From: Narcine bancroftii
Lineage: Eukaryota
DNA length: 64,000 nt
NCBI RefSeq assembly: GCF_036971445.1
Contig: NC_091469.1
Coordinates: 402,814,001-402,878,000, forward strand
Reading direction: 5' to 3'
The number at the start of each line of letters is the position of its first letter. Positions within the stretch are counted from its first letter, which is position 1. The position numbers were made by a program, and so were the translations under genes. Below, piece after piece: positions 1 through 64,000 of this stretch. The notes under the pieces were generated by a model. The model did not search any database, was not told where the DNA came from, and saw only the letters and a list, made by a program, of their open reading frames with translations.

Positions 1-300
1 CCCTCTCGACCTTATTGATATCCTTCCTATAATATGGGGACCAGAACTGCACACAGTATTCCAAATTTGTCCTCACCAATGCCTTAAACAGTTTCAATGT
101 CACCTCCCAGCTCCTATATTCTATGCTTTGATTTATAAATGCGAGCATACCAAAAGCTTTCTTCACCATTCTATCCACATGAGATTCCACCTTCAAAGAA
201 TGATGAACTGTTATTCCAAGATCTCTCTGTTCCTCTGCATTCCTCAATGCCCTCCCCTTCATTGCATATGTCCTGTTTTGATTATTCATCCCAAAATGCA
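1..300 (-). mobile_element. CR1-clade LINE fragment (RT C-terminal part)
   Basis: Closely similar to 33020-33320, whose minus strand encodes the CR1-like peptide QRDLRIMVH...LVRLNL. Confidence 0.8.
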
Positions 301-988
301 AAAAAAGATATTATTCCTTTTGTGTTGTGATCAATATAATAAGAGGTTCAAGAGCCTGATACCTGTTGGAACCAAGATTTGCTGATCTTTAGCAAGCACC
401 TCAAATAGATGTCTTCACTGGATGAAAGATCAAAGCCTTTGCTGGACCTGGCTATGTTTGCTACCTTCTCCAGCCTTCTGCATTGTTGGGCACTCGAATT
501 ACCAAATCAGGCTATGATGTAACTAGTCAGTATTCAGAAGCTTGATGGAGTGTTTAAATTATGCCAATCTCCTCAAAATACTTAGAAAATATCAGTGTTG
601 GTGTGCCTTCTTCACAGTTGCCTGGTATTGTTCAAGATTGAATTTGATTTGCTTCATTTCAATATGTCTAAATATCTTATTTACCTTTATCCATTGTTAT
701 TTCTCATCTACCCAAATTTTTAATCCATCTTTTATCCTTTTCGCTTAAATCCAATGGCTTTTACTCCCACAACCAATCTGACCTGTAGTCCCTTGACAAT
801 ATGATTGAGTATATGTGTATTATGTCAAAGATGCTGCCTGACTTGCCGAGTATTACCAGCACCTTCTGTTTTTATATTGGATTTAAAGCATTTGCAGAAA
901 TGGCTTTTGTGTTTCCCTCATAAGCACTATTTGTTGCATCAAAAGATTAATGATTAGTTAGACCACCCAAGTAATTTCTAATTGTGCA

Positions 989-2002
989 CAGTAAAATCCC
1001 CATGATCTGGCATCCATGGGGATCGTAAATGCTGGAAATGCTAATTTTATGGTTGAGTGAGACTCGCTCTTACAATGCCTGACTTAGTACACCTGCATTA
1101 AGAATACACCGTTTATAAGACAAAAGACAGTGGAAAATGTAAAGTAATTTGGAAAAAAAAATCAACGGTAGTCTTCATAATGTAAACTTCTCTTTAATCT
1201 AGTAATTCCCGTAATTTGCAAAATTTAAATTCAAACTCCGGTCACTGGTGCTGTAACAGTTTTGTGCTAGCCACTTTACTAACTGCGCCACCGTCAAAAT
1301 TAAACCCCCTTCCCCAAGTTTAAAGATCAAGCCTTACCTATTAGCAATACCTATTGCTAATAAAGATATAGACTCTTACGAGGCAGGGATAGATAAATAT
1401 TTTGGGAGAGTCGCCCCTGCGATGAGCAGTATTAACCGGCTCTTCATCTTGGTGTCCCTGTCTGACACTCTGCGCAATCCGAATCACCTCCTGGTCAGGT
1501 CTTCATCTCACCTTCCTTTAAATTCGAACCCCAGTCACTGGCACTGTAACAGAATTCCACTATCTGCTACACTAGCTGTGCTGCCATCATAATTACACCC
1601 CCCCCCCCCACAAAGTTTACAGATAAAGCCTTACTAATATACTTAAAAATATAACAATAAAGATGGAGACTCTTACTATGCAAGGATAGGAAGACACTTT
1701 GAGATAGTCACCCAAGCAGCACTGACTGGCTTGGCTCTTCATCTTGGCTGCCACCATTTTATACAAACATAACTACATTGAAACTTTAATCAAACAGCTG
1801 CTGCGAGCAGGGCACAACAAGGCAGTCCCGCTGGCTGAAAACTTGCTCCCAAGGGGTTGTGTGTTGCTTTGGAGAACATTTACAATTTTAAGCTATTATT
1901 TTACAACTTTATTTATTCTAATTTTTTTTAATATTTCCTCATAATTTTAGCCATTTGTTTGGGTTTCCGGTTGATTGAGTGCTGTATAATGGGGATTTTA
2001 CT
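989..2002. mobile_element. Non-autonomous DNA transposon (Tc1/mariner-pogo-like ends) with an internal ~230-bp duplication
   Basis: TIR AGTAAAATCCCCA (990-1002) / TGGGGATTTTACT (1990-2002); internal diverged direct repeats at 1224-1452 and 1517-1747. Confidence 0.7.
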
Positions 2003-2592
2003 CAACCTCTTTTTTTATATAAAAACAAATTACTGCTGATATCCAATATGTTCACGATCAATGTCAGGTTGGATTTCCTGTGATGAATTCCCCTCATTTC
2101 TTTAACCAATGGTTCCACATCAGCAACCTTCCAATCCTTGAGTTTTATGCCTTTAAAGTGAGAAGCTATGTGTATTGAAACCATGTTTGGATCTGAATCC
2201 TGATGTACAGTATTGCAATTTGTCAAAGAAGTGTTTACAATTGTAAAATTGAAAATGAATATTTTCAAATCTTTAAATGCCTTCTTTACTGATTGAAATT
2301 AATCTTGGACCAAGCAAAGTTTGACATTAAGGAAAAATATCTCATTCTCATATTGTAATTTATGCTCTTGAATTATTTTTTTCTCTGTTAAAAGTACATA
2401 TTGAAGACATTTCACTAATTTATTATTAATACAATGCCTCTTTCAGTAACTTCCACAATTATTGTCTCTTTATTGGAAGTCAACATACGATCTGACCCTC
2501 CCCTATGGATTCTAAGTTCATGATTTGCTTTTATTATTATAACCAGCATTATTAGTCTTGTACCAATTAATTTCTAATTCTTTTCTCTCAAG

Positions 2593-2795
2593 GCAATGAA
2601 TATCCAAGGCAGACTCAAGTTTCTTTATGAACAGAATATGAAGGGAAAAGATGGCTCAATTATCCCCCCACAGTTGGCATTGTTTGCAATAGCAAAGCCT
2701 CTACAACCTCCGTCCATTCTGGAAATCCGAACCAAAAATTTCATTTTCAGAACCAAACACAAATTGGACTTCACACCGATGGGATGCGATGCTAA
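2593..2795 (+). CDS. AHR: Aryl hydrocarbon receptor, internal exon (equivalent to exon 7; end of PAS-A region and start of PAS-B)
   Basis: Acceptor ttttctctcaAG at 2591-2592, donor GTAAG at 2796; 203 bp. Encodes [11 protein letters not shown]...[44 protein letters not shown], diagnostic of vertebrate AHR. Confidence 0.97.
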
Positions 2796-2970
2796 GTAAG
2801 TAGAAAATATTTGCTACAACATTTTAGCAAGATATTTTGTAAAATATCATATAATTTCTTTAATTTGTATGTTAAATTGCAGAAATTGTTCAATATGTCA
2901 AGTGCTCAAGGACCAAGTAATTTAAACATCTAATTATATGTAGAAATCGACCGGTGTGTTTATTAAGCAG

Positions 2971-3156
2971 CACTGACAAAAGGCAAAGGAGGAAAAACCC
3001 AACACCCAACCCCAACCCACCAATTTTCCCCTGCAACCGCTGCAATCGTGCCTGCCTGTCCCGCATCGGACTTGTCAGCCACAAACGAGCCTGCAGCTGA
3101 CGTGGACTTTTTACCCCCTCCATAAATCTTCGTCCGCGAAGCCAAACCAAAGAAAA
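2971..3156 (+). mobile_element. Young RTE LINE, 3'-terminal fragment in an AHR intron
   Basis: Near-identical to the 3' ends of the other RTE copies; ends CTTCGTCCGCGAAGCCAAACCAAAGAAAAA. Confidence 0.9.
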
Positions 3157-4004
3157 ATGTAAAACTGAAAAATAATTTGAGATCAGGTAGCATTTTGCTC
3201 AGTCACGAAATAAATATTCTGGTAGATCAGAAGGTTTGCTCAGATGATTTTACATTATCAATCCAGAAAAATGCTACAGCTTGATCCAATATTAAGTAAT
3301 TCTACATTCCCACCGGGCAGTCATATGGTAAGAAAGTAAAGAACTATACATTATGAACTCTGCAAGGGTTGTGCACATCTGATTTATGTACATTTAGAGT
3401 AGAACAGTGTCAGCCTAGATTTTTGCACATGTAATCCACAACTTTTTGATAAGTTTCAGATGCCTGAGTCACAGATCATGCAGCAAGGACAAAGGAATAA
3501 TAACCACATAGCCTGTAAATACCAGATATAAAACAACAGGATGACCTAATGATCTGCAAAAATATGCTATTGTTCAGAATTTTTGGGTATGCACTCTTGT
3601 AACCAGAACACACTATCTCCATTATATATTGAATCTGTCTCAGACTTGAAGGATATCAATGCTTCTGGAAAGGCTGCAGGGAGAAGCAAGGATGTCATAG
3701 AAACTATTTATTACCAAGAAAGGCTCCGAGAGAATCATTTATATTAGCCTTGGTTTGGGATTTGCAACAATGAGATTTTCAATACAGTTATCAGATTGAA
3801 TGTAATATTTAAAGAGCTATTCAACAAAAATTGTGGTAGTGACCATAGAGGATCAAGTAGGAAGGAGTCAAGTTAAATAACTGACAGTGTATGATTTCAC
3901 AGTGGGCCTTTGGGGATGGATATAGCAAGTATGAACTTAGAATCCATAAAATGATTTGATAGATTGTTGAAGTAGGGGATAATGAGCCATATCAAAATGT
4001 GAAA

Positions 4005-6660
4005 GTTATATTTCAAGTCAAGTTTATTGTCATCTGATTGTACAAGTAAAACCTGACGAAACAGCATTCTCTGGTCCTCAGTGTAAAAACATACAGACAC
4101 ACAACCAGATAAAACATACATACAGACAAATATGAGGACAAATATTATATCTACATAAATAAATTCAAATGAGTGTTTCTGATAGTTAGTATGAGCAGTT
4201 CCTTTGGTCATTCAGCATTCTCACTGCCCATTGGAAGAAGCTGTTCCTCAGCCTGGTGGTGCTGGCTCTGATACTCTCTGCATTCTCTTCCCTGACAAGT
4301 GCAGCTGAAAGATGCTGTGTGCAGGTTGGAAAGGGTCATCTATGATTTTATGCGCCCTCTTCACACAACAATCCTGCTAAATCACATCGATGGTGGGGAG
4401 CAGGGGGGTGTGATGTGGAGAAAGCCTCCAGTGATCCTCTATGCCACTCTTATGGTCCTGTGGATTGACCTCCAATCCATTTCTCAGCAGCAAACATACC
4501 ACAATGTGATGCAACTGGCCAGGACACTCTCGATAGAGCTCAGAAGGTTAACATAATGGTGGCTGGTAGCCTTGCCCACTTCAGTCTTCTTTGGAAGTGT
4601 AGTTGCTGTTGGGCCTTCATGATAAGTGAGAAGATGTTGAGTTTCCACGATAGTTAAGTGAACTCCAAGGAATTTAGTTCTCTCCACTCTCTACGACAGA
4701 GTTGTTGATGTTTAGTGGAGGGTGGTCATTCCTGGTCCCCCTGAAGTCCACGTCTTGTCCACGTTGAAACTCAAGTTGTTATTCTCGCACAATTTCATGA
4801 GATTTTCCACTTCTTCTTTGTAATGCGATTTGTCATTGTTGTTGATGAGACCAACTACTGTTGTATCGTTTACAAACTTGATGACGCTGTTGGAGCTGGA
4901 TCTGGTGATACAGTCATGGGTCAGTAGCGAGAACAGGAGTGGGCTGAGCACACAGCCCTGAGGTGTGCCAGTGCTCAGTGTTTTGGTGCTCATTATTCTG
5001 CTATTGACCCAGACAGACTGTGGTCTGTTAGGAAGTCCAGGATCCAATTACAGAGAGGAGTATTGAGTCTCAGCAAGGACAGCTACTCCACCAGCCTCTG
5101 TAGAATTATCGTATTAAATGCTGAGCTGAAGTCAATGAACACAGACTGGCATATGAAATGTTGTTCTCCAGGTGGGCCAGGATAGAGTGAAGCGACAAGG
5201 CTATAGCATCATCTGTGGAACAATTTCTTCTATATGCAAATTGAAATTGATCCAGCGTCCCAGAGAGGTGTGATATTACACGTTCCATCACCAGACGCTC
5301 AAAGCATTTCATCATGGTGGAGATCAGTGCCACAGAGAGGTAGTCATTGAGACCTGTTATTGTTGCCCTCTTGATTACTGGAATGATGGTGGCTGTCTTG
5401 AACCCTGTGGAATTAATGGACTGCTGCAGTGAGGTGTTGAACATGTCTGTGAAGATCTCTGTAAGTTGGTCTGTGCTGTCCTTCAATACCCGACCAGGTA
5501 TGTTGTCTGGTCCCATTGCATTGCGTCGGTTCACTTGGCCGTGTCTATGCGGGGCGCTAGTTCATCAGGGGCACACGGAGTTTTCTCTGACATCATCCTG
5601 TTCTTCTCATCAAACCATGCATAGAAGGGCTTCAGTCTGTCCCAAAGGGAGATGTTATTGTCCTTAATTTGTACGGTTGACGGGTGTTCCATTATAGTCT
5701 TGATCCCTTGCCACATGTGCCTTGTGTCACACAGCTGTCCATGGATCTTCTGTGTGTACCCTTGCTTTGCCTTACAGATTGCAAGGGAGAGTTCAGCCCT
5801 GACTGATCTTAGTGCCATCCTATCCCTTATCCTGAAGGCAGCATCACAAACTCTGAGAAGGGCCTGGACTTCTGTATTCAACCATGGTTCCTGGTTGTGA
5901 AACATTTGATCTCAGTGACATCCTTGTGCACTTGCCGATGTAGCCAGTCACTGAGCTCCTGTACACTTCTATGTTTAAGTGACCATTATAGGTGGCTACC
6001 TCCCTGAAACTACTCCAATTTGTGTGACCGAGAATTTCCTAAGCAGGTAGAAATGTCTGCATTTCACCAGGAAGTAATCTCTCTGCTGAGCAGAAGGTCT
6101 TCACAATGAAGATGTTGGCGTACCAGTTAAAATGCACAGACCACCTGCATGAGTCTTGCCAGAAGCAGCAGTATCTCTGTCTGCCTTGAAGGAGATAAGG
6201 CCATCCAGCTGGATTACTGAGTCTGGAATTATGTCCTGGAGCCAGGTTTCTGTAATCACCAAAGCACAGCAGCCCTGCAGTTCACTCTGGTTCAGCTACA
6301 GTCTCAGGTAATCCATTTTCTCTTCCAGCGATCTTATATTTGAGAGTAAGATCATTGGGAGCACGAGTTTGAAGGGGTTAACTCTCAGTCTTACCCTGAT
6401 GCCGGCCAATTTTCCACACTTCTGTCTTCTCCAGCAGTGCTTCCAATGACCTCCCGCGCGTCTCCTGTGATCCGCTCCGCAGTTTACAGCAGTCTCTGTT
6501 CTCCGATTCAGTAGGTTTAAACTGCACAGGATCTTACTGATCCATTAATTTGAAAGTTCAGTTCATGTTTTGTATTTTGACATGAGTTTTTTAATCGTAG
6601 ATGCCACATAGTGGGTGGGGGTTTCACCATTGTAAGGAGCCGAAGTGACTGCTACAACCT
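4005..6660 (-). mobile_element. Rex1/Babar-clade LINE, long degenerate copy (APE endonuclease plus RT)
   Basis: Minus-strand peptides GPDNIPGRVLK, MKCFERLV, QFAYRRN.STDDAI, PQGCVLSPLLFSLLTHDC, KFVNDTTVVGLI; endonuclease remnant ITETWL near 6240; many frameshifts. Confidence 0.85.
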
Positions 6661-7105
6661 TGTGTGCCCCCTTCTTGGAGAAAAAAATCGTATTAATTCT
6701 AATGGAACCCAGCTTCTTGGAATAAATAAGTGTCATCAAAAACAAATGACCTGACCTTTCATTTCATTGCATTTTAGGGAATTTTGCTGACCAGAAAGAT
6801 ATGTTTGCCAATCAGTACCAGAACCACACTACTCTATAATAAATTTCTTTATGTGAAATGGTTGATTTGTTCCAGGGATGTAATAAACAACAATATAAAT
6901 TCACATCAGTCATAGAGTTGTACAGCATAGAACCAGGCAATTTGGCCCACCACATCAATGCTGACCATCATGTCTGTCCACATAAAACCCATTTGGCTGA
7001 ATTAATTGTGTGTCCTTTTCAAGTACCAATCCACAAACCCCTTAAATGATGTTACTGTTCCTGCCTCCACTAGTTAATCAGGCATCTGATTCCAGATACC
7101 AACTA

Positions 7106-7531
7106 CAGTACAACACTGATTATCCAAAATCAGATTTTCTGAAATCCTCAATTATCTGATTTTTTTTTTAATTGGATAATCAAGGATATCCAAAATCCTC
7201 ATTTATCCAAATTTTTATTGGTGCCGAGCTGACCAGGAGCCTCGGGCTCCCAACGGTAGCAGCAGACCTCAGGCTCCTGGATAGGAGTGGGACCCTTAAG
7301 CTCCCAGCTCTAGCAGGGCCTTGGTGAGGAGCTGTCGGTGATCAGTGGTGGCCAGCATTTTTTTTGGTGAGTATTAAGCATTATTTTAATACTTACAAAA
7401 GCCTTCCCTTGTTGTTTAAACGCTGTTACAAGTAATTTGCTGTTGCTACTGGGCTGTTTTTTTAAAAAATGACCAGTCTCCAAAAAAAATAGGCCCAATC
7501 CTGACCATTTTGGATAATCGGAGTTGTACTG
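7106..7531. mobile_element. MITE (Tc1/mariner-pogo type) with TA target duplication, inserted in a CR1 3' fragment
   Basis: TA|CAGTACAACACTGATTATCCAAAAT ... ATTTTGGATAATCGGAGTTGTACTG|TA. Confidence 0.88.
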
Positions 7532-7729
7532 TATTCTATGTGAGAAATATTTACTCCTCAGATGCTATTTGAACTTCCTCCCTCTCAGCTGATATCAATA
7601 CTGTCTAGTTTTAGATACACCTACCATTGTACTGTATTCTATGTGAGAAATATTTACTCCTCAGATGCTATTTGAACTTCCTCCCTCTCAGCTAATGTCA
7701 ATACTGTCTAGCTTTAGATACACCTACCA
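7524..7729. repeat. Tandem duplication, 2 x 103 bp
   Basis: 7524-7626 and 7627-7729 differ by about 3 substitutions. Confidence 0.92.
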
Positions 7730-8169
7730 GAGGAAACAGACAACAGTTACATTTCTTATCTGTGCCTCATTTATATTCCTCTATCATGTCAGCCTTTTCA
7801 CTAGAGAAAATAGGCACAGCCTATCCAATCTTTCCTTATCAGTCAACCTTTCCAATTCAGGCAAGGTCCTTATGAATCATTTCCTATCGTGTGGTAACCA
7901 GAACTGCCTCACCAATGTTTTGTGAAAATTGTATACTCAATTCCTCAGCTGATGAAGCCAAGCTTGCCATAGGCCTGCTACACCACCACAACTTGCAGGT
8001 AAGTAGCTATTTGTGCAGCAGGATCTCTCCCTTTCACAATACATTCCAGGGTTTTGGTGTTCTCTATGTATTTCCTGTCCTGGTTTAACTTCCCAAAGCT
8101 CACACTTGTTGACTTCCATCTACCATTCCCTTGCCAACATTCTCAGTTGATATGCAACTTCACAAGTTC

Positions 8170-8768
8170 ACAAAATGTTAGAGCAGAAGTAGGCCAATCA
8201 GCCTGATGAGCATTTAATCATGATCACTCATCCTCACTCCACAACCTTCTCCCTGTAAGCCTTGATGCCGACAAATCAAATACCTATCAATTTCTGTCTT
8301 AAATACACCCAAGTAACTCACTTCCACTGCCGCCTGTGGCAACAAGTTCCACAGATTCACGACCCTCTGGCTAAAGAAATTTCTCTGCATTTCTGTTTTA
8401 AATTGACACCCCTTTTATCCTGAAATTACACCCTCTTGTCATAGAATCCCCTACCATGGGAAACATCCTTGCCACATATACTCTGTCCATGTTTTTCAGC
8501 ATTCAACATGTCTCTGAGTCCCACCCCCAATCCTTCTCTACAGTCCAAGAGCCGACAAATGTTCCTCATATGCTAATCCTTTCATTCCTGGTATAATTCT
8601 AGTAAATATTTTCTGAACTATCTCCAATTCTAGCATGACCTTTCTCAAATAAAGTGCCCAAAACTGTACACAGTACTCCAAGTGAGGTCTCACCAGCACC
8701 CTATAGAGTCCCAACATTACATCGTTGCTCATGTTCACTATTCCTTCAGAAGTGAATGCCAACATTGT
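8170..8768 (-). mobile_element. CR1 LINE 3' fragment
   Basis: Peptide LYRVLVRPHLEYCVQFW...LEIVQKIFTRIIPGMKGLAYEE. Confidence 0.88.
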
Positions 8769-8773
8769 GGTTT

Positions 8774-9640
8774 ACACTAAGATTGGAGATGTTGAGGACA
8801 GCGATGAAGATTTTCAAAGCTTGCAGAGGGATCTGGACCAGTTGGAAAAATAGGATTAAAAAATGGCAGATGGAATTTAATGCAGACAGCTGTGAGGTGT
8901 TGCATTTTGGAAGAACAAACAAAGAAAGGACATACGTGGTTAATGGTAGGACACTGATGAGTGTGGTAGAATAGAGGAACCTGGAAATATAGATAAATAA
9001 TTCCCTGAAAGTGGCATCACAGGTAGATAGGGTTGTAAAGAGAGGTTTTGGCATATAGGCCTTCATAAATCAACGTATAGGAGTGGAATGTTATGGTAAA
9101 GTTGTATATGACATTGTTAAGGCCAATTTTGAGGTATTGTGTGCACTTTTGGTCACCTAACTACAGGAAAGATAGCGATAGGTTAGAAAGAATGCAAAAA
9201 AAATTACTAGGATGTTGTCTGGACTTTAGGAACTGAGTTTCCTGGAGTGTAGAAGAATGAGGGGATATTTGATGGAGGTATTTAAAATTATGAGGGGGAT
9301 AGACAGAGTAAATGTAGATAGGCATTTTTTTCCACTGAGAGTAGGTAAGATACAAAGCAGAAAACATGGGTAAAGAGTGAAACTAGAGAAGTTTAAGGGA
9401 AACATGAGGGTGAACTTCTTCACAGAGTGATGGGAGTGTGAAATGAACTATCAGCTGAGGTGGTGAATGCTGGCTCAGTTTTAACATTTATAAATAATTT
9501 GGACTGGTACATGGATGGGAGAGGTATGGAGGTCTATGGACTGGGTGCAGATCAGTGGGGGACGAAGCAAAAAAAAAATTTGGCACAGACTAGAAGGGCT
9601 GAAGGGCCTGTTTCTGTGCTGTAATGTTCTATGGTTGTAT
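8774..9640 (+). mobile_element. CR1 LINE 3' fragment (different subfamily, opposite orientation)
   Basis: Peptide KWQMEFNADSCEVLHFGRTN; CR1 3' end gggctgaagggcctgtttctgtgctgtaatgttctatgg. Confidence 0.88.
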
Positions 9641-10127
9641 TGCATTCACTTTCTTCACTGTCAACTCAGCCTGGAAGTTAATGAGGACTTGCAAGTCCCT
9701 TTGAACCTCTGAATTTTGTTGACCTTGAAATGTTGGACAACCTTTGCTGTCTATTTTGGAGTTAACAGCAAAATTACAACCAGGCTACATTCGTTCTTGG
9801 CCAAGTCACTAATATAAATTACCTTATACTACCACTTTCTGCCTCCAAGCATCAGTTGTTTCCAATTAGCTATCTCGCCCAGGTCTAATCTTCCAGACCA
9901 GTCCACCCCTGCACCATCATCAATCCATTCGGTCACCTCATCATAAAAAGAACTCCTAAGCCTACTAGTGTTTACAAATTTTGTCTTTATGAATTCCAAA
10001 TCATCTTACTCTGAATCAGTAACTATTCCACCACAATGACATAAGGCTCACCAGCCTATAATGTCCTGGCTTATTCCTACTGCCCTTCTTGAGTAAAGGC
10101 AGAATGTTAATTTTCTTCCAGTCTACA

Positions 10128-11415
10128 GATATGGAACCGTAGAAAACTACAGCATAGAAACAGGCCCCTTTGGCCCTTCTAATCAGTACTGAACTGTTTT
10201 TTTTTGTTTACCTAGTCGCACTAACCTGTATCTAGTACATAGTTCGCCATTCTACTCCCATCCATTCAGCTGTTCAAATCCATCTTAAATGTTAAAATTG
10301 AGCCGATATTCACCACCTTAGCTGGCAGCTTGTTCCACACTCTCACCACTCTCTGTGTGACGAAGTTTCCCCTTACGTTCCCCCTAAAACTTTCCCCTTT
10401 CACCTTTAACCCATGTCCCCTGGTTTGTATCTGGTTTGTACCTCAGTGAAAAAAGCCTATCTATATTTACTCTCTATCCCCCTCATAATTATAAATACCT
10501 GTATCAAATCTTCCTTCATTCTTCTACACTCCAGGGAATAAAGCCCTAACATGTTTGACCCTTCCCTGTAACTCAGTTCCTGAAGTCCAGCAAGCATTAT
10601 CCTAGTACACTAAATCTTCTCTACATTCTTTCTATCTTATTGATATATTTCCTGTAGTTATGTGATCAAATCTGCACACGATACTCTAAATTTGGCCTCA
10701 CCAATGTCTTGTACAACTTTACCATAACATCCCATCTCCTGTACTCAATATTTTGATTTATGAAGGCCAATAGGCCAAAAGAAACTCTTTGGATTTTCCT
10801 TCTCATTGTCTGCCAAAGGAACCTTGTGTCTTTTTTAGCCTTCCTGGTTTCTTTCTTGAGGTTTTTCTTGCATTTTTTACACTCCTCAAGTACCTCATTT
10901 GCTCCATGTTGCCTATTCCTTCTATACACCTCTCTCATCTTCTAAATCAGATTCCCAATATCCCTTGAAAAAGCAAGGTCCCCTATGCCTGCTAACTTAG
11001 CCTTTAATCCTGACAAGGAACATACAAACTCTATGGGCTCAAAATTTCACCTTTGAAGGTCCTCCACTTACCTTGCACATCCTTGCCTGAAAACAACTTA
11101 ACCCAATCCATGCATTCTAGATCCTTTCTCATTTACTCTAAATTAGCTTTTCTTCAATTTAGAATCTCTACCCAAGGCCCAGACCTAACTTTCTCCGTAA
11201 TTAACTTGAAACTAATGGCATTATGATCACTGGATCAAAAATGTTCCCCTACACATACTTCTGTCACCTGTTCTGTCTCATTCATTAATAGGAGATCCAG
11301 TATTGCTCTCTCTCTAGTTGGTACCTCTATATGTTGATTTAGAAAGCTTTCCTGAATACATTTGACAAACTCCAAGCCTTTTGCAGGATGGGAGTCCCAG
11401 TCAATATGTGGATAT
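10128..11415 (-). mobile_element. CR1 LINE ORF2 pieces with internal deletions
   Basis: Peptides LYKTLVRPNLEYRVQ and IQESFLNQHIEVPTRERAILDLLL; CR1 tail at about 10130-10190. Confidence 0.85.
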
Positions 11416-11429
11416 TTAACATACGTCAT

Positions 11430-12020
11430 TGGTCTCTACATGGACCACAACATCCGTCTGCTCACCCTCCCTCCTGAGAATGTCAAGAACTTGATCTTGG
11501 ATATCTCAGACCCTGGCATCAGGGAGGGCAACATACCATCCTGTATACCTGATCTCTTCCATAGAACCTCTTATCTTTCCCCCTAGCTATGGAATCCCCT
11601 ATCACTACACCTTGCCTCTTCTCCTCCCCTTTTTACCACAGGACCAGACTGCATGTCAAAGATCTAATCGCTGTGGCTTGTCCCTGGTAGTTCATTCCCT
11701 CCCAGCAGCATCCAAAATAGTATACTTGTTATTGAGAGGAACAGCCACACTGAACTATCTGCCTGTTCCATTTCCCTTTCCTGACTGTCACCCATCTATC
11801 CTCCTGCTCCTTCCTAGTTGTGACAATGTCCCTGTAATTCCTGTCTGTCAACCCCTCAACCTCTGAATAATCCGGAGTTCATCCAACTCCAGCTCCTATT
11901 CCTAAATTTGGCTTGTCAAGAACTGTATCTGAATGCACTTCTCACAGATGAAGTCCTCAGAGATACTGCTGGTTTCCTTGATGACCCACATTCTGCCAGA
12001 GGAGCTTTCCCCTGCCTAGG
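11430..12020 (-). mobile_element. CR1 ORF1 remnant (Cys motif plus SGNH-esterase-like region)
   Basis: Minus strand reads VVIGDSI (about 11590-11610), RMVCC and FICEKCIQ (about 11930-11950), typical of CR1 ORF1. Confidence 0.7.
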
Positions 12021-12369
12021 CTATTATTCCCACTGTTTGACTCGAGGAACAAAATGGATGATATACAAAACATGCCCTTACCCTGAATCCTTTTTGTTCC
12101 TTGAAAAGGGTGGCCCTTTCTTACTTCAACTCTTACTGTCCCTCACCTCTTACCTGTTCTCGCTGAAACCTATTGAGTCAAAGCCTTGCCTCTCTGACAA
12201 TGACCTCTCCATCAATGACCACTCCACTGCACACTCCCTCACTTTTATAGGGATACTCAGTTTCTTCCTCCAATCTCATCTCATCTGTGACTCAGCACTA
12301 TCCCAGATTTGGCTGAATGTGACCCACTGCCAGCACTCATCAGTGAACCTCATCACTATCAGGCACTCA

Positions 12370-12725
12370 ATTGGTCTTCTCAGGGACATTGGTGTCCCTA
12401 TACCAGATCGTAATGCAGCCGGTCAGCACACTTTTCACTACACATCTGCAGATGTTTGCCAAGGTTTCTGGTGTCATACCAAGCCTCCACAAACTCCTGA
12501 GGATGTAGAGGCATTGCTTTCTTCCCGATGCCATTTGTATGTTGGGTCCAGGAAAGATCCTCCGAGATAGTGACTCCAAATAACTTAAATTTGCTCATCC
12601 TCTCCACCTCTGATCCCCCCAATGATCACTGGACCTTTACTCTTCCTGAAGTCAACAATCAGCTCTGTGGTTTTGGTAACATTGAGTACGAGATTGTTGT
12701 TGGTGCATCATTCAGCCAAGTTTTG
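12370..12725 (-). mobile_element. Rex1/Babar LINE fragment
   Basis: Peptides FKLFGVTISEDLSWTQH and VVKSVLTGCITIWY. Confidence 0.8.
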
Positions 12726-13137
12726 AATTTACTGTTTTATTTAAAATTTAGTTTAGATTTTTTTCTTACGGAATATATACAATTGACTAATGCAGCTATT
12801 AGTAAGAGTTGCCGTGTTGGCAGCTGGCACTCTGAGCCTACAGCTGTTTAAATTTAATTTTGGAGGCTTCCATTTGGGTTGTTCTTTGCATGCGATAAAT
12901 TCCATTGATCTTGTATGTTGGAAAATTTCTATTTTTGGCATGCGATTGTTGGTCACATATAGTATTTGGCAAATGTGTGATTTATTAGAAGTACCAAAAG
13001 GTTTTATTTTTTTCTCAATGTATTTTGAAGGGGGAGAAAGTTTCACTTTAACGTTGTTTTGGACAAATTAGTTGGAAGTATATTATGCATGCAAACCTGG
13101 CTGGTATGTGCAAACAAAAATACTTTTGTTTCTGCAG

Positions 13138-13247
13138 AGGGAGGATTGTCCTTGGTTACACTGAGGCTGAATTATGCATGCGAGGAAGCGGCTATCAATT
13201 TATTCATGCAGCTGACATGATGTACTGTGCAGAAAACCATGTCCGAA
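13138..13247 (+). CDS. AHR: AHR internal exon (equivalent to exon 8; PAS-B ligand-binding domain)
   Basis: tttctgcAG acceptor, GTAAGT donor at 13248; 110 bp; phase matches the previous exon (AA|A). Encodes [36 protein letters not shown]. Confidence 0.97.
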
Positions 13248-13774
13248 GTAAGTACAATCTTCAAGTTCCATGCTGATCCACGTCCATGTTTCTGACACAG
13301 TTGGAAAAAAAAGTTACCAACTTGTTTAGTATCGTACATGGTTGGTCGAATCAATTCAAGGATGTCAATGAAAATTACTGCAAAGCACTCTGAAAGGGCA
13401 AGGGTAACAACCAGTGATTTTAGTTAAAATAAGGAGGAGAGAGATAAATTGAAGGACAAGATCCAGAATTACTTCCACTGCCATGTGCTAGTGAATATAG
13501 GAATGGGAGAAAAGGCCACATAAATGCACAGCTGGGACTCTAAAACTATTTCTGGAGAAGGGGGTGGGGGGGGGGGTGATGTGGATGTAGGATGAGTTTT
13601 TCCCCAGCTATCACAGATACCCAGTGGAGATTGCCTATTAGAGCTGCTCTGGATAAACTAGACTGGTAGGGAATGGAAACGTCAGAGAGAGGAGAGTGTC
13701 AAATAAATCAATACATCATCAGCAAATAAATTAATCTTATATTCATCATCTACAATTCTTATCCCTTTAATGTT

Positions 13775-14010
13775 ATCATTCTGTCGAATTGTCTGAGCTA
13801 ATGGTTCAATGACCAATGCAAACAAGGCTGGTGATTATGGATAACCTTGACGAGTTGATCGCGATAGTTTAAATGGTAGAGAAGTTTGACCATTTGTCAC
13901 CACCCTAGCAACCGGATCTTTATACAGTGTATTAACCCAACCAATAAAAAAAGGGCCGAAATTAAACTTCTCCAACACCTTAAATAGAAAATTCCATTCA
14001 ACCCTTGTTG
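13775..14010 (-). mobile_element. L1/Tx1-clade RT fragment
   Basis: Minus strand reads RVEWNFLFKVLEKFNFGP ... ALFALVIEPLA. Confidence 0.75.
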
Positions 14011-14644
14011 AATAGTGAGTGGGTCCAAGGAGCTGATTGGCTAATTTCTGCTTTTTTTTTCCTGTTCATGTCTTTTTTGCTTTTTAATATTTCCACTATA
14101 ACTTGACATTTTTCTTAGGTGAAGACAGGTTCAAAACATTCATTTAGCAACACCATTAAGCTTTTTGCTTCCATGTATTGATCTCCTTTTTTTTGTTCCT
14201 GCAGGCTGACCCCTCCTCTTGTTGCCTATTAACTTTATTTTCCTATTCTTGCAGAAGAATTTTACATAATCTTGAAGTCCCCCCCTCCCTGATCTTTCAA
14301 ATTTCTTATTTGCAATACCAAACCAACTTTCTTTTTAATAAAATAGAAGCCCAGTATTTTTAACTCTTTTGTTTCTTGAAAGGAAATCTACTGGCCTTTT
14401 TCTAAATCTAGGCCCAAGAGAGTATGGCTAAGATTTCACTTGCCTTTCAAATGGCCTTGAAATCCATATAGTTCCAAGGCATTCCAGGATGGGCACTGAA
14501 TCATTCAGACCTCATTGCTGTTTAATCCAGTCACCCTCTTAAACGTGAAATTTTCAAAGGATAACAAAAAATTTAAATATTAATTCTCTTTAATCAATCA
14601 TTTCAGTACCAGCTAAAGATATTGACATACTAAATGTAAAGTAC

Positions 14645-15275
14645 ATTTTTTAAATTTTATTTAATATAAAACCACTTAGCGTATCACAATATTTCAAATT
14701 TAATCCGAATATATGTGGTATTTTGTATATATTAAAAAAAATGAAAGAAAAACCTCTAAATCCCCCCAACCCCCTGCAAATTAAAAAAAAAATAAGAAAA
14801 AGAGAAAGAAAAAGGACAAGAAAACCACCACAGGAGCACTTTACTTTCCGATAATTTTAAACTTCATATTTAAATTCGTAGAGAAAGGGAATGTTCATTT
14901 AAAATTTTAATACCAACAATTTGTAAATATGGGCTCCATATTTCACAATAGTATTTTTATCTCTTAAATTTAATTTTCTCAAGTGGAATATAACTCCAAA
15001 ATTCTGCATGCCATCTATCCATTCCCAAATCAATATCTGACTTCCAAGTTATAGCAATAGATTTTCTAGTTATTGCCAAAGCAATTTGAACAAATTTAAC
15101 TTGATACATATTCAGTTTTAATTTAAGTTTAATTCCTCTAATATCTCCCACAAAAAATAACATTCAGATCTTGTGGGAATCTTACTCCAGTTATTCATTC
15201 TAATAAATTACCTAAATCAAGCCAAAAAGGTTTAATTGTGGAACACTGCCAAGTCAAATGCAAAAAAGTACCAAC
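14645..15275 (-). mobile_element. L1/Tx1-clade 3' end
   Basis: Peptides IALAITRKSIAITWKS...IPLEKI and GTFLHLTWQC; polyA seen as polyT near 14645. Confidence 0.75.
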
Positions 15276-15334
15276 TTCTTGTCCACGAGAAGTACATTTT
15301 TTAAAGTACAGAGCACATTATAGCAGAGTACAGG

Positions 15335-16175
15335 CCCTTCAACGTTCATATTTATTGTCAGGGTACATACATTACGTCCAACTCTTGAGATTCTCCTGTA
15401 GGTCAGGCAGAATTTCAACTTAATGGTAACTATAAAATGTACTTGAGAAGAAATACATATACAATGAAATGTGAACAAAGAGAGAAATGTAAACAATCCA
15501 ACTATGCAAATACAGAAAAAAAATAAGTCAACAAAGAAAAATTGTTAACAAACTGTAATACAGAAAATACATTTTCAATAATAAATTATGTGCAAAGTAA
15601 GAATCTTTAAATAAGTCTTTGGTTGAATTTGTTGTTTAGGAGTCCGATGGTGGAGGGGTAGCAACTGTTCCTGAACCTTGTGATAGGAGTCTTGTGACAC
15701 GTCTTTCCTGATGGCAGCATTTAGAATAGAGCATGTCCTAGGTGGTGTGGATCTTTGATGATTGCTGCTGCTCTCTAATTCCATGACGATGTTCTCGATG
15801 GCTGGGAGAATTTTGCTTGTGATGTACTGGGCTGCATCCACTACTTTCTGCTGGGCTTTTGACTCAGAGATATTGGTGCCCCCATACCAGGCCGTGTTGC
15901 AGCCGATCAGCACACTTTCCATTACACATCTGTAGAAATTTTCCAAGATTTCCGATGTCATACTGAACCCCTCCCTGCTGACTACTGAGGAAGTAGAGGC
16001 ACTGACATGCCACTGACAATGACAATGGTATGAGAGGTCCAGGAAAATCATATGAGATGGTCATTCCCAGGACTTTAAATTTGCTCACCCTCTCCACCTC
16101 TGACAATGGTCACTGTCTGGTACACCTCTGGTTTTCCTTTTGTAAAGTCTACAATGAGCTCTTTGGTTTTGTTCT
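15335..16175 (-). mobile_element. Rex1/Babar LINE 3' part
   Basis: Peptide LENFYRCVMESVLIGCNTAWYG...QKVVDAAQYIT; same family as 35315-36355. Confidence 0.85.
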
Positions 16176-16587
16176 TAGTCCATGATGTTGTGACGAGCTA
16201 CACCAGAACAATCTAATTTTTCCCTACCTCGCACCTCTTTGATTTTCTTATAAAGAAGTTTTGATAATTTCTAGAAGTAAAATTTATAAACTTCAATTAA
16301 ATAAATATTCCTAAATCTTGCTTGTAGTGATGTATGGCTTGATTACATAGATAAATATGAGATTTTTTACATTTGCATGATGTTGATGATCAATAATCTT
16401 CAGTGTTCGCGCAGTAAGAAAGCATACACTTGATTTATTCTTTGTAGATTTTGTGTGATAAAGGAGATACAATTTTATTTATAATTGACTTGGTCATCAT
16501 CTCATAGTTCTAAAATATATTTGAAACATAAGTTCAATATATTGTAAGATTTCAATGTGACTTCCTTTTATGCTTTCTGCATTTCAG

Positions 16588-16729
16588 TGATGAAAACAGG
16601 GGAAAGTGGAATGACTGTTTTCAGGCTTTTGACCAAAGACAACAGGTGGACTTGGGTACAAGCAAATGCACGATTGGGATACAAAAATGGAAAGCCAGAT
16701 TTTATTATAGCTACACAAAAGCCCCTCAC
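16588..16729 (+). CDS. AHR: AHR internal exon (equivalent to exon 9; PAS-B C-terminal part)
   Basis: atttcAG acceptor, GTGAGT donor at 16730; 142 bp. Read by hand (absent from the ORF track): [48 protein letters not shown]. Confidence 0.97.
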
Positions 16730-18875
16730 GTGAGTACCAAAGGAGATTCACATTTAATTCCATTAGTATGTTAAGATTTTTACAAGAGCAGGCAACAGCA
16801 GACTCGACCAAATGGCCTACTTTTGCTCCTTATGGTCTTAATCTTGCCTTCCAGTGCTGTCTATGCAATTTGTACCTTCTTCCTGTGAGTACATGAGTTT
16901 TTGGTTCCCTCCCACACCCTGTGGAGACTTGTAGGTTAACTGGCCACTCTAAATTGCCCACATTTTGTAAGTGTATGGTTGAACCTGTAAAATTTGGTAA
17001 GAATGGAATGAGTATAGATTACAGGGAGATTAGTGGCATTGCTCTCTGAAATGGCAAGGTCTCAATTGTTCAAATGGTTTCCTCCTATGTCACAAGTAAA
17101 CATGCAGTTGGACCCATTATCATCCCATCTTGACTGTTTGATAACTTTACATCATGTATTTAAATCATTTTTTTCTAATGTCTCATTAATCTGTATCAGA
17201 CCAGAAAATATTTTTTTCTTGTTATTACTGATAATTCACTTTTCTTCAATGTAAAGAAAAATATATTTTCATTGGTTCAGTTGTTGAGGAAATATCAGTA
17301 AGTTTTTTTTTACACCTTAAACTCTAAAATTGCAACAATGTATTTTTTTTCCTCAGGTTACATTTTACTCTTGCCAACATGAGGAATGCTGTTATACTGC
17401 AGCTACCCTCCACTAATACTAATTGCATGTCAGTACCAATTAATTCAAGAGTAAAATAGCGAACTATAGAATGAACCCTTAATTTCACTATGTTCCAATC
17501 TTCAATCTCCCTAATGCAAGAGATTTGTATGTTTTGTTCAGAAGAACATCTGAGGAAGATCACTGTTGGAGACAGATTTATTTTCTGGTATCACCAATAA
17601 CACACTGGGCAAGACAGTCCATACAACACTAGAGGAGACCATCTAATTAACAACGCAGGACAGATTCAGGAATATTAAATTGCTCTCAGGTTGATGTCAC
17701 TTTCATTGATACTCTTTTGTGCTTAGTTGTGCATCTATATCTGGGATTTGGAAACTTTAGAAGCTCTAATATTCTCCTACAACATCCATTCTAAGTCACT
17801 AACATAGTTAAACAAATGCAATATTTTCCGACCCTAGATTTCTGTTTCTGCCTTAAGCTAATCAACTTATTTCAATAGATGGAGAACTATGACCTGTGAA
17901 TTGTAATAGAGTTTGAGCTCAAACCCTGTCCTGATTCTAATACATTTAAACACCCAATTCATATTGCAATAGATTGAATACACTTTCCTGTAAAGTTATT
18001 TAGTTTACCATAAAAGACCAGATGCCATTTTTGAAATTTCTAGAAAATCTGTTTCATGAATTATTCTCAATATATGATTGACCATGTAACAACAACATCC
18101 GTAACCAATCTTTCAGTTTTAACACCAACCCAGGAGCTGTGAGCTTACCAGGGATAGGTGATGCTCACCTGTAGCCAGCAGTTTTATGAGAATTTGCCAG
18201 GTATCTGCTATGCAGCACATTTTATACACAACAATTGACACAGAAATCCAATACAGCTGGATTTCAGATGCCAGTGTGAAGTTCTGTGAGAGAGCTCTTT
18301 TGTGATGAAGGCAGGGACCAGAAGAACTGTAACCCTATTTGAATGGGTTAGGGTTAGCCTTGCCCTACTGTGGTCACTGGAGTAAATAACCAGTGTAGAT
18401 AGGTGATTTACATAGTTTATTTGTTTTTACAAACATCTTGAGATAATGTTGATTAAATGTAACTTTTGAAATTATCTATACCTATTTGAAAATGTTCAAA
18501 TATTGAGAAACAATCAGCCAGCTTGCTGCATTTCAGAAGATGTGCCTCAAGACCTGATGTCTGTCTGCATTATATGTTCTCTCTACAGGATGTTCCTCAG
18601 GTTTGGAAGGTAAGCTTGGTTGGCCCTCCATATCTAGAAATAGATTAATAAGGACAGACAGCCAACATGGGCTGTGGGATTAGGCCACAGGCTTCTTCCA
18701 GGATGATGAACCCTTAATTATGCACCTAGCACCCTTTCCTGCAAATGCTGGAGTAACTTCTTCATCTCAAATTAACTAATTGTTCTTTGAAAGTACTATA
18801 AAATTAACAAAAATAGACCCGTGTTCTTGAATACAATATAAATGCTTGTAATAACAATAGGCTTTTTTTTTCCAG

Positions 18876-20637
18876 GGTGGAGGAAGGGGAAGAGAATTTG
18901 CAAAAACGAACTTTGCAGTTGCCTTTTAATTTTGCAACTGGGGAGGCTTTGCTCTATGAAGGAAATTGTACAATGCTTGGATTATCGAATCCTATAATTG
19001 ATCAAATCAAGCACACGGCAGTGGCAGAAACATCATGGAGGCAGGAACCGCTGGATCCAAACTCCATTCTTGGTGCTATGTTAAACCAAGATAGATCAGT
19101 GTATAGATCTGATTCTTCACAACATCAGAAATGTGATCTTGAAAATGCCCTTTTTAATGAGAGCAAAGTTACAGAACTAAGTGACGTCTATTCACAAGAG
19201 TGGGAAGAACTACTGTTCAATGAAGATAACAGTATACAGAAGATTGATTGCATTCAGAACCAAAAGCCTTTCCTTTCTCCTGAAAAAAATGTAGATTTTT
19301 TAGCAAATAACATCGGCAAGGAGCTTTATAACACTATGAAAAACCTTGATATAGAATTAGAAGACTTTGATCTTTTATCCAAGGATGAAACATTCCTGAC
19401 AATTAATTGGGATGAGGCTGGAGATATCGATAACATTTTACTGAATGATGAAATCCTAAGTTATGTTCAGGAATCCCTGAAGAAGAGGCCTGACTGCATG
19501 TATTCAAGCTGTGTACAAGAGAAGCCACTTAATTCAAACTCAAGTTACACAATACAGCAAAAACTTCCAACTCAGGACTTGCAACAAGAGCAGCAACAAC
19601 AGTTCCCAGCACATCTGCAGCACCAGCTGCCACTTCAAGTGCAACATTTGCAGCAGCTGCATCCAGTGCAACACTTGCAGGAGCACCAGCGCCCGGCGCC
19701 ACACTTGCAACAGCACCCGGTGCAACACTTGCAGGAGCACCCGGTGCAACACTTGCAGGAGCACCAGCACCCGGCACAACACTTGCAACAGCACCCGGCA
19801 CAACACTTGCAACAGCACCCGGTGCAACACTTGCAACAGCACCCGGTGCAACACTTGCAGGAGCACCAGCACCCGGCACAACACTTGCAACAGCACCCGG
19901 TGCAACACTTGCAGGAGCACCAGCACTCGGCACAACACTTGCAACAGCACCCGGTGCAACACTTGCAGGAGCACCAGCACCCGGCACAACACTTGCAGGA
20001 GCACCCAGTGCAACACTTGCAGGAGCACCAGCGCCCGGCGCCACACTTGCAGCAGCGCCCGGTGCAATACTTTCCCCCACAATACCTAGCACATTTGCAG
20101 CAGCAGAAACAACCCCTCCCAGTCCAACATTATCTGCAGCAACCACATTACCGGCAACAATCTCAAATACAAAATTATCAGCCGCAACAACAATTGTGCC
20201 AGAAAATGAAGCTCATGAATGTCAATGGCCTTTTCATAGACTGGAATTCTGGCAGTCTTGCTAATGTCTCTAGTTTGGACAGCACATCATCAGGGTTCCA
20301 ATACAAATCAGAGCATAATGTTACCACTTCAGCATGTCAACGACCCCTCCAGTTGTATCAGCAAGGAACTACACAGCCTTCTGACATCAGCCAAATAAAT
20401 GTGCCAATTGATGGCTTTCATACACAGAACAGCAGTACAGTAAATTGCCTGGATAACTACCTGAATTGTGTTCAGGACTGTCATGCTGTAAACCCATCAA
20501 TGGATTTAATTGCGTCACAGGCATGTTACACGGGTGCCATGTCAATGATTCCATGTCCAGCAGAAAATGATTCGTCCGGTGTGGGTACAGTGCAATTCAA
20601 GTCAACAAACTCTAGCCAACAGTCATTTTTAGCAAAG
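18876..20637 (+). CDS. AHR: AHR large exon (equivalent to exon 10; transactivation domain with acidic, Q-rich and P/S/T parts)
   Basis: polyT-ccAG acceptor, AAG|GTAAAA donor; 1762 bp open. AHR motifs EEGEENLQKR, LPFNFATGEALLYE, DPNSILGAML, DEILSYVQESL, QQLCQKMK, ACYTGAMSM; ends QQSFLAK like the mammalian exon end. Confidence 0.95.
19660..20055 (+). repeat. Coding minisatellite in AHR: 15 units of 24 or 30 bp (HP[V/A]QHLQ[Q/E] with or without HQ)
   Basis: Nine 24-bp and six 30-bp units, core CAACACTTGCA; 396 bp, frame-preserving. Confidence 0.97.
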
Positions 20638-20959
20638 GTAAAAATGATTTTCTTTGACTTCATTCTTGGGATGTAGGCGACAGCTGGTAAGGACGGCATT
20701 TCTTGCTTGTCCCAAATTGCTCTGAGAAGTTGTTGGTGGAATTGGTTGGACTCGAAAGACACTAGATACATTGATGAAGGGCTCAAGCCTGAAATGTTAG
20801 TTATGTATCTTTTTCTTTGCTACATACTCTAAAGTACATTTTGACTTGCTGAGTTTCTCCAGCATTATGTTTTCACTTTTTTGAAGTTAAATAAGTATTT
20901 TGTTTTTGAACAGATAACCTCCCAAAAATTGAGGATTACAAGTCGTCAAGACTTAGCTG

Positions 20960-21720
20960 AGCTTAAAGACTATAAGCATTAGTAAAAACTGACAAATATT
21001 TGGAGAAATTGAAGGGACACAATTTTGCAAAAGGTGGCTCCAGAGATACTGGATGCATTGATTGGACCTTCCAAACTTCCATGGATTCTAGAATGGCTCC
21101 CACAGATGGGAAGGTAGCAAATGTAATGCAGCCACATCAAAGGGAGAAAGAGAACAGGGAACTATAGATATTTTGGCTTGACATCTTTTTAAGGAAAATG
21201 CTGAAATCTATTATTAAACAAGTCAAATGATGCACAGAAAAAAAATAGTCATACTAGATAGAGTCAACATGGATTTATGAAAGGAAAATTATATTTGATT
21301 GATGTTTTTGCACTATTTAAGGTTTCAAAATCATTTGAAAAGATGCCACACAATATTAAAATTAGAGTGTGTTTGTACTGGGGTAGGATAAATTAAGGTT
21401 TAGTTAACAGACAGATAGAATAGATATAAATGAATTATTTTCAGTTTGCATATCCATAAGCATTGATGCTGGGCTGATAACAATCTCTATAAATGATTTG
21501 GATGAAGGAATCAAATGCAAATTTACTGAAACCAAGCTTGTTGAGGAGAACACAGAGGAAGCTCAGGGGATATCGATGGACTAAGTAAGTCGGCAAGGGT
21601 ATATTGTGCAATAAAGTGAGGTCTTTAACTTTGGTAAAGGAAAGGTATATTTTACATAGTGCAAGATTGAAAAATGTTGGGATCATGGGACTAAGTAACT
21701 GAAAGTTGATATGTTGGGCA
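20960..21720 (+). mobile_element. Old, highly degenerate CR1 RT fragment
   Basis: Remnants ggaaggtagcaaatgta (WKVANV-like), agtcaacatggatttatgaaaggaaaa (SQHGFMKGK) and ataaatgatttggat (INDLD). Confidence 0.7.
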
Positions 21721-21804
21721 AGAATTAAATAGAATTTTTCTCATAATACAAATGTGAAATAGTGAGGGAAAATGTTTCAATGAAAGAGAGATACCTTAAT
21801 ATAT

Positions 21805-21805
<1 letters not shown>

Positions 21806-21842
<37 letters not shown>

Positions 21843-21857
21843 ATATACACACACACA
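21806..21857. repeat. (TA)n(CA)n microsatellite
   Basis: Direct reading. Confidence 0.95.
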
Positions 21858-22149
21858 GGGTGGTCAGTGCCTGAAATGCGCTGCCAGCAAAATTAATGGA
21901 AGCAGGTATCATGGCAATCTTTGAGAGAGCCCCATGAATAGACAGAGAATGGAGTGATTATGGACCTTGTGCAGGTAGATTGGTTTAGTTTAGAATGGCA
22001 TCATGGTCAACACAGACATAGTGGGCTAAAGAAACTGTTTCTGTGCTGCACTGTTCTTTTATCTGAATCCAAGGACTGAAATTTTGCTCCAATTTATATG
22101 ATTACAGACCCCAGGTGAGATCACACCTTGAATATAGGATGCAAGTCTG

Positions 22150-23490
22150 GACTCCTTACTTCTTTTAAAAAAATTATAAGCTTGCGTTTGATGAAATGTT
22201 GCACAGGTTATAAGCAAAAAAACAAGAAGACATCTGAATAAAGACTGGGGAATGGCAGGGGGAGGATTCCAGACCAACAGTCAAAAGATGTTAATGGGAT
22301 ATGAGAAGAGGAAAGGAGAGAGGGGAAAGAAGAAAAAAAAGGGGGGGGTTAACAGAAACCAGAGTAATCAATGTTAATGCCATCCTGTGGATGGTGTCCA
22401 GATAGAAGATGAGATGTTATTGCTCCAATTTACAGTTGATCTCTGTATGGCAGTATGAGTCCATGGACAGACATGTCAAAAAGGCAATGGGACAGGGAAT
22501 TGAAATGGGTGGCCACTGGGAGATCCACGCTATTTCAGCAGACAGACCTGAGGTCCTCAACAAAGTGATCTCCCAGTCTGTGCCCAATCTCTCTCATATA
22601 GGGGAGGCCAAAATTTGTCTGGCATAATTGGTCCTTGCCCTCAATAACTTCTCCTTTGGCTCATCCCATTTTCTCCTGGTCAAAGGGTTAGTCATGGGTA
22701 CCGCATGGGCACCAGCTATGTCTGCCTTTTTGTTGGCTACGTGGAACAATCCATGCTTCAAGCCTTCATAGGCAAGGCTCCTCACTCTTCCTCCATTACA
22801 TCGACAACTACTTTAGTGCTGTCTCTTGCACTTATGATGAGCTCGTTGACTTTATCCAGTTTGCTGCCACTTTCCACCCCAACCTCAAATTCACTTGGTC
22901 AATCTCGAGCAATAATCTCCCTTTTCTCGATTCTCCATCTCGGGAGACAAATGCTCGACAGACATCTTCTACAAACCCACTTATGTATCTGTATTCCCAG
23001 ATCGCTCTGTTCTACTGCACTGCTCAGTGTCCTGTCATTTACCATACATGTCTTTTCTTGTTTCTTTTTTTCCAAATTGCAAAACCTCACACTGGTCTCA
23101 TGCACTGCCAAGCTGAGACCACCTGAAAATTGGAGGAACAATACCTTATCCTCCGTCTGGGCAACATCTAACTGCCATTAACTTTGACTTTTCCGGTTTC
23201 AATTAATTTCCCCCGCTCTCCTTCTTCCCCGTTTCCTTTCCCCCAGTGTGTATGCTCTCTCCATCTCCTTTCACCAAGACAAAATCAATTCTCACCTTTC
23301 CTCATATCATATCCAATTAACACCTTTTGAGTGTTGGTCTGGACTCCTCCCCTGCCATTCTTCAATCTTTATTCCAATACGGTTTTTTTTGCTGTATCTT
23401 GAAGAAGAGCTCAAACCCAAAACGTCATTAATCTATCTTTACTTCCCATGGATGCTGCAAGACCAGCTGAGTTCCTTCAGCATTTCTGTG
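22150..23490. mobile_element. Penelope-like element remnants: an inverted 3' piece (about 22150-22600, minus) next to plus-strand RT and 3' pieces, with a small CR1 insert at about 22985-23090
   Basis: MGTSYVCLFVGYVEQSM resembles the Penelope RT motif MGPSYACLFVG. aaattggaggaacaataccttatcctccgtctggg (KLEEQ.LI.RLG) occurs at about 23130 and as a diverged reverse complement at about 22405-22430. Confidence 0.7.
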
Positions 23491-25376
23491 CAAAATTATA
23501 TGAAGCTTATGTTTGAGATTAGTGAAGAAAGGCATTGTGTTCATTTGGAAAATAAGAACGTTGGTTGAAGTCCAGCATGTCGATGAATAAGAGGAAAGGG
23601 GCAAGACAATATTGCACAGTGGTGGGTGCAATATACTTGCATCAATTTGAAGATTAATTTTATTTGAAGGGGTTATGGCCAGAAGGGCATATCCTCCGTG
23701 TCTTCAAGGAGTAAATCTTTGTGCTTCAATAGATTGAGCAGTGGCAGGTTTTCCATTGAGATCAGGTAGAGGTTCAGCCTTGAAGCCTGGACTGTAGTCC
23801 TCCAGTTCTTGTCCCCAGGTCACTTCATTATCACTTGTCCCATGAGGTTCAATTTTTCAGCCTGGAGAAGAAAACGGAAATTCATTGATAGAAAACAGAT
23901 TAACATGTGGATAAGCCAATACGATGGACAACCTTATGGCTCAATGTAACATACCCTGTAGTCATGGTCTTAAGTGATTTTATTTGTTTGGCAAAAGAAA
24001 GAATTCTTCCCCTTGAACATGCATATTGGATGTAGCCAAAACCCCTGGAATGATTGCATGATCCGCTGTGCTATTATATTACAGTTCGTCAGGCAGGAGA
24101 GAAAATTGCTTTTGACTTTTCACACCAGTGAGGTATTCAACAACTACAGCCAAATGTACATATAATGAGGGTCACAGGCATTTGGGACTAAGCAGAATAA
24201 TAGTTCATGCAGTCTAGATGGGCTGACGGGCCTGTTTGCGTGCTGTCGTGTTCTATGGTCCACAGCCATTTCTCTCCATTTGCAGTAAGGACAGGTTGAT
24301 TACTCTTTGTTTCAGATGGGAATCCCACACACAGTCACAACTCGGATCAAAAGAGTCTGTGCTTGGGAATTCATCAATTAGTGGGTATGATGGCCTCACC
24401 ATTGTCTTGTTCAGTGGGCAAGGCCTGACCGGTTTCAAATGTTGAATACCTGAAAGAAGCAGGGATAGAAGGGGAAGCAGACAAGTCAGAGACTTAAACA
24501 ATCTGCATCTTGAAAATCAGAAGAGAATGTAGGATGAAGGGGCAGTGAGGTGCAAGGATAATAACCTTCAATGTTCCGCACACTATTACTGGCTACAGAG
24601 TGTAAAATGGCCACACTAAAAATAGCTGGAAACCAGTGTACAGACACTTTTGTATCTACTGTTGATATGTTGCTTCTGGCAGTAGCTCTATGATGCCTCT
24701 TGGAAGAGGGAGAAGGGGAAAGTGTCTCACCACATGACTGGGTAATATAACTATATTAGTAGTAAGAATTAACATTGTTATTTAGCTCATTTTTGTATGG
24801 AAATATACTGTACAAGTGACTGTTCAGAGTCAGTCCTAGATGAAAGATAAAGGCATTGGGTAGGTGATTTGAGTATATTTTAGGAGGACATTCTACGGGA
24901 TGTCACAGTTGTTAATGGACAGGACTCGCTTGGATACAAACTCCTTAAACATTCCAAAACGGTATTGATTTTTTTACTTTGCATTGGGGTGAATGTTAGT
25001 AGAACTAAATTCAAACTGCCAAAGCTATAATATTTTTAAATTTGATCATTTATTTCATGGATTAATGTCACATTATTTTTGAAAAGGCAATATGATGAGA
25101 TGGGTTTATGAATTTAACATTGGAATATCCTTAACAGTTACATGATCATGCTTATTGTTTTAATCAATTTTCATAACAATCTTAAATCATTAATTTCAAC
25201 TGTGTATATTTTGTGTGTGTACATATATACATACATACACACTCATGGTAGATTGAAAAACAATTTGTATTTTAAACTTTAGAGTTGGTTCACCAAGATC
25301 TAGGAAACACCGCATAATGTTGGCAATGGGTCCATTTTAAAAAAAACTAAGAACATGTTTCTCTTTGCCTCGACAG

Positions 25377-25529
25377 ACCCAAACTGGATGTAATGATGGA
25401 AACAGTAATGAAGTGTATCCAAGTGTGTTCAATAATGTGAATTGCACACCCTCAGCCCCTCAGGTTCGACACCACCATCCAAGAGAGCCTGGACTCTACT
25501 CAAATCAATCTTCTGGTGGCTTTATTTAG
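25377..25529 (+). CDS. AHR: AHR terminal coding exon (equivalent to exon 11)
   Basis: tttctctttgcctcgacAG acceptor, phase 0. Encodes TQTGCNDGNSNEVYPSVFNNVNCTPSAPQVRHHHPREPGLYSNQSSGGFI then TAG (25527-25529), resembling the mammalian AHR C-terminus (NETYP...SSGFL). This suggests the mammalian-type AHR/AHR1 lineage rather than AHR2. Confidence 0.9.
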   Translation, partial: TQTGCNDGNSNEVYPSVFNNVNCTPSAPQVRHHHPREPGLYSNQSSGGFI

Positions 25530-27964
25530 GCAAACATGATTTATTTTTTTTTTGTTCTGTGACAAAAAGTGTGGGAGTGTTTTTGTGTTGCTTGCTGAAG
25601 GAACTGACTTTTGTACATGGAATATGAAAGGATGCAGTTTCTAAATTGAAGAATCTTAACAAGCGGGGCACTGTAATCTGCTGGATTTTATTATGGGCTC
25701 TCGTCCTCAAAACCATAATGTTCTTTTATAGTCTGGTTTCCTTATGTATTTTGTTCCAAAATTCATATGGCAAATATATTGTTGGTTGGAGTTGTAGCAT
25801 TCGGAACCACACACATTTTAAAATGAACCTACTTGTACAACTATAGAAGCTGATGATTCCAGCACTAAATATAAAAAGGCCTTCAGTAATTTGCCAGGTA
25901 TACATTTGCCAAATGAAAATAGCTCTTCCAAGACTAGATGTGAGATAAGATTTTGACAATCATTTTGCCGTTTCATCTTATTCCCACACTATACCTGTTC
26001 TGGCACTTTAAAAAGCAATAGTAACACAAGAACAGTGAGAAGCACAAAAATTATAAAGGATTTTTCTTCCATAGAGCAGCTGGCAGTGTATATAAGAATA
26101 TTTGGTTATTTATTTTTGTTCTCATAAAGCAGTACTTAAATATTGCTCCCATATGTGATGATGATGTTGTAGAAGTTCACGTCCTGAAGACTTAACATTT
26201 AACATCACTTACATGCTTACTCAAACTTGCCCAAGATGACATGTTATAATGGGAATGTGGAAGAACTCTGTGCATAATTAGTAACATTCCTTGAGACTAA
26301 GAAACACCAATTATTTTCAGTGACAAAAAGTTATCACACACATGCTGTACAAGTAGAATAGGGGAACATTGGAATAATTTGTGAGTTTAAATTGGCCAAT
26401 GGAATTTTATTAATAATTGAGGTTAATGGGATTATCTGGGGCTTTTATTCACTAAAGCAGACATCTGTTGGGCCCCATTTTCTGTCCTTCCTTTAACACA
26501 AACATGCATGAAATTTTTAATGATTGTCCATTTAATTGGATTAAAATACTGTAGTTGTTTCATATGTTCATACTGTAGTTGTGTGTTATGCATTGTTCAC
26601 AACTTCAGCAGATATTTAACATTACAGAACAATTGTTAAATAGAGTGGTTATGTTTAGAAGCATTTTCTCTCTCTCTCCCATTTATATCCAAAGCTCAAT
26701 AATAGACACCTTATCTTCCATGAATTGAATTACTTAATTATGCCTCCATCAAATTTCTGAACCATGATATAGACAGGTGTATGTAATTTAAAGAAAATAT
26801 GGTCTATGCAGCTACTCAGTTTGTGTAAATTGGTAGTTTTACAGATGTTGACATATGGTTAGCTCTGGCATGTATGGCATGGATGTAACATGAGACAAGA
26901 AAACTGTATTGAGGATTATTGCTTGGGATTTCCCATTATTTGTACTTTTATCTAGTAATTATAGATAGTATGTTCTTCCATGAGAACCAAGTCACTGTTA
27001 TTACACCTACGCCTTGTATATTGTGTACTCTTTCAGAGAAAATATACTTAAAAGTAAAAACTCATTGATTCAAAGATAGTACAAACTACAATACAATTTT
27101 GCTTTAATTACTAGAAGTTATCCTGTATAGTTTATCAAAGAAATGTACTTTTTGAATGCAATTACTTTATCAGTCAAGTTTTCTAGACTAAAAATGCATC
27201 TACTGGTGCAAAATTTACCTTTTTCAATAATTAATAACATTGTACATGTTCACATTTACAGCGTCAATTGTGTAATATTTTCTGAACAAAATTGTCCTTG
27301 TGAAAATAATTTTATTAAGATACATTTATTACATTTTTAAAATTAGCTGGTTGCATATGCAAAAACCAAAAGACTGTAATGTACAAAGCAAAAGATGTTG
27401 GTTTTTAAAATATTCATCCATGTTAGCTGTCACTTTTTTTTTGAAAAGCAATTTCAAATGGACATCACATAAAATTACTTTGCCTTTTACTTAACACAAA
27501 ATTCAATATTTGTGCACTTCAGCCAAGAAACATTTACAATCCATCAAGCGAAATAAAAGTTCAGTTGAACATGATTTGGAATTGGATTTGTTCTGAAACC
27601 GAATCAATCAAATGTAACATTTGTACCTCACTTCTTATTATTGGCTACGTATGCATGTGTTCTGTAATCTGTTTCAGAATACTAAACAATTCTTTAATAT
27701 TGCATTATTTATCCACGATAAAGGAATATGTTTAATAATGCCTTCTGGCTATTTAATGATTTATCAATTCCATCTATGTCTTGAGTTTCTCCCTTGGACT
27801 GTAAATTATTGAGTGCCCTAGTAGCATCGACATGCCTTTAGTTTCCAAACCCAAATGAATATTGCTGAGCTAATCTCATTGATGGATATCTGCCATGCTT
27901 TAAAGGATTTAGTTATGATTAAATATCAATTTGCAACACCTTTGCATATCTTTTTTAAAAATAT

Positions 27965-28198
27965 GTAGTCATAACAGGCCATTTTGGCCCACGAGTTCGT
28001 GCCCTCAAATTTACACCCAATTAACCTACATCCCCAATATGTTTTGAATGGTGGGAGGAAACCGGAGCCCCTGGAGAAAACACACGCAGACACAGGGAGA
28101 ACGTAGAAACCCCTTACAGACAGAGTGGGATTTTAACCACAGTAAATTGCTGACGCTGTAAAGGTGTTGCACTAACCCCATGCTAACTGTGCCACCTT
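27965..28198 (-). mobile_element. tRNA-derived SINE (V-SINE/HE1-like) in the putative 3' UTR
   Basis: Core tgggaggaaaccggag...aacacacgcagacacagggagaacgtagaaac, tRNA-like head ggtggcacagttagc on the minus strand, CR1-like tail. Confidence 0.85.
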
Positions 28199-29627
28199 GT
28201 GCAAACTAATCATTATGAATGATTACAAATTATTAAAAGATGATAAACAACAATATTTCTAACTCATAACTCTGCTGCAATTATATCTGAAACCTAACTC
28301 CACAGATTTAATCTTAGTAAAGGAAGTCCTCTGATTACAAAACTACAATAGCATATTCCAGGTCTGGCAGATACTTAGCAGTTAAATTTTTGTTTAAAGG
28401 TACCTTTTGGAAAAAAAAGATGTGTTGCCAATTATTACCTAGTTTAATTTCCAGAATTCACATGCAAGATCTTTTTAAATCCTGGGCTGACATTAGTCCT
28501 TTCTTCAATCAATATAATGTGGCAAAACCTTTGAATTCAGCAACATTTTTAGGAAATGTATAGTAACAAATTTGATCTCCTGAAATGCCTTTCACTACAT
28601 TGTCAAAATGTCAAAAAATGTCAATTATACACTTTCTTTCCCATAAATATTGCAACTACCATGACCTTACCTGTCCACTGGAGTTGGATTGGACTACATA
28701 AATGGCAGTACCCATGATCGGTCTTCCTCGTGCCTTGATCCTGACTAAGTCTGTTTGTGCACTTACTTCCTCGGATTCAATTGCATTTGGCGTACGTGTT
28801 AGTCCAGTTGCATCACTTATAAGACTTGATCTTTTGTCATACATTCATAAGATCCAGGTTAAATATTTGTAGATGATGGAAATTTGAAATTCGTGAGTAA
28901 TTATCTGTGGGGAGTGTCGCTAAGTTGATTCCTGTAGAACAGAGAGAAAGTAAAATAATCTTTTTACTGTCTAATTCCCAACGTCTGACTACATATAAAG
29001 GGAACAAAATTTCCATTATCACTAACATTTGCGAGTCAGAACGTTGACTGGGGAGATTACATTTCTTTTTTCTTCTGAAAACTGCCAGCCAGAAGCATCA
29101 AATGCATTTTGGAATTGAATTGCAAAATCACTTCATTGCAAATCCTGAATATTTTTTTAAATGTTTTTGGACAAGATGAATAGTAGCTGGATCTACAAAC
29201 ACTGTATTATGGGTATAAAGGGACAGCATCGTTATTGTACAAGAGTACTGATCATGAAGTACGGTTGGATCATATTTTAGCCAATTATGCCAAATACAAA
29301 CCATCATGTTATTTAGTGCCAAATATCCAATATGACTGTCTTATCAGCATTTTCATTTGTTGTACCACATACTTATAGCTGTCATAGTATATAATGAAAT
29401 GGTATATGCAAGTGTGATTACACCATTAGCATCAGAAAGATTTGTAAGTAGTTTGAATTCTGTTCTCTGCTCTCCTTTTGTGTTTAAACAGTATTACTGT
29501 AAATGTTTCTTGTACATTTTTTTTGACTTTTTCCATTCGTTTTACTCACGAGTTGTTATGTCCACACACACTGTACGTATCTGGTAAAATATGGTCTTCA
29601 GTAAAGTTTGTAAAACTTAAGTATTGC

Positions 29628-29633
29628 AATAAA
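29628..29633 (+). terminator. Candidate distal polyadenylation signal of AHR
   Basis: AATAAA followed by a GT/T-rich stretch (tgtattttggttgagtattatttt), with TGTA motifs upstream. Confidence 0.5.
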
Positions 29634-31191
29634 AATTCTATGTATTTTGGTTGAGTATTATTTTAATTAAAACAGTAAAGGAAGTCAGAGGAAATATTAA
29701 GGTCTGACTGTACATCAGAACTGGAATGATGGAATAAACAATTCTTTAAAAAAAATGAAATGGAAAGTAAAAATTCCCACTAGAGTAAAATCTTTGAGAT
29801 GATAATTAGGGGAGTTTAAAAAAAAAACTGATGGATAAGTAAGCATCTTCTGAGGCATACAATGCTCTGGCAAAAATAATGCAAACTAAATTATGGGTGT
29901 GATGGTAGGGGCAGGAAAAAGAGTTTTAAATAGACAAGAGGTACAGATTTCAGATGGAAGTTCTGGAAGCATAGTCAAATTTCTGGATGCTTTTCTGGGG
30001 GTTGGGGGAGGGAGGAGTTAGCCCACCAATCCAATCCAAGTAGAGACTTTATTCCAGGAATGCATGAACAGGAAAGGTTCAACTCCACCATAACCAGAAA
30101 GGTAGTCCACCAAGAAAGATAAATAATATCTAAGCTGCCTCAAGATCAGGATCTATGAAGGACCCTAAAATAATGGTGTGGGATCAGGAGAAAATGTAGG
30201 TGTTGATATCTGCTGCACTTTTATGTAAAGGATCAGCAGGTGTAATCAGCCTTCAAGAAATGTAAAATCTTGACCTGAAAAATAATGTTGGAAAAAAATG
30301 TCAATCAGCAATACTCAGGATGTAAATGTAATATTGTAGGTGGTATAAATGGCTAATGATCTTACTATCACTGTAAGGAAAAGTCTGGCAAAAAGAATGC
30401 ACATGATAGGAATAGATATGCTGGATGACCAGAAGAAAATACTGGTTGTAGTTAAAGTATAACGTCACAAAATTCCAGTGTGCAATGGGAAGTTTTCAAA
30501 GACTGAGAGGGAATGAGACAGTCAGATTCTCTATAAACTGCCAATCTGTAACTCTCTTGTCCAATATAAATTATTCTTAATGTACAGGTTAAACAGCAAA
30601 AAAAATGAATGAGGTGGGGACAGTGATGATAGGTATTTTAGGAAATTAAGCTGCAAAGGCAAAAGGAAAATAAGAGAAGGGAAATAACCATGTTATATTG
30701 GGAGCTGGAAGGATCCAAAATACTGAATTGCACCATGTAATTAGCTAAAATCTGTAACATTGATAAATATATGCACAAATGTACTTATAATAAAGTTACC
30801 CTAATGACTTGATAGACCACATTTTTTTTTTCAATTAATCTTGTGTCCTGGCTATTTGAAGGTAGAGACGAGAAACTGATTTGAGGTCATAGTAGGGACT
30901 GCAATGAGAGTAAAGATACAAGGCACACAGACAGAAAAGTGAAGTAAAGATAATGTGGAATACAAATAGGAGACTGAATAAACTCCTCACATTATTGTTA
31001 TATTTATCCCACATAACTACAATTTGACTAATAATACCAAAGCATTTTGCATAATGGGGTTTTATATTCCATCTTGACTCAGGTTTAAGTTTCTTTACTT
31101 TCTCATGGGTCACTGAGTGCAATAAAAACTAAGTCAAACGCATTAATTTTCAATTTTCCCTGTCCTAAAATCTCTGAATTAGTTACATATA

Positions 31192-32050
31192 TCTTTGGCT
31201 TGGCTTCGCGGACAAAGATTTATGGAGGGGGTAAAAAGTCCACGTCAGCTGCAGGCTCGTTTGTGGCTGACAAGTCCGATGCGGGACAGGCAGACACGGT
31301 TGCAGCGGTTGCAGGGGAAAATTGGTTGGTTGGGGTTGGGTGTTGGGTTTTTCCTCCTTTGCCTTTTGTCAGTGAGGTGGGCTCTGCGGTCTTCTTCAAA
31401 GGAGGTTGCTGCCCACCAAACTGTGAGGCGCCGAGATGCACGGTTTGAGGTGATATCAGCCCACTGGCGGTGGTCAATGTGGCAGGCACCAAGAGATTTC
31501 TTTAGGCAGTCCTTGTACCTTTTCTTTGGTGCACCTCTGTCATGGTGGCCAGTGGAGAGCTCGCCATATAACACGATCTTGGGAAGGCGATGGTCCTCCA
31601 TTCTGGAGACGTGACCCACCCAGCGCAGCTGGATCTTCAGCAGCGTGGACTCGATGCTGTCGACCACTGCCATCTCGAGTACTTCGACGTTAGGGATGAA
31701 AGCGCTCCAATGAATGTTGAGGATGGAGCGGAGACAACGCTGGTGGAAGCGTTCTAGGAGCCATAGGTGATGCCGGTAGAGGACCCATGATTCGGAGCCG
31801 AACAGGAGTGTGGGTATGACAACGGCTCTGTATATGCTTATCTTTGTGAGGTTTTTCAGTTGGTTGTTTTTCCAGACTCTTGTGTAGTCTTCCAAAGGCG
31901 CTATTTGCCTTGGCGAGTCTGTTGTCTATCTCATTGTCGATCCTTGCATCTGATGAAATGGTGCAGCCGAGATAGGTAAACTGGTTGACCGTTTTGAGTT
32001 TTGTGTGCCCGATGGAGATGTGGGGGGGCTGGTAGTCATGGTGGGGAGCT
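31192..32050 (-). mobile_element. Young RTE LINE, 5'-truncated (about 860 bp)
   Basis: Peptide YRAVVIPTLLFGSESW...LRWVGHVSRMEDHRLPKIVLYGEL...C2H2-like end CNRC...SHKRAC; family 3' motif. Confidence 0.95.
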
Positions 32051-32564
32051 ATTAGTAGTTATAAAAAAAATGTACATCTGATGTAGGACATATAACAAAG
32101 ATCCCATTACCATTCTGAAAATTATCATTAAAATTATTATGAACATTACTGGATTCCAACAATTCCATTGTAATGTTCAAACTTGAAACTATCTTGAAAT
32201 AAACCTTATCACAAATTTAATAAATTTTAATGGATTGAGGACTGGTTAATTTTGTGTTAATTAATTAATTTGGTTCCTTCTCATATTTTATGGTCCCATT
32301 ATCCCTGTATTTGACTGGAGTACAATCTGATTTTGGAAAAAATAAGTTGGAAATTTTCAGCAACTCAATTTGCATCTATAGAAAGACAGATGAATTAATT
32401 TACATTAGAAGAAGGAAATACTCAAGTTATATTATAATCTGATTACAACTTGACAAAAAGGCATTCCCCAGTCTTTGATGCAAAAACATACAAACATATC
32501 TTGACTTAACAGACATACACAGAATATATAAATAGTAATCTCAGAGGGTTTGTATGAGCAGTTC

Positions 32565-33365
32565 ATATAACCATATAATTACAGTACAAAAACAGGCCAT
32601 CTCGGCCCCTCCAAGAGATCTCCTCTAGTCCCGCTTACCTGCACCCTGCTCATAATCCTCCAATCCTCTCACAACCATACATCTATCTAACTTTTTCTTA
32701 AATGACAAAATTGACCTTGCTGCAACCACTTCTTCCAGAAGGTCATTCCACTCAGCTGAGTGAAGAAGCTCCCTCTCATGTTACTTCTAAACTTTTGCCC
32801 CCTAACCATTAACTTAGACCCCTCTTTCCAATCTCACCTACCCGCAAAGGGAGGAGCCTATTCACATCTACTCTATCAATCCCCCTCAATTTTAAATACC
32901 TCTATCAAATCCCCCCTCAACCTTCTACCCTCCAATGAATAAAGACCCAGTTTAATCAATCTTTCTTTGTATTCTAGATACTGTAATCCAGGCAATGTTT
33001 TAGTAAATCTTCTCTGCACCTTCTCTACCTTATTGATATCTTTCCTATAATTTGGGGGCCAGAACCGTACACAGTATTACAAATTTAGCCTCACCAATGC
33101 CTTGAATAGTTTTAACATCACTTCCCAACTCCTATATTCTATGCTTTGATTTATAAAGACCAGCATACCAAAAGCCTCCTTTACCACTCTATCCACATGA
33201 GATTCCACTTTCAAAGAATGATGAACCATTATTCGAAGATCTCTCTGTTCTTCTGCATTCATTAATACCCTCCCCTTCACTGCATATGTCCTGTTTTGAT
33301 TATTCTTCCTAAAATGAAGTATTTCACACATCGGTATTAAACTTCATCTGCCATCTTTCAGCCCA
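32565..33365 (-). mobile_element. CR1 LINE 3' fragment
   Basis: Peptide CEILHFRKNNQ...QRDLRIMVHHSLK; tail ataaccatata. Confidence 0.88.
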
Positions 33366-33678
33366 CTTGCAAGGAGCCATCCCCAGGATTAGGACTATTC
33401 TACCTTCTATTGGTGATGTCATGATGTATTGAGTGATGGTGAACCTGCCCTAAATCCTGATCAATGTATTATGATCTTATAATTTGTATTTACACATATT
33501 ACATATATAATTATGCATGATTAATTTTGTTGAAATCTAACATAATTAAGCTTTATGTTCAGCACAGTATAAGCCCTTCAACTTCTGTTGTGCCAACCTA
33601 TATAAACCTTTATAAGGGACATTGGGAAAGTGCAAGAAATAAATAGTAAGAGCAGACAATTGTTAAATAAGGTGGAAT

Positions 33679-33803
33679 GTTGGTAGCACTATACCATTCA
33701 ATTTATGTAGCATGGGAAAGTTGGTAGCACTAGTGTGTACAATTTAAACAGTGTGGGGAGGTTGGTAGCACTATCGCTTACAATTTATAAATACCATGGG
33801 GGA
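33679..33803. repeat. Degenerate 41-bp-period repeat, 3 units
   Basis: GTTGGTAGCACTA at 33679, 33720 and 33761, each followed 7 nt later by CAATTTA. Confidence 0.8.
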
Positions 33804-34614
33804 AAAGCGATGGTGATCCTGCCCTCCTAGGATTTCATGCTGCAGAAAAATGACTGTATGTCCAGCTGCATACGTGGAACATGCATAGAGGGGTTTCTCT
33901 ACTGCACAGCATTCTGGGAAGTCAGGTCTGCCTTCGTTTTTTCCCACGATCTTTATAAATTGTCCGCTATTGCTGTTAATTGCTATTTATTTCCTCTCTC
34001 TCCCACTGCAACTTTCCCATGGCAATGTTTATACCTTCATTTTAATCTTTTCTTCCTCCACTCACATAAAAACTTGGGTCATTTCAATCCCACAATACAA
34101 TTACTCCATTCACACTTGCCTGATTGCAACGCCGGCATCTGCGGACTCCGGAGATTGTACTAGGGGTCGAGGCTATCAATCTCCAGTGTGAGATGAAGTC
34201 ATCTGAAAACAGCTTTCAGCTGATTTTGCTTTCACACCTCACTTTAAAGGCCGATTGGTGTTCAATTCCTGGGATCACTTGCAAGTGCGAAAGGGGCTTG
34301 TGACCCAGACAGCCAGGACACACTCGAGAAAGCTCTGTAGAAAGTGGACAGGATGTTGGCAAGTGAACTTGCCTGCCTCAGTCTTCTCAGAAAGTACCAT
34401 CTCTGTGGTGCCTTCCTGACAAGTGAGATGTGTGACCAGTAGACTTCAAGAAACAAGGTGTGCTCCACTCTCTCTACTATCAAGTTATTCTGCACTCATG
34501 CCTCCTTCAGTTAATCTTCTGTTGTCTTTATTTGTTCTATTACTACCTTCTTTTCCTTGTAATTTTGAATTGATTCTCTCCTATCAAGAATATTCCCTTT
34601 TATTCATCAAGTTA

Positions 34615-34860
34615 AATTGCCCCAGAGTAGAGTGGATTTCTTAGCTAATTGTATAGCTGTGGATCCGAAGTAATGTATAGGCCAGACTTGTCAAAAACAG
34701 TAGATTTCCTCCCTTAAAGGACATAAGATTTTTTTTTTAATTCCAGAACTATTGATTGAAGTTTAATTCCACAACTGCCTGTTGGGGTTTAAAAACCAAT
34801 CCCCAAATTTTTAGATCAAGTCTCTAGATTAATTGTCTCGTAACTAGCCACCAGCCATCA
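34615..34860 (-). mobile_element. Old SINE remnant (SacSINE1/DeuSINE-like)
   Basis: taggccagact...gtagatttcctcccttaaaggacat...tttaattccacaactgcc resembles the shark DeuSINE core; recalled from memory, not searched. Confidence 0.5.
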
Positions 34861-35314
34861 TGTGTTCTTGTCATGCGTTCACCTCTATTTCCTGAAGTAG
34901 AATGGTGCAAATTTTTCATCAACAGTCACAAAATGATGTTTACCATTCACTTTATGAACAGCTGCTCATAATGTTTAATGATCTTGAGTGGAGACCTGTT
35001 TTAATCTGACATCTGATCCAGCTCACAAACCTGTTCAGGGTATATGCTGTGTCTATGACCAAATAAGGACTTCCAGACTCTTCATCCAAATGTAGATATC
35101 TGTATATTTATGGCCATTTAGTTGAAGAACAGCTCAAAGGCTGTGACCTGTTTTTTAACAAAAAAGCTCACATTTATTAAATTTATCACATTTATCTTGG
35201 AATTATCTCAGAATTGGTCACCTAAAATTCTCCAAAGCATTGTTGCTGCTTGAATGTAAACAAACATACTTATCATTTGAGACACATCTGGATTCCACAC
35301 ATAACAATTATTTT

Positions 35315-36355
35315 AGATTTAATGTACATGGCATCACATATAACCCTAAGATTCCTTTATCCTGCAGGCACAGCAGAATTACCACTAATTGGTAGTGCAA
35401 AAAATAAACTGTAATGGTGTAAATATGTAAACAAATAAAATAAGTGTAAACAGATAATGAGGATAAACAAACTGCAATAGAAAGAGAACAAAGAAAATCA
35501 ATAAAGTGAACAAGTAAGAGTCCTTAAATGAGTCTCTGATTGACTTCGTCATTAAAGATTCTGATGGTGGGAGGGTTGCAGCTGTTCCTGAACCTAATGG
35601 TGTGAGTCTTGTGGCACCTATTCCTCTTTCCTGATGGCAGCAGTGAGAACAGAGCATGTGCTGAGTGGTGTGGGTCTTTGATAATTGCTGCTGCTCTCCA
35701 ACAGCAGCATTCCCTGTAGATGGTGGGGAGGATTTTGTTTGTGATGTCCTGGGCTGTGTCCACTACCTTTTGGAGGGCTTTATGCTCAGGGGTATTGGTG
35801 CACCCATACCAGACCATGATGTAGTTGGTCAACACACTTTCCACTACACCTTTGTAGAAATTTGCCAGGGTTTCTGATGTCTTACCAAACCCCTGCAAAC
35901 TCCTGTGGAAGTAGAAGCACTGATATGCTTTCTTCATGAAGCCATTTGTATGTTGGGTCCAGGAAAGATCTTCTGAGCTAATGACTCCCAAGAACCTAAA
36001 TTTACTCACTTTATTCATCTCTGATCCCCCAATGATCATTGGATTGTATACCTCTGAATTTCCTTTCCTAAAGTCAACAATCAGCTCCTTAGTTTTGGTG
36101 ATATGGAGTACAAGTTGTTGGTGCACCATTCAACCAAGTTTTCAATCTCCATCTTGTACACTGGCTCATCCACTTCATTTATACTACCATGGTATAGTCA
36201 GCAAATTTGTAGATGGTGTTGTTGTCATATTGAGCTACACAGTCGTAGGTGTAAAGTGAGTAGAGCAGAAGAACACAGTCATGTGGCGCTCCGATACTGA
36301 TGGAGATTGCGGAGGAGAAATTCTTACCAATCCTCACTGATTGTGGTCACCAGGT
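35315..36355 (-). mobile_element. Rex1/Babar LINE 3' part
   Basis: 201-aa peptide KTKELIVDFRK...FLGVISSEDLSWTQH...KDPHHSAHALFSLLPSGKR...RFRNS. Confidence 0.9.
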
Positions 36356-36674
36356 AACCATGTTTTGACTAACAAGAGAATGGGTCATCAGGCCAATTCT
36401 CTGATAGATGGTTAAATACAAGTAGGATGAATAATCTTTGTTCATTTCTACGCTGCTATATTCTAATTATATAATGCATTTTGAAAGCTCCTACACAATA
36501 AAACAGCAATCATATCGTACAACAATTAAAGTGAAATGTTTATGCACTTCATTGTTTCCCCGATTTGAAAGTATAGAAATTCAACTAAACTACTTTTGTA
36601 TGGCTTAAGAATATTTTTCTCCTACCCTTCCCTCCAATGCAAGTGAGGCATGGAACTCATGTTGATTTAAGAAG

Positions 36675-37129
36675 TTCTTTGGCTTGGCTTCGCGGACAAA
36701 GATTTACGGAGGGGGTAAAAGTCCACGTCAGCTGCAGGCTCGTTTGTGGCTGACAAGTCCGATGCGGGACAGGCAGACACGGTTGCAGCGGCTGCAGGGG
36801 AAAATTGGTTGGTTGGGGTTGGGTGTTGGGTTTTTCCTCCTTTGCCTTTTGTCAGTGAGGTGGGCTCTGCGGTCTTCTTCAAAGGAGGTTGCTGCCCGCC
36901 AAACTGTGAGGCGCCAAGATGCACAGTTTGAGGCGATATCAGCTCACTGGCGGTGGTCAATGTGGCAGGCACCAAGAGATTTCTTTAGGCAGTCCTTGTA
37001 CCTTTTCTTTGGTGCACCTCTGTCACGGTGGCCAGTGGAGAGCTCGCCATATAACACGATCTTGGGAAGGCGATGGTCCTCCATTCTGGAGACGTGACCC
37101 ACCCAGCGCAGCTGGATCTTCAGCAGCGT
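36675..37129 (-). mobile_element. Young RTE LINE 3' fragment
   Basis: Near-identical to 31192-31645. Confidence 0.95.
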
Positions 37130-38149
37130 TAGTAATTACGTTCCACACTCAAATTATAATTATTATTCCAATACACAATTAGAAGCCTTCCACATATATT
37201 GTGCCTCAGAAAATATTTACAAGGAAGACAAACACAGCCCTCTCATCACACTGACCAAAACCACACGATTCAGTTCTTCTTCATACCTAAGACACAGTTT
37301 GCAAGAAATAAATACCAAGCATGCAAGGGATCATTTACCCATTTTTGGCCTCCAGATTCAAATCATATCTGCCTCAACATTTCCTGATCTTCTTTTGAAC
37401 ATGATCAGTATCGCTCCTATATTGGAGTATTATGTAATTCTAAAGCTCTGATAACTATAGTATATTTTTGAACTTTGAAACTGCTTGCATTATTTCCAAT
37501 CAACATTCCAACTTTTACCAATTTCATTCACAAGTTCTGAGATGAAGCATAGTACCTTGAATTCTTGCCTTTTGATTTGATTTTAAATCTCTCTCGCTCT
37601 CTGAAATAGAAGCAAGATTCAGGGGCCTACATGAAAGGGAAGTCCTGTGGTGTGTGATAGAAATCTCAATTTGTCTTTGTGGATTGACTGACTTTCATGG
37701 AATGTAAAGACTCCCTCTTTGGAAAAATGTAGAAAATGTCGCAAGATAAGCATACTATGATTTCCATCTGGAAAACTCCAAATCACTTCTTGTTTTCTCT
37801 TGTCCACTCCTTCAGAAGCTAGAATTGTCATGGAGTGTGCAGTTTCCTTCCCATATAATTTAAAAAATTTTGAATTGATTTATATTTTCATGGAACATAA
37901 TTGAGTTACATGATCTTTTGTTAAGTAAAATGCCAACCGTTAATTTAGCAGTACTTAAAGACCTTCAGGCAATTTGATAATTTGTAATTCTTGAGGTGTC
38001 AAAAACATTGAGGATTAATTTAGTTCATAGCTATTGCACAATGCACGGAGAAATACACCCTTCCCTTTATTTCCTTTTTGAAGAAATTGCAAGATCTGAC
38101 CGAGAATTAAATCAAGGCATTTTTGATAAAACCAAAGTCAACAGGCAAA

Positions 38150-38600
38150 CAAAATTGAGGTAAACAAGAAGTCTGCAGATGCTGGTGAACTAGAACAATA
38201 GACCAAATGCTGGAGGAAATGGACAGCGAATCTTTGGAAAGCAATAGGGCAGTCACCATTTCAGGCCCAAGTCCTGCTTCTTCACGTATGCCGAAAATCA
38301 AGGAAATCCCCGAATAAGATGAGTTTAAGGCGGTTGGTGGGGGGTGGGGGGGGAAGGAGGAGGAAAGAAAAGGAGGAACACAGGCTAGCAGATAATGTGT
38401 GAGGGAGGAGAAGAAAAAAGAGTTGAGGTGATAGGGATGGGGGGCAAAAGCCTGAGAAAGATGCCCTCTGATAGAAGAGAAGGGGTTAGGGAGCTGGAGG
38501 AAAGTGGCATTGGAGATATCTTGAAGTCACTTCTCACACGGAGAAAGGTGACAGTGATTGCCAGAGACAATCATTTCAGCTCATGGTAGCACTACATCAG
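38150..38600 (-). mobile_element. Probable Penelope-like 3' remnant
   Basis: gtctgcagatgctgg...aaatgctggaggaa is the reverse complement of the tail type at 23400-23490; followed by a purine-rich tract. Confidence 0.5.
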
Positions 38601-39596
38601 GGAAATGTCCTCAATCTCACTAATATCAGCTGCTTCATCACTTAATCTCATAAAGGGTCAATTCTATTTGCAATTCCTCAGTGAATGAAGCAGTCCATGA
38701 CTGCAAGATGTGGGCGATACTGAGGAATGGGCTAATAAGCAAGTATAATTGTGTGACAAACGTTCCAGACACTGAGAACCCCCAAGAGAGGGTATTACCT
38801 ACCTACTCTTGACAGTTAATGGTATTACCATTACTGGGTTTCCCCTTCAATCAAAGATCTCAGGGGCCACCATTAAGCAGAAACTCAAATAAGCTACCCA
38901 TATAAATAACATGGCTGCAAGACCGAATTGAAATAACTGATTCAACTCTGATGTCCAAACATCATTCCAGTGTCCACAAGAATCCAGGATGAACTGGCCG
39001 TTTATGTGGAAAATTGGCTTGGTGATAGGAGACAGTGGTGAATGATTGTTTTGCAGGTTGGAAATGGTGTATCATCTGGATTAGATCAATATAATGGAAT
39101 ACTGTGCTCCTAACTGCATAAATGCCACATCCACATGTTCAAGAGGCTCGAGACCATCCAGAACACAATTGCCCAATTGATAGACATGCCTTCAACCATA
39201 TCCATTCTCTCTACTAATAGCTTAAGACCATAGGACATGGCAGTGCAATTAGGCTATTCTCTCCATTGAGTCTGCTCCTCCATTTAATCAGGAGTTGGTC
39301 CATTTTGTCAATCAGCCCCATTGCCCAGCCTTCTCACCATAACATTTGATGCCCAAGCTAATCAAGAATTGAACTCTGCCTTAAATGTACCAAATAACCT
39401 GGCTTCCATAACTGCCTGACATATTCAACAGATTGACCATCCTCTGGCTGAAGAAATTCATACACATCTCTGTTCTAAGCAGCTGCCCTTCAATCCTGAA
39501 GTTGTGCCCTCTTGTCCTAGATTCTCCCACCATGGGAAACAACCTTTCCACATCTACTTTGTTCATGCCTTTCAATATTTGGAATGTTTCAATGAG

Positions 39597-40255
39597 TTTC
39601 TGTGGTGTTGGGAAGAGTATCAGGTTCAGTGGGTTCACAGTGAGACAAGTCTGGACACAAATGTTACAATTGCATTTAACTTTTATTAGCACGAGAAACA
39701 AATAGGAGATAATGTTAAACAGTACTCGATCACTATTTCACTTAAGTGACGATATAACATTCACCTCAGACTTGTGTTGGACTCTGGCAACGGTAAACCT
39801 ATTCTCGACCCCCTCACACACTACAAACAGGGACTCTTACACACACACCTAGTTCCCTGACCAATGGGGTTGCAGTTCTCTGCAGGTACTGACCTATCAC
39901 AGTACTAAAAGGTCAGCCTTAGTGTAGTTCACACCTAACCTGCAACACTTCCAGCGATATCCAGAGTAGCGACCTGGCATGGAGTGATATCTGGGGCTTG
40001 GACCACGAGGCAGAGAGAAAGAATGCACTGTGCGCTGGTGTTACATTCAGTGCTAGTCTGTGCTTCCAACCAATAATGACCCTAGGTAATTTAAATTAAC
40101 CAACAGCAAGGTGTGCACTAATGGGTGGCCAGAGTCCAACTTTGATTGACAGGTGATGCGCCTTGCAAACAAGTTTCAGACAGGGAGGACATGTGTAACC
40201 TACAATACACGCATTCCAGACAGGCTGGGAAGTCCTGTTTCCTCCACACATAACA
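39597..40255 (-). mobile_element. Probable solo LTR inserted in CR1
   Basis: About 660 bp of unrelated sequence splits CR1 (gtttcaatgag | gatgccccctcattc). The minus strand starts TGTTATGTGTGG and has AATAAA about 90 bp from its other end. The TSD is not clean. Confidence 0.55.
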
Positions 40256-40962
40256 GATGCCCCCTCATTCTCTTAAATTCCAACAAATGCTGGCCAAGAG
40301 CTGTCAAATGTTTTCATTCCCATATCCATCCTTGTGAACCTCCTCTGAACTCTATCTAACTTCTTAAAAAGAGCCCAAAACTGCTCACAATACACCATGA
40401 GGTCTCACCAGTGTCATATAAAGCCTCAACCTCACATCCCTGCCTTGATATTCTATTTCTCTTGAAATGAATACCTTCTTCACCACTGACTCACCGTGCA
40501 AACTTATCTTTAGGGTATCTTGCATGAGGACTCCCAGGTCCCTTTGCATTTAGATATTTTCATTTTTCTCCCCATTTAAAAAGTCTGCCTGTTTATATTT
40601 TTCTACCGAAGTGCATAACTACTTTCCAACTTTTTATTTCACTTGCCACTTCTCCTAATCTGTCTAAATCCTTCTGCAGCCTCCCTGCTTCCCCACAACT
40701 ACTTGCTCCTCATCTACCTTCATATCATCTGCAAACACAACCACAAAGCCATTTATTCCATAATCCAAACCATTAATTACAGCATGAAAAGAAGTGCCCC
40801 CAACACTGACCCCTGTGGAACACCACCAGCAATCGGCAGCCAACCAAAATATGATCCCAGTTTTCCAACTCTACTTCCTGCCAATCACCCATTTGCTCTA
40901 CCCACTCTCATATGTTTCCTGTTTACCATGGGCTCGGCTCTTATCTTGTTGAGTTGCCTCAT

Positions 40963-41600
40963 ATAACCATATAACCATATAACCACTTACAGCACAGAAC
41001 AGGCCAGTTCGCCCCTACTAGTCCATGCCGTAACAAATTCCCACCCTCCTAGTCCCACTGACCAGCACCCGGTCCATACCCCTCCAGTCCTCTCCTATCC
41101 ATGTAACTATCCAGTCTTTCCTTAAATGTAACCAATGATTCCGCCTCGACCACATCTGTCGGAAGCTAATTCCACATCCCTACCACCCTTTGCATAAAGA
41201 AATTTCCCCTCATGTTCCCCTTATAATTTTCCCCCTTCAATCTTAAACCATGCCCTCTAGTTTGAATCTCCCCACTCTTAATTGAAAAAGCCTATCCACA
41301 TTTACTCTGTCTGTCCCTTTTAAAATCTTAAACACCTCTATCAAGTCCCCTCTCAATCTTCTACGCTCCAGTGAAAAAAGCCCCAATCTGCACAACCTTT
41401 CCCAGTAACTTAAACCTTGAAATCCTGTCAACATTCTCGTGAACCTTCTCTGCACTCTCTCTATTTTGTTTATATCTTTCCTATAATGCCTTATACAATT
41501 TCATCATAACCTCCCTACTCTTGAATTCAATACTCCGATTTATGAAGGCCAACATTCCAAATGCCTTCTTCGCCACACCATCTGCCTGAGTATCAGCCTT
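40963..41600 (-). mobile_element. Younger CR1 nested in an older CR1
   Basis: (ATAACCAT)n tail; peptide QRRFTRML...LGLFSLERRRLRGDLIEVFKIL; flanked by a short tcat duplication. Confidence 0.85.
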
Positions 41601-43410
41601 GAGGGTACTATTTACCATCATGTGCAGCACCTTGTCAAAGGCCTATTGAAAATCTGAATACAAAACATCCCCTGCATCTCCTTAATCTAGCCTGCTTGTC
41701 ACTTCTTCAGAGAATTAAAATAAGTTTGTCTGGCATGATTTTCCCTTAAGAAAACCATGCTGGCTTTGGCCTATCCTGTTATGTGCCTCCAAACACTCCA
41801 TAACCTCATCCTTCACAATTAACTCCAACATATTCCCAACCATTATATAGGTCGGGCTATCTTGTCTATAATTCTGATTCTGCTGCCTCCTTCCCTTCTT
41901 GGAATAGTAGGCTGACATTTGTAATTTTCCAGTCCTCCAAGACCATGCCAGAATTTATTGATTCCTGGAAGATCATTACCAATGCCTCCAAGATCTCTTC
42001 TTTCAGTACCCAAGGGTGCAATCCATCTAGTCTGGAATTTTGTAGCTAGAGAATGTACCTTTTCACAAAATACTCAGAAATTATTCACCCAAGCTATTCC
42101 AACAGGTTTTCCTAAATCCACAATCTCTTCCACCTAAGAAGAGCAGTAAACGACTGAGAACATCAACATGTCCAAGCTTCTCTTCATGCCAGCCAGCATC
42201 CTGATTTGGAAGGGTATACCAGTCCTTCATTACCACTGGATCTAACTCTTGGCACACTCCCATCAATGACACTGTAGATGTTGCCAGAAAGAAGGATATC
42301 CTTCAAGATGGCCGTTCACCACCAGATGATCAATGGGAATTTGGGACAGACACTATAGTGTTGGCTTTGTCAAGACCCTGAAAATTTAGAATTAAGAGAA
42401 ATGAAGGATGGTCAATCTCCTCCTAAGACTCATATTTATAAATGCAACAAATACCTTCCATATGTGCTATGTTTAAGCATGCTGCTTTATACATACAATT
42501 TGACTATACTGGCTTGATTTAAACAATGTAGCAAATAATTCTTGGATTAAACCAGCTATTCTGCTTTGAACTGTTGTCATTTCTACTTAGAAATGTAAGG
42601 AAGGATTAAAGTTGTCTTTTAAATGTATGTCAAAGTCTTCGAGCACAGAAACAAGTTCTTCATTTTACCCTCCCAATACCAATGATCAAGTACCCATTTA
42701 TACTAATTCATTTACTAGAACTCGGTCTCCTATGCCACGGAGATTCAAATGCTCATCCAGATACTTTTGTAAATATGAGAGTACATCCCTCCACTGCCTT
42801 CCTATCTCAGTGGATAAACATCCTTCAAACTTAGGCAACATCATGGTAAATCTCTTCTGCTATTTCTCCAGTGCAATTACATCCTACAGTGGGATGATTA
42901 GAAATCCACTTAATACTCCAGCTGTAACCTGGAGTTTTATGAAATGATTCCATGACCTTTATATTCTCATTTTCTCTGGCTTGGCTAATAAAGGGCACCA
43001 ATCTATAAGACACGTGTCTCCAGCATCCTATATGCTTTCTTCATCACTCTGCTGCCACCTTTCAGGATTAAAGGAGATTAAATTCAATACTGCAAAGCAC
43101 GGCCATTCTCATCACCATCAACACCACCTCTAATCTTCACAACATCTCAAACTAACCAATCATACCTCAACAGTGCAATGAACTTGCTAGATGCTTTCAC
43201 TGGCATCTTGGTGACTGCTAATTTGAATTCCTAACAGCATCCAGTAGCTGAGAATGAATGTGTTGCAATTAACTAGAAGTCATGCAGAGAAATTTGCTCA
43301 CAGAATCCATACTAGATTATTCCAAGTGCATGAAAAACTTCATTCTTTTTCCATAGAAATGATCAGCTACCAGACACATTTTAACCTTATTGTCTTATTA
43401 CAGTTGGTTT

Positions 43411-43930
43411 CTTTGGCTTGACTTCGCGGACGAAGATTTATGGAGGGGGTAAAAAGTCCACGTCAGCTGCAGGCTCGTTTGTGGCTGACAAGTCCGATGC
43501 GGGACAGGCAGACACGATTGCAGCGGTTGCAGGGGAAAATTGGTTGGTTGGGGTTGGGTGTTGGGTTTTTCCTCCTTTGCCTTTTGTCAGTGAGGTAGGC
43601 TCTGCGGTCTTCTTCAAAGGAGGTTGCTGCCCGCCAAACTGTGAGGCGCCAAGTTGCACGGTTTGAGGCGTTATCAGCCCACTGGCGGTGGTCAATGTGG
43701 CAGGCACCAAGAGATTTCTTTAGGCAGTCCTTGTACCTTTTCTTTGGTGCACCTCTGTCACGGTGGCCAGTGGAGAGCTCGCCATATAACACGATCTTGG
43801 GAAGGCGATGGTCCTCCATTCTGGAGACGTGACCCATCCAGCGCAGCTGGATCTTCAGCAGCGTGGACTCGATGCTGTCGACCTCTGCCATCTCGAGTAC
43901 TTCGACGTTAGGGATGTAAGCGCTCAATGG
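43411..43930 (-). mobile_element. Young RTE LINE 3' fragment with 9-bp TSD
   Basis: TSD AGTTGGTTT at 43402-43410 and 43931-43939; intact peptide from IPNVEVLEM to SHKRACS. Confidence 0.95.
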
Positions 43931-45027
43931 AGTTGGTTTAGTGAGAATTAATTTCACCAACAGTACAACAAATCAACTTTAACATGCATAAAGTACAAAA
44001 TAGAAGAATAAAAACATATGACATTGCATAATGTTATAATGCACAGCAAGGGCAGCATGAGATTTCAGCATATCTACACTGCCAGAATACATACATGACA
44101 TCACATACAACCCTGAGATTCTTTTTCCTGGTAATTCTGCCTCAGCATAGGTTGCATGTGATGTATATACTCTGACAATAAATCTGAAATCTGCAATCAT
44201 GATTGAAAGAAGTCAGATGGATGCAGGAAAGAAATCATCTCTGAACCTGGCTTTGGGCAGCAAATCAATAGCAGTGCAATCTGGAAAGGTAAGGCCATTT
44301 AGATCAGCTTGGCTTGCTATGTGGAAAGCTTAGGCACTCTGTTTATGAAACCAGAATGAACTGTAAACAGAATAAATTTTATTTTATTTTATCTTCATTA
44401 ACTTAAATTTCTCATGGTGTGTTAAGAATACACAATGATGACTAGGTGAATTGAAATCCGAGGCTAAACTAGACACAACATAGTCAATGTTCTTCTTGAT
44501 GTTATAGATAATCTGGTTAAAAATAGTTATCGTGGCATTATTCATTAACGATTAAGTGTCTTAAATTGGTTTCAATGTTATGCATATTTGGCTGGTACAT
44601 CTTTTCACTTGTTTATTTGATTGCTTGTCTTGGTTATAAATAAGGTCTCTGTGTTAAATTAACCTGATACTTAGCCTGATTACATCAGATAGATCTGCTT
44701 TACCTCAGCTGTTTCTTTCCCATTCCTTCTCCCACTTCACTTCCAACAGCTACAATGGTTCCTCAATTATCCTTTCTATGTTAGCACGTTATCACACTCC
44801 ACACCAAATACAATATTGTTTCAGTTATCCTTGAGAAAGAGTAATCACTTCCAAATGAATTGTAAATAGTTTAAATATTATCTTACAATGCAATGTTTTT
44901 CTTGGCATAATATAGCAGCTGTAAAATTCATGGTCTTTCTAGTAAAAGGATGGATAACCAAATACAGGTGCATACAAAGACTCATCATAACCATAATTCC
45001 AAATCACACCAGATATATACAGTGTAC

Positions 45028-45512
45028 AGATGGCAGAGGCCGACAGCATCGAATTCACGCTGCTGAAGATAAAACTGCGCTGGGTAGGTCATGTCTCCAG
45101 AATGGAGGACCATCACCTTCCCAAGATCGTGTTATATGGCGAGCTCTCCACTGGCCACCGAGACAGAGGTGCACCAAAGAAGAGGACAAGGACTGCCTAA
45201 AGAAAGCTCTTGGTGCCTGCCACATTGACCACCACCAGTGGGCTGATATCGCCTCAAACCGTGCATCTTGGCGCCTCACAGTTCGGCGGGCTGCAACCTC
45301 CTTTGAAGAAGACCGCAGAGCCCACCTCACTGACAAAAGACAAAGGAGGAAAACCCAACACCCAACCCCAACCAACCAATTTTCCCTTGCAACTGCTGCA
45401 ACCGTGTCTGCCTGTCCCACATCGGACTTGTCAGCCACAAACGAGCCTGCAGCTGACGTGGACATTACCCCTCCATAAATCTTCGTCCGCGAAGCCAAGC
45501 CAAAGAAAAGAA
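45028..45512 (+). mobile_element. RTE LINE 3' fragment (second subfamily)
   Basis: Same family; shares variants (aaagctc, tttcccttgc, gacattacccc) with 57976-58531. Confidence 0.93.
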
Positions 45513-45919
45513 CATTTGTGGAAAAGCAAGCAATTCCTGTCAGTCATTAAGCATTCATCTCTGAGAAGCCAATATGTTTGAAAAGAGTAACTCTGTAAAG
45601 AATAATCAATGTTGCAGACACTTTGTTGGAATATATTTGTGTACAGTTTGGTATCCAATTGCATGACTTAATTTTTCTTCATTTATTGGATGGAAGCATG
45701 ACACCAAATACAATTCAAATCATAGCAAGAACCCTGACAAGGACACATCATCTTTTGTTTCACCCCACTGTCATTTCCAATTGCTAACTGGCACTCATTT
45801 CTGAGTTTGTTCTTGATGCTAGTCAATGTCGTTTTTCATCTTACTCAGAACCTAAGTTTAGCTATTAGAGAAAAATTGTTCATCAAGAATTGCTTTCAAA
45901 ATTTATGATCTACAACTTT

Positions 45920-46586
45920 TTTTAACATTTTTAAAATTTTTCACACTATGAACCATATTAATCAAAGTACACACAAACATTTCCCTCTTGAATATACAGT
46001 GTTATTTTCTCCCCTTTCCCCCCTCCCTTCCCTCCCTCCTTCCCACCCCCTCCAAACCCATTAAACGTTCAACATATACAATACAATAAACCCATTAAAC
46101 AATGTCATCACACAATGAAAATAAACAAGAAATTTTTGTCATCTACTTTTACACACTGTGTCAGTTCATTTCGTCTTCTTTTCATTCTGTCATTTTAGGG
46201 GGTGGAGGTCCATGATAGGCCCTCTCTGTGGTGTTCCATGTACGGTTCCCAAATTTTATTTTTTAAATTATATGTTATTTTTTTTACAATGGAATACATT
46301 TATTCATTTCTATGTACCATTGCTGTACTCTCGGGCTCTCTTCTGATTTCCAAGTTGTCATTATACATTTTGTTTTGCTACAGCTAAGGCTATCGTAATA
46401 AATATTTTTTCAAGAGAAAGAAAATGATGAAATTAGCTGTGAACCCAAACAAAAGTGGGAACAAGATCTAAACATAAAGATAAAAAATGAAATATGGGAA
46501 AAGCTATGCTCCGGAACTATGAGAAATACAAGAAACATGAGGTTACGCATGATATAATAGAATTGGTTACACAGGTTATATATCAC
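45920..46586 (-). mobile_element. L1/Tx1-clade insertion with 5' inversion and 13-bp TSD
   Basis: TSD GATCTACAACTTT at 45907-45919 and 46587-46599; minus-strand 3' end to about 46405, then a plus-strand ORF2 piece (KWEQDLNIKIKNEIWEKLC...NWLHRLYIT). Confidence 0.8.
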
Positions 46587-46750
46587 GATCTACAACTTTG
46601 AGGAAAGTTGCTCTTTAGAATTGGAAGAATTTTCATCTTATTTTTCCCATTTCTCAATTAATGATTTAAAATAAAGACAAAGTCATCAAAAATTTGTTTA
46701 AAATAGGATGACAATAATTCTTGCTGTTTTGCTCTCCTTTACATAACCAG

Positions 46751-48030
46751 GGCTGGTAATCATGGTGGGGAGCTGGCTGATGGAGGACCTCAGTTTTCTT
46801 CAGGCTGACTTCCAGGCCAAACATTTTGGCAGTTTCCGCAAAGCAGGACGTCAAGCGCTGAAGAGCTGGCTCTGAATGGGCAACTAAAGCGGCATCGTCT
46901 GCAAAGAGTAGTTCACGGACAAGTTTCTCTTGTGTCTTGGTGTGAGCTTGCAGGCGCCTCAGATTGAAGAGACTGCCATCCGTGCGGTACCGGATGTAAA
47001 CAGCATCTTCATTGTTGGGGACTTTCATGGCTTGGTTCAGCATCATGCTGAAGAAGATTGAAAAGAGGGTTGGTGCCTCCATCAGCCAGCTCCCCACCAT
47101 GATTACCAGCCCCCCCACATCTCCATCGGGCACACAAAACTCAAAACGGTCAACCAGTTTACCTATCTCGGCTGCACCATTTCATCAGATGCAAGGATCG
47201 ACAATGAGATAGACAACAGACTCGCCAAGGCAAATAGCGCCTTTGGAAGACTACACAAAAGAGTCTGGAAAAACAACCAACTGAAAAACCTCACAAAGAT
47301 AAGCGTATACAGAGCCGTTGTCATACCCACACTCCTGTTCGGCTCCGAATCATGGGTCCTCTACCGGCACCACCTACGGCTCCTAGAACGCTTCCACCAG
47401 CGTTGTCTCCGCTCCATCCTCAACATCCATTGGAGCGCTTACATCCCTAACGTCGAAGTACTCGAGATGGCAGAGGTCGACAGCATCGAGTCCACGCTGC
47501 TGAAGATCCAGCTGCGCTGGATGGGTCACGTCTCCAGAATGGAGGACCATCGCCTTCCCAAGATCGTGTTATATGGCGAGCTCTCCACTGGCCACTGTGA
47601 CAGAGGTGCACCAAAGAAAAGGTACAAGGACTGCCTAAAGAAATCTCTTGGTGCCTGCCACATTGACCACCGCCAGTGGGTGCACCAAAGAAAAGGTACA
47701 AGGACTGCCTAAAGAAATCTCTTGGTGCCTGCCACATTGACCACCGCTAGTGGGCTGATAACGCCTCAAACCGTGCATCTTGGCGCCTCACAGTTTGGCG
47801 GGCAGCAACCTCCTTTGAAGAAGACCGCAGAGCCCACCTCACTGACAAAAGGCAAAGGAGGAAAAACCCAACACCCAACCCCAACCAACCATATTTTCCC
47901 CTGCAACCGCTGCAATCGTGTCTGCCTGTCCCGCATCGGACTTGTCAGCCACAAACGAGCCTGCAGCTGACGTGGACTTTTTTACCCCCTCCATAAATCT
48001 TCGTCCGCGAAGCCAAGCCAAAGAAGAAAG
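46751..48030 (+). mobile_element. Young RTE copy A: inverted 5' segment (46751-47076) plus sense segment (47076-48030) with an internal 74-bp duplication
   Basis: Minus-strand peptide APTLFSIFFSMML...ELLFADDAAL...; plus strand runs to the family 3' end; flanked by ACATAACCAG. Confidence 0.93.
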
Positions 48031-48040
48031 ACATAACCAG

Positions 48041-49353
48041 ATCACGAAGGTCCTGAGGCAGTTTTCCTTGGTCCCAACAAAGCTTGAAAAACTCATGCAG
48101 TTTGACATGCAGAATTTTGCCGCCAGCCTTCCAGACCTCTGGGGAGATTCCATCCATACCTGCTGCTTTGCCACTTTTCAGTTTTTCGATTGCCTTATAT
48201 GTCTCATCCTGGGTGAGGACCTCATCCAGCTCTAGCCTTAGGGGCTGTTGAGGGAGCTGGAGCAGGGCGGAATCTTGGACTGAGTGGTTGGCACTGAAAA
48301 GAGATTGGAAGTGCTCTGGCCATCGGTTGAGGATGGAGATCTTGTCGCTGAGGAGGATTTTGCCGTCTGAGCTGCGCAGCGGGCTTTGGACTTGGGGTGA
48401 GGGGCCGTACACAGCCTTTAGAGCCTCGTAGAAACCCCTGAAGTCGCCAATGTCCGCGCTGAGCTGGGTTCGCTTAGCGAGGCTAGTCCACCACTCATTT
48501 TGGATCTCCCGGAGTTTGCGCTGAAGATGGCTGCATGCGCGACGGAAGGCTTGTTTCTTCTCTGGACAGGACGGCTTTGTAAGGTGAGCCTGGTGGGCAG
48601 CTCGCTTCTTTGCCAGCAGCTCCTGGATTTCCTGGCTGTTTTCGTCGAACCAGTCCTTGTTTTTCCTGGAGGAGAAGCGCAGTACCTCTTCAGTGGATTG
48701 CAGTATGGTAGTCTTCAGCTGATCCCAGAGGGTTTCAGGGGACGGGTCCGTGAGGCGGATTGCATCGTCGAGCTTTGCTTTGAGGTTTGCCTGGAAGTTT
48801 CCTCTCACTTGGTCTGACTGCAGGTTTCCAACGTTGAACCTCTTTCTGGGGGCTTTACTGATCCTGGGCTTTGACTTGAAGTGAAGGTTGAGCTTGCAGC
48901 GAACCAGCCAGTGGTCAGTGTGGCATTCCACGCTGGGCATGACCCTGGTGTGGAGCACATCTCGTTTGTCACTTTCTTGCACCAGGATGTAGTCCAGGAG
49001 GTGCACCAAAGAAAAGGTACAAGGACTGCCTAAAGAAATCTCTTTGTGCCTGCCACATTGACCACCGCCAGTGGGCTGATATCGCCTCAACCGTGCATCT
49101 TGGCGCCTCACAGTTCGGCAGGCAGCAACCTCCTTTGAAGAAGACCGCAGAGCCCACCTCACTGACAAAAGGCAAAAGAGGAAAAACCCAACACCCAACC
49201 CCAACCAACCAATTTTCCCCTGCAACCGCTGCAACCGTGTCTGCCTGTCCCGCATCGGACTTGTCAGCCACAAATGAGCCTGCAGCTGACGTGGACATTT
49301 ACCCCCTCCATAAATCTTCGTCCGTGAAGCCAAGCCAAAGAGAAAGAAGAGAG
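48041..49353 (+). mobile_element. Young RTE copy B: inverted 5' segment (48041-49004) plus sense 3' segment (48998-49353)
   Basis: Minus-strand open frame HLLDYILV...TDHWLV...KSGKAAGMDGI...LPQDLRD; plus-strand 3' end; flanked by ACATAACCAG(AT). Confidence 0.93.
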
Positions 49354-52172
49354 ACATAACCAGATGTACTTTTCAGGCCAATATATTTGAACAAGAGAAA
49401 TGCAAGCGCTGTAGATGCTGGCTGGTGAATGGCTACTGGATGAGAGAAGGAGAAAGGAGTGAAAAGGTAGATAGGTGTGGAGACCACTGGGATTTCAGGT
49501 GGGGGCAGGGATCAGAGAGAAAAGAAGCAGGTAAAGGAGAGATGTGTGGGAGTTACCTAAAACGAATGTTCATGCCATTGGGTTTATAGCAGTTTCTTAT
49601 TCTGTCTGAATCTTCTTTTCACCAATTTCTCTTGACTGCAGTATTCACAAAACTAAAAAGAATGTTAAGAGTTTCTCAGTTTGAATATTAGATACAGTGA
49701 AAAGCTCTGTTTTTGTATGCTATCCAATCAATAATAAAACAAAAGTTCAGAACATAGGGGAACAGAAAGTCAGAGTGCAGGGTATATTGTAACTAAGAAA
49801 AAATCCTGGGGATCCAGAAAAATACAGTTAATACAATACAAGGGTGCTATCTTTACCTGTGAGACGTCCATTTAAGATTCCAATAACTGCAAGAGATGCT
49901 TCTGATTGTAACTTACACTAGTTTTCCAAAGAAATATTAGGATTTTAAAAACACCTGTGCAGAAACATTTATTTATCAATGTATATCCATATAACATAAC
50001 AATTTACAGTATGGAAACAGGCCATATCGACCTGTAACAGTATCGGCACAGTAACAGGCCTTTCTGGGCCACGAGCCCAAATTAACCTACAATCTGTACG
50101 TTTTGAAGGTGCCTGAGGGATGAGCCCAAATATACAAACTCCTAATCATCAGCGCCGGTTTCGTTGTGCTGCTCAATAAACAAAATGGGATACCTGGAAA
50201 AACAATCCTTTAGAAACATTTTTGGCACCATTTTAAAGAAAATTATTTTTTTGCATCTGGCATTGCATGGAATTTGACCCCCAGTGTGCTTCCCACCCAT
50301 CCACTCCCCAAAATAATCATCAAGATTAAAGATATATTTATGGGTATTGTGTCTTTTTCCTCATCTAAATGCATATCCAAAAAAATGGTCAAATTTCCAA
50401 AAATATCAGCCTGCACTATTGAAATGTCACTTCTTTTTCTTCTGCTACTGTAATTGTGAATATTTATTATATTTTATATTTTTTATCACTTTCCTCACGA
50501 GTTGATTTTTTTAAAAATGATGTACCAGTTTGGTTGCAGCAAGTAAGCATTTCTGGCATTTGTACATTGTACTTGTGTGTATGTCAAAAAAAATTTTAAT
50601 TATTAATTTAAATGATGTAACATGCCCCTGAATCACATAGATGATGGATATCATTTTCACCTCTTACCCTTGGTTATTGGTGCTATAAATCTGGCCTCCA
50701 ACATTGGACCATAACTCTTCTGAAAGCAACAATTATTATTCTCATACTTTATTGCAACAAAATGCTAAATACGCAGATCACAGCATTTTATTTTTATGTT
50801 TCAATAAAATCCCTCATCATTTGCTATTTTCTCTGCACGTTAGCAGCTTCCAAATACAATGACAAAGAATGCAAATAAACACCTTCTGAATTTTAAATAT
50901 TATTGCTTCCATGCATAGCCATGGAATTATTAATCTCCACTTGCACTGAAAAACTATTTATGCCCCATTTTTCTAATTAAAATTCATGCTATAGTTTATG
51001 GACCATTTGTTGTATTATTCTTGGAGTCAAAAACAAAGGCCTAGAAATTTATTCATGCCATGCATTTTTATTTAAAGTGCAGCAGAAGAGAACAAAGAAT
51101 CTGCAGAATAGAACATGCCTTTCACCCTAACCAGTACATGTTGACATTTACTCAATCTTCCTCATCTAAATCTATTAGCGTAACCATCTATAACCCTCTC
51201 AGTTACATTTATCTAACCTTTCTTTGCCTGTGTTTATACTACTCATTTCAAGCCCACCCTGTGGTAGAGCAGTTGGCTCTTTGGACACAGATTTTTTTTC
51301 TGGACTCTACTGGATTTGTTCATTCGACATCCAACGAGTCGCAGGGTTAACACATTGAGATCACTGATTGAACAACTTTGAGCTTGTAACATCGGTGTGA
51401 CTTGAATTTATTTAATAAAAAATAGGTGCTGGAGTAGGCCATTTGGCCCTTTGAGCCAGCACCACCATTCACTGTAATCATAGTTGATCATCCACAATCA
51501 GTACCCTATTCTTGTCTTCTCCCCATATCCCTTAACTCCACTATCTTTAAGAGCTCTATCTAACCCATTCTTGAAAGCATACAGAGAATTGGCCTCCACT
51601 ACCTTCTGAGGCAGGGCATTCCACAGATCCACAACTCTCTGGGTGAAAAAGATTTTCCTCAACTTTGTTCTAAATGGTCTACCCCTTATTCTTAAACTGT
51701 GGCCTCTGGTTCTGGACTCCCCCAACATCAGGAATATATTTCCTGCCTCTAGCATGTTAAATCCCTTAATAATCTTGTATGGTTCAATCAGATCGCCTCT
51801 CATCCTTCTAAATTCCAGTGTATACAAGCCCAGTCACTCCAATCTTTCAACATGGTATAGTCCCACCATCCCAGGAATTAACCTTGTGGACCTATGCTAA
51901 AGTCTCTCAATAGCAAGAATGTCCTTCCTCAAACCTGGAGACCAAAACTGCGCACAATACTTCAGGTGTGGTCTCACCAGGGCCTCTTTGCTCCAAAACT
52001 TAACTCCCCTTTTTAAGATGGCCAACATGCCATTAGCTTTCTTCACTGCCTGCTGTACCTGCATGCTTACTTCCAGTGACTGATGAACAAGGACACTTAG
52101 ATCGAATGATACTTCTACTTTTCGTAACTTGACACCATTCAGATAGTAATCTGGTTTCCTGCTTTTGCCACC

Positions 52173-53420
52173 CATGTCGATACCCAGGCCTTTGAAGGAC
52201 CTTTTGAAGTAGTCTTTATAACATTTCTTCTGCTCCCTGACTGAGCGCTTGCCCTGACACAGTTCTGTAAAGATGTCCAGCCCACCTGGCTTGGGCTTTC
52301 AGCAGGAGGGTGTAGACGCTGCAAAGCCCAGCACGTTCCAGGATTTCCATGTCGAGGACTTTGTCCTGCCACCTGATGTGGAGGAGTCTGCGGAGACTGC
52401 TCAAGTGAAAGTTGTTGAGTTGTTGCATGTCTGCTATAGACAGTCCAGGTCCCACTGACATAAAGGAGGGTGGTAAGGACCATTGCAGAGTAGACCTTCA
52501 GCTAGGTAGTAAGGCTGAGTCCTCTCTGTTCCCAGACATTCTCATGGAGACTCCCAAAGGCGGTGCTGGGTTTATCAATCCTGTTGCTGACCTCAGCATC
52601 TATGTTCACTGCGCGAGAGAATATGCTGCCCAGGTAGGTGAAGTTGTCGACTGCCTGAAGGTTCTAGCCCTTCACTGTAATGCGCAGCTTCTGGTATGGC
52701 TTTCCTGAGGAAGGCTGGTACATAACTTTGGTTTTTTTGGTGCTGATAGTGAGACCAAAGTTGTCGCAGGCTTGTGAGAAGCAGTTCATTTCATGCTGCC
52801 TCTTCTGCTCTGTGCTGGCGTTGAGTGCACAGTCACCTTGTTTGCTGAAGTCTCTGATGACAGTTTCTTGCACCTTTGAAACTGCCTGCAGGCGCCTGAG
52901 GATGAACAACCTGCCGTCGGTCCTGTACCTGACGTGGATTCTTCCTTCATAGTTACGAAAGTCATCTGTCAGCATGGCAGAGAATACCATACTGAACAGA
53001 GTCGGGGTGAGAACGCAGCCTTGTTTGACATTACTTGTCACTGGGAAGCTTAGTGTAGATTTACGGAACAGACTTGATGGGCCTAGTGGCCTGCTTCTGT
53101 TCCTTTGTCTTGTGATCTTGTGACTCATCGCCGTCATCCAGAACTTTCACCATCATACCATCATGGAACTGCCTGACGATTGTGATGAACTTGCTGGGGC
53201 AGCCAAACTTCTCCATGATCTTCCGCAAGCATTCTCTGCTGATCGTATCGAAAGCCTTAGTTAGATCAGCAAAGGTCATGTAAAAGTCGCTGTGTGGCTC
53301 CTGGTATTTTTCCTGGAGTTGGCGCACAGCAAAAATTATGTTCACAGTCCCACGTTCAGCACGGAAGCCGCACTGGCTTTCTAGGAGCAGACCTTGCTCA
53401 AGATGAGCAGGATGCAGGCC
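52173..53420 (-). mobile_element. Older RTE-clade LINE (different family) nested in CR1, itself interrupted by a plus-strand CR1 tail at about 53045-53122
   Basis: Peptides ESQCGFRAERGT, DLTKAFDTISRE, VKQGCVLTPTLFS, FGLTISTKKTKVM. Confidence 0.85.
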
Positions 53421-53870
53421 AAAATCCACACATTTATCCACATTAAACTGCATCTTACCCAACCTGTCCAAGTCACCCTGCATTCTCATAACATCCTCCT
53501 CACATTTCACACAGTCACCCAGCTTTGTGACATCTGCAAACTTGCTAATGTTGCTTTTAATCCCTTCATCTAAAACATTAATGTATATTATAAATAACTG
53601 CAGTCCCAGCAATGAGCTTAGTCTACCCCATTAGTCTCTGCTTACCACACTGAAAAGGACCCATTAATCCCTACTCTGTTTCCTGTCTGCCAACCAATTT
53701 TCAATCCATGTCAGTACCCTACCCCAATACCATGCGTTCTAATTTTGCCCATTAATCTCCTATGTGGGACCTTATCAAAGGCTTTCAGAAAGTCCAGGTA
53801 CACTACATCCACTGACCTACCCTTGTCCATTTTCATAGTTACATCCTCAAAAAATTTCATAAGATTAGTC

Positions 53871-53893
53871 TGTAGTCGTGCACTACTCGAAAG

Positions 53894-53928
<35 letters not shown>

Positions 53929-54266
53929 TGTATGTAGTCAGGTTAAGCTCTGAGTTTTATTAGGGCTTAGGCCTGACTTTTACACTTGTGTTGCTCCCAC
54001 CGTGGCCCTCCTTGGCTGACATCACAACATGCATAACAAAAGAGGGTACTTTCCTGCATAAAAATGCCCTTCCCCATGCACTGTCCCTCTCTGTTGGCTG
54101 TGCAGCAAGGCCAGTACCATTTTGGGGTTACTGGCCCTTAAGCTGCACTTGCCGTTTAGCCACCGGTTCGCTGGTTGGCGCCAGTGCCGCTAGGCATGCT
54201 CCTGGCCTTCGGTTGTGCTCGCCGCCCGGAGGAGCGGATCAATCGCCATCGTGCTGGGCCGCCACA
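53871..54266 (-). mobile_element. Solo LTR (Gypsy-like), 396 bp, containing (CA)n
   Basis: TG...CA ends; 4-bp TSD AGTC at 53867-53870 and 54267-54270; AATAAA on the minus strand at about 53955-53961. Confidence 0.85.
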
Positions 54267-54914
54267 AGTCAAGCATTATTTCCCCTTCATAAATCCATGC
54301 TGACTTGGACTGATCTTGTCCAAATGTGCTGTTATTTCATCTTTTATCATTGACTCCAGCATCTTCTCCACCATTAATGTCAGGCTAACTTGTTTACAAT
54401 TCTCAGTTTTCTCTCTTCCTCCTTTCTTAAAAAAGTGGACCAACATTAACCACCCTCCAACCTGCAGGAAATGATCCTGAATCTATAGAACACTGGAAAA
54501 TTATCACCAATGCATTTATGATTCAGTTTGTTCTGATCACATTTTGATGCATTTGGGTGATTTAAGATAGAACAAAATACCTCAGTGTGAACTTAAATGT
54601 GCATTATATTAAGCATAGGTTAAATTACAGTTAATTGTGTGACTTACATTTGAACTATGGCACAATTAATTTCTAGACCACTATTTTTCATTCACAACAG
54701 TCTGGGTGTGTATATATTTATATAAAAATCAAGCTACATTTGGGTCCAATAATTTCATCAAAATAAACTGGATACACTTACTCTCTGGAAACATCACACT
54801 TGACTTAAGTTTGCCTTTCCATTAAAAAAAAACAATTCCAATTTGTGCAATTTTTTTTAGAATATGCGTATCCAAATGGGAACCAGTTGCAGCAACATTG
54901 ACAATATATATGTT

Positions 54915-55015
54915 ATCTCAGCTTACCAAACGGGTACATATACTGGTGACTAGCTACCATTCACACTGAAATCTGTTGCAGTCACCATATATGCACCCGT
55001 TTGGTAAGCTGAGAT
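54915..55015. repeat. Inverted repeat (hairpin), arms 37 and 36 bp, spacer 28 nt
   Basis: ATCTCAGCTTACCAAACGGGTACATATACTGGTGACT pairs with AGTCACCATATATGCACCCGTTTGGTAAGCTGAGAT with one mismatch and one bulge. Confidence 0.93.
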
Positions 55016-55199
55016 CATTTCATCTTGTGCTGGTTCTGCTCTGCCCAATGGATGTAAGAAATGCGTGATCAGTTCAGAGAAATATAGTGAAATGAGATGA
55101 AAACAGGCAAACTTTAAGTTTGATAACAAGCCAGTGTGTAGCCACATCTACTATTAACACCATAGGGAAGGGAAAGGATAAAAAAAACAAAGAACATGT

Positions 55200-56290
55200 G
55201 CAATCTCAACACCAAATAAATGCACGTTGCTCAACTATACTCCCTCAAACCCTACGATGCTACAATTAAATACCTTTAGATCCATCTATAAATTTGCCAA
55301 TAACAGTGTGGTGGTGGGATGAGTATCAAATATTAATGAGTTGGAAAACAAGCAAGAATTTAAAAGTCTAGTGGCATGGTGCCAAAATAACCTCTATTTG
55401 AATGTTCATACATTGAAGGTGATAATGTCACTGTCTTTTGGCAAGGGGGCAGGCTGCATTAACGGTGCTTGAGTTGAAAGAGTAGATAGCTTCAAGTTAT
55501 TTGGAGTAACTGACTCCAATGACCTGACCTCTTTTAAAAAAAAATATTATTTACAGCAAGGTTCTGGCTATTTAAACCTGTGCCATCCAATTACATTCAA
55601 ATTAACCTATAATCCATACATGTTCGAGGGTGGGAAGAAACCGGATATATCGGGGAAAACCCACACAGACACAGGGAGAGCATACATACATCTTTTAGAC
55701 AGCACCAGTTACAAACTCAGGTTTTTGCCACTATAATTGCATTGCACTGACTGCTACGTTAACTGTGCAACAGTTAAGAAATCGCAGCAATGCCCCTCAC
55801 TCTTCAGAAGACTAAGAAAGTTCGGCATGCCGCTCCACCCTCAACAACCTCTGCAGGTGCACTGTAGAGAGCAAGGAATCTGCTCTGATCATGCTATGGA
55901 ATGTAGTGAATGCAGCTCTGAATGTAACGCAAACTTCCCTTCACTCCATGGCCACCATCTACATCCTCCACTGTCGAGGAAAGGCAGCCAATATACTTAA
56001 GGACTCATCGCGCCCCAGACAAAATCTTTTCTTTCTTCTCCCATTTGGGAGAATGGTTAAGAGTGTGAAAAATTTACAGACATTTTTTATTAAATCCCTG
56101 CAGCCATTAGGCTCCTGAATAATTGCACAATAATCCTCTCATGCTGCCTTTACTTAGTGGTAATTGAGCTTACTTTCCATTATAATCCTAAACTCATTAC
56201 AGGGCTCTATGTATGTTAGAGATAACCTCCCAGTATGCTTTCAGATGGACTCTTTTCACTGTACAAAGTATTTTGTGACAAATATACAAT
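55200..56290 (+). mobile_element. Old Rex1/Babar fragment interrupted by a minus-strand SINE (about 55545-55770)
   Basis: Remnants FKLFGVT, FRRLRKFGM, KAANILKDS..P...FFLLPFGR; SINE core gtgggaagaaaccgg...aaacccacacagacacagggag. Confidence 0.65.
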
Positions 56291-56299
56291 CAATATGAT

Positions 56300-56700
56300 T
56301 ATGAAACAGCAATTTTGAGTGTTAGTAGAATTGGGAAAAAAAACATCAATGCTATGGTTTGTGGATCAAAACCATTACTGTGTATGACTTAGCTTAATGA
56401 TTATCTAGGAAAAGGCTAAGAGTCTTCACAAAAGCTTAAAGCTAGGAAGTGTGACATGGAGAACATATCTGTGGCATGGTGGTTTATTTTGTTTTAAGGC
56501 TCATGAAAATTTACATTATGTGCAAGTGAGTGATGAGGATGTGGTTATTAAATAGGAGGCAGCCAAGATACTTCCAAAAATATTAGCTGAAATCATTGAT
56601 GAAATGGGTTATTTGCTTGGGCAAATGTGACAAGACTAGTTTATTTTGGGAAAAATGACCACATCAGAAGTTCTTTGTGAAGGAGAGGAAATCAATGGGG
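56300..56700 (+). mobile_element. Tigger/pogo transposase remnant
   Basis: Broken motifs EKAKSL, W-F-x-F-K, EAAKILPKILAEIIDEMGY and tttattttgggaaaaatg (LFWEKM; compare DETGLFWKKMP). Confidence 0.6.
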
Positions 56701-56704
56701 TCAG

Positions 56705-57330
56705 ATTTAGTTCAAAGTTAAAATTCAGATTTATTGTCAGAGTACATACATGACATCACATATGATACTTTAGCCTGTGGTCCAGACAGAATTTCTACTT
56801 ATTTGTAGTGCAATGACTATACTGAAGAAAGGATAGGTTTACAAAAGAGAAAAATGTAAACAAAGAATTTGGAACAAACTGTATAATACAATATTCAATA
56901 ATAAAGAATATGCAAAGTCAGAGCCCTTGAATGAGTCTCTGATTGAGTTTGTTGTTTGATGATGGAGGAATAGCAACTGTTCTTGAACCTGGTGGTGTGA
57001 GTCTTATGGCACTGATACCTCTTTCCTGATGACAGCAGCAAAAACAGAGCATGTGCTGGGTGGCGTGGATCCTTATGATTGCTGCAGCGTTCCTTGTAGA
57101 TTTTCTTGATGGTGGGTTGTTTTGCCTGTGATGTACTGCACTGTGTCTACTACATTTTTCAGGGCTTCCCGCTCAGAAATATTGGTACCCCATATCAGGT
57201 CATGATACAGCCAGTCACTACACTTCCTACTACATATCTATAGAAGTTTGCCGGGGCTTTCAATGTCATACCAAACCTCCGTAAGCTCCCGAGAAAGTAG
57301 AGGCACTGACACACTTTCTTCACGATGACC
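56705..57330 (-). mobile_element. Rex1/Babar LINE 3' end
   Basis: Same family as 15335-16175 and 35315-36355 (tttattgtcagagtacataca tail; ctctttcctgatgacagcagc). Confidence 0.82.
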
Positions 57331-57975
57331 CTTGTAAGAGTTAAAATGTGTTTAATCCTCATCACTTGTCTGCACTTTTCTTTTGTTTAACATATTTTGT
57401 AGAGGCTAAAATTATATAGTTTCTGTATTAGTATATTTATGGTACTGCTTGTTTAGAATTTTTGCCAATTCTGTTAAGGTTCTGGAGTCTGGGTTTTTGA
57501 AAATGTGAGGGGGGTTGTTCAGTTTGTCACTGTGGATCAAGCAAGAAGTCTTGTTTGATGATTGATAGGAATATGTTTTGATAATGTTTGTTGACCTCAA
57601 CCTCAAGCTATGGCATTTTAAATACCTCAAGCTATCTTAACTATTTCAAACTATCAAGTCATTTCAAAAAATTGTAATTATTAACAATGTTTCTGCAACT
57701 GAAGAAATCATATATGAAATGCAACACAGTTTGAAATTAAACTGAACATATTGTTGGCTTACATTATGGAACAGAGAATGAGATGACTGTCAATCATCTA
57801 TGTTAAACATACTGACATTCAGAAGAGAATAGGTCTCTACATTTGTTAACAAACATGACATTGATTGTGGTTGAAATCTTTTATTAAGAAAGTGAAATTT
57901 GAATGTAAATATTCCATGTAAACCAGTGGAATCTGTCTGCAAGCGTTGGAATGTTCAGAGTTTAAATTGAACCAG

Positions 57976-58531
57976 TTTCTTTTCTTCTTTGGCTTGGCTT
58001 CACGGATGAAGATTTATGGAGGGGTAATGTCCACATCAGCTGCAGGCTCGTTTGTGGCTGACAAGTCCGATGCAGACACGGTTGCAGCGGTTGCAAGGGA
58101 AAATTGGTTGGTTGGGGTTGGGTGTTGGGTTTTCCTCCTTTGTCTTTTGTCAGTGAGGTGGGCTCTGCGGTCTTCTTCAAAGGAGGTTGCTGCCCGCCGA
58201 ACTATGAGGTGCCAAGATGCACGGTTTGAGGCGATATCAGCCCACTGGCGGTGGTCAATGTGGCAGGCACCATGAGCTTTCTTTAGGCAGTCCTTGTACC
58301 TCTTCTTTGGTGCACCTCTGTCTCGGTGGCCAGTGGAGAGCTCGCCATATAACACGATCTTGGGAAGGCGATGGTCCTCCATTCTGGAGACTTGACCTAC
58401 CCAGCGCAGTTTGATCTTCAGCAGCGAGGATTCAATGCTGTCGGCCTCTGCCATCTCGAGTACTTCGATGTTGAAGATGAAGTCGCTCCAATGAATGTTG
58501 AGGATGGAGCGGAGGCAACGCTGGTGGAAGC
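57976..58531 (-). mobile_element. RTE LINE 3' fragment (second subfamily)
   Basis: Peptide LRWVGQVSRMEDHRLPKIVLYGEL...; family 3' motif. Confidence 0.93.
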
Positions 58532-58759
58532 ATTTACAGCTTTGTAAATGACCTTTAAGATAAGGAGTTTGTATTTGACTGTCTGTGTAGCGGAGAATTT
58601 TCAGGTTACCAGGTTGTGAAGATTCTTAAAGGAGCCACACCACTGCTTCATCCTAGGATTTCTACAAAGGAAAGGTTTTGTGTCTGAATCAGATTGGAGG
58701 AATCAGGCCTTTGTTACCAGCCGAAGACAAACTGCTGTGATTCGCCAGCTTCTGATACT

Positions 58760-61700
58760 TCATGGAAGTGAGGGTTCAGGAGAGCTTTAGGATGAATTAC
58801 GACAGCGCAGTTTCAGCACGGATGGAACCAAAGCAATCCTGATGGAAAGACTATGGGATGCAATAGAAACAGAGAAGATATCAGCAATTGAGAAGAAACC
58901 TGGGATCAGTCAAGAGCAAGTGGCATCAGATGAACAGCTAGCCAGTGGCTGGTAAATGGCTCAAGGAGTATCACAAGAATGTGACAAGGAAGTAGAATAA
59001 AGAAGATAGATGTATCTGATCCTAAGGAAAAGGTAAACATCACAATGTCACATGATTTACAAGAGGAAATACAACCAGAAGATAGTATATCAAATGCAGG
59101 AATTAAACGAAGCAAGCGAAGTTCAAATGCAATTTCCAAGGTTTCGAGTACTGCATCAAGGCATGAAAAGGTATGTGTTAATATGGCTGTTCTTTATACA
59201 AAGGAAAAGGCACTTAAGGATAAATAGGCTTTCGATAAATGGGAGTTGCAACATAAGGAGCAACAAAGAGTAGAAGAGGAGTAATTAAGAATGGAGGAAG
59301 AGCACATGAATTCTGAGTTAAAGAAAAGAGAACAGCAGGAGGTGCAAGCGAACATTGCTGGGTAAAACAGTAGTGAAGATAGTAGATGCTTCATAAGAAT
59401 CTAAAATGAGAACCAACTTGTCATGAGTATCCATTGGTAAAGAAATATGTTTTAATAAAGCTCAAAGTGAAAGGGAAACCTATAATGTGGTACAGCAGAC
59501 ACAAGGTGTGTACCAGTCTGAATAAATTGTGTCAAGACATGGCACTGATTTAGGTGTCATAAGGAAGTGGGTACCTTTCTACATTCGGTTTGTTATATGA
59601 GACGGTTAAAACTTTTTTGGAATAAAATTAAGGAATTTTTGGAGGTTATGTTTAAATTTAAAATTTTACTTGAGCCTAAGGTATTTTTATTGGGTTATAT
59701 TTTTAAAAAATGAGTTTGGAATTAAAATTAGATACATTTCAAGTGTTTTTTAAGACTAGCAGTGACTAGGAAATGTCTTGCAGTTACATGGAAAAATGAG
59801 ACTAAATTGAGTAGATCTCCTCCTCCTCTTTCTTTTTTCTCTTCTTTCTTTCAGGGTAGTTTAGGAGGAAGTTGGGTGGGTTGGGGGGTTGGGGTTATGT
59901 GGGATAAAACACTATGAATTGGATAGTATATTGATTGTATGATTTATTATTGTTTATAAATAAAATTTAAAAAATAAAAGATGGCAATGATAATTAACAA
60001 ATGCCATTGAAGATTAGTGGAGGTAGAGGTATAAGTGAAAGTCATTCTCTGTACAGTGAGTACTTGGCATTGCCATCAGTCAGGAATACAGATGAAAGAA
60101 TGGAAAGACCAATTCCAGCAACAACATTACCTGGAGGGAAAAGTGACGTACACACGAGCTTGACAAGGCAACCAGAATTTGTTTCATTGGTTACACTCTT
60201 TGTTTTCTTTGCCTAAAGTAGAAATTCAAGTTTTTAGTGGTAACTTATTACAGTATTGAATGTTCATGAGATCCTTTGAACATGGCATTGAAAGCAAAAA
60301 TGAAGATCTTGTGGAATGTCTGTATTATTTAGAATAGTTTACAAGTGGATTACCGAGGAAATTGGTAAAAGGTTGTCATCTTATGCCACTAGCAGATGGA
60401 TTTAAAGAAGCCAAGGGGTTACTGAAGAAACATTTTGGCAGTGAGCATAAGATTGCTACACCATACAATGCAAATATTCTTTCATGGTCATCAATTAAAG
60501 CAGAAGACACAAAGGGTTTACAAGATTACTCTCCATTTCTAAGAGTATGTTGTAATGCTATGGCTGAAATTGACAATTTGTCGGAGCTTTATTTGCAAAT
60601 TTGAAGATTATTATAAGTAAACTACCTTATAGGATGAGAGACTCATGGAGTGTTTTCATTAATGAATATGAGCGAGGTTACTTTTATAAATATGGTAGAA
60701 TTTATGGAGGAACAAATGGATATTGTAATGGATCCGGTATATGGTAATATCAAAGGCACTTTTACTTCAAGTAAAGATGTAAAGTATAAGGCATAGTCTC
60801 CTCAGAAAACAAAGGGAAATGCTTTTGCCACAACTATATCTGTTGAGAATAAAGAGAAGAAAAGAAAGGAGTGAAGGAAAAGGAATTAAAGCCTGCTGAG
60901 TAGAGCTATTGGTTCTGTAAAGAAGTTGCTTTGGAAACATGTTCATAGAATAAGAAGAAAATGCATAATGAAAAAAAAATTACCCTTTTGAAGGGAAACG
61001 GGATATGTTTTGGCTGTTTGTGTAAAGGACACATCAGCAAAGATTGCAAGAAACAACTCAACTGCCACATACACAATTTGAAGCATCCTAGGATACTGCA
61101 TATTTTACAAGAAAAGAAAGTAACCAAAAAGGAGCAAAATGAAATCAAGAAAGCAGCTAAACAAGAGGTCTGAGTCCCAGTCCAAAGGTGAAAATGATTG
61201 CAAGCTTCTTATAGTACCTGTACAAGTCCAAAAAAGGAAATGCAATAATATATACATATGCATTTCTTATTGCATGTAGTACTGCATCATTTTGTACAGG
61301 GGAATTAATGAACAAGCTCAAACTACAAGGAATAAAGTCAAACATACTTTTGAAGACTAAGGGTCAAGAAAGGCTTATATAAACTAATTTAGTTTCAGAT
61401 TTAGAAATCGCTGCGGTCAATAGCAATGAATTTTATGCTCACAAAGAAAATATCCCACATCTAAATGATATCAAACATTGGTCTTACCTTAGAGAAGTTT
61501 ATCTATCTGAAACTGACTCCGAGATAGAGATGTTGGTTGGTCTAGATGTACCAAAGGCTTTGAAACCATTGTCTGTAATACGGAGTGTGGGAAAAGGACC
61601 TTATGCAGTGAAAACTACACTTGGGTGGACAATCAATGGACCATAGGTGGAAGAAATAAGATTCAAGATGAATCTGTTGCAACTGTTAACAAGATATCAG

Positions 61701-63040
61701 TTGTTAAGATGGAAGAATTGTGGGAACAACAGTTCCAGAATGATTTTCCAGAGTGCTGTAATGATGATCATGAATCTTCAAAGGAAGATCAGCAGTTTTT
61801 GGAGAAGCTTATTATTGTATTTGACTACCATTAAAGAAAGAAGAAATATGCATGGCGGACAATAAATATATTGCTGCACAGCATGGGTTAAATTTAAAGG
61901 GAAAATTTAAGAAAGCTATCTCCTTTTGTCTGGACTATACCAAGAGTATGTCTGATATAATAACCGAAGGCTACACTGAAAAGGTACCAGATGAAACTTT
62001 GGAATGTACTGATGGTAAGTAATGGTATCTACCACATCAAAGAGTTTGGCATCCACAGAAGAAAAAAAAGTAGTATTTGATTGTGGAGCAACATTTCATG
62101 GAGTTTCTTTAAATTCACATCTTTTACAAGGGCCAGATTTGACCAGCTCATTGTTTGGCATTTTAACTAGATTCTGTAAAGAATCTATTGTCATTATTGC
62201 AGACATTGAAGCAATGTTTCACCAAGTGAAAGTACCAAGGACAGACTGTGATTTATTACGGTTTCTTTGGTGGCCTGATGGGGATTACAATAAGAGTGTG
62301 GTAGAATAAAGAATGATAATGCATTTCTTTGGAGCAACTTCATCACCAAGTTGTGCGAATTATGCCCTTAGGAAATGTCCTGAAGACAATAAGAATCAAT
62401 TTAGCTTTCAAGCTATAAATACTATCATGAATAACTTTTATGTTGATGACTGCCTGGTTTCTGCTACTTCACAAGAGGAGGCAATTACTCTAATATCGAG
62501 AACTACAAGTGATATGTTCCAAAGGAGTGTTTTTACTTACAAAATAGATAAGTAACAGCTGTTGTGTGTATTGGCTAAAATATCTGATGCACAAAAGACA
62601 GTAGAAATAAAAGACTTGGATTAAGAATGTAATGATTTTCCTGTGTAGAGTGTTAGGAGTACAATGGTATATTTAATCTGATGTCTTCGAGTTCAAGATT
62701 ACCTTGAAAGACATACCTACTACCAGAAGGGGGATCCTTTCCATAGTTAGTTTGATATATAATCCCTTGGGAATACTGGTACCAGTTGGCCTAATTACTA
62801 AGAAAATCTTGCAAGATTTGTGTAGAAAAGGAATTGGTTGGGATGATGTTATACCTGACTCGAATGCACAAGAATGGTGAGTTGGAATCAAGATCTTTAC
62901 AAGCTGGAAAACTTTAAAGTCAACAGATCTTTCAAACCCACAAATTTTGGAAAAGTGACATCAGCACAATTGCACCATTTTGCTGATGCGTGTGAAGATA
63001 GTTACGGAGCTGTCAGGTATTTACTATTGCATAATAAGCA
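58760..63040 (+). mobile_element. Degenerate BEL/Pao LTR retrotransposon gag-pol
   Basis: Zinc knuckle CFGCLCKGHISKDC; RT motifs [47 protein letters not shown]; Pao RNase H start LHHFADACEDSYGAV; many stops and frameshifts; cut by RTE at about 63041. Confidence 0.9.
59550..59980 (+). mobile_element. L1/Tx1 3' fragment inserted in the BEL gag region
   Basis: GTFLH motif (ggtacctttctacat), RKCLAVTWKN, G-rich 3' UTR, AATAAA and an A-rich tail. Confidence 0.65.
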
Positions 63041-63071
63041 GGATGGTAGTCATGGTGAGCGGCAACTAACT

Positions 63072-64000
63072 AGGCGCCTGCAAGCTCACACAAAGACACA
63101 AGAGTAACTTGTCCGTGAACTACTCTTTGCAGACGATGCCGCTTTAGTTGCCCATTCAGAGCCAGCTCTTCAGCGCTTGACGTCTTGCTTTGCGGAAACT
63201 GCCAAAATGTTTGGCCTGGAAGTCAGCCTGAAGAAAACAGAGGTCCTGCATCAGCCAGCTCCCCACCATGACTACCAGCCCCCCCACATCTCCATCGGGC
63301 ACACAAAACTCAAAACGGTCAACCAGTTTACCTATCTCGGCTGCACCATTTCATCAGATGCAAGGATCGACAATGAGATAGACAACAGACTCGCCAAGGC
63401 AAATAGCGCCTTTGGAAGACTACATAAAAGAGTCTGGAAAAACAACCAACTGAAAAACCTCACAAAGATAAGCGTATACAGAGCCGTTGTCATACCCACA
63501 CTCCTGTTCGGCTCCGAATCATGGGTCCTCTACCGGCACCACCTACGGCTCCTAGAACGCTTCCACCAGCGTTGTCTCCGCTCCATCCTCAACATCCATT
63601 GGAGCGCTTTCATCCCTAACGTCGAAGTACTCGAGATGGCAGAGGTCGACAGCATCGAGTCCACGCTGCTGAAGATCCAGCTGCGCTGGATGGGTCACGT
63701 CTCCAGAATGGAGGACCATCGCCTTCCCAAGATCCTGTTATATGGCGAGCTCTCCACTGGCCGCCGTGACAGAGGTGCACCAAAGAAAAGGTACAAGGAC
63801 TGCCTAAAGAAATCTCTTGGTGCCTGCCACATTAACCACCGCCAGTGGGCTGATAACGCCTCAAACCGTGCATCTTGGTGCCTCACAGTTTGGCGGGCAG
63901 CAACCTCCTTTGAAGAAGACCGCAGAGCCCACCTCACTGACAAAAGACAAAGGAGGAAAAACGCAACACCCAACCCCAACCAACCAATTTTCCCCTGCAA
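63072..64000 (+). mobile_element. Young RTE LINE, runs off the window end
   Basis: RRLQAHTKTQE*LVRELLFADDAALVAH... near-identical to copy A. Confidence 0.95.

What the first reader, a model, noticed from the sequence alone, without database searches (positions are those of the whole stretch)
19660..20055. 132-aa His/Gln tandem repeat inside the AHR transactivation domain
Seen: 15 near-perfect units (HPVQHLQQ, HPAQHLQQ, HPVQHLQE, HPVQHLQEHQ, RPAPHLQQ) lie between the acidic subdomain and the conserved QQLCQKMK motif. All unit lengths are multiples of 3 and synonymous divergence is very low, so the expansion is recent and frame-constrained. Established: the Q-rich subdomain of mammalian AHR recruits coactivators but is not a His-periodic tandem array. 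Inference: this is a lineage-specific coding VNTR that could tune transactivation strength, condensate formation, or pH/metal sensitivity.
Basis: partly seen in the sequence, partly recalled or inferred. Interest (0 to 1): 0.7.

Follow-up and report, generated by a model that had tools for sequence, protein, structure and literature searches.

The report
Shark-and-ray-wide repeat in dioxin receptor
This electric ray's dioxin receptor (AHR) carries a real, transcribed 15-unit histidine/glutamine repeat in its activation domain, but nearly all sharks and rays examined have their own long repeat at the same spot, so it is likely a tolerated repeat hotspot in a flexible linker, with at most a modest predicted effect on gene activation.

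Summary
The repeat is real: 15 units (9 of 24 bp, 6 of 30 bp), 132 aa, 34 His and 41 Gln, at exactly 19660-20055. It lies in the large exon (18876-20637) of the AHR1 gene, whose product is annotated in Narcine bancroftii. Three RNA assemblies splice this exon normally; their contigs enter the repeat from both sides (two runs) or from the 3' side (one). The expansion is not lineage-specific: 18 of 19 elasmobranch orthologs have 165-351 aa in this slot (Narcine 238, rank 11), against a median of 49 in other vertebrates. Each lineage has its own unit, and length changes fast between close species. Koala and brushtail possum expanded the same slot independently, and an enlarged Q-rich region is published for hamster. 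Specific to Narcine among those sampled is the His-periodic unit (27 HxxxH versus 0-2), likely one Leu-to-His change spread by homogenisation. Synonymous divergence between units is not low (pS 0.31, pN 0.09). Most likely this is a tolerated minisatellite in a disordered linker between the acidic subdomain and the conserved V647 motif. A selected tuning role is possible (about 25%); His sensing is unlikely (about 5%).

The parts
19660..20055 (+). Core coding minisatellite: 15 units of [HR][PS][VA][QP]HLQ[QE] with or without HQ; 132 aa; 41 Q, 34 H, 16 P, 15 L, no aromatic residue
19564..19659 (+). 5' degenerate units, including the LPTQ-type first unit seen in many elasmobranch orthologs
   Evidence: homology of the unit is inferred
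20056..20193 (+). 3' degenerate units, including one retained batoid-type PLPVQH unit (CCC CTC CCA GTC CAA CAT)
19480..20193 (+). Whole variable slot between YVQESL and LCQK: 238 aa here, 84-351 aa in 19 elasmobranchs, 48 aa in human
19321..19479 (+). Acidic subdomain of the transactivation domain (approximate limits), ending in DEILSYVQESL; aligns with human DEILTYVQDSL at residue 579
   Evidence: the subdomain name follows PMC8708342 passages, limits are my estimate
20194..20223 (+). Conserved LCQKMKLMNV motif; the Val at 20221-20223 is the equivalent of human V647, which is needed for nuclear export
   Evidence: V in 21 of 21 rows; function from PMC4989234 passages
18876..20637 (+). Large transactivation-domain exon of AHR1 (numbered exon 10 by analogy with other AHRs), spliced GT..AG at both ends
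16588..16729 (+). Preceding exon (end of PAS-B); 5' limit as covered by RNA contigs
13127..13246 (+). Upstream PAS-B exon (approximate tblastn limits)
2593..2796 (+). Upstream exon leading into PAS-B (approximate tblastn limits); the bHLH and PAS-A exons lie outside the window
25377..25529 (+). Last coding exon through the TAG stop

Best explanation
This is a transcribed, in-frame minisatellite in the Q-rich slot of the electric ray's AHR1 activation domain, a slot that holds a long repeat in 18 of 19 sharks and rays examined, and it likely works as a tolerated, disordered Q/P-rich linker with at most a modest effect on transactivation. Shown: position, unit structure, splicing of the exon, orthology, clade-wide length, lineage-specific units and fast length change between close species. 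Inferred: an ancestral P-x-x-Q-H-hydrophobic-Q(n) unit began to amplify in the elasmobranch stem; slippage and unequal exchange keep adding, deleting and homogenising units, so each lineage ends up with its own unit. In the Narcine line a CTC-to-CAC (Leu-to-His) change and loss of the polyQ spacer turned batoid QQPLPVQHLQQ into HPVQHLQ[QE], and homogenisation spread it, giving His every fourth residue as a by-product. Inferred function: the segment lengthens the spacing between the acidic subdomain and the conserved LCQKMK/V647 motif, both intact, and may add weak multivalent Gln/Leu contacts for coactivators; selection mainly keeps the frame and a Q/P-rich character.
For: Slot length 84-351 aa (median 243) in 19 elasmobranch species against median 49 in 98 other vertebrate AHR1 rows (the 7 rows that regex missed were 38-57 aa). 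Different units per lineage: PLTQQY x14 in Carcharodon, PTQHFQ x15 in Heptranchias, QPLPVQ x14-17 in Pristis and Mobula hypostoma, QLLQPP x8-9 in bamboo and epaulette sharks, HPVQHL x8 in Narcine. Fast change: two Mobula species 99.0% identical outside the slot have 282 and 351 aa; Cetorhinus and Carcharodon 97.7%, 177 and 301 aa; Amblyraja and Leucoraja 98.9%, 218 and 256 aa. Pristiophorus has only 84 aa. Independent expansions in koala (186 aa) and brushtail possum (113 aa). A batoid-type PLPVQH unit survives in the Narcine 3' flank and one HPVQH copy occurs in Pristis. Higher-order duplications of 54-108 bp period within the array. Functional motif V647 kept next to the slot. A single-sequence AlphaFold model shows no secondary structure in the repeat (mean pLDDT 38.6; weak evidence, since there was no alignment).
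Against: A long slot is kept in 18 of 19 species with a similar Pro/Gln/hydrophobic grammar despite full unit turnover, which pure drift does not obviously predict. pN/pS among units is about 0.29, although it rests on 4 synonymous of 9 distinct changes (binomial P = 0.097). The mammalian Q-rich subdomain has the strongest transactivation potency, and its Gln content is reported to correlate with TCDD LD50 across mammals (PMC8708342 passages). Two Scyliorhinus torazame records have identical 237-aa slots, so length is not freely variable everywhere. No functional assay was possible.
Confidence: 0.65

Rival explanations
1. The long slot is a selected tuning knob: elasmobranch AHR1 needs a long multivalent Pro/Gln/hydrophobic array to set coactivator recruitment or condensate behaviour, and repeat length sets species sensitivity to dioxin-like ligands, as proposed for hamster.
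For: 18 of 19 elasmobranchs keep at least 165 aa with a shared grammar; pN below pS among units; hamster Q-rich region is twice that of guinea pig and is proposed to underlie the sensitivity difference, and SRC-1 and RIP140 bind the Q-rich subdomain (PMC8708342 passages); killifish AHR1 SNPs with signs of selection cluster in the Q-rich region (PMC3899389 passages).
Against: Length differs by up to 124 aa between species 97.7% identical elsewhere, and Pristiophorus has 84 aa. The human residues mapped as needed for export and nuclear retention (647, 648-661) lie outside the slot. The pN/pS signal is not significant. The hamster link is a correlation as reported in a review.
Confidence: 0.26
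2. The Narcine unit is a His-based pH or Zn/Cu/Ni sensor: His at i, i+4 along the array switch charge or bind metal and so gate transactivation or condensation.
For: 34 His in 132 aa, mostly 4 apart; 27 HxxxH motifs against 0-2 in the other 18 elasmobranchs.
Against: One Leu-to-His base change spread by homogenisation explains the pattern (inferred). His codons are one step from Gln codons, and 79% of the slot is made of such one-step residues, as in the other species (68-84%). Pro or Ser every 8-10 residues would break the helix that i, i+4 chelation needs (general knowledge). All other sampled orthologs lack it. His at unit position 1 is replaced by Arg in 2 of 15 units.
Confidence: 0.05
3. 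The array is an assembly artefact, or is removed from the mRNA.
For: No contig in the four runs laid spans the array; two Chiloscyllium punctatum records that are 100% identical elsewhere differ by 50 aa in the slot, showing that records can disagree; only 15 of 312 joints were listed.
Against: DNA contig ends match the assembled ends exactly. Spliced contigs of X5 and X6 run into the array from both sides, X8 from the 3' side, and further contigs cover its interior in X5 and X6. Two unnamed full-length records (P0077, P0080) on 4.3 and 5.2 kb contigs carry the whole skate-type slot. All RefSeq Narcine isoforms read (4 of 6) contain the same array.
Confidence: 0.04

Closest known systems
Expanded Q-rich subdomain of hamster AHR (Korkalainen et al. 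2000, PMID 10873598; not held, known here from review passages in PMC8708342 and PMC3901886; that it arose from short satellite-like repeats is recalled, not seen in a call)
   Same: Enlarged Gln-rich part of the AHR1 transactivation domain in one lineage, with an otherwise conserved receptor; proposed to alter dioxin sensitivity
   Different: Here the expansion is shared by nearly a whole clade with a different unit in each lineage, and the Narcine unit is His-periodic with no Gln run longer than 4. The hamster sequence was not retrieved, so the exact site could not be compared
Elasmobranch AHR1 orthologs (for example Pristis XP_051871502.1, Mobula XP_062899833.1, Carcharodon XP_041039920.1, Heptranchias XP_067859888.1)
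   Same: Same gene, same slot, similar or greater length, P-x-x-Q-[HQ]-hydrophobic unit
   Different: Their units are separated by polyQ runs of variable length and hold 1-10% His; Narcine has 17% His in the slot, fixed 8- or 10-aa units and Glu at some positions
Koala and brushtail possum AHR (XP_020855663.1, XP_036615333.1)
   Same: Independent Q/P/L/H tandem expansion between the acidic subdomain and LCQKMK
   Different: Lies before the SSCM motif, not after it; unit of the QPPLQ type
PolyQ and other coding tandem repeats in transactivation domains, such as the androgen receptor polyQ (mentioned in PMC3901886; others recalled)
   Same: In-frame repeat in a disordered activation domain, capable in principle of modulating output
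   Different: A 24/30-bp minisatellite, not a trinucleotide tract; polymorphism and effect not shown here

Membership tests
AHR1 (ortholog of mammalian AHR) | [quoted passage not shown] | tested here: met
   P0016 (100% identical to window residues 1-240 of the exon) carries PF00010, PF00989, PF08447, PF14598; PAS-B exons map in the window; bHLH and PAS-A exons lie outside it
AHR1 (ortholog of mammalian AHR) | Groups with tetrapod AHR and fish AHR1a, apart from AHR2 | tested here: met
   Quick IQ-TREE of 38 rows with the slot removed: Narcine sits in the batoid clade inside a 33-row group with human, gar and Callorhinchus AHR1a (SH-aLRT 100), apart from 5 teleost rows, 3 of them named AHR2. 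The careful search did not finish, rooting is midpoint, and no AHR3 or AHRR rows were included
AHR1 (ortholog of mammalian AHR) | Conserved LCQKMK...V647 motif of the Q-rich subdomain | tested here: met
   V present in 21 of 21 rows checked
AHR1 (ortholog of mammalian AHR) | Ligand-dependent XRE transactivation | not testable with these tools
   needs a reporter assay
Coding minisatellite | Head-to-tail units of 10-60 bp in an expressed exon, frame kept | tested here: met
Coding VNTR (polymorphic) | Copy number varies among individuals of the species | tested here: inconclusive
   No read spans the Narcine array. In relatives: C. punctatum 267 vs 217 aa (could be a collapsed draft), S. torazame 237 vs 237, skate-type records 255/256/257
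Lineage-specific expansion | Absent or short in sister lineages | tested here: not met
   All 7 other batoids have 218-351 aa and 10 of 11 sharks 165-301 aa; only the unit sequence is specific. No other electric ray was available
His-rich metal or pH sensing repeat | Periodic His conserved across relatives | tested here: not met
   HxxxH count 0-2 in the other 18 elasmobranchs; close electric-ray relatives not sampled
His-rich metal or pH sensing repeat | Measured metal binding or pH switch | not testable with these tools
   needs biochemistry

The most novel reading that the evidence does not exclude
Sharks and rays evolved a clade-wide, continually rewritten repeat module in the AHR1 activation domain that selection keeps long and multivalent, acting as a dial for coactivator recruitment and hence for species sensitivity to dioxin-like pollutants; electric rays turned it into a His-periodic version that adds pH or metal dependence (the His part alone about 5%).
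Probability: 0.2. Interest if true: 0.6.

Novelty: new variant of a known kind. Interest (0 to 1): 0.3.

Why it matters
Coding repeats in Q-rich activation domains are common, and an enlarged AHR Q-rich region is already published for hamster, so the Narcine array alone is modest. The more useful result is the natural series: 19 elasmobranch AHR1 proteins with nearly identical flanks and slots of 84-351 aa built from different units, plus independent marsupial expansions. That series makes an old correlational claim, that Q-rich length shifts dioxin sensitivity, testable with swap constructs, and bears on pollutant risk in sharks and rays. I did not find the elasmobranch expansion described in the library searched (judged from listings and from passages of the papers named in the report); most subscription papers, including the dogfish and skate AHR cloning work I recall, are not held.

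Tried and rejected
No whole genome is held for this window, so I could not test whether other Narcine transcription factors also have enlarged Q-rich repeats. Pfam gave 0 families for the exon. The sequencing-run search listed no holder on record as RNA; splice joints in X5, X6 and X8 later showed that these are RNA assemblies; 4 of 13 listed runs were laid, and the five small-share runs of other organisms were not. Copy number from contig depth: the interior gave 703 (X1), 524 (X5) and 340 (X6) base-equivalents against 283-1499 simulated depending on the unknown minimum contig length, so it is inconclusive and was dropped. The single-sequence AlphaFold model (pLDDT 38.6) was too poor for a fold search. 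phmmer over 50% cluster representatives gave 39 hits; I read 9 of the new ones: 7 AHR-like proteins of other vertebrates and 2 unrelated Q/H/P-rich proteins, no other electric-ray AHR. The primary hamster and SRC-1 papers are not held; a search for 'satellite-like' found 0 papers; the condensate search and the residue 663/678 search gave no relevant listing and none was opened. Earlier findings of this scan: none. Other reading frames over the array are also open but are by-products of a stop-free unit; only the AHR frame has homologs and splice support. No supplementary files were read.

Full report
Observation. The array is as described: 15 units from 19660 to 20055, nine of 24 bp and six of 30 bp (core plus CACCAG), 132 aa with 41 Gln, 34 His, 16 Pro and 15 Leu; His are mostly four residues apart. 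TRF finds it at periods 24, 54 and 78, and exact internal duplications of 47-65 bp at offsets of 54, 78, 102, 108, 210 and 342 bp show higher-order copying. One unit matches 15 places in the window at up to 4 mismatches, all in the array. Degenerate units flank it on both sides. The claim of very low synonymous divergence does not hold: mean pS among the 15 cores is 0.31 and pN 0.088. These rest on only nine distinct changes, four of them synonymous (counted; binomial P = 0.097 against the site share), so they neither date the array nor prove constraint.

The gene. The exon's first 240 residues are 100% identical to 'aryl hydrocarbon receptor-like' of Narcine bancroftii (P0016, XP_069769894.1). 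The longest isoform maps to five exons in the window. A quick tree of 38 proteins with the repeat slot removed puts it among batoids, inside a group with Callorhinchus, gar and tetrapod AHR1 (SH-aLRT 100) and apart from five teleost rows, three named AHR2 (careful search unfinished, midpoint root, no AHR3 or AHRR rows). It is the ortholog of mammalian AHR.

Is it real and expressed? Four of 13 listed runs were laid on 16400-25800. In the DNA run X1, contigs end at 19692 and restart at 20022, exactly the breakpoints a k=31 graph of the assembled array predicts; X1 may be the assembly's own sample. X5, X6 and X8 each show GT..AG joints 16729-18876 and 20635-25375 (cut +2), absent from X1. Spliced contigs of X5 and X6 reach into the array from the left (to 19692) and all three from the right (from 20005); after subtracting the flank contigs, other contigs still cover the interior in X5 and X6. 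No joint inside the exon is among the 15 listed (297 not shown). No contig spans the array, so full inclusion and exact copy number are inferred, not shown. Two unnamed records, 99.7-99.9% identical to Leucoraja AHR outside the slot, hold full-length 1048- and 1050-aa frames on 4.3 and 5.2 kb contigs, which implies spliced transcripts with the whole skate-type repeat.

The comparison that changes the reading. I measured the slot between the end of the acidic segment (YVQESL) and LCQK. In 19 elasmobranch species it is 84-351 aa, median 243, and 18 of 19 are at least 165 aa; Narcine's 238 aa ranks 11th. In 105 other vertebrate AHR1 rows, 98 measured by that script have median 49 aa, with only koala (186), brushtail possum (113) and gar (86) above 80; the seven missed rows were 38-57 aa. 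Callorhinchus has 61 and human 48. This outgroup set comes from a search with the short Callorhinchus segment (best 120 of 122 listed) and is biased towards short slots; hamster was not retrieved. Species are also not independent, so the Mann-Whitney P is not a fair test. Each elasmobranch lineage has its own dominant unit (PLTQQY, PTQHFQ, QLLQPP, QPLPVQ, QLPPVQ, HPVQHL), mostly fitting a P-x-x-Q-[HQ]-hydrophobic-Q(n) pattern. Length moves quickly: 282 vs 351 aa in two Mobula species 99.0% identical elsewhere, 177 vs 301 in Cetorhinus and Carcharodon (97.7%), 218 vs 256 in two skates (98.9%). Against free variation, the two Chiloscyllium species have equal lengths (267) and two S. torazame records are identical in the slot; two C. 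punctatum records differ by 50 aa, which may be polymorphism or collapse in the draft.

What is special in Narcine. His is 17% of the slot against 1-10% elsewhere, there are 27 HxxxH motifs against 0-2, and no Gln run exceeds 4. The unit is one base from the batoid unit: the 3' flank keeps CCC CTC CCA GTC CAA CAT (PLPVQH), the array has CAC CCG GTG CAA CAC, and Pristis has one HPVQH copy. I infer a Leu-to-His change and loss of the polyQ spacer, spread by homogenisation. No other electric ray could be retrieved, so the age of the unit is open.

How it most likely works. The slot lies between two conserved elements. Human V647 is required for nuclear export and residues 648-661 for ligand-induced nuclear retention (PMC4989234, passages); these map to the LCQKMK motif just downstream of the slot, and the Val is kept in 21 of 21 rows. 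A single-sequence model gives the repeat no secondary structure (weak evidence). The simplest mechanism is a permissive disordered linker that tolerates repeat gain and loss as long as frame and Q/P-rich character are kept, with at most a modest quantitative effect on coactivator contacts (65%). A selected tuning role (26%) is favoured by long-term retention of length and grammar and by mammalian reports that the Q-rich subdomain binds SRC-1 and RIP140 and differs two-fold between hamster and guinea pig (PMC8708342, passages; that review attributes the 'substantially expanded' region to the Han/Wistar rat while citing the hamster paper). It is weakened by the 84-aa Pristiophorus slot and by large length jumps between close species. 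A His pH or metal sensor (5%) has only the periodicity in its favour. An artefact is unlikely (4%).

Relation to what is known. Papers seen: passages of PMC8708342, PMC7009407 (first 300,000 characters only), 10.1101/2022.07.13.499904, PMC3899389, PMC13747243, PMC7542227, PMC4989234, PMC3901886 and PMC6163841; all others as search listings only; no supplements. Korkalainen 2000 and the Kumar and Perdew papers were not held; that the hamster expansion came from satellite-like repeats, and that human residues 663-688 are critical for transactivation, is recalled. None of the searches turned up a description of the elasmobranch expansion, but the library lacks most subscription papers, and the proteins are all in RefSeq. 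Verdict: a real feature, a new variant of a known kind. The interesting unit is the clade-wide hotspot, not the Narcine array alone. Interest 0.3.

Noticed in passing
window about 20245-20275 (+), between LCQK and YKSE: Narcine is 9 aa shorter here (36 residues) than all 18 other elasmobranchs (45); it lacks the QEKQF-like stretch. This abuts the human 648-661 nuclear-retention segment and may overlap human 663-688, recalled as critical for transactivation.
   Followed up: partly
window 20005-20022, runs X5, X6, X8 versus X1: All three RNA assemblies start their right-hand contig at 20005, whereas X1 and the simulation give 20022. The branch into unit 2 is missing in RNA, through graph pruning or a different allele; unexplained.
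   Followed up: partly
window 17817 (intron): T in the window and X1, A in contigs of X5 and X8: the RNA donor may be a different animal from the DNA run.
   Followed up: no
proteins P0204 and P0203 (koala, brushtail possum AHR): Independent Q/P/L/H tandem expansions of the same slot (186 and 113 aa), placed before the SSCM motif; Dromiciops has a short slot.
   Followed up: partly
proteins P0198, P0199, P0160: A vole AHR, a similar unnamed record and a Pteronotus bat AHR show small duplications in or beside the slot (66-75 aa).
   Followed up: no
protein P0021 (Pristiophorus japonicus): Only elasmobranch with a short slot (84 aa, three or four units); likely a secondary contraction since Heptranchias has 243 aa, or a collapsed record.
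   Followed up: no
window 31248-31925, 43466-43972, 46669-49372, 52667-53630, 58017-58625, 63108-63998 and AHR introns (4487-6544, 20771-20873, 22260-23490): Many fragments that look like LINE reverse transcriptase and high-copy interspersed repeats (label from recall of such motifs; very high depth); no second gene was evident among frames of 130 aa or more beyond 25 kb.
   Followed up: no
window 7524-7729 and 47605-47754: Near-perfect two-copy tandem duplications of 103 bp (97%) and 74 bp (98%).
   Followed up: no
window 16701-18898 and 23461-25404, run X8: Contigs cover both introns flanking the large exon at low depth (18.6 and 35.7 against about 800-1200 for exons): pre-mRNA, retained introns or DNA.
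   Followed up: no
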